Shown here: piece after piece, positions 1-16,173 of the stretch
How the letters are laid out: each line of letters opens with the position of its first letter
How positions within the stretch are numbered: the stretch's first letter is position 1
IMG/VR virus record: IMGVR_UViG_640753024_000004
Span: 1-16,173 of that record
DNA length: 16,173 bases
Direction: 5' to 3' (one strand)
Source: a virus
Taxonomy: Duplodnaviria > Heunggongvirae > Uroviricota > Caudoviricetes
Program-made: the position numbers and the translations under genes
Notes under the pieces: model-generated
What the model was told of the DNA's origin: nothing
What the model saw: the letters and a program-made list of their open reading frames with translations, nothing else
Database searches by the model: none

Positions 1-996
1 TTATGGACGCATTATGGACATTCCTGACACCGGGTTAAGAGTCACAGCATCTTGTAAGAAATCCGGTGCAAAGTGTGCGTAGGTCATAGTTTGCTGAATG
101 TTAGAATGACCCAGGATGCGCTGCAATGTGATTATGTTACCTCCATTCATTATAAAATGTGTGGCAAATGTATGCCTCAAAACATGTACTGCTTGTCCGT
201 CAGGTAAATCGGGTTTTACTTCCCTGAGAGCGTTACGCACTTTGTAGTAACTGGCATTAAAAAGCCTGCCTGAATTTTTGGTCTTGATCCGTTTAATCAG
301 GTCCTGCGAAACGGGAATTGTCCTGCGTTTTCCGTTTTTAGTTTTCATAAACGTAACCATCTGGTTAATGATGTGTTCAGCTTTTAAATTAGACACTTCA
401 CTCCAGCGTCCACCAGTAGAAAGGCAGACCAGAGTTGCATTTAATTCATCACCATCAAGCATGGATAACAGCCGCGTAATCTCTTCACTGGACAAAAAAG
501 CCATTTCCGTAACAGCTTCACGTAACCGTTTAATCTCACGGAACGGGTTGTGGGAGTGGTATTCACCGGCGTCAATTAACTTGGTGAACATCCCGCTCAT
601 TATTGCCAGATGTCGATTTACGCTGGCTGGTTTTAGACCATCGTTCATCATTACAACGCGATAATCAGTTATCGTTTTCTTTGTTAGCTGGTCAGCTCTG
701 GACACTCCCATTTCTGCAAATTTGGCGATTATTGTCGTTAAACGCCCCCGTTCAATATCTCCACGCTCATGTGATTTTCCGTGATATATCCACCATCTAC
801 CTAACAACTCTGTAAGAGTTCGGCGGTCGGCTGGTTTCTCCAACCACTCTTTGTTGTGGTAGTTAACCAATACATGACGTTCGAATGCCTGAGCTTCACC
901 TTTAGTTTTAAATTTCCGCCTGATACGTTTTCCATCTGCACCCTGCGGTCTGACGTCCACTTCATAACGACCATCATCGAGCTTTTTAATAGACAT
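1..996 (-). CDS. int: Prophage tyrosine integrase (P2 Int-like), 331 aa
   Basis: Full ORF on the minus strand ending at the window edge. Position next to a leftward repressor gene matches the P2 int-C arrangement. Family assignment is from my reading of the translated sequence, not a search. Confidence 0.85.
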   Translation of the reverse strand: MSIKKLDDGRYEVDVRPQGADGKRIRRKFKTKGEAQAFERHVLVNYHNKEWLEKPADRRTLTELLGRWWIYHGKSHERGDIERGRLTTIIAKFAEMGVSRADQLTKKTITDYRVVMMNDGLKPASVNRHLAIMSGMFTKLIDAGEYHSHNPFREIKRLREAVTEMAFLSSEEITRLLSMLDGDELNATLVCLSTGGRWSEVSNLKAEHIINQMVTFMKTKNGKRRTIPVSQDLIKRIKTKNSGRLFNASYYKVRNALREVKPDLPDGQAVHVLRHTFATHFIMNGGNIITLQRILGHSNIQQTMTYAHFAPDFLQDAVTLNPVSGMSIMRP

Positions 997-1089
997 AAAG
1001 CCCTCCGATGACGCTGTTTACTTCTACTACTTGAAAATTAATGCAATTTTCTTTCGTACATTTACTACACACATATGCTGAATAAATCG

Positions 1090-1389
1090 TCAGCCAGTCT
1101 TCTGGTCTGAGTGGTGCAAGGTTGTTGAGTCTTGCCCAATGTGTGCGAGAGCCGGGGCTATTTGTCCAGCTGCTGGATCTGTTTCATCAAACATGAACCA
1201 GTCACGATACTTGCGAAAGCGTGGATGCTTAAACAGCTTCATACCTGCTTCCATAGGCATTTTTGATTTTCCTGATTCATATCCATGATATGTGTAGTAA
1301 TTAATTCCAATTAATTCAGCAAGTTCCTTAGTTTTAAGACGTTCGGATTCACGGATGAGCTTTAGTTTCTCACTTTGTTCACTTGACAT
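1090..1389 (-). CDS. C: Immunity repressor, P2 C-like, 99 aa from the ATG at 1389
   Basis: The ORF track starts at a TTG at 1407; the first ATG (1389) gives MSSEQSEKLK..., 99 aa, the length of P2 C. The C-terminal stretch GQIAPALAH..SGQKTG resembles what I recall of P2 C, while the N-terminal half looks different. A GGAG lies about 12 nt upstream of the ATG. Confidence 0.7.
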   Translation of the reverse strand: MSSEQSEKLKLIRESERLKTKELAELIGINYYTYHGYESGKSKMPMEAGMKLFKHPRFRKYRDWFMFDETDPAAGQIAPALAHIGQDSTTLHHSDQKTG

Positions 1390-1497
1390 AATTTTGCTAA
1401 TCTCCAATTATATTGCTACTTGGCAATTTGTGATTCACTCAAAAAGGCTCTAGATGGCTCCAGTTGGTGAATCGCAAATCTTATGGAGGATAGCAAA
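1390..1497. promoter_or_regulatory. Immunity switch region between the divergent C and cox-like genes, with a 13-bp inverted repeat (ATTTGTGATTCAC at 1426-1438, GTGAATCGCAAAT at 1467-1479)
   Basis: The inverted repeat (12 of 13 positions complementary, 28-bp spacer) is seen directly. Its role as operator and the presence of Pe/Pc-type promoters are inferred from P2/186 biology. Confidence 0.45.
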
Positions 1498-1854
1498 GTG
1501 ACGACAAATGTAGAAATTTCTTGTCCAACTAGCGATGAGGCAAGTTTCGAAAATGAAGCCAAACGTAAAAGCATTCAGATTTCAGAGCGCCCATCTGATT
1601 TGCTGTCGAAAGAAGGTTTTGCTCTTTACATCGGTAAGACACCACGCGCGGTGGCTGAAATGGCTAAAGCAGGAAAGCTGCCAGCCTTCTACATGACAGA
1701 CCCATTAAAACCAAGAGGGAAAGCTGAATTATGGATTAATCGCCGTGAGTGGGACAAGTACGCAGCCCAACTGGTTGATGAAGCTCCGACAGAATGGCAT
1801 GACTGGAAAAATCGCATTAGTTACAGCAAATCAAGACATGGCCGTGCGGCTTAA
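1498..1854 (+). CDS. cox: Cox-like excisionase / HTH regulator; start uncertain (GTG 1498 after GGAGGA, or ATG 1483)
   Basis: First rightward gene, opposite the repressor. The segment ...ALYIGKTPRAVAEMAKAGKLPAFYMTDP... follows the pattern I recall for P2 Cox. The product is longer than the 91-aa P2 Cox. Confidence 0.55.
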   Translation: MTTNVEISCPTSDEASFENEAKRKSIQISERPSDLLSKEGFALYIGKTPRAVAEMAKAGKLPAFYMTDPLKPRGKAELWINRREWDKYAAQLVDEAPTEWHDWKNRISYSKSRHGRAA

Positions 1855-1864
1855 GGTGGAAAGG

Positions 1865-2035
1865 ATGAATGAGCCTCGTTGTATTGCTCAGTTATTGCGT
1901 AACGAAAGCCCCAGGGCGATTGACTTCACCATCACCCACGGTAAGGGGCGTAAGGGAATCATTATCCGCACCAAAAAACAGAGTCCGTTAAAAAAGGCTC
2001 TGACCTTTCTGAAAAGCCGGAGGGTCTGGAAATGA
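1865..2035 (+). CDS. Small hypothetical protein at the P2 orf78 position; start uncertain (ATG 1865 after AAGGTGGAAAGG, or ATG 1838, or 1745)
   Basis: ORF in the rightward early operon. Its stop overlaps the next start as ATGA at 2032-2035. Confidence 0.4.
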   Translation: MNEPRCIAQLLRNESPRAIDFTITHGKGRKGIIIRTKKQSPLKKALTFLKSRRVWK

Positions 2036-2532
2036 CAGTGATGACGCTCAATCTCGTCGAAAAACAGCCAGCAGCTATGCGCCGGATAATTGGTAAGCAT
2101 CTTGCCGTCCCTCGCTGGCAGGATACATGTGATTATTATAATCAGATGATGGAGCGCGAACGGCTAACAGTTTGCTTTCATGCGCAGTTAAAACAACGTC
2201 ACGCAACGATGCGTTTTGAAGAAATGAACGACGTCGAACGTGAACGGCTGGTTTGTGCAATTGATGAACTGCGTGGGGCATTCTCAAAACGCCGTCAGGT
2301 TGGCGCAAGTGAGTATGCATATATTAGTTTTTTAACCGTCAGTCAGCGCCGTACTTTATTTATGCACGCACGACTGACAGAAAAAGAATTTAACCAGCCA
2401 TACTGGCGAATTAATGAAGAATCATGTTACTGGCGTGATGCTTTATTCCGTGCATTACGTGAATTATTCAGCCTGTTTGAGTATGCACCGACAATTCTGA
2501 CGTCGGTAAAACCAGAGCAATATCTGCATTAA
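2032..2532 (+). CDS. B: Replication protein B-like, 166 aa
   Basis: Called by synteny (after cox/orf78, before the small ORFs and gene A) and by its 166-aa length, which matches what I recall for P2 B. Sequence identity was not verified. Confidence 0.6.
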   Translation: MTVMTLNLVEKQPAAMRRIIGKHLAVPRWQDTCDYYNQMMERERLTVCFHAQLKQRHATMRFEEMNDVERERLVCAIDELRGAFSKRRQVGASEYAYISFLTVSQRRTLFMHARLTEKEFNQPYWRINEESCYWRDALFRALRELFSLFEYAPTILTSVKPEQYLH

Positions 2533-2595
2533 ATAATTAACCAGAGTTTTTAACGCACTTAATTGTGCGGGGTTTCTTTTTGCCTGGAGAAAGTC

Positions 2596-2820
2596 ATGCA
2601 TACAGTTTCTGAAAATCAGTGCGGTAAATACGCATTACTGCTGCAACAGGCCAGAACCGAAGCACAGGCCGACGCTGCGACGCGCTTTTCTTCTCATCTT
2701 GACGCCATGATTCGCCACATCACAAAGGCGGAGTTATCCCGCGTGGAGATAGTCGAGCTGCTCAGTCAGGAGTCGGAAAAATTTCACAATATCGGATTGT
2801 CTCGCGGGGAGGTGCTTTGA
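2596..2820 (+). CDS. Hypothetical early protein (P2 orf80 position), 74 aa from ATG 2596
   Basis: GGAGAAA lies upstream of ATG 2596; the track start at 2563 is a TTG. A short stem (CGCAC/GTGCG) with a T-rich tail sits just upstream at about 2553-2581. Confidence 0.5.
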
Positions 2821-3122
2821 TGTCCTGTTCTCGTTCAGTTGTATTACTGAATAACGCCTTAAAAATCACCGTTATGAAAAATGGCGATTTATCTCTTATT
2901 CAACTTGGTCTTGATAAAGAAAAACGCGAAATAACTGAGTCTGTTATCGCGATTTATCAGAACGAATTAAATCTCCTGTCTGATGTGGTCAATTTACTTG
3001 TTAAACGCGCTGTATTTCACAAGCAAATCTCCTCCGTGGATGAACTGACGAAATTAACGACAGAAATTGCCAGCTATTGCGCTGATGAATTTAAAAAACT
3101 TAACGACAAAAGGAGCTGGTAA
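2820..3122 (+). CDS. Hypothetical early protein (P2 orf81 position)
   Basis: ATG overlaps the previous stop (TGATG), suggesting translational coupling. An alternative start is ATG 2874 (MKNGDL...). Confidence 0.5.
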   Translation: MSCSRSVVLLNNALKITVMKNGDLSLIQLGLDKEKREITESVIAIYQNELNLLSDVVNLLVKRAVFHKQISSVDELTKLTTEIASYCADEFKKLNDKRSW

Positions 3123-3346
3123 TGCCGGACAACGTAGATTTTATTCAGGAACAACAGGCTGAATTACTGGAGCGTCAGATTAACGCGGCAAGGGTAAAAC
3201 ATTGCGGTGCTTCTGCGCTGGTTTGCGAAGAGTGTGACGCGCCAATACCTGCTGCCCGTCGTGCGGCTTATCCGTCAGCCACGCGTTGTGTTTCCTGCCA
3301 GTCAGTCTTTGAAGCAAAAAACAAACATTACCGGAGAACGGCATGA
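3122..3346 (+). CDS. TraR/DksA-family C4 zinc-finger protein (P2 orf82 position), 74 aa
   Basis: Two Cys pairs (C..C.EEC and C.SC). AGGAG is upstream and the start overlaps the previous stop as TAATG. Confidence 0.7.
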   Translation: MPDNVDFIQEQQAELLERQINAARVKHCGASALVCEECDAPIPAARRAAYPSATRCVSCQSVFEAKNKHYRRTA

Positions 3347-3618
3347 GTATTCGTATTGAAATTGGCGAACGTTATGTCGTTACCAGTGACAGCTTTCAGT
3401 TTATTCTCCACGAGAAAAAGAGAGCGGAAAGCGGTAAAAACGCCGGTCAGGAATGGCTGGCGGTGGTTGGTTATTATCCGAAATTAAGCCAGCTCGTTTC
3501 CGGCCTGATGCATCACGATATTCTGACCGGAAGCGCAAAGTCTTTTGCTGATTTAAACGCGCAGGTTGAGCAACTCAGCAGGCGTTGTTCAGAGGCTTTT
3601 GGCTCATATGGCCGTTAA
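3343..3618 (+). CDS. Hypothetical early protein (P2 orf83 position), 91 aa
   Basis: Start overlaps the previous stop (ATGA). Its stop overlaps the start of gene A. Confidence 0.55.
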   Translation: MSIRIEIGERYVVTSDSFQFILHEKKRAESGKNAGQEWLAVVGYYPKLSQLVSGLMHHDILTGSAKSFADLNAQVEQLSRRCSEAFGSYGR

Positions 3619-5884
3619 AGCCTCCGGGCGTTTTGTCCCTCCGTCAGCATTTGCCGCAGGCACCGGTAAGGCGTTTACCGGTGCTTATGCATGGAACGCG
3701 CCACGCGAGGCTGTCGGGCGCGAAAGACCCCTTACACGTGACGAGATGCGTCAGGTGCAAGGGGTTTTATCCACGATTAACCGTCTGCCTTACTTTTTGC
3801 GCTCGCTGTTTACTTCACGCTATGACTACATCCGGCGCAATAAAAGCCCGGTGCACGGGTTTTATTTTCTCACATCCACTTTTCAGCGTCGTTTATGGCC
3901 GCGCATTGAGCGTGTGAATCAGCGCCATGAAATGAACACCGACGCGTCGTTGCTGTTTCTGGCAGAGCGTGACCACTATGCGCGCCTGCCGGGAATGAAT
4001 GACAAGGAGCTGAAAAAGTTTGCCGCCCGTATCTCATCGCAGCTTTTCATGATGTATGAGGAACTCAGCGATGCCTGGGTGGATGCGCATGGCGAAAAAG
4101 AATCGCTGTTTACGGATGAGGCGCAGGCTCACCTCTATGGTCATGTTGCTGGCGCTGCACGTGCTTTCAATATTTCCCCGCTCTACTGGAAAAAATACCG
4201 TAAAGGACAGATGACCACGAGGCAGGCATATTCTGCCATTGCCCGTCTGTTTAACGATGAGTGGTGGACTCATCAGCTCAAAGGCCAGCGTATGCGCTGG
4301 CATGAGGCGTTACTGATTGCTGTCGGGGAGGTGAATAAAGACCGTTCTCCTTATGCCAGTAAACATGCCATTCGTGATGTACGTGCACGCCGCCAGGCAA
4401 ATCTGGAATTTCTTAAATCGTGTGACCTTGAAAACAGGGAAACCGGCGAGCGCATCGACCTTATCAGTAAGGTGATGGGCAGTATTTCTAATCCTGAAAT
4501 TCGCCGGATGGAGCTGATGAACACCATTGCCGGCATTGAGCGTTACGCCGCCGCAGAGGGTGATGTGGGGATGTTTATCACGCTGACCGCGCCGTCAAAG
4601 TATCACCCGACACGTCAGGTCGGAAAAGGCGAAAGTAAAACCGTCCAGCTAAATCACGGCTGGAACGATGAGGCATTTAATCCAAAGGATGCGCAGCGTT
4701 ATCTCTGCCATATCTGGAGCCTGATGCGCACGGCATTCAAGGATAATGATTTACAGGTCTACGGTTTGCGTGTCGTCGAGCCACACCACGACGGAACGCC
4801 GCACTGGCATATGATGCTTTTTTGTAATCCACGCCAGCGTAACCAGATTATTGAAATCATGCGTCGCTACGCGCTCAAAGAGGATGGAGACGAAAGAGGA
4901 GCCGCGCGAAACCGTTTTCAGGCAAAACATCTTAACCGGGGCGGTGCTGCGGGGTATATCGCGAAATACATCTCAAAAAACATCGATGGCTATGCACTGG
5001 ATGGTCAGCTCGATAACGATACCGGCAGGCCACTGAAAGATACTGCTGCGGCTGTTACCGCATGGGCGTCAACGTGGCGCATTCCGCAATTTAAAACGGT
5101 TGGCCTGCCGACAATGGGGGCTTACCGTGAACTACGCAAATTGCCTCGCGGCGTCAGCATTGCTGATGAATTTGACGAACGCGTCGAGGCTGCACGCGCC
5201 GCCGCAGACAGTGGTGATTTTGCGTTGTATATCAGCGCGCAGGGCGGGGCAAATGTCCCGCGCGATTGTCAGACTGTCAGGGTCGCCCGTAGCCCGTCGG
5301 ATGACGTTAACGAGTACGAGGAAGAAGTCGAGAGAGTGGTCGGCATTTACGCGCCGCATCTCGGCGCGCGTCATATTCATATCACCAGAACGACGGACTG
5401 GCGCATTGTGCCGAAAGTTCCGGTCGTTGAGCCTTTGACTTTAAAAAGCGGCATCGCCGCGCCTCGGAGTCCTGTCAATAACTGTGGAAAGCTCACCGGT
5501 GGTGATACTTCGTTACCGGCTCCCACACCTTCTGAACACGCCGCAGCAGTGCTTAATCTGGTTGATGACGGTGTTATCGAATGGAACGACACGGAGGTCG
5601 TGAGGGCGCTCAGGGGGGCATTAAAACACGACCTGAGAACACCAAATCGTCAGCAAAGAAACGGAAGCCCGTTAAAACCACATGAAATTGCACCATCGGC
5701 CAGACTGACCCGGTCGGAAAGAATGCAAATTACCCGTATCCGCGTTGACCTTGCTCAGAACGGTATCAGGCCGCAGCGATGGGAGCTTGAGGCGCTGGCG
5801 CGTGGCGCGACCGTAAATTATTACGGGAAATCTTTCAATTATCAGGTCGCTGATGAGTGGCCTGGATTTTTGTTACCCATTTGA
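3608..5884 (+). CDS. A: Rolling-circle replication initiator endonuclease gpA (HUH family), about 758 aa
   Basis: Contains the HUH-type active-site tyrosine motif GYIAKYISKNIDG. The whole protein matches my recollection of P2 gpA. ATG 3608 (MAVKASGRF...) is preferred over the in-frame TTG at 3566. Confidence 0.9.
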   Translation: MAVKASGRFVPPSAFAAGTGKAFTGAYAWNAPREAVGRERPLTRDEMRQVQGVLSTINRLPYFLRSLFTSRYDYIRRNKSPVHGFYFLTSTFQRRLWPRIERVNQRHEMNTDASLLFLAERDHYARLPGMNDKELKKFAARISSQLFMMYEELSDAWVDAHGEKESLFTDEAQAHLYGHVAGAARAFNISPLYWKKYRKGQMTTRQAYSAIARLFNDEWWTHQLKGQRMRWHEALLIAVGEVNKDRSPYASKHAIRDVRARRQANLEFLKSCDLENRETGERIDLISKVMGSISNPEIRRMELMNTIAGIERYAAAEGDVGMFITLTAPSKYHPTRQVGKGESKTVQLNHGWNDEAFNPKDAQRYLCHIWSLMRTAFKDNDLQVYGLRVVEPHHDGTPHWHMMLFCNPRQRNQIIEIMRRYALKEDGDERGAARNRFQAKHLNRGGAAGYIAKYISKNIDGYALDGQLDNDTGRPLKDTAAAVTAWASTWRIPQFKTVGLPTMGAYRELRKLPRGVSIADEFDERVEAARAAADSGDFALYISAQGGANVPRDCQTVRVARSPSDDVNEYEEEVERVVGIYAPHLGARHIHITRTTDWRIVPKVPVVEPLTLKSGIAAPRSPVNNCGKLTGGDTSLPAPTPSEHAAAVLNLVDDGVIEWNDTEVVRALRGALKHDLRTPNRQQRNGSPLKPHEIAPSARLTRSERMQITRIRVDLAQNGIRPQRWELEALARGATVNYYGKSFNYQVADEWPGFLLPI

Positions 5885-6150
5885 GTAAAAATGCAGCGTG
5901 ATTTTATATGCCTTTGAATGGATTATGCGAAGCGCCTCTAAGGCAGATGAGGAGCAATAGCATGCTGAAGTAGAAGGCTAAATTGTATTGAATCGCTAGC
6001 ATGTAATTTAAGGCAGCTATTTGATTCGAGTCATAAAAGAGCATCTATTTCGGCTAATAAAACCATTGCGAGTGACCTTTTGTCGAAGCATAATTCATCT
6101 CGAGCGAAGTCTTGCTAGTCTTTCATCGGAATGATGACAGGCGCAAAAAA

Positions 6151-6174
6151 ACCACCCTGGCAGGTGGTTTTTTT
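6151..6174. terminator. Bidirectional rho-independent terminator (ACCACC-CTGGC-AGGTGGT hairpin with an A-run before and a T-run after)
   Basis: Seen directly: aaaaaaACCACCctggcaGGTGGTttttttt. It lies downstream of gene A on the plus strand and downstream of the 37-aa ORF on the minus strand. Confidence 0.5.
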
Positions 6175-6186
6175 GTTTGAAGCATA

Positions 6187-6300
6187 TTAAAGAATAATAC
6201 TTACATGGATATTACTGACGTTTACTGACAAACCACTTGGACTACCATATGGATAGCCAAAGAGGGCCAGAACGAGAATGCAGTAATAGCACTTCTTCAT
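6187..6300 (-). CDS. Candidate 37-aa peptide MKKCYYCILVLALFGYPYGSPSGLSVNVSNIHVSIIL
   Basis: ATG preceded by AGGAGGAGAT on the minus strand. The stop sits 13 nt from the terminator hairpin. The N-terminus is hydrophobic. The ORF is not in the supplied track because it is too short. Confidence 0.35.
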   Translation of the reverse strand: MKKCYYCILVLALFGYPYGSPSGLSVNVSNIHVSIIL

Positions 6301-6872
6301 ATCTCCTCCTGTAAGCAGAGGGCAATTTCCGCCGATATATGCGCTTCTGAGGCGGAGTTACTATTTAGCGAAGTCTTGCCCTGAAATAATGCTCTGTTTA
6401 AACGCAAAGTGATCTGGCATATCACCGAACAGAGAGCCTGAACAACACAACATATAGTATGTCGTTGTTTCTGGTTGCATTTTATGTTGTGTAATACTGG
6501 TTTTGCATCAAGGATGTTTGAGCTTTTTTTGATATAGCTCAAAGTAAAAAGCAGGGACTACGGATGATAAGGTATTGAAAGCAATGTAAATTTTTTAAAG
6601 TTATTGGTGGCTAAAAAATGCACGGTTTCAATATGGCGGACTTAAATAAGCAATTAAAAAAGTCATAAATATCACTAAAATCATGGTGTTACGTTTTTTT
6701 TGTGGGAGCTGCGGTGACGCTTAAGTTGATTTGTCATTAAATAAGCCGTGCATGCAACAAGTGAATGTTTTTGCATGCGTCGGGGATGCCCGTTCCAGCT
6801 GCTCGCGGTCAGAGCTGGTGCGGATCCATAGTATCTATGCAACTGCATTAAAACCGCCACATGAAGCGGGCG

Positions 6873-6891
6873 GGCGAGGCGGGGAAAGCAC
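6873..6891. other. cos site: exact match to the P2/P4 19-nt cohesive-end sequence GGCGAGGCGGGGAAAGCAC
   Basis: The 19-mer is seen directly. Identity to the P2 cos sequence is from memory. The position (after the gene A region, before the portal gene) matches the P2 prophage map. Confidence 0.7.
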
Positions 6892-6934
6892 CGCGCGTAA
6901 GATAAACAGAAGAGCGAAGGATTATGGTTGAGTA

Positions 6935-6997
6935 TTTGTGTTTTTGTACATATGATAAAAAGGTGTTTACGCTTAAAAACACATCAAAGGAGATGAT
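6935..6997 (+). promoter_or_regulatory. AT-rich putative promoter and RBS (AGGAG about 6 nt before the ATG) of the ATPase cassette
   Basis: Contains TTGTGT/TTGTAC and TATGAT-like hexamers and an SD sequence. Exact -35/-10 assignment is unresolved. Confidence 0.3.
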
Positions 6998-8299
6998 ATG
7001 GAAAATATAAAGATTGATAAGTTTCTCACTATTCAAAAAGTTGATATTCCTCTTAAGAAAGTGAATATATTTATTGGGCCTCAGGCACAGGGGAAAAGTG
7101 TCATTGCAAAGCTAATAAAATATTTTAAAGATTATCCTATGGATATACTACGAGCTTCAACAGAGGGTAAAACTAAAAGAGATATATTGAAGGAGCAAAA
7201 GAATAAGTTTAGTAAAATTTTCCCTCAGCAGTATTGGGCTGATGATGAGTTTTTTATTGAGTATAGTAATAAGCACTATTGGGTGCGGATTACTAATCGA
7301 AAAAATAGCAAAGGGTCATTGAAAATAGACCTTTCTGAGAATTTAACGAAGACGATTGCTAAACTTCGTTTGATTGTACGAAAGGATTTAGATGAAAATA
7401 TTGAGAATTCACTTGCAGAAAGCGTTACGAGAAGACGTAAACGCGGAATTGAACATGAATTGCGAGTATGTCTTTCTCTAGGATTGTTTTCAGAACCAGA
7501 AACAAAGCTTGAAAGTGTTTTTTATATCCCCGCAGGGCGCTCTTTTTTTGCTAATTTGCAAAAAAATGTGTTTTCATTTTTATCCAGTAGTATAGAAATT
7601 GACTACTTTTTGACAGAGTTTGGTTCTCTGTATGAACAAACAAAAAAATTATTTAACCAAGATTACATGATTAGGATGCTTAGGGGGGCTGTGCCTCAAC
7701 ATGTTAATAAACTTGTGGAGGAGTTGATTTGCGGAAAATATATAACAGAAAAGGGTGAGGATTTTATTCGTCATGCTGCTAAGAAGACGAATCTTAACAA
7801 CTCGAGCTCAGGGCAGCAAGAAGCGTTACCAATGGCTTTAATGTTATCCTCATGGCCGTATTTACAGTCTGTGACTAGTAAGAGTTTTATTATTGAGGAG
7901 CCGGAGGCTCATCTGTTTCCTTCTGCCCAAGCAAAAGTTGTATCTTTAATAGCCTCAGCGTATAACCAAGCAGAAAGCTATTGTAGCTATACAATAACAA
8001 CACATAGTCCATATATTCTAAGTGCCTTCAATAATTTGATTCAAGCAGGTAATGCATTAAAGTGTATTAAGGGCAAGAATAATACCGATATCGAACGCTT
8101 ATATAAGCTTGTTCCAGAGTCTCAAATTATTGATTTTGATGATGTGACAGCTTATATGGTTAATGCTGGGAAAGTGACGGAAATACTGGATTCCGAACTA
8201 AATATATTAGATGCGAATGAAATAGATAGGATTTCCTCTATTTTTTCAGAGACTTTTGATGCATTGATTGATATCGAATATTCGGCTACTGTGAATTAG
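6998..8299 (+). CDS. ABC-type ATPase of the OLD/AAA_21-like class, 433 aa; cargo gene
   Basis: Walker A GPQAQGKS, ABC-signature-like SSGQQ, Walker B/D-loop FIIEEPEAHLFP, H-loop TTHSP. AT-rich codon usage unlike the prophage backbone. No C-terminal TOPRIM or nuclease domain is apparent. Confidence 0.85.
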   Translation: MENIKIDKFLTIQKVDIPLKKVNIFIGPQAQGKSVIAKLIKYFKDYPMDILRASTEGKTKRDILKEQKNKFSKIFPQQYWADDEFFIEYSNKHYWVRITNRKNSKGSLKIDLSENLTKTIAKLRLIVRKDLDENIENSLAESVTRRRKRGIEHELRVCLSLGLFSEPETKLESVFYIPAGRSFFANLQKNVFSFLSSSIEIDYFLTEFGSLYEQTKKLFNQDYMIRMLRGAVPQHVNKLVEELICGKYITEKGEDFIRHAAKKTNLNNSSSGQQEALPMALMLSSWPYLQSVTSKSFIIEEPEAHLFPSAQAKVVSLIASAYNQAESYCSYTITTHSPYILSAFNNLIQAGNALKCIKGKNNTDIERLYKLVPESQIIDFDDVTAYMVNAGKVTEILDSELNILDANEIDRISSIFSETFDALIDIEYSATVN

Positions 8300-8307
8300 G
8301 TGATTGA

Positions 8308-8745
8308 ATGTGTAAAAATTGCAAAGGAAAAACAAAAAATAAAATCATTGTGCTATCTGATAAAGGAACGTCAACGCAATTGTCAGTCACAAATGATAAT
8401 GAGTTGGAAGTTGAGCATAAGTTAATAGATGGTTGCGCTATTGTTGTTGGAGAGCGGTGTGATCATTATTTGAAGATTTATAACAATCAGGATGTTTCAC
8501 ATCTTTTTGTTGAACTTAAAGGAAGTGATGTTGAAAAAGCTGTTAAACAGATAGTGACAACTTTAAAGTCAGGTGTGATTAATGTAGGTGCTAAAGAAAA
8601 AAAACATGGTGCTATTGTTAGCACTAGGAATCCGCTAAACTCAACAGAAACCAATAGGTTAAAGAAGAAAATTCTTTTGAGTGACGGAGTGAATTTGCAT
8701 TTCTATAAAATGAAGGCGCAGCAAAAAATAACTTCTTTTACATGA
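8308..8745 (+). CDS. Small Cys-rich partner protein, 145 aa, of unknown function; possible nuclease-like effector
   Basis: Starts 9 nt after the ATPase stop with AGGTGA upstream, so it is an operon partner. Has CxxC (C2,C5) plus C43/C51, and a D52...E69-L-K71 arrangement that could be a PD-(D/E)xK-like core; the latter is speculative. Confidence 0.7.
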   Translation: MCKNCKGKTKNKIIVLSDKGTSTQLSVTNDNELEVEHKLIDGCAIVVGERCDHYLKIYNNQDVSHLFVELKGSDVEKAVKQIVTTLKSGVINVGAKEKKHGAIVSTRNPLNSTETNRLKKKILLSDGVNLHFYKMKAQQKITSFT

Positions 8746-8758
8746 AGTGTTCTCTTGT

Positions 8759-8782
8759 ACAGGCATGCATTTGCATGCCTGT
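8759..8782. terminator. Near-perfect palindrome ACAGGCATGCA-TT-TGCATGCCTGT after the cassette; possible terminator or protein-binding site
   Basis: 11-bp stem seen directly. The T-tail is weak (cttttac). Confidence 0.35.
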
Positions 8783-8848
8783 CGTGTAATCTTTTACACT
8801 ATATTTGTGTTGGTTCTAATCTTGTTATGTGTTTGTTTCGGTGATGGG

Positions 8849-9391
8849 TCATAATGAATAAGTTCGAAAGCGAAATACATCTTCGCCAACCCAACAGTTA
8901 ATTTCTTTACATCGCTCTTGGAGGAACGTTAGCTCGTTGCGTACAAAGACTTGTGCTGCTTTTGTTACATCTCCAAATCCTCCTGTGTTGTTGGGCATCA
9001 TTCCTATCATTTGGGGAGGCACGCGATGAGCACTCATTAGATCTTCAGCACTTGCTTTTTTGATATTAAAAAAATCGTCCTTCGTTGCCACTTCACTGAG
9101 CGGGATAATTTTAATGCCGTCGGCTTTCCCCTGTGGGGCATAGAGAAACAGATTTTTAAAGTTATTACGGCCTTTCGACTTAACCATGTTTTCGCGAAGC
9201 ATTTCGATATCGTTGCGATCCTGCACGGCATCGGTGACGTACATGATGTATCCGGCATGAGCGCCGTTTTCGTAATACTTGCGGCGGAACAGCGTGGCCG
9301 ACTCATTCAGCCAGGCAGAGTTAAGGGCGCTGAGATATTCCGGCAGGCCGTACAGCTCCTGATTAATATCCGGCTCCAGCAGGTGAAACAC
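8849..9391 (-). pseudogene. Q: Portal protein gene Q, 3' portion only (about 180 codons, C-terminal half)
   Basis: The translation matches what I recall of the C-terminal half of the P2 portal protein (P2 Q is about 344 aa). The reading frame has no plausible N-terminus and runs into the E/E' remnant. Confidence 0.75.
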
Positions 9392-9394
9392 GGA

Positions 9395-9647
9395 GCCGGG
9401 TGACCGAGCAGGAAGTCGCCGCGCTGGAACTGCCTGACCTTGTGGCGCTGGCCGGTAAGGTGGTCGGTTTTTTGTCGCCGAACTCGGTGCAGTGACGTTT
9501 CCGAAAAATCTCTCGGTCGATGACCTGATGGCGGATGTGGCAGTGATATTTCACTGGCCGCCATCAGAACTGTATCCCATGAGCCTGACCGAACTCATCA
9601 CATGGCGCGAAAAGGCGCTCCGGCGAAGCGGAAACACGAATGAGTAA
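9395..9647 (+). pseudogene. E: 3' remnant of tail chaperone genes E and E' (E frame to the stop at 9493-9495; E' extension frame to the stop at 9645-9647, overlapping the T start)
   Basis: Two overlapping frames: ...TEQEVAALELPDLVALAGKVVGFLSPNSVQ* and ...FFVAELGAVTFPKNLSVDDLMADVAVIFHWPPSELYPMSLTELITWREKALRRSGNTNE*, joined at a T6G slippery site. No start codon or 5' part is present. Confidence 0.6.
9468..9474 (+). other. Programmed -1 frameshift slippery sequence TTTTTTG of the E/E' pair
   Basis: T6G is seen where the E frame (GGT TTT TTG) and E' frame (TTT TTT GTC) overlap. A frameshift of this kind is established for the P2 E/E' tail chaperone pair. Confidence 0.5.
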
Positions 9648-10697
9648 CAATGTAAAATTACAGGTATTGCTCAGGGCTGTTGACCAGGCATCACGCCCGT
9701 TTAAATCCATCCGTACAGCGAGCAAATCGCTGTCGGGGGATATCCGGGAAACACAAAAATCACTGCGCGAGCTGAACGGTCAGACATCCCGTATTGAGGG
9801 ATTTCGCAAGACCAGTGCACAGCTCGCCGTGACTGGTCATGCACTTGAAAAGGCTCGGCAGGAAGCAGAAGCCCTTGCCACACAGTTTAAAAACACCGAA
9901 CGTCCGACCCGTGCTCAGGCGAAAGTGCTGGAATCAGCAAAGCGAGCGGCGGAGGACTTACAGGCGAAATATAACCGCCTGACGGATTCCGTTAAACGCC
10001 AGCAGCGGGAACTGGCCGCTGTGGGAATTAATACCCGCAATCTTGCACATGATGAGCAGGGACTGAAAAACCGTATCAGTGAAACCACCGCACAGCTTAA
10101 CCGGCAGCGCGACGCGCTGGCGCGTGTCAGTGCGCAACAGGCAAAACTTAACGCAGTCAAACAGCGTTATCAGGCCGGAAAGGAACTGGCCGGAAATATG
10201 GCCTCAGTAGGCGCTGCCGGTGTGGGGATTGCGGCGGCGGGAACGATGACCGGAGTTAAGTTGCTGATGCCCGGTTATGAGTTTGCGCAGAAAAACTCAG
10301 AATTGCAGGCCGTGCTCGGAGTGGCAAAAGACTCCGCCGAAATGACCGCACTACGCAAACAGGCGCGCCAGCTCGGCGACAATACCGCCGCCTCGGCGGA
10401 TGATGCGGCCGGTGCACAGATAATCATCGCGAAAGCGGGTGGAGATGCTGCGGCTATTCAGGCGGCAACGCCGGTCACGCTGAATATGGCACTGGCGAAT
10501 CAGCGGTCGATGGAAGAAAACGCGCAACTGTTGCTGGGGACTAAGGCATCCTTTCAACTGTCAAATGATGATGTCAGCCATGTGGGCGACGTGTTGTCGG
10601 CAACGATGAATAAGTCGGCGGCTGATTTTCAGGGGCTCAGTGATGCACTGACTTACCTCGGGCCGGTTGCGAGGACGGCGGGTGTAAGTCTTGAGCA
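9640..10697 (+). pseudogene. T: Tail tape-measure gene T, 5' part, interrupted by an IS21-family insertion
   Basis: Coiled-coil-like, Ala/Gln-rich N-terminal tape-measure sequence. The frame runs into the IS left end and stops at 10723-10725 inside the IS inverted repeat. Confidence 0.8.
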
Positions 10698-10750
10698 TGT
10701 CAGCGCCAATGATATAAGACAGTAATTCACCATTTGGATTGTCCGCTCCA
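10698..10750. repeat. IS21-family left terminal inverted repeat region
   Basis: Matches the right end in inverted orientation: terminal TGTCA(G/A)CGCCAA, then CCATTTGGATTGTCCGCT against CCATTTTTAATGTCCGCT. Confidence 0.6.
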
Positions 10751-10798
10751 CCCAACATGTTGTTTCCTTAAGGTTCCTACACCACAAAGGGAACACTC

Positions 10799-12765
<1,967 letters not shown>

Positions 12766-12767
12766 TG

Positions 12768-12822
12768 ACCAATAGCGGACATTAAAAATGGCGAAAAACG
12801 GCCAATAATCTTGGCGTTGACA
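12768..12822. repeat. IS21-family right terminal inverted repeat region (two AGCGGACA motifs, ends ...GTTGACA)
   Basis: Inverted match to the left end, seen directly. Confidence 0.6.
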
Positions 12823-14216
12823 AGCAGGCAGCGGCCATGACAGGTGTGCTGCATGACAATAACATCAGGGGGTCAATGGCGGGTACTGGTAGTAGTGCCG
12901 TTGTCACCCGATTACAGGCTCCGACAGGGAAAGCATGGGAAGCACTCAAAGAGCTTGGCGTTAAAACCTCGGACAAAAAGGGAAATATGCGTCCGTTGTT
13001 CACCATTCTGAAAGAGATTCAGGCCAGCTTTGATAAACACAAGCTGGGAACGTCTCAGAAGGGGGAATACCTTAAAACCATTTTTGGTGAGGAAGCCCTG
13101 AAATCAGCGAACGTTTTACTGGCAGCGGCTGCAAGCGGAAAACTGGATAAGCTGACCGCCACGCTGAAAGCCTCGGACGGTAAAACGGAAGAGCTGGTTA
13201 AAATCATGCAGGATAACCTCGGCGGTGACTTTAAGGAGTTTCAGTCTGCTTATGAGGCGGTGGGGACTGACCTGTTTGACCAACAGGAAGGCGCACTGCG
13301 TAATCTCACGCAGACGGCCACAAAGTATGTGTTAAAACTCGACGGCTGGATCCAGAAAAACAAATCACTGGCGTCAACCATCGGCCTTATTGTCGGTGGC
13401 GCACTGGCGCTTATTGGCATCATCGGTGCAATTGGTCTTGTAGCCTGGCCGGTTATCACCGGCATTAATGCCATCATCGCGGCAGCAGGCGCAATGGGGG
13501 CAATCTTCACGACGGTTGGCAGTGCTGTTATGACGGCCATCGGGGCGATTAGCTGGCCGATTGTGGCTGTGGTGGCCGCCATTGTCGCCGGGGCGTTGCT
13601 TATCCGTAAATACTGGGAGCCTGTCAGCGCATTCTTTGGTGGTGTGGTTGAAGGGCTGAAAGCAGCATTTGCGCCGGTGGGGGAGCTGTTCTCGCCACTG
13701 AAACCGGTGTTTGACTGGCTGGGCGAAAAGTTACAGGCCGCGTGGCAGTGGTTTAAAAACCTGATTGCCCCGGTCAAAGCCACCCAGGACACCCTGAACC
13801 GTTGCCGTGATACTGGCGTCATGTTCGGGCAGGCACTGGCTGACGCGCTGATGCTGCCGCTTAATGCGTTCAACAAACTGCGCAGCGGTATTGACTGGGT
13901 ACTGGAAAAACTCGGCGTCATCAACAAAGAGTCTGACGCACTTGACCAGACTGCCGCCAGAACTCATGCCGCCACGTATGGCACAGGTGGTTATATTCCG
14001 GCGACCAGCTCTTATGCAGGCTATCAGGCTTACCAGCCGGTCACGGCACCGGCTGGTCGCTCTTATGTGGACCAGAGTAAAAACGAATATCACATCAACC
14101 TGACGGGCGGTACTGCGCCGGGGACACAGCTTGACCGCCAGTTACAGGATGTGCTCGAAAAATACGAGCGGGATAAACGTGCGCGCGCCCGTGCCAGCAT
14201 GATGCATGACGGTTAA
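12823..14216 (+). pseudogene. T: Tail tape-measure gene T, 3' part
   Basis: Removing the IS and one AGCA copy rejoins the frame as ...GVSLEQAAAMTGVLHDNNIRGSMAGTG..., giving about 816 codons, close to the length I recall for P2 gpT. Contains a hydrophobic Gly/Ala-rich central segment typical of tape-measure proteins. Confidence 0.8.
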
Positions 14217-14230
14217 GGAGGTAACGAAAA

Positions 14231-14710
14231 ATGATGCTCGCGTTAGGTATGTTTGTTTTTATGCGCCAGACGCTGCCACACCAGACCATGCAGCGTGAAT
14301 CAGATTATCGCTGGCCGTCAAATTCCCGTATCGGCAAACGGGATGCCTTTCAGTTTCTCGGTGCGGGTGAGGAAAACATCACGCTTGCCGGTGTGCTTTA
14401 TCCTGAACTGACCGGCGGAAAGCTGACGATGACCACGCTCAGACTGATGGCAGAGGAAGGCCGGGCGTGGCCGTTGCTGGATGGCACCGGCATGATTTAC
14501 GGCATGTATGTCATCAGCAAGGTGAGTGAAACAGGGAGTATTTTCTTTGCAGACGGCACACCCCGGAAAATTGATTTTACGCTGTCGCTCACCCGCGTTG
14601 ATGAATCACTGGCCGCGCTTTATGGCGATATCGGTAAACAGGAGGAATCGCTCATCGGTAAGGCTGGCAGTATGGCGACTAAATTCACGGATATGACGGG
14701 GGCGGGATAA
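14231..14710 (+). CDS. U: Tail protein gpU-like, 159 aa
   Basis: Synteny T-U-D-ogr, AAGGAGG upstream, and a length matching what I recall for P2 gpU. Confidence 0.75.
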   Translation: MMLALGMFVFMRQTLPHQTMQRESDYRWPSNSRIGKRDAFQFLGAGEENITLAGVLYPELTGGKLTMTTLRLMAEEGRAWPLLDGTGMIYGMYVISKVSETGSIFFADGTPRKIDFTLSLTRVDESLAALYGDIGKQEESLIGKAGSMATKFTDMTGAG

Positions 14711-15873
14711 TGCTGGATGCACTGACATTTGATGCAGGCAGTACGCTGACGCCGGATTACATGCTGATGCTCGACAGCAGGGATATTACCGGCAATATCA
14801 GCGACCGTCTGATGAGTATGACCCTGACGGATAACCGGGGCTTTGAGGCTGACCAGCTTGATATTGAACTGAACGATGCCGACGGGCAGGTCGGGCTGCC
14901 GGTTCGTGGCGCTGTCCTGACGGTGTATATCGGCTGGAAAGGTTTTGCCCTGGTATGCAAAGGGAAATTTACCGTTGATGAGGTTGAACACCGGGGCGCA
15001 CCGGATGTGGTCACCATCCGCGCCCGGAGTGCAGATTTTCGCGGGACGCTCAATTCCCGCCGGGAAGGCTCCTGGCATGACACCACGCTCGGTGCGATTG
15101 TTGAGGCGATAGCCACCCGTAACAGGCTGGAAGCCAGTGTCGCTCCGTCACTGGCCGGAATTAAAATCCCGCACATCGACCAGTCGCAGGAGTCCGATGT
15201 GAAATTCCTGACCCGTCTTGCTGAACGCAACGGCGGCGAGGTGTCGGTAAAAATGGGAAAACTGCTGTTTCTCAAAGCGGGGCAGGGGGTGACGGCCAGC
15301 GGTAAAAAAATCCCGCAGATCACCATCACCCGCAGCGACGGTGACCGTCATCATTTTGCGATTGCTGACCGTGGAGCCTATACCGGCGTAACGGCAAAGT
15401 GGCTTCACACCAAAGACCCGAAGCCGCAAAAGCAGAAGGTAAAACTGAAACGCAAAAAGAAAGAGAAACACCTGCGCGCACTGGAGCACCCGAAAGCGAA
15501 ACCAGTCACGCAGAAGAAAGCGCCAAAAGTACCGGAAGCGCGCGAAGGTGAATGCATGGCCGGTGAGGCTGACAACGTTTTTGCCCTGACCACGGTATAT
15601 GCCACGAAAGCGCAGGCCATGCGCGCCGCTCAGGCGAAGTGGGATAAGCTGCAACGGGGCGTGGCGGAGTTCTCCATCAGCCTGGCTACCGGTCGGGCAG
15701 ATATTTACACGGAAACACCGGTCAAAGTGTCAGGCTTTAAGCGCGTCATAGACGAGCAGGACTGGACAATCACTAAGGTGACACATTTTCTGAATAATAG
15801 CGGCTTCACGACGTCCTTAGAGCTTGAGGTCAGGCTTTCTGATGTGGAGTACGAAACAGAAGATGATGAGTGA
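14710..15873 (+). CDS. D: Tail protein gpD-like, 387 aa
   Basis: Start overlaps the U stop (ATAATG). Synteny and length match P2 gpD as I recall it. Has a Lys-rich central linker. Confidence 0.8.
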   Translation: MLDALTFDAGSTLTPDYMLMLDSRDITGNISDRLMSMTLTDNRGFEADQLDIELNDADGQVGLPVRGAVLTVYIGWKGFALVCKGKFTVDEVEHRGAPDVVTIRARSADFRGTLNSRREGSWHDTTLGAIVEAIATRNRLEASVAPSLAGIKIPHIDQSQESDVKFLTRLAERNGGEVSVKMGKLLFLKAGQGVTASGKKIPQITITRSDGDRHHFAIADRGAYTGVTAKWLHTKDPKPQKQKVKLKRKKKEKHLRALEHPKAKPVTQKKAPKVPEAREGECMAGEADNVFALTTVYATKAQAMRAAQAKWDKLQRGVAEFSISLATGRADIYTETPVKVSGFKRVIDEQDWTITKVTHFLNNSGFTTSLELEVRLSDVEYETEDDE

Positions 15874-15954
15874 TGTTTTTATTTTATCTGTTTGTTTTAT
15901 AAGGATAAATTAACTAGAATGGCACCATCAACAAAACCGGAAGAGGTGCTCGCG

Positions 15955-16173
15955 ATGTTTCATTGTCCTTTATGCCAGCATGCCGCACATGCGCGTACAA
16001 GCCGCTATATCACTGACACGACAAAAGAGCGTTATCACCAGTGTCAGAACGTGAATTGCAGCGCCACGTTCATCACTTATGAGTCGGTACAGCGATACAT
16101 CGTGAAACCGGGAGAAGTCCACGCCGTAAGGCCGCACCCGTTGCCGTCAGGGCAGCAAATTATGTGGATGTAA
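15955..16173 (+). CDS. ogr: Late-gene transcriptional activator Ogr (Cys4 zinc finger), 72 aa from MFHCPLCQH...
   Basis: CPLC...CQNVNC zinc-finger motif; the sequence matches my recollection of P2 Ogr. The track start at 15892 is probably too far upstream. Confidence 0.9.
   Translation: MFHCPLCQHAAHARTSRYITDTTKERYHQCQNVNCSATFITYESVQRYIVKPGEVHAVRPHPLPSGQQIMWM

Follow-up and report, generated by a model that had tools for sequence, protein, structure and literature searches.

A compact, conserved, and mobile unit beside cos in a P2-like prophage: a probable type I toxin-antitoxin-like module

In phage P2 itself, orf91, tin, and old lie between gene A and cos. What occupies this interval in a related prophage, and is it debris of cargo turnover or cargo in its own right? 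We addressed this question in a stretch of 16,173 nucleotides (IMG/VR virus record IMGVR_UViG_640753024_000004, positions 1 to 16,173), hereafter called the window. An earlier note on this DNA had described the interval as AT-rich, lacking tin/old-type genes, and containing only short elements, and had suggested cargo turnover at this hotspot, with the current cargo across cos. The prophage bearing the interval is defective.

The interval between gene A and cos

The 3′ boundary of gene A was placed at 5884 (PF05840, E = 3.7e-124), and the P2 cohesive end GGCGAGGCGGGGAAAGCAC was found as a single copy at 6873–6891, leaving 5885–6872 between the gene A stop and cos. The end of the Salmonella phage record OQ383618 falls exactly at the position equivalent to 6891. 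The GC content of the interval was 0.405, versus 0.534 for gene A. We searched 5500–9500 by BLASTN against P2 (NC_001895, with the reference order A ... old, cos, Q). The sole matches were the 3′ end of A (to 5868), 54 nt at cos (6844–6897), and a fragment of Q (9048–9400); orf91, tin, and old gave no match within 5885–6843. The longest ORF of the interval encodes 81 amino acids (6297–6542, minus strand, TTG start) and was rejected as a gene, as it is not conserved and contains stops or frameshifts in homologues. An ORF of 46 amino acids is also present on the minus strand (5904–6044). The earlier description of AT-rich DNA without a long ORF and without tin/old-type genes was thus borne out.

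BLASTN of the interval against fetched loci divided it into the following parts. Two plasmids (L004 and L005) aligned to 6021–6593 at 73–74% identity.

5885 to 6020, unstranded: spacer from the gene A stop to the module; P2-lineage-specific, common to P2-like carriers and not found on plasmids
6021 to 6593, unstranded: mobile module core, the extent common to the Klebsiella plasmids and a Citrobacter contig
6594 to 6843, unstranded: spacer from the module to the cos flank; 6594–6691 is common to other carriers
6844 to 6897, plus strand: cos region, comprising the 19-nt cohesive end (6873–6891) and its left flank; 94% identity to the P2 right end and cos

The module was present in approximately 150–180 of 5,426 E. 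coli genomes, every time just after a P2-type gene A, and the gene A 3′ end itself was present in approximately 1681. In P2-like prophages the module always lay approximately 560 nt past the end of gene A, irrespective of other cargo, and it also occurred in intact P2-like phages; only three records of a phage collection contained it. Carriers include E. coli EC2001 (NZ_CP133811) and EP91A (NZ_CP149815), and pGN-2-type plasmids of Klebsiella. We found it in 419 plasmid records (392 from Klebsiella) in unrelated gene neighbourhoods, with at least 80% of 6040–6560 covered in 388 of the records and approximately 74% identity for the Klebsiella copies. A Citrobacter contig and metagenomes carried it as well. 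For the ORFs on either side of the Citrobacter copy, no Pfam match reached the threshold, the only hit being DUF6364 below it, and 12 of the 40 metagenome matches to the seed-pair pattern were discarded as unrelated tandem repeats or chance. Among species-representative genomes, a scan with the leader-hairpin pattern gave no match and a scan with the back-translated peptide pattern gave one Citrobacter contig, indicating that the family is rare among species representatives. RefSeq showed no annotated feature under the module in the E. coli genomes or plasmids listed, and copies are nearly always unannotated. Variant diversity was shallow (about 5–6 clades). The dS between clades was 0.8–1.4, near saturation at synonymous sites, and a dS of about 1 argues against the carriers being very recent copies of one another. 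The module is compact, conserved, and mobile between replicon types.

Protein cargo is located to the right of cos at 6998–8745, where an AAA_15 ATPase and a 145-aa partner match PADLOC candidate system PDC-M29 A/B. Among 31 related P2-like loci, cargo lay to the right of cos in approximately 11 and to the left in approximately 6, and was lacking in approximately 8 or more; the module was the sole hotspot cargo in roughly one in four of the carrier prophages that we examined. The A-Q region is therefore a turnover hotspot with its present protein cargo beyond cos, as the note had proposed. The view of the interval as a remnant of short elements was not supported: the terminator, the ORF, and the repeats form one unit under purifying selection that is separately mobile. 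As its presence on Klebsiella plasmids and in the Citrobacter contig shows independent movement, the unit is itself cargo. Nor is the interval generic P2 backbone, the case that the note had named as its refutation, as it is absent from P2 and the module occurs in only three phage-collection records.

A small peptide gene and a convergent small RNA

The elements of the module outside the promoter of the peptide gene are as follows.

6021 to 6034, plus strand: near-palindrome TTGATTCGAGTCAT, approximately 73 nt upstream of the sRNA start
6066 to 6094, plus strand: sRNA promoter TTGCGA-17 nt-CATAAT, from a promoter scan
6101 to 6177, plus strand: predicted antisense sRNA of approximately 77 nt, with a 5′ seed (nt 2–16), a variable middle hairpin, and the terminator
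6144 to 6175, unstranded: shared bidirectional intrinsic terminator, A7-CCACC-loop-GGTGG-T7 (inverted repeat I1)
6144 to 6472, minus strand: predicted peptide mRNA of approximately 329 nt (6472 to 6144), comprising a 172-nt leader, the 37-codon ORF, and the terminator
6187 to 6300, minus strand: 37-codon ORF (stop included), product MKKCYYCILVLALFGYPYGSPSGLSVNVSNIHVSIIL, with a signal-anchor-like N-terminus
6303 to 6309, minus strand: Shine-Dalgarno (SD) sequence GGAGGAG, predicted to be sequestered by an upstream GCCCUCU
6367 to 6380, minus strand: sRNA target site in the leader, GGCAAGACUUCGCU (direct repeat D3), mRNA nt 93–106, 66 nt upstream of the AUG
6392 to 6434, minus strand: leader hairpin, outer stem CUCUGUU/AACAGAG, inner stem GGUGAU/AUCACU

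The strong bidirectional terminator, the short ORF with a ribosome-binding site, and the local repeats that the earlier note had listed were all confirmed. The peptide ORF had 37 codons in all variants with a dN/dS of 0.12–0.37. Its variable sites numbered 12, 11, and 26 at codon positions 1, 2, and 3, so that third-position changes dominate. The ORF is coding and under purifying selection. The GRAVY of the peptide was 0.7–0.9, and its N-terminal 15 residues are hydrophobic. An exact-sequence look-up in protein databases returned only "hypothetical protein" names, and Pfam and NCBIfam scans of the peptide and one plasmid variant gave no match at E up to 10. A literature string search found no paper containing the peptide sequence or the seed sequence.

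The start of the peptide mRNA was placed by homology with nrdDG; transcript 5′ ends are in general predictions from promoter consensus and homology. The folding z-score of this mRNA was −2.7. In the leader hairpin, 13 pairs were kept across 11 variants, with two compensatory changes, UA to CG in variant L066 and AU to GC in Citrobacter. The SD sequence is covered by a consensus hairpin containing two pairs with compensatory change. A mok-like leader ORF, with its AUG in the loop of the leader hairpin, was rejected because it is not conserved. The terminator arms (6144–6156 and 6163–6175) are complementary at 13 of 13 positions, flanked by A7 and T7, and nearly invariant among variants. The consensus terminator scanner did not list this terminator because its A/T runs belong to the stem.

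On the opposite strand, the TTGCG and CATAAT elements of the sRNA promoter were invariant and their 17-nt spacing was kept, with variation in the spacer sequence. The predicted sRNA had a minimum free energy of −31.9 kcal/mol and a z-score of −5.05. The fold of seed, hairpin, and terminator was present in 10 of 10 variants, and five pairs of the middle hairpin showed compensatory change in seven variants. The middle hairpin would form on the opposite strand as well. Upstream, the near-palindrome at 6021–6034 may be a candidate regulator-binding site; its TTGA(T/C)-N4-GTCAT pattern was kept in the plasmid and Citrobacter variants.

The predicted pairing between the two RNAs derives from a 13-nt sequence, AGCGAAGTCTTGC, that is repeated exactly and in direct orientation at 6103 and 6367. 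Any exact 13-mer repeat occurred in 30 of 2000 shuffles of the region. The seed-target duplex was contiguous over 14–18 bp and located 63–66 nt upstream of the AUG in 10 of 10 variants. Both copies of GCAAGACTTCGCT were invariant in variants found via BLAST, the hairpin pattern, or the peptide pattern, that is, without the core as a search key. One pair of the duplex passes through C-G, U.G, and U-A. A formal covariation analysis of the intermolecular duplex detected this kind of support at one compensatory pair, not above the shuffle control; the count is limited by the shallow diversity, and the argument for the duplex therefore rests on conservation. The sRNA and the peptide mRNA are complementary across the terminator, too.

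The region preceding the peptide gene contains the following promoter elements.

6445 to 6460, minus strand: NrdR-box-like palindrome ATACTATATGTTGTGT in the early leader, forming a 5′ hairpin with 6483–6492
6479 to 6484, minus strand: −10 hexamer TAAAAT of the peptide mRNA promoter, aligning with TAAAAT of nrdDG
6498 to 6511, minus strand: FNR site 1-like TTGATGCAAAACCA, centre 33.5 nt upstream of the inferred start, 31 bp from site 2
6529 to 6542, minus strand: FNR site 2-like TTGAGCTATATCAA, 9/10 to TTGAT-N4-ATCAA, centre 64.5 nt upstream of the inferred start

This promoter is homologous to the FNR-activated and NrdR-repressed nrdDG promoter of E. coli, and may likewise be controlled by FNR. 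The homology covers approximately 120 bp with both FNR sites 31 bp apart and the −10 hexamer; homology to the region upstream of nrdD continues into 6594–6619 and, at the other side, ends at the transcription start. The nrdDG promoter drives the anaerobic ribonucleotide reductase, whereas that of the module, apparently a copy of it, drives the 37-codon ORF. A published nrdDG promoter oligo holds FNR sites at −64.5 and −33.5 (PMC10425943), and the window is identical to it at 46 of 54 positions and at 44 of the first 45. The site 2-like sequence differs from site 2 of the oligo at one of 14 positions (PMC10425943), and TTG-N8-TCAA was invariant in 11 of 11 variants. The position and spacing of the site 1-like sequence equal those of nrdDG site 1 (TTGATGCAAAGCAC), and the plasmid, Citrobacter, and L066 variants have TTGATGCAAATCAC at this site. 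The −10 hexamer was TAAAAT or TAGAAT in all variants.

The NrdR-box-like palindrome shares 11 of 16 positions with NrdR box 2 of nrdDG (ACCCAATATGTTGTAT) and is missing in L066. The window lacks a pair of NrdR boxes 15–16 bp apart: its box 1 has degenerated, and the linker from its position to the box 2-like element is 25 bp instead of 15 bp, placing this element one helical turn further off than in nrdDG. The plasmid, Citrobacter, and L066 variants keep box 1 as CACTATATATAG, with full or nearly full identity to that of nrdDG. Both FNR site 1 and NrdR box 1 have decayed in the variants from E. coli prophages, so control of the peptide gene may not follow the nrdDG pattern.

Proposed function and competing readings

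We consider it reasonably likely that the interval is a self-contained type I toxin-antitoxin-like module. In the mechanism we propose, the nrdDG-homologous promoter would drive the minus-strand mRNA of approximately 329 nt, and the long structured leader would hide its SD sequence. The peptide is probably inserted into the inner membrane and would be harmful if over-made, as assumed from its size, hydrophobicity, and locus layout. A constitutive-looking sigma-70 promoter would produce the convergent sRNA of approximately 77 nt, ending at the shared terminator, whose 5′ end would pair with the leader site 63–66 nt upstream of the AUG. This pairing may block a ribosome standby site or a structural-activation site, or trigger duplex cleavage. 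The peptide would be kept off during sRNA synthesis, and loss of the sRNA supply, through loss of the element or shut-off of host transcription, would release translation.

It is possible, with a lower probability, that the peptide is a non-toxic small membrane protein tuned by the sRNA and acting in superinfection exclusion or anaerobic physiology, so that the unit would be a lysogenic-conversion gene under regulation instead of a toxin-antitoxin pair. The evidence for the ORF, the sRNA, and their pairing is the same under this reading, and the nrdDG-like promoter suggests conditional physiological expression. TimP, the closest analogue, harms cells only on overexpression; at its native level, cells still grow (PMC7667032). 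However, a free-standing 570-bp unit that occurs both in a hotspot for phage defence and on conjugative plasmids fits selfish addiction or abortive infection better than a host-adaptive gene, and a hidden SD sequence with a distant antisense site is typical of the tight repression of toxin mRNAs (PMC11228461).

It is improbable that the sRNA is the main product, acting in trans on host or competitor-phage mRNAs with the peptide mRNA as one target or a sponge, a reading compatible with the toxin-antitoxin one. Prophages do encode trans-acting sRNAs, and the invariant seed at the extreme 5′ end is a trait of many of them. Yet the seed is accompanied by its cis-linked target on each replicon, and the ORF itself is under selection.

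We give very little credence to decayed, non-functional cargo-turnover DNA in which the ORF, repeats, and terminator would be chance or relic, the reading to which the note inclined. The AT-richness, the lack of a long ORF, the defective prophage, and the empty RefSeq annotation in the genomes listed would suit it, but the comparative data already contradict it: purifying selection acts on the peptide ORF, neither copy of the seed varies despite a dS of about 1 between clades, the promoters and hairpins are conserved, and the module also occurs in intact P2-like phages and on plasmids. Slimmest of all is the chance of a cis-acting P2-like backbone element (early-operon terminator, or packaging or replication accessory site), a reading that the strong terminator and the constant prophage position directly after gene A and near cos would suit, but that is already contradicted by the absence of the module from P2, its scarcity in the phage collection, its presence on Klebsiella plasmids free of P2 genes and in Citrobacter surroundings that are not P2-like, and its occurrence in only a fraction of the E. 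coli genomes with a gene A 3′ end.

Within the toxin-antitoxin reading, a more specific scenario is rather unlikely as a whole. In it, the module would serve abortive infection or addiction under RNA control, with its toxin gene wired to the anaerobic and dNTP-sensing circuit of the cell via the nrdDG-type promoter and its FNR sites, to which plasmid variants add intact NrdR boxes. Under the anoxic conditions of the gut, the mRNA would be made and silenced by a short-lived sRNA; shut-off of host transcription or perturbation of dATP/ATP pools by a competing phage, or loss of the plasmid or prophage, would then allow the peptide to be made and the cell to be killed. If so, a defence or maintenance system without annotation, which surveys of hotspots based on proteins would miss, would be present in approximately 10% of P2-like prophages of E. 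coli and on hundreds of plasmids of Klebsiella, some from invasive isolates.

Loci with the module look empty, or are credited only to neighbouring genes, because the 570-bp module with its 37-codon gene and sRNA is mostly unannotated. If the module is a working type I system, it would tie toxin transcription to the FNR (possibly NrdR) circuit, a new kind of trigger, and would be a candidate stability or phage-exclusion determinant on approximately 400 large Klebsiella plasmids.

Comparison with known systems

The module shares three traits with type I toxin-antitoxin loci: a real gene for a small (<60 aa) hydrophobic, membrane-directed protein; an adjacent sRNA gene, predicted computationally, with complementarity to the toxin mRNA; and an mRNA restrained by its own structure, with a 172-nt leader and a predicted sequestered SD sequence. 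A literature search found no type I toxin-antitoxin system reported for P2-like prophages. An Rfam search over 5600–7200 at E up to 10 gave only sub-threshold matches to RNAI, Phe leader, and OrzO-P, all driven by the terminator hairpin; the best, OrzO-P, scored 17.5 bits against a gathering score of 60. Rfam gave no match near the gathering score for Hok/Sok, Ldr/Rdl, Ibs/Sib, TisB/IstR, ShoB/OhsC, ZorO/OrzO, or SymE/SymR, and Pfam and NCBIfam gave none at E up to 10.

The module lies in the same hotspot beside cos as P2 tin/old and other protein cargo of the A-Q (TO) hotspot (PMC9122126). It has no homology to tin/old and appears to be an RNA-regulated micro-gene, a type unreported by protein-centred surveys; in the P2 and P4 defence hotspots, such surveys tally how genes are arranged (PMC9122126, PMC13586616).

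The enterobacterial systems tisB/istR-1, zorO/orzO, shoB/ohsC, and dinQ/agrB resemble the module in having approximately 14–20 nt of complementarity within a long 5′ UTR, far ahead of an SD sequence that is sequestered, and the pairing layout of the module fits standby-site logic (PMC8167048). In contrast to the convergent arrangement of the module, the sRNA genes of those systems are divergent from the toxin gene and share no terminator with it. They are under LexA/SOS control, whereas the module has an nrdDG-type promoter.

The timP/timR pair (ryfA locus of Salmonella and E. coli) shares with the module a small signal-anchor-like peptide, a long leader, and distant pairing. TimP has 38–41 residues, with positive N-terminal residues, an N-terminal signal-anchor-like segment, and an unfavourable Leu at −3, and the structured timP leader of approximately 145–170 nt is paired by the sRNA far upstream of the ribosome-binding site (PMC7667032, PMC11228461). 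The N-termini of the two peptides are weakly similar (MK..C.CI(L/V)(V/L)(L/I)). The ungapped score exceeded shuffles preserving composition and regions for four variants (P = 0.005–0.02), and local BLOSUM alignment was not significant (P = 0.2). At the nucleotide level, only chance-level short matches to K-12 ryfA/timR were found, and Rfam RyfA (RF00126) gave no match at E up to 10. Moreover, timR is divergent and upstream and timPR is a fixed chromosomal locus, whereas the sRNA of the module is convergent and downstream and the module resides on phages and plasmids.

In layout, the module resembles par of Enterococcus faecalis pAD1 (Fst / RNA I - RNA II). In par, the toxin mRNA and antisense RNA are convergent and end at one bidirectional terminator, and a direct repeat in the DNA gives rise to 5′ complementarity, so that the RNAs pair at the repeat and the terminator (PMC8167048). 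The module likewise has convergent units, a shared terminator (6144–6175), and repeat-derived 5′ complementarity. Fst has approximately 33–37 residues with a hydrophobic segment, comparable to the 37 residues of the module peptide, but the two show no sequence relationship, with no Pfam match to the Fst/Ldr superfamily at E up to 10. The hydrophobic segment of the module peptide is N-terminal and signal-like and is followed by a polar, beta-like tail, whereas the tail of Fst is charged. In addition, par has the repeats DRa and DRb and a target near the initiation region, whereas the module has one repeat pair and a target 63–66 nt upstream of the AUG, and its host is a Gram-negative enterobacterium. 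On our best reading, the module represents a new family of the type I toxin-antitoxin kind, which would combine the layout of par/Fst with a peptide resembling TimP, with presumed toxicity and presumed regulation by the sRNA. Should it prove to work as a type I system, the enterobacteria would gain a new family whose arrangement has until now been characteristic of par loci in Gram-positive bacteria.

Prophage layout and cargo around cos

The window is a P2-like prophage, which is defective. Its features are listed below.

Features of the P2-like prophage (window positions)
1-996, minus strand: integrase
1090-1407, minus strand: C repressor
3566-5884: replication gene A, last gene of the early operon (PF05840, E = 3.7e-124)
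5885-6872: interval between gene A and cos
6873-6891: P2 cohesive end GGCGAGGCGGGGAAAGCAC, one copy
6998-8745: two-gene cargo right of cos
8849-9391, minus strand: portal gene, truncated
10799-12765: IS21-family element (istA/istB) splitting the tape-measure gene, followed by gpU and gpD

The stretch 8849-16173 lacked the genes for terminase, capsid and most of the tail, and the portal gene is reduced to a fragment. The earlier note had described the interval as AT-rich DNA lacking tin/old-type genes and any long ORF, and this description was confirmed. BLASTN against P2 (NC_001895), with the P2 sequence joined across cos, detected nothing like orf91, tin or old in 5885-6843; matches were limited to the 3' end of A, a 54-nt stretch at cos and part of Q. 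The GC content of the interval was 40.5% versus 53.4% in gene A, and its longest frame (81 aa) is disrupted by stops and frameshifts in relatives. The short elements proposed in that note were also present. At 6144-6175, a 13-bp inverted repeat without mismatch (A7CCACC/GGTGGT7) forms the bidirectional terminator, the short ORF with an RBS runs from 6300 to 6187 on the minus strand (37 codons, GGAGGAG upstream), and the main local repeat is the exact 13-mer AGCGAAGTCTTGC at 6103 and 6367. Any exact 13-mer repeat was seen in just 1.5% of shuffles.

The cargo expected beyond cos was found at 6998-8745 (34% GC). It encodes an AAA_15/AriA-like ATPase of 433 aa and a second protein of 145 aa, whose best PADLOC matches were, respectively, components A (E = 1.9e-31) and B (E = 1.6e-4) of the candidate defence system PDC-M29. 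Among 31 P2-like loci (within the fetched set L001-L033), protein cargo varied at two sites, one on the stretch from the core of the interval (hereafter, the module) to cos, the other on that from cos to the portal gene Q. The order was module-cos-Q without other cargo in at least eight of the 31, module-cos-cargo-Q in approximately 11, including the window, and module-cargo-cos-Q in approximately six. Thus, as the suggested cargo turnover implied, cargo can occupy either side of cos, and the region is a hotspot with two insertion points flanking cos. The module itself always lay ~560 nt past the end of gene A, which shows that it persists through changes of protein cargo.

Distribution of the module

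We searched complete E. coli genomes using megablast and found the interval in 182 of 5,426, at 85-99.7% identity and near full length in 147 of those matched. No annotated feature lay under the interval among the E. coli records listed. The 3' end of gene A was present in ~1,681 E. coli genomes; thus, approximately one-tenth of P2-like prophages carry the interval. The only sequenced phages with it were Salmonella phage MET_P1_103_31 and one 'P2' assembly (two accessions).

The central 520 bp was also found on 419 plasmid records (~74% identity across 97-99% of its length), 392 of them from Klebsiella and mostly conjugative IncF/IncHI1B plasmids, in gene neighbourhoods unrelated to P2. Neighbours on the Klebsiella plasmids (L004, L005 and ~400 others) include RES-domain, Mla-like transporter and IS3-family genes. 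The large conjugative plasmids on which the module lies unannotated include pGN-2, from a liver-abscess isolate. An additional copy, retrieved with a back-translated peptide pattern, lay on a Citrobacter contig; the ORFs flanking it had no Pfam match above threshold. Pattern scanning of IMG/VR gave 26 further P2-like contigs, and scanning of metagenomes yielded another 28 genuine copies, among them the markedly divergent L066. The unit common to all replicon types was 6021-6593.

Predicted peptide gene, sRNA and promoter

The ORF was exactly 37 codons long in every variant, including a plasmid (MNRWCLCILVLTLFGYPIGGQSGWSVNVSHVNISIFL), Citrobacter (MNKWHYCILVLALFGYPTGSQSGWSLTVSHISISFIM) and L066 (MKRLYGCILVLTLIGYPVGSQSNWSVSISQVSLSINL). 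Pairwise dN/dS was 0.12-0.37, between-clade dS was 0.8-1.4, and variable sites were distributed 12/11/26 over the three codon positions. By these measures, the ORF is a gene. The peptide begins with a basic N-terminus, followed by ~11 hydrophobic residues that end in LFG, then a turn rich in Pro and Gly, and finally a tail of alternating polar and hydrophobic residues.

Both repeat copies were the most conserved non-coding blocks of the module. GCAAGACTTCGCT was unchanged at both sites in the window, the Klebsiella plasmids L004 and L005, the Citrobacter copy and three further variants (L002, L003 and L007), as judged on variants retrieved without GCAAGACTTCGCT as the search key. A plus-strand sigma-70 promoter (TTGCGA-17 nt-CATAAT, 6066-6094) retained its hexamers and spacing, with a variable spacer sequence. 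The sRNA would start ~7 nt downstream, near 6101, and stop at the terminator, giving a 77-nt RNA with one repeat copy at its extreme 5' end. The predicted fold is seed, hairpin and terminator (-31.9 kcal/mol, z = -5.05). The middle hairpin sequences are quite unlike between clades, yet a hairpin is formed in each, with compensatory change at five pairs among seven variants. At 6021-6034, ~73 nt upstream of the predicted start, lies the near-palindrome TTGATTCGAGTCAT, which fits the FNR consensus at eight of 10 positions and reads TTGA(T/C)-N4-GTCAT in the plasmid and Citrobacter variants; a regulator of the sRNA promoter may bind there.

In all ten variants, the 5' end of the sRNA was predicted to pair with the leader site of the peptide mRNA in a contiguous duplex of 14-18 bp, always 63-66 nt upstream of the AUG. 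One edge pair, at a position outside the search pattern, was C-G in four variants, U.G in two and U-A in one. A formal covariation count on the duplex gave a single compensatory pair, not above shuffles; thus, the case for pairing rests on the invariance of both repeat copies, which is seen against nearly saturated synonymous sites. The two predicted transcripts also overlap by ~34 nt across the terminator.

Of 5,426 E. coli genomes, 5,425 had a match to 53 nt of the window in the nrdD-treC intergenic region. The alignment spans 6502-6619 and MG1655 4462869-4462986 (L006), continuing through the -10 hexamer. The window agreed with a 54-nt nrdDG promoter oligo (PMC10425943) at 46 positions, of which 44 fall within the first 45. 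FNR site 2 reads TTGAGCTATATCAA against TTGAGCTACATCAA in the oligo, and FNR site 1 reads TTGATGCAAAACCA against TTGATGCAAAGCAC, with a spacing of 31 bp in both; the nrdDG sites are centred at -64.5 and -33.5 (PMC10425943). The mobile element has captured a core-genome promoter or descends from a common ancestor with it. By homology with nrdDG, the peptide mRNA would start at ~6471-6472, giving a 172-nt leader and an RNA of ~329 nt. TTG-N8-TCAA of FNR site 2 was unchanged in all 11 variants. NrdR box 1 of nrdDG (CACTATATATAG; oligo in PMC12176259) was identical or near-identical in the plasmid, Citrobacter and L066 variants and degenerate in E. coli prophage variants, including the window, in which a box 2-like palindrome (6460-6445) lies 25 bp, not 15 bp, from the box 1 position. 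From the promoter homology, transcription of the peptide mRNA is predicted to be anaerobic and to depend on FNR, and NrdR control may operate in the plasmid variants.

All variants preserved the leader hairpin (6434-6392), in which two changes were compensatory. In the consensus structure, the SD pairs with an upstream GCCCUCU, with compensatory change at two pairs. In E. coli prophage variants, an AUG in the leader hairpin loop (6418-6420, minus strand) opens a 19-codon frame that stops just past the sRNA target; this frame is missing from the plasmid and Citrobacter variants and is probably not a leader ORF. The most divergent copy, L066 (metagenome contig Ga0308168_1016994, soil or other, 2484-2841), has neither the 5' leader hairpin nor the box 2-like element; it retains intact NrdR box 1, FNR site 2, the conserved leader hairpin, both seed copies and the 37-codon ORF.

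Interpretation and comparison with known systems

The locus is arranged like a toxin-antitoxin locus of type I, with a small membrane-directed peptide, a long-leader mRNA, an occluded SD and an adjacent complementary sRNA, all predicted. The sRNA complementarity is to a leader site far upstream of the RBS, and no upstream ORF was conserved across variants. Given this distance and the lack of a conserved upstream ORF, the sRNA would probably interfere with a standby or structural-activation element of the leader, or its pairing would lead to cleavage directed by the duplex; it is unlikely to act by blocking the RBS directly.

The sRNA could possibly act in trans, which is compatible with a type I-like module. 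That the locus encodes a regulated, non-toxic membrane peptide seems to us less probable than a toxin-antitoxin pair. Comparative data contradict both relic DNA and the alternative raised in the earlier note, conserved P2 backbone, here as a cis-acting element.

The module matched no Rfam, Pfam or NCBIfam family, and the peptide appears in databases solely as 'hypothetical protein'. Our literature search found no paper with the peptide or seed sequence, and the P2 hotspot papers treat protein systems only (PMC9122126, PMC13586616). We rate the module as a putative new family resembling type I toxin-antitoxin systems; its layout, in enterobacteria, is par-like and its promoter derives from that of nrdDG. 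The locus structure is well supported computationally and directly open to testing; toxicity, regulation and biological role are putative.

The module showed no nucleotide homology to ryfA or timR and no match to Rfam RyfA. Among known peptides, TimP is the most similar, the similarity being marginal only. It has 38-41 residues, a signal-anchor-like N-terminus that is not cleaved and carries Leu at -3, an inner membrane location and control through a structured leader (PMC7667032, PMC11228461). Unlike tisB/istR, zorO/orzO, shoB/ohsC and timP/timR, in which the genes are divergent, the genes of the module are convergent. In this respect, as in the shared bidirectional terminator and direct-repeat complementarity, the module resembles par (Fst/RNA II) of pAD1 (PMC8167048).

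Follow-up and report, generated by a model that had tools for sequence, protein, structure and literature searches.

A conserved small-peptide gene and a convergent candidate sRNA in P2-like prophages and Klebsiella plasmids: a probable type I toxin-antitoxin-like module

The closest described counterparts of the locus analyzed here are the par system (Fst/RNA II) of Enterococcus faecalis pAD1 and TimP/TimR. In par, two convergent promoters are served by one bidirectional terminator, the terminator loops of the two RNAs are complementary, and a second complementarity results from opposite transcription across direct DNA repeats (PMC7472228). The antitoxin RNA has a length of about 65-80 nt, and the location is on mobile elements (PMC7472228). 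With its predicted promoters and RNAs, the locus described below resembles par in each of these points.

To TimP, the peptide of this locus is similar in size (about 38-41 aa) and in having a basic N-terminus, a Cys-containing stretch resembling a signal sequence, and a polar tail. E. coli TimP starts with MKIRCFCIVLIV, the peptide described here with MNRLCLCILVLT. The two systems are also alike in the length of the mRNA (about 300-330 nt, as predicted here) and in a leader of about 150-170 nt with several stem-loops (PMC7667032, PMC11228461). The leader region bound by the 5' end of TimR is 64-80 nt upstream of the AUG (PMC7667032, PMC11228461); in our sequence, inspection likewise shows an N-terminus like a signal sequence and a candidate sRNA site that precedes the AUG by about 65-80 nt. 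With sites at this distance, repression acts remotely in TimP/TimR and would do so here.

A wider group (TisB/IstR-1, ZorO/OrzO, ShoB/OhsC and DinQ/AgrB) shares with the predicted layout of the locus an sRNA-leader complementarity of about 14-20 nt, an sRNA promoter of its own and action upstream of the RBS. In that group, toxin and sRNA genes do not overlap, and the sRNA gene is on the 5' side of the toxin gene (PMC8594479), unlike here. We consider it likely, from sequence comparison, that our locus is a type I toxin-antitoxin-like module of two genes, in which an RNA controls a small peptide.

Genomic setting and the small ORF

The window, by which we mean the whole stretch of 16,173 nucleotides that was analyzed (IMG/VR record IMGVR_UViG_640753024_000004), is a degraded P2-like (Peduovirus) prophage of E. 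coli. It is organized as follows:

1-996, minus strand: integrase
between integrase and gpA: repressor C, cox and early genes
3566-5884: replication endonuclease gpA
directly after gpA: stretch of 1.1 kb free of annotated features, which contains the 37-codon ORF module
5960-6560, both strands: conserved module of about 600 bp (alignments including 18 representatives), common to P2-like prophages and plasmids of Klebsiella, Leclercia and Salmonella
6998-8745: AAA_15/AAA_21 ATPase and a 145-aa partner
3' of the ATPase pair: portal fragment, tape-measure gene broken up by an IS21 element, gpU and gpD

The interval between gpA and the portal gene (gpA-gpQ) is an anti-phage defence hotspot of P2-like phages (PMC9122126). 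The small ORF and its ribosome-binding site are located in this interval:

6187-6300 (stop included), minus strand: 37-codon ORF with ATG at 6300-6298 and TAA at 6189-6187; product MKKCYYCILVLALFGYPYGSPSGLSVNVSNIHVSIIL
6305-6310, minus strand: Shine-Dalgarno sequence AGGAGG, followed by AGAT (4 nt) and the ATG at 6300-6298

The original prediction had pointed to an ORF with a strong Shine-Dalgarno sequence, ending 13 nt before a terminator. On reading the sequence, the ORF at 6187-6300 on the minus strand, the AGGAGG and the terminator are all present as described. The gap is essentially correct: it measures 12 nt from the stop codon when the A-run is counted, and 19 nt to the CCACC stem proper.

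Taken by itself, the ORF is not above chance, because 23 ORFs of at least 20 aa overlap the 1.2-kb AT-rich spacer. It is taken as real because of the comparison with its relatives and not because of the single sequence. Three other ORFs of this region were rejected as genes, their frames being disrupted in relatives through stop codons or indels of 1 nt: an 81-aa ORF with a TTG start (6297-6542), a 39-aa ORF (6361-6480) and a 46-aa ORF (5904-6044).

Among 24 distinct DNA versions, the 37-codon ORF has a length of 37-39 codons throughout. In the alignment, indels within the ORF comprise whole codons only, and the leader has indels of 1 nt. GGAGG, GGAGA or GGTGG occupies the Shine-Dalgarno position in every relative. 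Even relatives with a DNA identity as low as about 65-75% retain frame, length, Shine-Dalgarno sequence and terminator. Mean pairwise differences at codon positions 1, 2 and 3 are 0.33, 0.21 and 0.46, respectively. The frame of the ORF has a pooled pN/pS of 0.46; the antisense mirror frame has 0.58, and the four remaining frames have 0.87-1.28. Pairwise dN/dS values of the ORF range from 0.12 to 0.48. The DNA of the ORF diverges more than that of the leader, yet the amino acid pattern persists. Scans of viral and metagenome contigs contributed 64 more true instances of the module, and the ORF is intact in all of them. These comparisons lead us to regard the ORF as a gene that codes for a protein and evolves under purifying selection. 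A search for homologous small ORFs had been proposed as a check on the original prediction; in these homologs, the frame is indeed conserved under purifying selection, both in P2-like phages and in unrelated plasmid contexts.

The 24 DNA versions code for about 20 different peptides of 37-39 residues, which follow one pattern: M-(K/N/D)-(K/R)-x(2-4)-C, about 8-10 hydrophobic residues, G-x-Q/P-S/G-x-W/L, and a tail in which polar and hydrophobic residues alternate. In the window, the basic N-terminus leads into about 12 hydrophobic residues, after which comes a polar tail rich in Ser, Asn and His. The gene thus codes for a small (<60 aa) hydrophobic peptide, with 37 aa and a hydrophobic N-terminal half. 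Its N-terminus resembles a signal anchor (MKK plus about 12 hydrophobic residues), so that insertion into the inner membrane is most likely; a membrane-spanning helix would usually be longer than this hydrophobic stretch. A single-sequence AlphaFold model of the peptide is of low confidence (pLDDT 70).

A candidate convergent sRNA, the structured leader and the shared terminator

The ORF appears to belong to one of two convergent transcription units. Their predicted elements are as follows:

6479-6511, minus strand: predicted promoter of the toxin-like mRNA, with the invariant TTGATGCAAA (6511-6502) and TGCAAA located 17 nt from the -10 box TAAAAT (6484-6479)
6392-6434, minus strand: conserved two-tier stem-loop in the mRNA leader
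6367-6380, minus strand: predicted sRNA target GGCAAGACUUCGCU, the upstream repeat copy, 67-80 nt before the AUG
6319-6325, minus strand: proposed internal partner UUGCCCU, which can pair with the 5' part of the target (AGGGCAA) and overlaps a C-rich, anti-Shine-Dalgarno-like CCCUCUG
6145-6174, both strands: bidirectional intrinsic terminator AAAAAAACCACC-TGCCAG-GGTGGTTTTTTT (A7-CCACC-6-nt loop-GGTGG-T7), common to both predicted transcripts
6102-6178, plus strand: predicted antitoxin-like sRNA of about 77 nt, consisting of a 5' seed, a variable middle hairpin and the terminator
6103-6116, plus strand: sRNA seed AGCGAAGUCUUGCU, the downstream copy of the direct repeat
6066-6094, plus strand: predicted sRNA promoter TTGCGA-17-CATAAT (promoter scan)

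On the minus strand, an mRNA of about 330 nt would start near position 6472 and carry the 37-codon ORF behind a structured leader of about 172 nt; with an end at about 6145, its predicted length is about 328 nt. The start is uncertain because the match to a -35 box (TGCAAA) is weak. The -10 box (TARAAT) and TGCAAA are kept in all clades, and the spacer between them varies. On the plus strand, the convergent sRNA of about 77 nt would start from its own promoter, and both RNAs would end at the same bidirectional terminator. The -35 box of the sRNA promoter (TTGCGR, or TTGCNT at a distance of 18 nt) is conserved across clades, as is the -10 box, while the spacers diverge.

The terminator, including its loop, is invariant in the 7 relatives found by BLAST (mean column identity 70%). 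It should be noted that the pattern used for the viral and metagenome scans included half of the terminator and the -10 box of the sRNA promoter; because it held both, their conservation is partly circular in the scan-derived relatives, and it is unbiased only in the BLAST set. A simple terminator scan did not list the hairpin at 6145-6174; hairpin and A/T runs are plain in the sequence. The terminator loops of the two RNAs, UGCCAG and CUGGCA, are complementary to each other and both invariant, and CUGGCA contains CUGG, a YUNR-like turn. In one locus from an Enterobacter MAG (L022), the module is split by an insertion of 0.9 kb, and a full copy of the terminator is found on each side of it. 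This fits expectation, as each RNA would then need a terminator of its own.

The predicted sRNA folds with -31.9 kcal/mol (z = -4.4), the terminator forming its 3' hairpin. The 5' seed is predicted to be free or weakly paired. In the middle hairpin, sequence varies among 15 relatives and pairing is kept, with compensatory changes in 4 pairs. The leader is structured as well. RNAalifold on 14 leaders returns 20 pairs in three helices; 8 of these pairs show compensatory changes, 7 of them in the stem-loop at 6392-6434.

The sequence GCAAGACTTCGCT is present twice on the minus strand, once in the leader (6379-6367) and once beyond the terminator (6115-6103), at a distance of 264 bp. The predicted sRNA start, at about 6102, falls exactly at the downstream copy. 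Transcription would cross the two direct repeats from opposite sides, which makes the leader complementary to the 5' end of the sRNA. In 17 of 17 haplotypes, sRNA and leader can form 14 contiguous standard pairs with zero mismatches. Both sides have changed at four positions of the duplex (C-G to U-A, A-U to G-C, C-G to U-A and G-C to A-U); the covarying haplotypes span few clades, and the number of independent compensatory events is roughly 4 to 8. One-sided changes were seen in 11 cells, and all of them leave G.U, never C.A or A.C. Pairing drops from 94% to 27-44% when the partner is shifted by 1-3 columns. A duplexfold prediction with the whole RNAs gave a loop-ridden artefact of marginal significance (4.7% of shuffles were equally good) and was superseded by the analysis of the contiguous duplex and its covariation.

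At the level of sequence, there is a candidate sRNA gene adjacent to the ORF, with complementarity to its mRNA. A look for an antisense RNA had been recommended along with the original prediction, and the convergent sRNA gene with its covarying complementarity to the leader is a candidate. It does not overlap the ORF; only the terminator is common to both transcripts.

How the sRNA might act is suggested by a third element. The target can also pair with the internal partner at 6319-6325. This helix is AGGGCAA/UUGCCCU in the P2 clade and GGUGGC/GCCGCC, GGUGAC/GUCACC or GGUGGU/ACCACC in other clades, and it ends 17-20 nt before the ATG in all of them. In a swap control, targets and partners from the same clade average -11.5 kcal/mol, versus -8.8 kcal/mol for cross-clade pairs. 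Covariation of the internal partner with the target, as a competing helix, is moderately supported by these comparisons. The overlapping CCCUCUG tract is capable of pairing with the Shine-Dalgarno sequence. Direct occlusion of the RBS by the sRNA is unlikely, because the target is located 67-80 nt before the AUG. The sRNA most likely acts by remodelling the leader. It may compete with the internal partner for the target, so that the Shine-Dalgarno sequence becomes sequestered by the C-rich tract, a mechanism for which the same data provide moderate support. Alternatively, the sRNA might block a standby site or an activating structure in the leader. The complementary terminator loops could make the first contact, as in par, and cleavage of the sRNA-leader duplex by RNase III may add to repression. 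As long as the element is present, a potentially harmful peptide would be kept tightly repressed. The mode of repression is a guess, as there is a single repeat (par has two) and it is far from the RBS.

Distribution of the module and the readings it allows

Of 5426 complete E. coli genomes, 151 carry the module, each time right behind P2 gpA, and the E. coli copies fall into identity classes of about 99, 97, 94 and 91%. E. coli W/LY180 (NC_022364) is a lysogen with this type of prophage, and CP027152 is an example of an IncFIB(K) plasmid from Klebsiella. The region of the ORF is also contained in three phage-collection records, one of which labels the product a hypothetical protein. A search with a 621-bp query returned the unit of about 600 bp from 419 plasmid records that lack any P2 gene. 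At least 80% of the query is covered in 388 of these records, and 398 are from Klebsiella, mostly conjugative IncFIB/IncFII plasmids. The copy on pJ53-KPC_Vir, a Klebsiella-type plasmid, has 75% DNA identity; IS elements and a dinQ toxin gene adjoin it, and there is no P2 gene near the module. Other type I toxins are found near the module on plasmids. More remote copies are from IncF plasmids of Leclercia and Salmonella, and from Kluyvera, Leclercia and one Enterobacter MAG. A scan of genome contigs that relied on the terminator gave 37 matches, mostly RNAI hairpins of ColE1-like small plasmids, and 3 module loci.

The original prediction had placed the ORF in a prophage accessory region. This holds for the P2-like prophages; the setting is not specific to prophages, as the module also occurs on plasmids devoid of P2 genes. 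In 44 of 45 loci that code for the clade of peptides starting with MKKC, the module sits about 280 nt after gpA; the exception is a locus of 1.45 kb, which is too short to contain gpA. In no other clade is gpA nearby. Since gpA adjoins the MKKC clade only, the distribution suggests that P2-like phages captured the module a single time.

These data bear on several other readings of the locus. Short ORFs are numerous in an AT-rich spacer, and the bidirectional terminator, 260 nt after gpA, probably also stops gpA transcripts, so one might see nothing here but a chance ORF beside the terminator of the P2 early operon. This is hardly credible: the ORF is under purifying selection, and ORF, terminator and repeat unit recur without gpA in hundreds of plasmids, which already refutes the idea, barring assembly artefacts. 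Alternatively, the module might be purely RNA-based, with two convergent noncoding RNAs that interact and an ORF that is a by-product of constraints on RNA. Structure is conserved in both leader and sRNA, and ryfA itself was regarded as a noncoding RNA for about two decades (PMC7667032). We nevertheless rate this as highly unlikely, given a frame-specific pN/pS (0.46, whereas four other frames have about 0.9-1.3), indels of whole codons only, a conserved Shine-Dalgarno sequence and ATG, a constant length, and an amino acid pattern that is kept even though the DNA of the ORF has diverged more than the leader. It is also very improbable that the two GCAAGACTTCGCT copies are sites for one DNA-binding protein or remnants of recombination rather than the basis of RNA-RNA pairing. 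As DNA, they are direct repeats 264 bp apart, and gene conversion, too, can change two repeats in concert. However, all 11 differences within haplotypes are transitions that leave G.U, with none leaving C.A or A.C, and neither a protein site nor gene conversion imposes such a direction, which favors RNA pairing. Moreover, a conserved promoter on the other strand has its predicted positions +1 to +15 exactly at the downstream copy, and a third, intramolecular partner covaries at the same positions.

Peptide and sRNA may both be real without the peptide being a toxin: it could be a membrane modulator tuned by the sRNA, acting on a transporter, in envelope stress or in superinfection exclusion. 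Purifying selection and conserved sRNA pairing would suit any small protein whose level is regulated. In the closest functional analogue, cells with timR deleted tolerate native amounts of TimP (PMC7667032), and none of the 64 modules has a broken ORF, although disrupted genes might be expected if the peptide were harmful. On the other hand, the module is confined to mobile elements, moves as a self-contained unit of 600 bp and adjoins other type I toxins, and the hallmark of toxin control is an antisense RNA that is dedicated to its target, closely linked and driven by a strong promoter. We therefore regard the modulator as unlikely. The comparisons support a small membrane or toxic peptide and possible type I toxin, as originally predicted. 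Most probably, an undescribed and widespread peptide/sRNA module has this ORF as its toxin-like half.

A harmful peptide under repression would suit addiction to a P2-like prophage or an IncF plasmid, or abortive infection in the P2 hotspot. Plasmid or prophage addiction, abortive infection in this hotspot and a non-toxic membrane function are the candidate roles. It is tempting to speculate, and we do so tentatively, that all observations can be joined as follows. Contact between the terminator loops would allow the seed to invade the leader helix, by which the anti-Shine-Dalgarno tract is freed and the RBS is shut. One lineage would have been captured once by P2-like phages into their defence hotspot, where it may serve addiction or abortive infection, and others may help to stabilise large IncF resistance and virulence plasmids of Klebsiella.

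The carriers are clinically important, comprising about 400 Klebsiella IncFIB/IncFII plasmids and, via P2-like prophages, 3% of the complete E. coli genomes. An unrecognised addiction or abortive-infection module could help to account for plasmid persistence, and it could make up some of the cargo of the P2 defence hotspot, where surveys have covered only protein systems. The three-way covariation between seed, target and internal partner is a testable model of how an sRNA might remodel an mRNA far from its RBS.

Comparison with known families and systems

The locus represents an annotation gap. Among the RefSeq matches listed, there is no PGAP/RefSeq feature at the locus. A database of 5.8 billion protein clusters, queried with a 48-aa peptide extended upstream, returned four Klebsiella clusters, all annotated as "hypothetical". 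No paper was found in a literature search with peptide strings. The peptide has no match in Pfam (E up to 10), NCBIfam, PHROG, PADLOC or the PDB sequences; the profiles for Hok, Ldr, Ibs, TisB, ShoB, DinQ/Dql and Zor in Pfam, NCBIfam, PHROG and PADLOC are included in this result. On the RNA side, Rfam assigns no family, either at the gathering score or at permissive E-values; there are only weak, terminator-driven matches to RNAI and Phe_leader.

The match to RNAI (ColE1; RF00106) has 26.9 bits in the window, versus a gathering score of 47. It is driven by the terminator, the rest being unmatched: some RNAI variants end in a hairpin with exactly the sequence of the 22-nt terminator hairpin, AAACCACCTGCCAGGGTGGTTT. 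No features of a ColE1-type replication origin were seen, and RNAI was rejected. The plasmid pKPN3 is from a strain with dRNA-seq/RIL-seq data (K. pneumoniae MGH 78578); the module is absent from the 83% of pKPN3 that was examined. Of its sRNA candidates, KpnR_127 and KpnR_128 belong to a hok locus and KpnR_124 is unrelated.

For TimP, homology was considered because of the N-terminus (MK/NR-C-x-C-I followed by hydrophobic residues). It is supported neither by the NCBIfam profile nor by hhalign. Four family members have no match to toxic_TimP (NF040796) at E up to 10, a profile that scores E. coli TimP with 86.8 bits, and hhalign against TimP gives a probability of 6.9% over 10 columns. The corresponding Rfam family, ryfA (RF00126), is not matched at its gathering score, and a permissive threshold (E up to 5) applied to the region 5800-7100 gives no match either. 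The two systems also differ in layout and location. The TimR gene is upstream and divergent (PMC7667032; K-12 annotation), whereas the sRNA gene described here is downstream and convergent, with a terminator in common. Furthermore, timPR is chromosomal, and the module described here is on prophages and plasmids.

With par, it is the layout that agrees, with convergent transcription and a shared bidirectional terminator, the hairpin being faced by promoter-like sites from both sides. However, par has two repeats (DRa and DRb) and our locus has one. The par repeats span the translation-initiation region of the toxin, whereas the single repeat is located 67-80 nt upstream of the AUG. The Fst peptide has a hydrophobic PXXXG motif and a charged C-terminal tail; the peptide described here lacks PXXXG, its tail is uncharged, and it has no match to the Fst/Ldr toxin families of Pfam at E up to 10. 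Hosts of par are Gram-positive, those of the module are Enterobacteriaceae. Similarity of the peptide to TisB, ZorO, ShoB or DinQ was not detected with NCBIfam and Pfam.

TimP/TimR thus appears to be the nearest system in function, with homology not supported, and the locus is probably a new type I toxin-antitoxin-like family, outside every named family. According to T1TAdb, a 3'-side layout with an interaction outside the overlap occurs only in Gram-positive families (PMC8594479). If confirmed, the module would therefore add not only a new toxin family but also a new regulatory layout to the Gram-negative type I systems.

Conserved blocks beyond the predicted transcripts

In alignments of relatives of the module (the unit of about 600 bp that comprises the 37-codon ORF and the predicted convergent sRNA), two blocks are conserved in all clades and lie beyond both predicted transcripts. 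No conserved ORF extends across either block in these alignments.

Conserved blocks outside the predicted transcripts
~5990-6060, 5' of the sRNA -35 element: TTTATTAGCC..TATGAC..ATCAA
~6515-6555, 5' of the mRNA promoter: CTTTTTACTTTG..TCAA.AAA

Possible roles for these blocks are binding of a regulator or service as additional promoters; TTGAGC-17-AAACAT is a possible promoter of this kind.

Module copies and terminator matches in other records

Multi-copy arrangements are common among type I systems. Two differing copies of the module, encoding the peptides MNRW... and MNRV..., are found 2.9 kb apart on the same metagenome contig (Ga0268256_1001162). Plasmid copies have other annotated type I toxin genes within 1-2.5 kb (L004, 2761-2898; L008, 786-881); dinQ is near a module copy on pJ53-KPC_Vir and dqlB near one on a Salmonella IncF plasmid. 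In an Enterobacter MAG (L022, reverse strand 2000-3500), an insertion of roughly 0.9 kb with a membrane-like ORF of some 218 aa interrupts the module. Two copies of the terminator are present there, so that each half of the module retains one.

The module is located at 2525-2773 (2524-2772 in one case) in at least 15 "complete" E. coli RefSeq chromosomes, e.g., NZ_CP172203, NZ_AP045067 and NZ_CM135829. Because this position recurs, these assemblies appear to be rotated, with base 1 being the first base of P2 gpA. Presumably, a start-fixing tool mistook gpA for a replication initiator.

The 22-nt terminator of the module is identical to the final RNAI hairpin of ColE1-like small plasmids. When genome contigs were scanned with this terminator, RNAI-type matches were obtained at L014, L031, L033, L041 and about 30 further loci; the RNAI loci that carry it match RF00106 with 79-97 bits. 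The RNAI-bearing contigs are mostly 0.4-4 kb long and occur in assemblies carrying labels such as Kocuria, Streptomyces, Micromonospora and Chloroflexota. The ColE1-like contigs in such assemblies look like contamination.

The cos region, the prophage remnant and its ATPase pair

The block at 6721-6897 is retained in about 100 P2-like phage records in a comparison with a phage collection. We assign it to the P2 cos region, with cleavage near 6880, because of these matches and because they fall at the extreme ends of linear phage records.

Features 3' of the cos region
6998-8745: AAA_15/AAA_21 ATPase (433 aa) and partner (145 aa), before the portal gene
8849-9391, minus strand: portal fragment, 180 aa
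after the portal fragment, within 8849-15873: tape-measure gene, interrupted by an IS21 element
10799-11971: istA of the IS21 element
11968-12765: istB of the IS21 element
after the tape-measure gene, within 8849-15873: gpU and gpD

The prophage is a remnant (region 8849-15873): according to the annotation of the window, it lacks the genes for terminase, capsid and lysis as well as most of those for the tail. The ATPase and its partner are typical cargo of the P2 hotspot, the anti-phage defence hotspot between gpA and the portal gene. The 433-aa ATPase also matches AriA-like ATPase models, and the best match of the pair is PDC-M29, a candidate defence system (E = 1.9e-31 for A and 1.6e-4 for B).

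What the first reader, a model, noticed from the sequence alone, without database searches (positions are those of the whole stretch)
6873..6891. Intact cos site in a packaging-defective element: the remnant could be mobilised by a helper phage
An exact P2/P4-type 19-nt cohesive-end sequence is retained alongside int, the immunity switch, replication genes B and A, and the late activator ogr, while all head and terminase genes are gone. Such an element could in principle be excised, replicated and packaged by a co-resident or superinfecting P2-like helper, spreading the adjacent ATPase cassette. At about 16 kb it is well below full P2 genome size, which may restrict packaging into helper-sized heads.
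Basis: inference. Interest (0 to 1): 0.5.

Follow-up and report, generated by a model that had tools for sequence, protein, structure and literature searches.

The report
P2 cos site in decayed prophage
The window is a half-deleted P2-like prophage of E. coli E24377A that still has a genuine P2 packaging (cos) site and intact attachment sites and replication genes, so a helper phage could in principle move it; this is a known kind of element and I found no sign that it has ever moved.

Summary
Window 6873-6891 is identical to the annotated cosL/cosR of P2 and to the left end of P4. It lies in the ~60-bp core shared by P2 and P4, between gene A and a portal (Q) fragment.

The window is the pflA-site P2-like prophage of E. 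coli E24377A (CP000800.1). A Q'-to-E' deletion, ~19 kb relative to a full-length relative, removed the terminase, capsid, lysis and most tail genes. An IS21-family element splits the tape-measure gene.

The cis and trans parts needed for helper-dependent transfer look intact:
- both 13-bp att cores, which lie outside the window
- int, C, cox, B and A
- a 45-nt ori stretch identical to P2
- ogr

The cos core has one unusual base (C to A at -14; C in 115 of 119 sampled sites). The A variant also occurs in full-length prophages. The non-P2 right flank is shared with full-length prophages and resembles P4.

So "mobilisable in principle" holds. However, the deletion junction is absent from 5,426 complete E. 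coli genomes, IMG/VR, JGI metagenomes and GTDB representatives. The idea also has published precedent (Sp13 of O157 Sakai). Recombination into an infecting phage is the more likely route for the ATPase cassette. This is ordinary prophage decay, of low to moderate interest.

The parts
6873..6891 (+). 19-nt P2/P4-type cohesive-end sequence GGCGAGGCGGGGAAAGCAC
   Evidence: Identical to the annotated cosL/cosR of P2 and to the P4 left end. Single occurrence; chance expectation 0.01.
6838..6897 (+). cos core: 35-nt conserved left flank, the 19-mer, and 6 nt (CGCGCG) on the right. One atypical base, A at 6859 (-14), where 115 of 119 sampled sites have C.
   Evidence: Anchored comparison with P2, P4, 186-like and other phages. 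IMG/VR survey. The change weakens the CCGCCC/GGGCGG inverted repeat.
1..996 (-). integrase, 331 aa, full length
   Evidence: ORF. Same length as in the full-length prophages EP91A and 2452. Pfam Phage_integrase in the gene call.
1090..1389 (-). C-type immunity repressor (99 aa, HTH)
   Evidence: Pfam HTH_19; gene call. The allele differs from that of KFu022/2452.
1483..1854 (+). cox (excision directionality factor and Pc repressor)
   Evidence: Pfam Phage_Cox, E = 3e-29.
2032..2532 (+). replication gene B
   Evidence: 166 aa, Phage_RepB.
3608..5884 (+). replication endonuclease A (758 aa)
   Evidence: Phage_GPA. 96% DNA identity to P2 A.
5444..5488 (+). ori: 45 nt identical to the P2 sequence around the annotated nick site
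   Evidence: The P2 rep_origin at 29892 maps here with 45/45 identity.
6998..8745 (+). two-gene low-GC cargo between cos and Q: a 433-aa AAA_15/AAA_21 ATPase and a 145-aa partner (candidate defence system PDC-M29)
   Evidence: Pfam. PADLOC PDC-M29A E = 1.9e-31 and PDC-M29B E = 1.6e-4. GC 33-37%. Lies in the known gpA-gpQ hotspot (PMC9122126).
8849..9402 (-). 3' fragment of portal gene Q (180-aa ORF); the 5' part is deleted
   Evidence: Pfam Phage_portal, profile positions 117-266 of 321. Colinear with EP91A up to 9402.
9401..9402 (.). deletion junction (2-bp overlap) joining mid-Q to the 3' part of E/E'; ~19 kb missing relative to EP91A
   Evidence: The junction is absent from other collections.
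9640..14216 (+). tape-measure gene T, split by an IS
   Evidence: PhageMin_Tail halves. 99.7-99.9% identity to the intact EP91A T gene.
10698..12822 (+). IS21-family element (istA 390 aa, istB 265 aa), with a 4-bp target duplication AGCA on each side
   Evidence: Pfam rve and IstB_IS21. Boundaries and target duplication.
14231..15873 (+). tail genes U and D, which have lost their operon promoter
   Evidence: Phage_P2_GpU and Phage_GPD. The upstream FI-FII-E region is deleted.
15955..16173 (+). ogr late-gene activator (72 aa)
   Evidence: Ogr_Delta; annotated ogrK in relatives.

Best explanation
The 19-mer is a genuine P2-type cos site. It survives passively in a recently decayed P2-like prophage of E. 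coli E24377A, integrated at the 5' end of pflA.

One illegitimate deletion (2-bp junction) joined the middle of portal gene Q to the end of gene E. It removed the terminase, scaffold, capsid, lysis, baseplate, fibre, sheath and tube genes. An IS21-family element later split the tape-measure gene. cos survived because it lies between gene A and the remaining 3' end of Q, next to a two-gene ATPase cargo in the known cos-proximal defence hotspot.

The element is 16,389 bp from att to att. It keeps everything needed in cis (attL, attR, ori, cos core) and its own int, cox, C, B, A and ogr. It makes no heads, no terminase, no complete tails and no lysis proteins.

Inferred mechanism: if Int and Cox excise the element, a P2-type terminase (gpM/gpP) from a heteroimmune P2-like helper could cut the closed circle at cos and package it. 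That could be a monomer (49% of a P2 genome) or, a better fit, a dimer (97.6%).

Shown here: sequence identity and intactness of the sites and genes. Inferred: that any of these steps actually occurs. The evidence suggests it has not spread.
For: - **cos identity.** Exact match to P2 and P4 cos. Conserved core flanks.
- **Right junction.** The same cos/cargo junction is found in 9 of 5,426 complete genomes, including full-length prophages in EP91A and in strain 2452 (uninterrupted).
- **P4 comparison.** P4 shares only about 7 nt with P2 to the right of cos, yet P2 terminase packages it (PMC9122126).
- **A variant.** It occurs on 4 IMG/VR contigs with 3 different right flanks, one on a 35.5-kb contig.
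- **Source and structure.** Source genome and flanks. att cores and arms identical to those of full-length prophages, with one copy in K-12. ori 45/45 identical to P2. Gene inventory. Deletion and IS boundaries.
- **No spread.** The junction is absent from 5,426 complete E. coli genomes, GTDB representatives, IMG/VR and JGI metagenomes. It is present only in E24377A and two near-identical SRA assemblies.
- **Varied decay elsewhere.** Other remnants have other deletion endpoints, and one has lost cos. This argues for unselected decay.
Against: - No experiment was done, so cos cleavage, excision and replication are all untested.
- The C-to-A change at -14 hits a base that is C in 115 of 119 sampled sites and weakens a conserved inverted repeat next to the nick. 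It could reduce cos function.
- I could not read the deletion analysis of cos (Ziermann & Calendar 1990). The minimal-site argument therefore rests on the P2/P4 comparison.
- Intact int, cox, B, A and ogr ORFs could mean either a recent deletion or ongoing selection. I cannot tell these apart.
Confidence: 0.75

Rival explanations
1. The ATPase cassette spreads mainly by homologous recombination (marker rescue), not by packaging of the whole remnant. An infecting P2-like phage recombines with the remnant in gene A or the cos core on one side and in the Q fragment on the other. It picks up the cassette and carries it in a fully functional genome.
For: - The cos-to-Q block (6838-9402) is 99.0% identical to strain 2452, while the early region is only 95.7-96.8% identical. 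The A-side cargo is unrelated. This mosaic has a breakpoint exactly at the start of the cos core.
- The A variant of the core sits on three different right flanks.
- The cassette is flanked by segments 96-99% identical to many P2-like phages.
- Rapid swapping at this hotspot is documented, and whether defective elements take part is posed as an open question (PMC9122126; PMC13586616).
Against: The surviving Q homology is short, about 550 bp, of which ~360 bp is highly similar to most phages. The mosaic shows past exchange among prophages, not that this remnant was ever a donor. This route does not exclude whole-element packaging.
Confidence: 0.5
2. The remnant is an active helper-dependent element, in effect a satellite derived from P2. 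It excises, replicates with its own A and B, uses Ogr to switch on a helper's late genes, and is regularly packaged and transferred.
For: - Complete set of att, int, cox, C, B, A, ori, cos and ogr.
- Dimer length is 97.6% of P2.
- Experimental precedent: Sp13, a P2-like prophage of O157 Sakai that lacks head and packaging genes, is induced and found as DNase-protected DNA (PMC2669165).
Against: - The deletion junction is confined to one clone.
- The element carries dead weight: an IS-split T, promoterless U and D, and a Q stump.
- It has no capsid-size or helper-derepression genes of the P4 type.
- From established P2 biology, P2-type repressors are not SOS-cleaved and A acts in cis.
- Deletion endpoints in other remnants vary, and one removed cos.
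Confidence: 0.1
3. The cos site is sequence-perfect in the 19-mer but functionally dead, because of the -14 C-to-A change or the loss of the P2-specific right flank.
For: C at -14 in 115 of 119 sampled sites. The predicted stem next to the nick weakens from about -13.6 to -9.9 kcal/mol. About 100 bp of P2 sequence between cos and Q is replaced by cargo from +7 onward.
Against: - The A variant is present in the full-length EP91A prophage and on a 35.5-kb viral contig with a canonical right flank.
- The same right junction is found in uninterrupted full-length prophages.
- P4 also lacks the P2 right flank and is packaged by P2 terminase (PMC9122126).
Confidence: 0.15

Closest known systems
cos site of phage P2 and satellite P4 (Peduovirus cohesive-end site)
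   Same: Identical 19-nt cohesive-end sequence. The flanking core is conserved, and the site has the same position between the gene A side and portal gene Q.
   Different: One atypical base at -14. The right flank from +7 is cargo DNA instead of the P2 cos-to-Q spacer; it resembles P4 at +1 to +6. The cognate terminase genes are deleted from the same element.
Sp13, the defective P2-like prophage of E. coli O157:H7 Sakai (Asadulghani et al. 2009, PMC2669165)
   Same: A P2-like prophage that lacks most morphogenetic and packaging genes but keeps the early genes. Sp13 was shown to be induced, amplified and recovered as DNase-protected DNA.
   Different: Sp13 carries a P4 epsilon-like gene proposed to explain its induction; no such gene is seen here. 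Behaviour was measured for Sp13 and nothing has been measured for this element.
Cos-proximal defence hotspot of P2-like phages (Rousset et al. 2022, PMC9122126; NAR 2026, PMC13586616)
   Same: Cargo lies between gpA and gpQ next to cos. An ABC-type ATPase with a small partner is typical hotspot content. Defective P2-like elements that keep near-identical defence genes have been described.
   Different: Here the cargo is on the Q side of cos, starting 7 nt after the cohesive end. The system is only a PADLOC candidate (PDC-M29) and is not a validated defence.
Satellite phage P4
   Same: Shares the cos core with a P2 helper. Has an integrase, its own replication functions and an Ogr/Delta-family activator, and lacks head genes.
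   Different: Replication uses P2 A/B, not the alpha primase. There are no sid/psu or epsilon genes. The element is clearly a deletion derivative of a P2-like phage, 96-99% identical to full-length prophages. At 16.4 kb it is too large for a P4-size head (P4 genome 11.6 kb; inference from genome length).

Membership tests
P2/P4-type cos site | 19-nt cohesive-end sequence GGCGAGGCGGGGAAAGCAC | tested here: met
   19/19 identical to annotated P2 cosL/cosR and the P4 left end.
P2/P4-type cos site | Conserved flanking core shared by P2 and P4 (about 30-35 nt to the left, about 6-7 nt to the right) | tested here: met
   6838-6872 and 6892-6897 match. There is one substitution at -14, which is A in 4 of 119 sampled sites.
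P2/P4-type cos site | Genomic position between the gene A side and portal gene Q | tested here: met
   A at 3608-5884, cos at 6873, Q fragment at 8849-9402.
P2/P4-type cos site | Cleavage and packaging by gpM/gpP terminase | not testable with these tools
   Needs a transduction or in vitro ter assay.
P2-like (Peduoviridae) prophage | Early-region synteny int-C-cox-B-A, with D-ogr at the other end, flanked by att repeats | tested here: met
   96-99% DNA identity to full-length prophages.
P2-like (Peduoviridae) prophage | Complete structural, packaging and lysis module (Q P O N M L ... FI FII E T) | tested here: not met
   About 19 kb from mid-Q to E is deleted and T is split by an IS. The element is defective.
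P4-like satellite | alpha primase/helicase, epsilon, sid/psu, delta | tested here: not met
   No such ORFs. Replication genes are P2 A/B, and only the Ogr/Delta-family gene is present.
Helper-mobilised element (satellite-like behaviour) | Evidence of horizontal spread: the same element at other sites, in other lineages or in virion DNA | tested here: not met
   The junction is absent from 5,426 E. coli genomes, GTDB representatives, IMG/VR and JGI metagenomes. It is found only in E24377A and two near-identical assemblies.
PADLOC candidate system PDC-M29 | Two adjacent genes matching the PDC-M29A and PDC-M29B profiles | tested here: inconclusive
   A: E = 1.9e-31, but the best stretch covers only the C-terminal third. 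B: E = 1.6e-4. Function is untested and the family itself is only a candidate.

The most novel reading that the evidence does not exclude
The remnant is a satellite in the making, derived from P2. Once derepressed (spontaneously, or by a P4-type antirepressor), it would excise with its own Int and Cox and replicate with its own cis-acting A. Its Ogr would trans-activate the late genes of a co-resident or incoming heteroimmune P2-like phage. It would then be packaged as a head-filling dimer (32.8 kb, 97.6% of P2), giving efficient transfer of the cos-adjacent ATPase cassette.
Probability: 0.07. Interest if true: 0.55.

Novelty: new member of a known kind. Interest (0 to 1): 0.2.

Why it matters
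If the remnant were mobilised, it would show that a decayed P2 prophage can act as a helper-dependent carrier of a defence cassette. That bears on an open question raised in PMC13586616: are defence genes in defective P2/P4 elements domesticated, or still exchanged? As the evidence stands, this is one more defective P2-like prophage. It has good sequence-level prerequisites for transfer and no sign of spread. Its practical value is as a clean test substrate: intact att, ori and cos, no packaging genes, and a natural single-base cos variant.

Tried and rejected
- **Primary cos literature.** I tried to read Ziermann & Calendar 1990; it is not held. The minimal-cos argument therefore rests on my own P2/P4/186/window comparison.
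- **Search for the deletion junction.** A 30-nt exact junction pattern gave 0 hits in GTDB representative genomes, IMG/VR and JGI metagenomes. A 301-nt junction query spanned the junction in none of 5,426 complete E. coli genomes.
- **Co-resident helper.** E24377A is not in the annotated E. coli collection. I could not scan the rest of its genome for a co-resident P2-like helper or P4-like satellite. Literature searches for E24377A prophages gave nothing specific.
- **Structured RNA near cos.** I considered whether the ORF-poor 5885-6727 stretch or the cos hairpin is a known RNA. Rfam gave no hit at gathering threshold and only chance-level hits below it.
- **Selective retention of cos.** I considered whether cos is selectively retained in remnants and rejected it. 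Other remnants have different endpoints and one has lost cos.
- **Right flank as disqualifying.** I considered the loss of the P2 right flank disqualifying and rejected that. P4 and uninterrupted full-length prophages have the same kind of flank.

Full report
**1. The observation**

Window 6873-6891 reads GGCGAGGCGGGGAAAGCAC. This string is identical to the features annotated cosL (1-19) and cosR (33575-33593) in the P2 reference NC_001895. It is also identical to the first 19 nt of the P4 reference NC_001609. It occurs once in the window. Even allowing three mismatches, 200 dinucleotide-preserving shuffles gave a mean of 0.01 matches.

**2. What the window is**

ORF listing, Pfam scans and gene calls give the following map.

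| Feature | Coordinates | Strand / note |
|---|---|---|
| int | 1-996 | - |
| C-type repressor | 1090-1389 | - |
| cox | 1483-1854 | + |
| B | 2032-2532 | + |
| four small early ORFs | | |
| A | 3608-5884 | + |
| ORF-poor stretch | 5885-6727 | |
| cos | 6873-6891 | |
| AAA_15/AAA_21 ATPase | 6998-8299 | low GC |
| 145-aa partner | 8308-8745 | |
| C-terminal 180 aa of portal Q | 8849-9391 | - |
| tail end of E/E' | | |
| tape-measure T, two pieces | 9640-10697 and 12823-14216 | split by IS |
| IS21-family element | 10698-12822 | 4-bp duplication AGCA |
| U | 14231-14710 | |
| D | 14710-15873 | |
| ogr | 15955-16173 | |

An exact-protein look-up of the IS-truncated T ORF found the source: E. coli E24377A, CP000800.1. 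The window is an exact substring of it.

Compared with the full-length prophage of strain EP91A at the same chromosomal site, the window is colinear and 99.4% identical up to 9402. It resumes at 9401 inside gene E at 99.7-99.9% identity. A single deletion with a 2-bp junction therefore removed about 19 kb. The lost genes are the 5' half of Q, then P, O, N, M, L, the lysis genes, the baseplate and fibre genes, FI, FII and most of E.

The exceptions are a portal stump and the remaining tail genes T, U and D.

**3. Is the cos site intact beyond the 19-mer?**

I anchored the window, P2, P4, a 186-like phage and several prophages at the 19-mer.

- *Left flank.* About 35 nt to the left are shared by all. 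Only a 3-nt loop varies.
- *Right flank.* Only about 6-7 nt are shared between P2 and P4. The window has the P4-like CGCGCG and then runs straight into the leader of the ATPase cassette.
- *Why the right flank probably does not matter.* P4 is packaged by the P2 terminase and shares only this core with P2 (PMC9122126), so the P2-specific right flank is unlikely to be required. This is an inference: I could not obtain the original deletion study.
- *The same junction in other prophages.* The identical right junction occurs in 9 of 5,426 complete E. coli genomes. One of them is strain 2452, which has a full-length, uninterrupted prophage.
- *The one anomaly.* At -14 (window 6859) the window has A. 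A sample of 119 cos sites from IMG/VR has C in 115 and A in 4.
- *Effect and distribution of the A variant.* The change removes one pair of a 6-bp inverted repeat (CCGCCC/GGGCGG) that abuts the nick. The A variant is also found in EP91A's full-length prophage. In IMG/VR it occurs on three different right flanks, one of them on a 35.5-kb contig. It is therefore probably tolerated.

**4. The other requirements for mobilisation**

- *att sites.* The window was cut from the int stop codon to the ogr stop codon, so the att sites lie outside it. In the source locus (L130), a 13-bp core, ACCAATAACTGAC, is present 90-102 bp left of the window and 114-126 bp right of it. The arms are the same as in the prophages of EP91A, 2452 and KFu022. 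K-12 has a single copy at the empty pflA-pflB site.
- *Element length.* The att-to-att length is 16,389 bp.
- *ori.* The 45 nt around the annotated P2 nick site are 45/45 identical at 5444-5488.
- *Genes.* int, C, cox, B, A and ogr have the same lengths as in full-length relatives.
- *Size.* A monomer is 48.8% of P2 and a dimer is 97.6%. Published work shows that P4-cos cosmids at about 40% of capsid capacity are packaged (PMC2231350). It also shows that three P4 genomes can fill a P2 head, at low efficiency (PMC6893505). Size is a modest obstacle, not a prohibitive one.

**5. Why 'could be mobilised' is still only a possibility**

- *No spread.* The Q'/E' junction was not found in 5,426 complete E. 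coli genomes, GTDB species representatives, IMG/VR or JGI metagenome contigs. It is present only in E24377A and two SRA assemblies that are 100% and 99.9% identical to it. There is no sign of horizontal spread.
- *Varied decay elsewhere.* Other P2-like remnants have other endpoints:
  - a P/T deletion at the cpxP-fieF site that keeps cos (L135)
  - an A/H deletion at the pflA site that removed cos (DLI.5a, L136)
  - a tail-gene deletion in KFu022

  Retention of cos here looks like an accident of where the deletion fell.
- *P2 biology.* From established knowledge of P2, the repressor is not SOS-cleavable, Cox is needed for excision, and A acts preferentially in cis. A helper must therefore be heteroimmune and still bring about excision of the resident element. 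Such phages plausibly exist: the same att site and a 95-96% identical int region carry a second immunity allele in strains 2452 and KFu022. This remains inference.

**6. A likelier route for the cassette**

The cos-to-Q block (6838-9402) is 99.0% identical to strain 2452. The early region is only 95.7-96.8% identical, and the cargo on the A side is unrelated. The A variant of the core sits on several different right flanks. These mosaics point to recombination at or next to the cos core, as described for this hotspot (PMC9122126; PMC13586616). An infecting P2-like phage could pick up the cassette from the remnant by a double crossover in A or cos on one side and the Q stump on the other, without the remnant ever being packaged.

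**7. Comparison with what is known**

- The site is a member of the P2/P4 cos family by sequence and position. Cleavage is untested.
- The element is a defective member of the P2-like prophages.
- It is not a P4-like satellite: it has no alpha, epsilon or sid/psu genes.
- The idea that a P2-like prophage lacking head and packaging genes can still be induced and packaged has direct experimental precedent in Sp13 of O157 Sakai (PMC2669165).
- Defective P2 elements that keep defence genes are described in PMC13586616.
- The ATPase pair best matches the PADLOC candidate PDC-M29. It has no validated function.

**8. Verdict**

Every sequence prerequisite that I could test is met. However, mobilisation is unproven, there is no trace of spread, and the concept is already known. 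I classify the finding as a new member of a known kind and score its interest at 0.2.

Noticed in passing
L130 259-330 (just left of the window; E24377A CP000800.1): Integration at the 5' end of pflA replaces its start codon. The phage arm supplies a new N-terminus, so pflA is called as 265 aa in lysogens against 246 aa in K-12.
   Followed up: partly
window 10698-12822: A 2,125-bp IS21-family element (istA 390 aa, istB 265 aa; terminal repeats TGTCAGCGCCAA and TTGGCGTTGACA) with a 4-bp target duplication AGCA cleanly splits the tape-measure gene.
   Followed up: yes
window 5885-6727: An ~850-bp ORF-poor stretch downstream of gene A is 90-93% conserved in Salmonella phage MET_P1_103_31 and a Peduovirus P2 record. 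The only shared call is a 37-aa hydrophobic ORF (6187-6300, minus strand). There is no Rfam match. It might be a small toxin or an RNA locus.
   Followed up: partly
window 8308-8745: By eye, the 145-aa partner of the ATPase has a D...(E)LK pattern reminiscent of a PD-(D/E)xK nuclease. It has no Pfam or PHROG hit and only a weak PADLOC PDC-M29B match (E = 1.6e-4).
   Followed up: no
window 1330-1587 compared with L001 and L010: Prophages at the same pflA att site, with 95-96% identical int regions, carry two different C/cox/operator alleles. Heteroimmune phages that share this element's integration specificity therefore exist.
   Followed up: partly
L135 (NZ_CM151359.1, cpxP-fieF site), also hits H46 and H47: An independent ~14.5-kb P2-like remnant with a terminase P / tape-measure T deletion. 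It keeps cos, a complete portal gene, the early genes, U, D and ogr, and is seen in at least three genomes. It is a better candidate for testing whether cos-bearing remnants spread.
   Followed up: no
window 9447-9475: The T-rich slippery site and hairpin of the E/E' programmed frameshift survive in the truncated E fragment just after the deletion junction.
   Followed up: no
window 6854-6869, minus strand: Read on the minus strand, the conserved inverted repeat left of cos looks like an intrinsic terminator (stem followed by TTTTAATGCA). It might stop leftward transcription across cos. The window's base change weakens it.
   Followed up: partly

Follow-up and report, generated by a model that had tools for sequence, protein, structure and literature searches.

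The two genes that lie between cos and the portal gene of a P2-like prophage in Escherichia coli E24377A are, by sequence homology, a real and intact copy of WonAB, a named phage-defence system. We put a probability of about 0.8 on the fuller reading, namely an intact wonAB operon that serves as a two-gene abortive-infection defence system and is carried as P2-prophage cargo. The window (the whole 16,173 nt stretch of DNA that was analysed) matches E. coli E24377A (NC_009801.1) at 100%, and RefSeq lists the genes as ECE24377A_RS06440, the ATPase gene (protein WP_000427721), and ECE24377A_RS06445.

Identity of the pair and its published prototype

WonAB (WASA OLD-ABC ATPase nuclease) was described from the WASA-1 prophage of Vibrio cholerae (Adams et al., 2025, Nat Microbiol, PMC12137116). 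The finding made here is correct but already known: the family received its name and its validation in 2025, and two published supplementary tables contain the locus. It is not new because this exact locus appears in Adams et al. (2025), where ECE24377A_RS06440/RS06445 are WonA/WonB hit 2 of the authors' MacSyFinder model (Supplementary Table 4, PMC12137116). The same pair is 'System 81', a P2-hotspot candidate with 45 occurrences, in Table S5B of Rousset et al. (2022). In the literature searched, no published phage test of the E. coli wonAB copy was found.

The prototype and the E. coli cassette are both prophage-borne operons with the same gene order, a ~430-aa ATPase followed by a ~140-aa PD-(D/E)xK protein. 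They differ in vehicle (the cos–Q slot of a P2-like prophage rather than WASA-1) and in host, and their sequences have diverged moderately: WonA is 37% identical to WonA of V. cholerae IEC224 over 412 aa (BLASTP, E 1e-75) and WonB is 39% identical to its counterpart over 80 aa (E 1e-12), with K71 of the one aligned to K71 of the other. The V. cholerae system protects against ICP1 and, when expressed in E. coli, against Vequintavirinae of the BASEL collection, both genes being required; defence is lost in the WonA K34A, R182A, E300A and H333A mutants and in WonB K71A (PMC12137116). The equivalents of all the mutated residues are retained in the E. coli pair (WonA K33, R181, E301 and H336; WonB K71) and are invariant among homologues.

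The preliminary description of this DNA had proposed a candidate unclassified anti-phage system that could not be placed in a described family. An anti-phage role is very probable, whereas 'unclassified' has to be dropped, since both WonAB and System 81 had been reported, and the homology to WonAB (listed as hit 2, PMC12137116) places the pair directly. That description had itself named a match of both proteins to a named defence family as evidence that would count against it, and this is what was found.

Sequence and fold of WonA and WonB

As the preliminary description had it, the cassette encodes a 433-aa ATPase tightly coupled to a 145-aa partner; wonA (6998–8299) and wonB (8308–8745) are both on the + strand and 8 nt apart. 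WonA is an OLD-type ABC ATPase by Pfam and BLASTP and has no fused nuclease. The OLD/AAA_21-type motifs noted earlier are all located: GPQAQGKS (27–34, with the Walker A lysine K33), the SSGQQ signature (270–274), FIIEEPE (297–303, with Walker B E300/E301) and TTHSP (334–338, with the H-loop H336). A further motif is IPAGR (177–181, with R181). None of the motif residues varies among 29 homologues. AAA_15 (4.7e-21) and AAA_21 are the only Pfam domains in the protein, and the earlier remark that it lacks the fused TOPRIM domain of P2 Old is borne out by Pfam, which finds no TOPRIM match in WonA. The AF2 model of WonA (pLDDT 85.6) has an ABC ATPase fold whose nearest solved relatives are PtuA (Foldseek E about 1e-9, TM 0.4–0.5) and Rad50. 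A structural search was needed to see the PtuA likeness, because the sequence search of PDB chains returned only OLD (6p74), over residues 296–341 and at a marginal E of 0.006.

Homology and an AF2 model (pLDDT 85.4) predict that WonB is a nuclease effector of the PD-(D/E)xK restriction-endonuclease fold. The Foldseek neighbours of the model are BamHI, EcoT38I, PaqCI, FokI and Cap4, and also NucS. Across 12 homologues from five phyla D41, C51, D52, E69, L70, K71, G72, A78 and Q81 are invariant; D52, E69 and K71 (a D…ELK motif) are the candidate catalytic residues, with D41 and Q81 invariant as well. These conserved acidic and lysine residues are clustered within what is predicted to be a variant of the PD-(D/E)xK fold. 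The predicted nuclease nature of the partner is what the preliminary description had missed. Pfam, NCBIfam and PHROGs contain no match to WonB and only the generic AAA_15/AAA_21 for WonA, and the nearest PADLOC entry is the candidate system PDC-M29.

PDC-M29 is a guilt-by-embedding prediction (Payne et al., 2024, bioRxiv 10.1101/2024.01.29.577857), and a literature search for 'PDC-M29' returned no papers. With the profiles of PADLOC-DB 2.0.0 (2023), the two proteins have PDC-M29A (1.9e-31, in three stretches) and PDC-M29B (1.6e-4, weak) as their best models, and V. cholerae WonB, too, scores best against PDC-M29B (1.2e-9). Because these matches are partial or weak, the pair in the window is a relative and no core member of the PDC-M29 models. 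All WonAB homologues fall in a larger family of the same architecture found in 0.96% of genomes (PMC12137116), and the pair probably lies inside this wider 'OLD-ABC + novel REase' family.

Several described systems resemble WonAB in part. Septu PtuAB and the PtuAB of type I-A retrons likewise join an ABC ATPase sensor to a small, separate nuclease effector, but PtuB is an HNH nuclease where WonB is of the PD-(D/E)xK type, the sequences are only 10–15% identical, and the NCBIfam PtuA model scores 30 bits against WonA (cut-off 500). Septu was rejected as an assignment on the grounds that WonB has no HNH or PtuB match in Pfam or PADLOC and carries a D…ExK motif instead. PARIS, too, pairs an OLD-type ABC ATPase (AAA_15/21) with a nuclease that is a separate protein, and it occupies P4/P2 cos-proximal hotspots; it acts by abortive infection, shutting off translation through tRNA cleavage, and its AriA model in PADLOC matches WonA at 7e-26. 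AriB, however, is a DUF4435/TOPRIM protein of ~300 aa compared with 145 aa for WonB, and PARIS was set aside as WonB has no DUF4435, TOPRIM or AriB match in Pfam or PADLOC at E ≤ 1.

In their ABC ATPase motifs P2 Old and GajA deviate in the same OLD-type manner as WonA, and the gpA–gpQ hotspot that holds wonAB is also where P2 Old sits, but Old and GajA both carry a fused C-terminal TOPRIM nuclease that WonA lacks and Gabija adds the UvrD-like GajB. The OLD family (classes 1–4) was rejected on the TOPRIM result from Pfam and on length (433 aa against 586 aa in P2 Old), and Gabija because GajA models cover only residues ~190–345 of WonA (best stretches 248–345) and the partner has 145 aa and is not a helicase. 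PD-T4-4 (Vassallo et al., 2022) is again an operon of an ATPase and a small protein and is regarded as related, with differences in the ATPase inserts and C-terminal extension (PMC12137116). PD-T4-4_A matches the C-terminal half of WonA (6.5e-17, PADLOC); the system was rejected because WonB has no PD-T4-4_B match at E ≤ 1, and even V. cholerae WonB reaches just 0.006. The preliminary description had found the partner much smaller than AriB, PtuB and GajB, and that it fits none of them agrees with the Pfam and PADLOC results.

The cos–Q slot, control signals and distribution

The left landmark of the slot is the P2 cos cohesive-end 19-mer GGCGAGGCGGGGAAAGCAC (6873–6891, + strand), an exact match to cosL/cosR of NC_001895; it lies outside the wonAB system itself. 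Rightward from cos, sequence homology with P2 and with other P2-like prophages is lost after ~10 bp, at about 6897–6903. The right landmark is the 3′ remnant of the portal gene Q (8849–9409, − strand), annotated in RefSeq as a portal pseudogene without its N-terminus. In phage P2 the Q stop codon is 167 bp from cosL, whereas the cos–Q gap in the window is 1957 bp, and the GC content of the cassette is 34.6%, lower than in the window as a whole (48.5%) or in gene A (53.4%). Both the AT-rich insert and the portal gene remnant of the preliminary description are real, and its proposal of cos-proximal defence cargo in a P2-like prophage is supported: the gpA–gpQ interval is an established defence hotspot (Rousset et al., 2022), and in prophages that share this backbone the cos–Q slot holds a SIR2 gene or another gene. 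The E24377A prophage is degraded, with a truncated portal gene, deleted late genes and ISEc62 in gene T (RefSeq annotation); ~20 kb has been lost and one IS gained around the intact pair. In this now-defective P2-like prophage wonAB is swappable, horizontally acquired accessory cargo of the cos–Q slot.

The last ~65 codons of the Q remnant (8849–9047) are a diverged allele of lower GC content (42.7%) that travels with the cassette, and in the comparison of Q proteins the divergence is confined to the C-terminal ~65 residues. DNA homology to P2 restarts only at 9048 in the window and at 9018–9048 in prophages with other cargo. The right-hand, cos–Q slot recombines within the 3′ end of the portal gene. 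Cos divides the P2 hotspot into two cargo slots whose contents vary independently of each other. One possibility is that cos–Q cargo is exchanged jointly with the portal C-terminus, which would couple the swapping of defence genes to a structural gene.

The preliminary description gave the cassette its own putative promoter, a ribosome-binding site and a terminal palindrome. The Shine–Dalgarno sequence AAGGAG of wonA (6987–6992, + strand) is evident in the sequence itself, with 5 nt between it and the ATG at 6998. The candidate sigma-70 promoter, TTGAGT-17-TATGAT (6928–6956, + strand), matches 9 of 12 consensus positions and lies 41 nt upstream of wonA; it is only putative because such matches are no commoner than in shuffled sequence (consensus scan of the region: 11 observed, 10.4 expected). 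The palindrome (8759–8782, + strand) is a perfect inverted repeat with 11-nt arms, hence a hairpin with an 11-bp stem, whose predicted RNA fold of −23.5 kcal/mol (z = −6.35) was equalled in stability by none of 200 shuffles. Together with a second short hairpin it occupies 8759–8799 (+ strand), between the convergent wonB and Q, and although these hairpins have no canonical T-tract they are probably a transcription terminator belonging to the cassette. An Rfam scan of the whole window returned no RNA families. GCATGC motifs also occur to the left of cos, which had suggested that the palindrome might be P2 backbone (such as a terminase or cos-related site); it is not, because it is missing from prophages of the same backbone with other cargo in the slot. 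It is present in another wonAB-bearing prophage (L002).

The cassette occurs in 10 of 5426 complete E. coli genomes. Besides the genome of E24377A, eight complete genomes have the allele in an intact P2-like prophage; strain 2452 is an example of a strain with the intact prophage. The two proteins differ from those of an intact prophage by five and two amino acids, respectively, and dN/dS between the two E. coli alleles is uninformative because only 16 nt differ; the upstream region, ribosome-binding site and terminator are 98% identical. More distantly, an ATPase of ~430 aa with a homologue of 138–145 aa directly after it is found, in genomic surroundings that are unrelated, in Pseudomonas aeruginosa, Nostocales, Enterobacter, Serratia and Kosakonia. 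The two-gene arrangement is retained in six other taxa and the pair is conserved across phyla. SymE and HicB toxin–antitoxin genes neighbour the pair in Enterobacter and Kosakonia, and HigBA in P. aeruginosa. The cassette has zero megablast matches among phage records. With WonA, tblastn returns just two distant matches in phage, both uncultured phage contigs, and plasmids yield nothing at E ≤ 1e-20; among sequenced phage isolates and plasmids, then, the cassette is rare.

Probable mode of action and alternatives

We infer the phage-defence activity of the E. coli copy, and each step of its likely mechanism, from the V. cholerae experiments (PMC12137116). By this analogy WonA would be an OLD-type ABC ATPase dimer that binds and hydrolyses ATP and acts as infection sensor and activator, holding WonB, a predicted minimal PD-(D/E)xK nuclease and the putative effector, on its C-terminal extensions (residues ~380–433 of the E. 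coli protein). The complex would be switched on after the infecting phage begins DNA replication, and the nuclease activity of WonB would then shut off translation, with tRNA or rRNA rather than bulk DNA as the probable target. No phage structural proteins would be made and the infection would abort without lysis; free WonB may be kept low through Lon proteolysis. In the source paper, too, the RNA target of WonB is no more than an inference (PMC12137116). The best-matching solved relatives of WonB are DNA endonucleases, an uneasy fit with an RNA target.

Direct cutting of DNA, with WonA loading onto phage DNA or sensing it and WonB working as a restriction-like endonuclease, as in OLD, Gabija, Septu and Lamassu-type systems, is an improbable alternative. 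The folds nearest to WonB (FokI, BamHI, EcoT38I, PaqCI, NucS and Cap4) would suit it, as would the DNA-associated PtuA and Rad50 nearest to WonA, and the E. coli proteins are just 37–39% identical to the V. cholerae pair. In V. cholerae, however, ICP1 DNA replication proceeds, protein synthesis halts although mRNA persists, and overproduction of WonB stops translation and leaves genomic DNA intact (PMC12137116); Pfam finds a DNA-binding domain in neither protein. We regard as less probable still a toxin–antitoxin or addiction module that stabilizes the prophage or islet, with WonB as toxin, WonA as antitoxin and defence as a secondary effect. WonB is highly toxic when overproduced in V. cholerae, AAA_21 bears the Pfam label 'putative AbiEii toxin', the pair has stayed intact in a prophage that lost ~20 kb and gained an IS, and in other genera it lies beside SymE, HicB or HigBA. 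Yet WonB is no longer toxic when WonA is absent or ATPase-dead, and cells tolerate the loss of wonA or of the whole wonAB pair (V. cholerae, PMC12137116); together these results rule out simple sequestration. A large ATPase gene in first position and the ATPase requirement are also unlike classical type II modules.

Equally slight is the chance that the cassette, intact in E24377A, is a silent relic, unexpressed or non-functional owing to the defective prophage. The truncated portal gene, deleted late genes and ISEc62 insertion, the chance-level promoter prediction and the low frequency of the cassette among complete E. coli genomes are compatible with this, and the decay of the prophage means that wonAB expression in E24377A is not guaranteed. 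Against it, neither reading frame is truncated and no catalytic residue has been lost, the proteins and control regions are nearly those of the intact-prophage allele (only five and two amino-acid changes; 98% identity), and defence cargo in lysogens is usually expressed from its own promoter (Rousset et al., 2022). An abortive-infection operon remains the preferred reading.

With only 37–39% identity to the validated pair, phage range, trigger and target could differ, although we think it unlikely that the P2-borne E. coli WonAB is functionally different from the V. cholerae prototype. It might respond to another trigger or act on other phages, for example competing P2-like phages, P4 satellites or other coliphages, and WonB might have a different nucleic-acid target. 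Since the pair is native to E. coli, and to an ETEC strain that has been studied well, the genetic tools of E. coli and the BASEL phages could be used to address what triggers WonA and which RNA or DNA WonB cuts; if functionally distinct, it would provide a tractable E. coli model for the substrate of a minimal PD-(D/E)xK effector. One visible difference from the prototype lies in the cysteines of WonB: C5 and C43 are extra conserved residues that V. cholerae WonB lacks, and together with C51 they are common to most WonB homologues and might form a metal or redox site.

The wonAB cassette and its decayed host prophage

The window matches Escherichia coli O139:H28 E24377A (NC_009801.1) at 100% identity, where pflA and pflB flank the insertion of a P2-like prophage (1281-2078 and 18602-19957 in L001, the window locus with its chromosomal flanks). 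The intact wonAB-bearing prophage of strain 2452 occupies the same pflA-pflB site. After the integrase gene (1-996, minus strand) come C, cox and the early genes. Replication gene A spans 3608-5884; between it and cos, the P2 cohesive-end 19-mer GGCGAGGCGGGGAAAGCAC at 6873-6891, is an unannotated stretch of 888 bp (5873-6760). Beyond cos lie a 433-aa ORF (wonA, 6998-8299, plus strand), a 145-aa ORF (wonB, 8308-8745, plus strand) and the 3′ portion of portal gene Q (8849-9409, minus strand), annotated as a pseudogene without its N-terminus.

The features that the preliminary description reported for this region are confirmed, the promoter being the one weak element. The extra DNA between cos and Q amounts to ~1.8 kb, whereas the Q gene of P2 stops 167 bp from cosL; old and tin of P2 sit across cos from Q. 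The cassette is AT-rich (GC 34.6% versus 53.4% in gene A), every ATPase motif quoted is present, an AAGGAG ribosome-binding site lies 5 nt ahead of the start codon, the two ORFs are tightly coupled (8-nt gap) and a perfect palindrome with an 11-bp stem closes the cassette (8759-8782; RNA fold -23.5 kcal/mol, z = -6.35). Pfam finds neither a TOPRIM nor any other nuclease domain in the ATPase. The promoter proposed for the cassette is present as TTGAGT-17-TATGAT at 6928-6956 (9/12 match), but such matches are no commoner than in shuffled sequence.

The prophage itself is decayed between 9388 and 14216. The portal gene ends early at 9409, where it adjoins a fragment of tail gene E/E′, and thus the block of capsid, lysis and tail-fibre genes has been deleted roughly in its entirety. 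The tape-measure gene T is interrupted by the IS21-family element ISEc62 (istA 10799-11971, istB 11971-12765). The wonAB cassette is intact despite this decay.

Assignment to the WonAB family

The ATPase belongs to a large family (> 6000 database matches), with full-length relatives in Pseudomonas, Enterobacter and cyanobacteria that are 40-50% identical to it. It matches Pfam AAA_15 (4.7e-21) and AAA_21, and PADLOC ranks the candidate PDC-M29A (1.9e-31) and AriA (7e-26) highest, ahead of many GajA, PtuA and HEC-01A ATPase models. The predicted structure (pLDDT 85.6, pTM 0.88) has PtuA (Septu, retron I-A) and Rad50 as its nearest folds (Foldseek E ~1e-9, TM 0.4-0.5). The 145-aa partner matched no Pfam, NCBIfam or PHROG family, and its sole PADLOC match, to PDC-M29B, is weak (1.6e-4).

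Rousset et al. (2022) list this exact protein pair in their Table S5B as the P2-hotspot ‘System 81, AAA_15/AAA_21, 45 occurrences’, a system that does not appear in the tested-systems tables of that paper. WonAB was described as a two-gene operon of the Vibrio cholerae WASA-1 prophage, WonA being an OLD-type ABC ATPase and WonB a variant PD-(D/E)xK nuclease (Adams et al., 2025, Nat Microbiol, PMC12137116). Supplementary Table 4 of PMC12137116 gives 198 WonAB hits; hit 2 is NC_009801.1 ECE24377A_RS06440 (WonA) with ECE24377A_RS06445 (WonB), whose sequences are identical to the window proteins. Independent comparison with WonA and WonB of V. cholerae IEC224, for which the same table was the source, gave 37% identity over 412 aa (E 1e-75) for WonA and 39% over 80 aa (E 1e-12) for WonB. 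The residues mutagenized in V. cholerae align with K33, R181, E301 and H336 of the window WonA and with K71 of its WonB. The best PADLOC model of V. cholerae WonB is also PDC-M29B (1.2e-9). PDC-M29 is a guilt-by-embedding candidate and so best regarded as a relative in the ‘OLD-ABC ATPase + novel REase’ family, the wider group that, according to Adams et al., takes in all WonAB homologues (PMC12137116). The cassette is therefore a member of the named, validated WonAB family and is itself already listed in print; the defence interpretation put forward earlier was right in kind, and the label ‘unclassified’ is no longer current.

Spread of the pair and its place in the P2 hotspot

The two genes form a conserved, mobile module: in every context examined, the gene directly after that for the ATPase encodes a small-protein homologue (138-145 aa). 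The order holds in Nostocales; in Serratia marcescens the pair is a bare two-gene insertion amid housekeeping genes, and in Enterobacter it lies in a lambdoid prophage with replication genes on one side and rusA on the other. The pairs of Enterobacter hormaechei and Kosakonia adjoin symE, hicB and hcp, with a glycoside hydrolase and MFS transporter pair nearby, and that of Pseudomonas aeruginosa lies beside HigBA and Pf-like phage genes. Of 5426 complete E. coli genomes, 10 carry the cassette, each time on the chromosome; the one other copy inspected occupies the same cos-Q position in an intact P2-like prophage.

The neighbours of the wonAB homologues are themselves conflict-type genes (6846-7682 in L006, 6467-8921 in L014 and 3653-4248 in L003, three contexts elsewhere). 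Directly after the Nostocales pair come a 134-aa gene and an HNH gene, a Tlde1-domain gene accompanies HicB, SymE and Hcp in Enterobacter and Kosakonia, and in P. aeruginosa HigBA is upstream and the filamentous-phage genes downstream.

The gpA-gpQ interval of P2-like phages is a hotspot for anti-phage systems (Rousset et al., 2022). Right of cos the window stays homologous to P2, and to prophages that share its A-to-cos segment, for only ~10 bp (to ~6900); homology to P2 and to other-cargo prophages restarts within Q, at 9018-9048. Since homology resumes only there, exchange of cos-Q cargo seems to involve recombination within the 3′ end of Q, a structural gene; the other breakpoint seems to lie ~10 bp right of cos. 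P2-like prophages with this backbone hold other cargo in the slot: in strain EC2001 (L018, 5116-7554) a SIR2-family protein of 812 aa and, in ETEC1730 (L019, 5265-6266), an unannotated, unrelated 333-aa protein, WP_053285577, which may be a further defence gene. The 888-bp A-cos segment is present in 178 of the 5426 complete E. coli genomes, compared with 10 for the cassette, and as the same A-cos backbone carries different cos-Q cargo, the cos-Q slot swaps independently of the A-cos slot.

The final ~65 codons of Q (8849-9047, minus strand) are a diverged allele of lower GC (42.7%) co-inherited with the cassette. No gene is annotated in the 888-bp stretch and Rfam gives no match there; its ORFs are all short (≤ 81 aa) and it contains a perfect 13-nt inverted repeat (6144-6175). 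In the other wonAB prophage, that of strain 2452, this slot holds three genes instead, one GNAT and two hypothetical.

Proposed action of WonA and WonB

In V. cholerae, complete protection against ICP1 requires both wonA and wonB, and protection is abolished by K34A, R182A, E300A or H333A in WonA and by K71A in WonB; expressed in E. coli, the V. cholerae pair blocks all BASEL Vequintavirinae (PMC12137116). Infection is aborted without lysis once phage DNA replication is under way, WonB is Lon-labile, and excess WonB is toxic only with active WonA, translation stopping while DNA stays intact (PMC12137116). Direct DNA restriction by the pair is not favoured, nor is a toxin-antitoxin or addiction role. 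The best-supported account, with every step and the phenotype carried over from V. cholerae, is that a WonA dimer would sense infection and, using ATP, license WonB, whose nuclease activity would shut down translation, probably by cutting tRNA or rRNA, so that infection aborts. At the E24377A locus itself the basis is homology, residue conservation, folds, conservation of the pair and hotspot context; that the cassette is a silent relic in E24377A is likewise not favoured. Later WonAB literature yielded V. cholerae papers only, and no published structure, trigger or substrate was found in the literature searched; the cassette provides an allele native to E. coli in which the WonAB trigger and target could be worked out.

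Residues D41, C51, D52, E69-L70-K71-G72, A78 and Q81 are invariant in WonB homologues, both among 14 relatives, most of them close, and in 12 sequences from Gammaproteobacteria, Betaproteobacteria, Desulfovibrionia, Cyanobacteria, Bacilli and Spirochaetia, a pattern that is a D...ExK signature.

WonB (8308-8745) has cysteines at C2, C5, C43 and C51. C51 is invariant across every homologue examined and C5 and C43 are kept in most; both of the latter are missing from the validated V. cholerae WonB, and C43 also from that of Brachyspira. The cysteines may form a metal-binding or redox site.

Follow-up and report, generated by a model that had tools for sequence, protein, structure and literature searches.

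The gene at positions 8308..8745 (+ strand) of the window, the 16,173-nucleotide stretch of DNA analysed here, encodes a small protein of 145 amino acids that is predicted to be a minimal PD-(D/E)xK nuclease. We consider it rather likely that this protein, paired with the ABC-type ATPase encoded immediately upstream, makes up a two-gene anti-phage module carried in a hotspot of P2-like prophages.

The window is a P2-like prophage of E. coli. Domain matches identified an integrase (1-996, – strand) and the gpA replication protein with its GPA domain (3566-5884), and the TIGR01540 model identified a truncated portal gene (gpQ; 8849-9391, – strand). Genome comparison delimited a mobile, low-GC cassette of ~2 kb (6838..8850) that is shared between genomes. 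The cassette is 99% identical across its span in complete E. coli genomes, its GC content is 0.35 compared to ~0.54 in the flanking phage DNA, and its coding part is present in 9 of 5426 complete E. coli genomes. A single exact match to the 19-nt sequence GGCGAGGCGGGGAAAGCAC was found at 6873..6891 (+ strand), with none in 200 shuffles. We take this 19-mer to be the P2/P4 cohesive end (cos), and the right ends of deposited P2-like phage genomes map to ~6721-6840 of the window. If 6873-6891 is indeed cos, the cassette would occupy the far left end of the packaged genome, with cos on one side and gpQ on the other. Strains 2452 and EP91A carry this cassette too, flanked by an intact gpA and the portal gene; the EP91A copy is 100% identical to the window and the strain 2452 version 99% identical. 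The cassette sits in the gpA-gpQ hotspot of a P2-like prophage, a location shown to be a reservoir of anti-phage systems (Rousset et al. 2022, PMC9122126).

The small gene appears in the list of open reading frames with an ATG start, and its translation carries C2 and C5 in MCKNCKGK, and C43, C51, D52, D62, E69 and K71 in GERCDHYLKIYNNQDVSHLFVELKG, as described in an initial annotation of this DNA. The gene is real, far beyond chance. Its Shine-Dalgarno sequence, read as AGGTGA at 8298..8303 (+ strand), is separated from the ATG by 4 nt and shares bases with the ATPase stop codon (8297-8299), indicating tight coupling. On the 3' side of the stop codon is a perfect 10-bp GC-rich hairpin (8759..8782, + strand), which is terminator-like but lacks a clean T-run; its RNA fold has a predicted energy of –24.6 kcal/mol (z = –4.61, with 0 of 200 shuffles equally stable), and it is followed by a second small hairpin at 8784-8799. 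The hairpin at 8759-8782 was not called by a strict terminator scan, and no Rfam RNA family was found within the window.

The upstream gene (6998..8299, + strand) encodes an ATPase of 433 amino acids, the proposed sensor or regulator of the pair, which was assigned with Pfam and PADLOC models. It matches AAA_15 (4.7e-21) and AAA_21 (5.8e-9) in Pfam, with weak matches to SMC_N and RecF, and PDC-M29A (1.9e-31) and AriA (7.3e-26) in PADLOC, and its nearest PADLOC profile matches are all defence ATPases. The Walker A motif (G27-x-Q-x-x-G-K-S34), the signature motif (S270-S-G-Q-Q274), the Walker B motif (E300-E-P-E303) and the H-loop (T334-x-H-S-P-Y339) are invariant in nine orthologues from three phyla. 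A sigma-70-like promoter candidate, TTGAGT-17-TATGAT (6928..6956, + strand), lies 42 nt upstream of the ATPase start; it has 9 of 12 consensus matches, but such sites are no commoner here than in shuffled sequence, which makes it a weak candidate.

The linkage between the two genes extends well beyond E. coli. Each of the 14 independent contexts examined has an AAA_15/AAA_21 ATPase gene directly upstream of the small gene, and this strict adjacency agrees with the earlier suggestion that the small protein is a partner or effector of the ATPase. Related loci were found using an alignment of 16 sequences (six loci), and the ATPase-first pair is present in loci of Kosakonia, two Prevotella, Muribaculaceae, Bacteroidales and Opitutaceae. 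It was also found in Serratia, Enterobacter, Moorena, a Planctomycetes MAG, a Bacteroidales MAG and two metagenomic contigs, one of which ends within the upstream ATPase gene. The homologous ATPases in the inspected loci have 385-441 amino acids, and their genes are 1-11 nt from the small gene or overlap it. Beyond E. coli, most copies of the pair stand by themselves as two-gene islets amid housekeeping genes. At one Prevotella locus (L003), the pair is flanked by a second AAA_15 ATPase gene (2016-3605) and a D12 adenine methyltransferase gene (5874-6755), and because of these neighbours a defence-island context is suggested.

To describe the family to which the small protein belongs, its distribution in the sequence databases may be summarized as follows. 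Proteins 98% identical to it occur in E. coli, and those of Enterobacter, Kosakonia and Serratia are 61-74% identical. A profile search of 1.84 billion cluster representatives yielded 2311 relatives at E ≤ 1e-3 and 957 at E ≤ 1e-10, nearly all of them stand-alone proteins of 130-150 amino acids. The family comprises >2300 clusters at 50% identity, and is spread over Pseudomonadota, Bacteroidota, Cyanobacteriota, Planctomycetota and Verrucomicrobiota. None of the best 120 matches from a second profile search carried a Pfam domain, and nearly all the named ones were 'hypothetical'. Pfam, NCBIfam and PHROGs contain no family for the small protein, and no significant match to the protein or its family profile was found in Pfam, NCBIfam or the PDB; comparison of PDB chains with the query and both family profiles gave only chance matches, to a PPR protein and hnRNP F, due to the string FVELKG. 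No genuine full-length fusion of ATPase and nuclease was seen among the family representatives. One representative of 150 amino acids (P0046), in which a Walker-A-like ATPase start (GSQASGKSVIAKLLYYFK) is joined straight to the small-protein core, looks like either a deletion fusion of the ATPase and small genes or a mis-assembly.

Conservation was counted in an alignment of 280 divergent family members, in addition to smaller alignments. D41, C51, E69 and K71 are present in 280/280 members, D52 and Q81 in 279/280, P109 in 276/280 and N29 in 273/280, and L70, G72 and A78 are also nearly invariant. The initial annotation had proposed a nuclease motif together with a set of four cysteines, and the alignment divides this proposal: D52, E69 and K71 are conserved, while D62 and the four-cysteine set are not. 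The (near-)invariant D41, Q81 and C51 had not been flagged.

The cysteines were previously read as two pairs suggesting a zinc-ribbon-like element, and this reading is not upheld by the alignment. At position 2 of the family F is the commonest residue, C2 is clade-specific, and a CxxC at positions 2 and 5 is found in only 13/280 members; since C2 is not conserved, there is no pair of CxxC knuckles. C5, C43 and C51 occur together in 264/280 members. C43 is missing in 12/280, six of which lack C5 as well, and only four members keep C43 without C5, three of these being truncated or mis-started sequences. Both C5 and C43 are absent from whole clades, namely the Bacteroidota and Opitutaceae homologues, leaving C51 as the only invariant cysteine. 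As C5 and C43 tend to vanish together, they appear to function as a pair, forming a disulfide or contributing to a metal site. To judge from the alignment, this pair is dispensable in the Bacteroidota and Opitutaceae homologues, while C51, beside D52, is universal. The Prevotella homologues (L003, 4935-5867; L004, 4893-5819), which are without C5 and C43, carry an extra acidic C-terminal extension of ~170 amino acids.

An AlphaFold model of the small protein built from 16 sequences had a pLDDT of 83, and an AF2 model built from 107 diverse sequences had a pLDDT of 93.8 and a pTM of 0.89. In the model, four N-terminal strands (6-39) are followed by a loop containing D41, G42, C43 and, further on, C51 and D52. 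The core then consists of a beta-hairpin (53-59 and 62-70), a helix (75-88) bearing Q81, a strand (98-104) and a second helix (113-126), giving a beta-beta-alpha-beta-alpha topology, and two short strands follow at the C-terminus. In canonical PD-(D/E)xK enzymes, an acidic residue heads one strand of the hairpin, ExK is on the partner strand, and a helix and a strand come next. The corresponding residues of the small protein are placed in the same way in the model, with D52 (279/280) just before strand 53-59 and E69-L-K71 (E69 and K71 both 280/280) at the end of the antiparallel strand 62-70. The PD-(D/E)xK-like core, which had been proposed by eye, is thus borne out by the invariance of these residues and by the hairpin geometry of the model with pLDDT 93.8.

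Comparison of the model with known folds gave a similar picture, in that restriction endonucleases dominate the Foldseek ranking with probabilities of up to 0.97. A minority of family members give sub-threshold Pfam matches, and these fall in PD-(D/E)xK families: HSDR_N (7) and SduA_C (5), and further SfsA, DUF2726, NOV_C, NucS_C, CdiA_C and RE_TdeIII. Stray PADLOC matches of family members were to Cas4, HamA, REase_II (type II REase), Vsr and HEC-02B. FokI/BamHI-type catalytic domains share 8-16% sequence identity with the small protein at TM-scores ≤0.43. An hhalign comparison between the family profile and a single FokI cleavage-domain sequence was uninformative (probability 0.2%) and was disregarded. 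The small protein differs from the FokI/BamHI-type enzymes in lacking a recognition domain and in having a four-strand N-terminal extension in place of the first helix, and its family has conserved cysteines and an invariant glutamine in the helix following the motif. Because of the arrangement in the model, the sub-threshold profile matches and the invariant D...ExK...Q set, we consider the nuclease-fold assignment highly probable; at the level of fold class it is moderately well established by modelling. D41, D52, E69, K71 and Q81 are the predicted catalytic residues.

We infer nuclease activity, its substrate, its control by the ATPase and a defence phenotype from the above features, and the mechanism may be pictured as follows. 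The small protein would be a minimal metal-dependent nuclease of the restriction-endonuclease fold, with D52 and E69-x-K71 forming the active site and D41 and Q81 as additional invariant active-site residues. It would be co-translated with the ABC ATPase and controlled by it. On the model of PARIS, Septu, Gabija, OLD and HEC-02, the ATPase would sense infection and license or release the nuclease, which would then cut phage or host nucleic acid. As a recognition domain is lacking in the small protein, it is most economical to suppose that the ATPase targets or licenses it. The logic of PARIS, in which the ATPase senses and the nuclease acts, likely applies to the window pair, if the analogy between the two holds.

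The same lack of a separate DNA-recognition domain would also suit a protein of nuclease fold whose main role is to bind nucleic acid as a sensor or adaptor for the ATPase, or a pair devoted to DNA repair or mobile-element maintenance. ABC ATPases of the clade to which the window ATPase belongs (RecF/RecN/SMC-like) also serve in repair, SMC_N and RecF are among the weak matches of the window ATPase, and many copies of the pair stand alone amid housekeeping genes and not in defence islands. However, the catalytic set (D, ExK and Q) is invariant in 279-280 of 280 members, and chemistry is therefore favoured over mere binding. In addition, the E. coli pair lies in a low-GC island of patchy occurrence (9/5426 genomes) within a validated defence hotspot, and the nearest profile matches of the ATPase are all to defence ATPases. 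Such a role in binding or repair is accordingly unlikely in our estimation.

A toxin-antitoxin-like arrangement, in which the nuclease would be a constitutive toxin and the ATPase its antitoxin or chaperone with no sensing of infection, is less probable again. The tight translational coupling with the ATPase gene first is compatible with such a pair, the Enterobacter copy adjoins HicB and SymE toxin-antitoxin genes, and the Pfam label of AAA_21 is 'putative AbiEii toxin'. On the other hand, loss of either gene is non-toxic in PARIS, the closest studied analogue, for which a toxin-antitoxin system was excluded (PMC9122126), and the ABC ATPase motifs are strictly conserved, which speaks for an ATP-driven function and not for simple neutralisation. 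Similarly improbable is a generic likeness to three-layer alpha/beta-sandwich proteins, with the small protein being a non-nuclease such as a Cys-dependent metal/redox regulatory subunit, as the Foldseek list is led by restriction endonucleases (up to 0.97), the sub-threshold Pfam matches concentrate in PD-(D/E)xK families, C2 varies within the family, the Bacteroidota and Opitutaceae homologues do without C5 and C43, and the small protein contains no P-loop or other GTPase motif.

The pair has been catalogued before. System #81, 'AAA_15/AAA_21', in Table S5B of Rousset et al. 2022 is the exact pair, with 45 occurrences in the gpA-gpQ hotspot (PMC9122126), and its representative sequence is identical to the window small protein. 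The pair given in Table S5, WP_023486639 and WP_040030509, is the 99%-identical version in strain 2452, and the table also contains WP_000335230, which is the small protein in EP91A, with WP_053274948 as its partner. System #81 is absent from Tables S2A/B, which cover the systems that were cloned and tested, and its second protein is 'hypothetical' in Table S5B.

PDC-M29 is a PADLOC candidate (cassette CAS_00123, FAM_00005>>FAM_02872) with 110 RefSeq instances, and is among the 145 'guilt-by-embedding' candidates of Payne et al. 2024 (10.1101/2024.01.29.577857). Like the window pair, it consists of an ABC ATPase gene followed by one for a protein of ~140-160 amino acids. The PDC-M29B model is matched by 97/107 family members (best 2e-13); the match of the window small protein itself is weak (E 1.6e-4, 19.8 bits, PADLOC score thresholds not applied). 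No assigned function was found for PDC-M29B, and a search of the main texts of papers gave nothing on the RefSeq accessions or 'PDC-M29'. The window pair may best be grouped with PDC-M29 as a probable divergent member; it is identical to system #81 of Rousset et al.

Among the characterized systems, HEC-02 comprises an ABC ATPase and a nuclease of the PD-(D/E)xK superfamily (NERD), and its defence activity is reported to have been confirmed experimentally (Payne et al. 2024). It resembles the window pair in combining an ABC ATPase with a separate PD-(D/E)xK-superfamily partner, the latter being predicted in our case. However, the window family has no NERD Pfam match, HEC-02B is matched weakly by 1/107 members, and the window ATPase is closer to HEC-01A and PDC-M29A than to HEC-02A. 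Membership of HEC-02 was rejected as the small protein has no NERD domain. PARIS shares with the window pair an AAA_15 ATPase gene in first position, a two-gene operon and a location in P2/P4 hotspots, and the window does contain the AAA_15/AAA_21 ATPase beside an effector that typifies PARIS (AAA_15 4.7e-21, AriA model 7.3e-26). The PARIS effector AriB, however, is a DUF4435/TOPRIM nuclease, whereas the window small protein is half its size and has a predicted PD-(D/E)xK-like fold. No DUF4435 or Toprim Pfam match was obtained at E ≤ 1 and the fold matches PD-(D/E)xK nucleases, and the pair was therefore not assigned to PARIS. The window ATPase gives weaker matches to the ATPase models of Septu, Gabija, Lamassu and PD-T4-4, and these systems were rejected because the small protein matches none of their partners. 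PARIS, Septu, Gabija, OLD and HEC-02 have been reviewed as one 'ABC ATPase + diverse effector' superfamily (Payne et al.).

The pair is a plausible but fairly ordinary kind of system, already catalogued but functionally unannotated. As ATPase-nuclease pairs are a familiar theme in phage defence, it does not challenge current concepts. If the proposed roles are correct, a function would be provided for a family without a Pfam or NCBIfam model, which goes by the name 'hypothetical' in almost every source, and a catalogue entry (PDC-M29, Rousset #81) would become a defined ATPase-plus-nuclease defence module. At ~140 residues, near the minimal size for the fold, the protein would also be a convenient model for the licensing of nucleases by ABC ATPases. 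A more far-reaching proposal, which we put forward only tentatively and regard as doubtful, is that the family represents an unrecognised branch of stand-alone PD-(D/E)xK nucleases of ~140 amino acids with obligate ABC ATPase pairing, making up a new anti-phage system in which C5/C43, C51 and D52 would form a metal or redox switch gating the active site.

The window prophage itself shows signs of decay. Only the C-terminal ~180 amino acids of the portal remain at 8849-9391, corresponding to positions 136-314 of 320 in the TIGR01540 profile, and from ~9401 the sequence passes into the tail-chaperone region of P2 (gpE/E'), where a T-run slippery site lies near 9470. The portal truncation and the switch at ~9401 therefore indicate that the terminase, capsid, lysis and most tail genes have been deleted and that the prophage is defective, whereas strains 2452 and EP91A have intact copies. 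The tape-measure gene is split by an IS21-family element, positions 1-119 of the PhageMin_Tail profile being located in the ORF 9640-10725 and positions 121-201 in the ORF 12837-14216, and gpU and gpD then follow. The element encodes istA (10799-11971), with rve and Mu-transposase C-terminal domains, and istB (11968-12765; IstB_IS21, 1e-87); its ends within the window were not delimited by a repeat search.

Between gpA and the cassette lies an unannotated segment of ~950 bp (5885-6840). The first ~715 bp correspond, at 93-94% identity, to the region that follows gene A in phage P2, and the final ~120 bp to the right ends of P2-like phage genomes. Parts of 5885-8850, that is, this segment and/or the portal end, are present in 2116/5426 E. 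coli genomes, and no feature is annotated beneath the matches to the segment. The segment contains an ORF for a hydrophobic peptide of 37 amino acids (6187-6300, – strand; MKKCYYCILVLALFGYPYGSPSGLSVNVSNIHVSIIL), which is unannotated in the matching genomes. This ORF has a strong AGGAGG ribosome-binding site and is followed by a bidirectional terminator-like hairpin (~6148-6175), and could be a gene for a small membrane peptide or a type I toxin-like gene.

Follow-up and report, generated by a model that had tools for sequence, protein, structure and literature searches.

A P2-like prophage of Escherichia coli E24377A, predicted to be defective, very probably arose by a single non-homologous deletion between genes Q and E

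The E24377A prophage locus

The sequence analysed here, hereafter the window, is a stretch of 16,173 bases that matches the chromosome of Escherichia coli E24377A (CP000800.1) at 100%. It occupies positions 362-16534 of a 21-kb locus (L009; CP000800.1 1,000,333-1,021,418), with its left end at the integrase stop codon and its right end at the ogr stop codon. The prophage has pflA as its left neighbour and pflB-focA-ycaO on its right, an arrangement collinear with that of strain EP91A, our main comparator. In a whole-window search, neither any phage record nor any complete E. coli genome matched 80% or more of the window in one place. Every sizeable ORF is a P2 homologue, an IS gene or a member of a two-gene cargo. 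Since B, A, the Q and E remnants, T, U, D and ogr are collinear with P2 (NC_001895) at 89-100% amino acid identity, and int, C and cox are homologous, we assign the element to the P2-like (Peduovirus) prophages, as a putatively defective or cryptic member. The features are as follows, in window coordinates unless stated otherwise.

1-996, minus strand: int, 331 aa, intact; Pfam Int_N/Phage_integrase; 53% amino acid identity to P2 Int; 0 differences from EP91A
1090-1389, minus strand: C, immunity repressor, 99 aa, intact (L009 1451-1750); 50% amino acid identity to P2 C over the full length
1483-1854, plus strand: cox, 123 aa, intact; Pfam Phage_Cox; tblastn match to P2 Cox at 35% identity
2032-2532, plus strand: B, replication, 166 aa, intact; 98.8% amino acid identity to P2 B over the full length
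3608-5884, plus strand: A, replication initiator, 758 aa, intact; 98.1% amino acid identity to P2 A residues 1-754; Pfam Phage_GPA
6873-6891, plus strand: cos, the exact P2 19-nt cohesive-end sequence GGCGAGGCGGGGAAAGCAC (script match)
6998-8745, plus strand: cargo pair between cos and Q; ATPase at 6998-8299 (433 aa), partner at 8308-8745 (145 aa)
8849-9402, minus strand: Q, 5′-truncated portal gene; the 3′ 554 nt, about the C-terminal 55%, without a start codon or promoter of its own
9400-9402: deletion junction, joining P2 753 to P2 19611 (three-way alignment and BLAST coordinates)
9401-9647, plus strand: 5′-truncated E with E′; E at 9401-9495 (last ~30 codons and stop), E′ extension to 9647
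9468-9474, plus strand: E/E′ frameshift site TTTTTTG (sequence inspection)
9640-10697, plus strand: T, tape-measure gene, 5′ part; P2 T residues 1-356, 91.6% amino acid identity
10698-12822, plus strand: ISEc62 (IS21 family) within T; istA at 10799-11971, istB at 11968-12765; Pfam rve, IstB_IS21
12823-14216, plus strand: T, 3′ part; P2 T residues 344-815, 89% amino acid identity; 99.9% identity to EP91A
14231-14710, plus strand: U, intact, without the pF late promoter; full-length tblastn match at 96.9%
14710-15873, plus strand: D, intact, without the pF late promoter; full-length tblastn match at 98.7%
15955-16173, plus strand: ogr, late-gene activator, 72 aa, intact; 100% amino acid identity to P2 Ogr
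L009 253-271 (AATGCGACCAATAACTGAC) and L009 16642-16660 (AATGTCACCAATAACTGAC): candidate att copies, just outside the window on either side

A first-pass annotation made from the sequence alone had listed int, C, cox, B, A, cos, U, D and ogr as retained. All of these are indeed full length, and cos is present as an exact P2 19-mer. The list is correct but incomplete, as it omits T, which is kept although split by ISEc62, and the intact cargo pair beside cos. The orf80-83 region is also full length. In P2, gene A contains the origin of replication. The similarity around cos extends beyond the 19-mer, with window 6844-6891 being 95.8% identical to P2 33546-33593. Between the end of A and cos lie approximately 990 bp (window 5885-6872) where the only ORF call is 37 aa long and none is convincing; no Rfam match falls here, nor did the Rfam scan return any match in the window as a whole. 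This segment could be a decayed remnant of earlier hotspot cargo, or regulatory or other non-coding sequence.

The cargo pair is a candidate defence system of the PDC-M29 type, with PADLOC matches of the ATPase to PDC-M29A (E=1.9e-31) and of its partner to PDC-M29B (E=1.6e-4). The ATPase carries AAA_15/AAA_21 domains (Pfam AAA_15, E=4.7e-21) and also matches, more weakly, models of the AriA, GajA and PtuA types. The full-length prophage of EP91A has this pair too. The pair sits in the gpA-cos-gpQ defence hotspot of Rousset et al. (PMC9122126).

The ISEc62 copy is 99.6-99.9% identical to annotated copies of the element and is bordered by a 4-bp target duplication, AGCA, at 10694-10697 and 12823-12826, as determined by register comparison with EP91A. 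No complete E. coli genome in our collection has ISEc62 at this site in T.

A candidate att core was found as a 19-nt imperfect direct repeat (17/19 positions matching) with copies 16,389 bp apart. The prophage thus measures ~16.4 kb between the candidate repeats, in line with the size of about 16 kb given in the first-pass annotation. The left candidate copy falls within pflA, in its 5′ part; the pflA call in E24377A is 265 aa long, and the phage therefore appears to have supplied a replacement 5′ end for this gene.

Position of the Q-E junction

To place the junction, window 8700-10100 was used as a megablast query on 5,426 complete E. coli genomes, and two separate families of matches resulted. 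Those on the Q side stop at window 9402, with identities of up to 99.9% (best in EP91A), while those on the E/E′/T side start at window 9401, with identities of up to 100% (best in strain 90-9281). Both halves have E-values of 0, so that chance similarity is of no concern. No record covers both sides of the junction together, and none covers 80% or more of the query. Base-by-base comparison with EP91A as the Q-side parent and 90-9281 as the E-side parent shows perfect identity to the former as far as GCCGGGTG and to the latter starting at TGACCGAG. The breakpoint is ambiguous only within the dinucleotide TG at 9401-9402, the sole bases common to both parents in the three-way alignment.

In P2 coordinates, window 9048-9400 corresponds to 401-753, within Q (187-1221, minus strand), and window 9401-10655 corresponds to 19611-20865, that is, the end of E (19430-19705) followed by E′ and T. 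The first-pass annotation had proposed a deletion junction within 9360-9410, and the switch in homology at 9400-9402 bears this out. The position 9391 that it also gave is near the junction but about 10 bp to the left of the true switch, and is the first GTG of the mechanically called ORF 8849-9391. The alignment to P2 that it suggested as a check places the breakpoint between P2 753 and 19611, with a microhomology of 2 bp.

The sequence left of the junction is Q-derived, as had been supposed. It matches Pfam Phage_portal over profile positions 117-266 of 321, is 96.6% identical to P2 Q, and is collinear with the portal gene of EP91A (3150-4169 of L003) at 99.9% identity up to 9402. To the right lies the 3′ end of E and then E′, also as proposed (Pfam Phage_P2_GpE), identical at 100% to strain 90-9281 from 9401 on.

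Comparison with a full-length prophage at the same locus

Comparison with related strains carrying an intact prophage at this locus had been put forward as a further check, and such a prophage, essentially intact, is found in strain EP91A (NZ_CP149815.1). This prophage is full length, P2-like and likewise inserted between pflA and pflB, and its integrase, repressor, cox and cargo are those of the window. Window 1-9402 aligns to it at 99.44% identity with 0 gaps and 53 differences, 48 of which are confined to window 1870-3784 (B and orf80-83), leaving 5 in the rest of 1-9402. Such clustering indicates that window 1870-3784 is probably a short patch of homologous recombination from another P2-like phage. 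Right of the junction, window 9401-10697 has 0 differences from EP91A and window 12823-16173 has 4. With both sides of the junction collinear with, and near-identical to, a full-length relative at the same locus, the comparison with EP91A shows what is best read as a simple internal deletion with collinear flanks. The EP91A prophage itself carries ISEc12 (IS21 family) in its tail-fibre assembly region (L008 13121-15670), and this otherwise intact comparator may therefore be defective as well.

Genes lost with the deletion

The interval missing from E24377A is P2 754-19610, or 18,857 bp in P2 coordinates. In EP91A the distance from breakpoint to breakpoint is 19,208 bp, a figure that includes the EP91A-specific ISEc12, and we put the total loss at ~17–19 kb in one deletion. 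Removed with it are Q codons 1-156; P, O, N, M, L, X, Y, K, lysA/B/C, R, S and orf30; V, W, J, I, H, G, Z/fun, FI and FII; and E codons 1-60. These comprise the terminase, scaffold, capsid, head-completion, lysis, baseplate, tail-fibre, sheath and tube genes.

When all 36 P2 proteins were searched against the 21-kb locus by tblastn, int, C, cox, B, A, U, D and ogr gave matches, as did the C-terminal part of Q and residues 57-91 of E; T matched in two pieces, and P2 Old matched the cargo ATPase weakly. There were zero matches in the same 21 kb for P, O, N, M, L, X, Y, K, lysA, lysB, R, S and orf30, and likewise for V, W, J, I, H, G, Z/fun, FI and FII. The earlier statement that the capsid, terminase, lysis and most tail genes are gone is thus upheld, P through FII being without a tblastn match. 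The contrary possibility that it had named, namely that the missing genes lie nearby in a rearranged order, is excluded for the 21 kb around the prophage, with the flanks pflA and pflB-focA-ycaO collinear with EP91A. Since a viable phage would need a full set of head, packaging, lysis and tail genes and the 21-kb locus has no match to morphogenetic or lysis genes other than the Q, E and T fragments, U and D, the E24377A element is predicted to be a defective derivative and not a functional P2-like phage. Judging from its gene content, it would no longer produce particles.

Truncated Q and E and the late genes

Q reads leftward from the junction and E rightward. As the two are transcribed in opposite directions, away from each other, no fusion protein is formed, and the earlier description of a fusion of Q to E is right for the DNA but not for translation. 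The Q and E stumps are two 5′-truncated genes standing back to back, promoterless and start-less. The Q frame is open across the junction into E-derived sequence. We found no sigma-70-like promoter in window 8600-9800, and a terminator-like match at 9447-9468 proved to be no new feature but the stem beside the TTTTTTG frameshift site of E/E′.

The late promoters of P2, by its annotation, are pP/pO (3016-3127), pV (~10239-10308) and pF (17555-17628). All of these Ogr-dependent regions fall within the deletion, which leaves E′, T, U and D without a late promoter.

Reproducibility of the junction

Besides CP000800.1, the junction is carried by three independent Logan short-read assemblies, with junction-spanning identities of 100% in SRR9425412, 100% in SRR1185395 and 99.9% in SRR24529635 (2 mismatches in 1,980 nt). 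Two of the junction-bearing short-read contigs terminate exactly inside ISEc62, and all of the short-read assemblies that have the junction are broken at this IS. The instances of the junction came to light solely when the truncated T and Q products were looked up by exact protein match. The exact junction 42-mer was not found in species-representative genomes, nor the exact junction 28-mer in viral or metagenome contigs, and the junction appears, within the collections searched, to be private to the E24377A lineage.

Other deleted P2-like prophages in E. coli

Roughly 1,700 E. coli genomes carry a P2-like prophage. In many genomes, the whole-window search connected the left half of the window with the right half, which indicated that shortened prophages are present in these. 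As the search joins only pieces that are at most 8.6 kb apart, the resulting sample is biased toward loci that keep what the window keeps. Eight further strains were inspected, with the following integration loci and lesions (breakpoints in P2 coordinates).

W13-16, pflA/pflB: Q606 joined to 19403
O157:H16 98-3133, pflA/pflB: P1505 joined to 22302
AF44, pflA/pflB: O3720 joined to FI18032
DLI.5a, pflA/pflB: A29549 joined to H
NCTC9104, pflA/pflB: IS1-bounded replacement, orf91 to G
PE15, yegR/yegQ: P1502 joined to FII19067
38A23CPO011, cpxP/fieF: P2117 joined to T21149
1916D18, cpxP/fieF: P1456 joined to V10669

The lesions differ in all eight strains, with scattered endpoints, and none is the junction of Q753 to E19611 seen in E24377A. 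Head and lysis genes were lost in every one of the eight, int-A was usually kept, and the junction overlap was 1-6 bp in the cases inspected. Among the nine surveyed deletion derivatives, U-D-ogr was kept in all and the cos-Q region with its cargo in seven, while the other two lost cos and cargo. Despite the biased sample, the survey shows that large internal erosion of P2-like prophages is frequent in E. coli. At pflA/pflB, at least six different deleted derivatives exist in E. coli (the window and five of the eight surveyed strains).

The left breakpoints of PE15 (L006 ~10840) and 98-3133 (L007 ~13931) lie ~3 bp apart in the terminase gene P, following TTCCGGYGTGTA, at P2 ~1500-1505. The two prophages are unrelated, differing in integration locus and right breakpoint. 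A third left breakpoint in P, that of 1916D18 (L014 ~10528), lies ~46-49 bp from this pair. The coincidence in gene P could reflect a local hotspot of illegitimate recombination, or it could be just that, a coincidence.

Origin of the deletion

We consider it very probable that the defective P2-like prophage of E24377A resulted from a single intramolecular deletion between Q and E, illegitimate and non-homologous in nature. The parental sequences around the breakpoints are identical in register at 14 of 60 positions, which is chance level, and the longest word common to both parents within ±200 nt is 9 nt, compared with 8.4 nt in shuffled sequences. At the parental breakpoints we found no repeat, IS or site for a site-specific recombinase, only the 2-bp overlap; no IS terminus lies at the junction (9400-9402), and the A nick site (P2 29892) is distant from both breakpoints. 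Unrelated parental sequences and a junction free of IS argue for illegitimate recombination. The 2-bp ambiguity is no argument for a homology-guided event, as by calculation ~16% of random joins are expected to show as much.

One event would have joined the middle of Q to codon 61 of E, by a route of end-joining or slippage with minimal or no homology. The 2-bp overlap would fit simple end-joining and replication slippage equally, and the choice between them lies beyond what sequence alone can tell. The insertion of ISEc62 in T is a separate, independent inactivating event, one that further disables the remaining tail genes. The remnant may have persisted because the loss of killing functions would be harmless or favourable to the host, with the immunity and defence genes still useful.

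There are several other possible explanations for the junction, all of which we consider less probable to differing degrees. The exact junction is missing from 5,426 complete E. coli genomes as well as from the species-representative, viral and metagenome collections, as might be expected if an assembler had made a chimeric contig from an intact prophage. Its presence in a finished chromosome and, in identical form, in three independently assembled runs, with no repeat at the junction able to mislead an assembler, leaves a negligible chance of such an artefact. It is also conceivable that two different P2-like prophages, in tandem or through a superinfecting phage, recombined to give halves of different origin. 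P2-like prophages recombine readily, the patch at 1870-3784 with its 48 of 53 left-half differences is a trace of recombination, and in the search with window 8700-10100 the best right-half match was 90-9281 while the best left-half match was EP91A. However, outside the patch both halves are near-identical to the one prophage of EP91A (5, 0 and 4 differences), and the same non-homologous join of Q to E would still be required, so that this scenario adds a step and explains nothing more; we regard it as improbable. Less probable still is a deletion brought about by a recombinase or transposable element, be it a Cin/Hin-type invertase acting at pseudo-sites, an IS-mediated adjacent deletion or nicking by the A protein. 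Intact relatives do encode a ‘recombinase family protein’ (Cin/Hin-type, upstream of FI) by an invertible tail-fibre region, the junction has an IS21-family element 1.3 kb away, and NCTC9104 lost its middle region via the IS1-bounded replacement. Yet site-specific recombinases require related sites on both partners, and the similarity between the parental breakpoints is at chance level; no IS end abuts the junction, the intact 4-bp duplication around ISEc62 points to a simple insertion, and the distance of both breakpoints from the A nick site speaks against nicking. A search for invertase crossover sites among the inverted repeats of the EP91A tail-fibre region returned mainly IS termini.

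A different question is whether the 16-kb remnant is a mini-element selected for function, either a domesticated defence island or a satellite-like element that depends on a helper and is packaged via its intact cos. Int, C, cox, B, A, cos, ogr and the PDC-M29-like pair are full length and near-identical to those of an intact phage, the survey repeatedly recovered derivatives with cos-Q and cargo (7/9) and U-D-ogr (9/9), and domestication of defective P2 elements that keep defence genes has been raised (PMC13586616). However, near-identity to EP91A means that the deletion may be too recent for further decay to have set in, so that intact genes are no proof of selection, and the survey favours loci that retain what the window retains. 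Two derivatives lost cos and cargo, deletion endpoints are scattered, the sizeable ORFs include no gene for capsid size or helper exploitation, and the IS in T suggests ongoing decay. A selected mini-element is accordingly unlikely, though less so than any of the explanations weighed in the preceding paragraph. We hold as similarly doubtful the broader idea that selection, and not randomness, shapes deletions in P2-like prophages toward a recurrent ‘grounded’ form of 13-20 kb, possibly mobilised by helpers, with a possible hotspot in P. If true, this form would have shed host killing while keeping immunity, integration, replication, cos, ogr and the defence cargo beside cos, and such mini-P2 elements, once excised, replicated and packaged (e.g. 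as dimers) by a heteroimmune P2-like helper, would be satellites in the making.

Relationship to known phages, satellites and remnants

The gene order int-C-cox-B-orf80-83-A-(cargo)-cos-Q ... E-T-U-D-ogr is shared with P2 (NC_001895) and EP91A. At the nucleotide level, B-A, Q and E-ogr are 93-97% identical to P2, and the 19-nt cos is the same; identity to EP91A is 99.4-99.9%, with the integration locus in common. The E24377A prophage differs from P2 in lacking the 5′ half of Q, P through FII and the 5′ two-thirds of E, and in having T split by ISEc62. Protein identity to P2 is only 53% for int, 50% for C and 35% for cox, against 97-100% for B, A, U, D and ogr, which points to a different immunity and integration type, one that targets pflA/pflB. 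The cargo differs as well, being a PDC-M29-like pair and not tin/old.

Defective P2-like prophages that keep conserved defence genes have already been described (PMC13586616, a 2026 NAR paper). Like those, the E24377A prophage is a P2 derivative immobilised by core-gene loss that retains an undamaged hotspot cargo and, at its right end, ogr. That work leaves open whether remnants of this kind stabilise defence genes in the chromosome, a question that the E24377A case could help to test. Together with the eight other distinct deletions, it could also seed a study of random versus selected erosion of P2-like prophages.

Decay of prophages through deletion and IS insertion is textbook knowledge. 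The E24377A deletion is a routine case of such erosion, in a genome that has long been public, although our literature search found no published description of this prophage or its junction. The locus is correctly annotated not as a complete phage but as a defective P2-like prophage, in which Q and E are 5′-truncated pseudogenes and T is an IS-disrupted pseudogene. Beyond annotation the import is small, but the existence of a near-identical intact counterpart makes this a clean and datable example of prophage disarming.

With P4-like satellites the element shares a P2-type cos beside a defence hotspot, an integrase and an activator of the Ogr/Delta family, and a lack of structural genes, so that packaging would need a helper. 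Unlike these satellites, it has no alpha primase, sid, psu or epsilon evident among its called genes, its replication genes are P2 A and B, and it is probably a recent deletion derivative of a complete phage. We rejected identification as a P4-like satellite on gene content, the called genes being P2 homologues, IS genes or the cargo pair. A tailocin derived from a P2-like tail was likewise rejected: besides having a disrupted T, the element lacks the lysis genes and FI, FII, V, W, J, I, H and G.

The P2 remnant of E. coli K-12 consists of ogrK and a fragment of D. Compared with it, the E24377A prophage is far less eroded, with the whole early region, cos, U and D intact, and all of its damage comes down to a single clean junction and a single IS.
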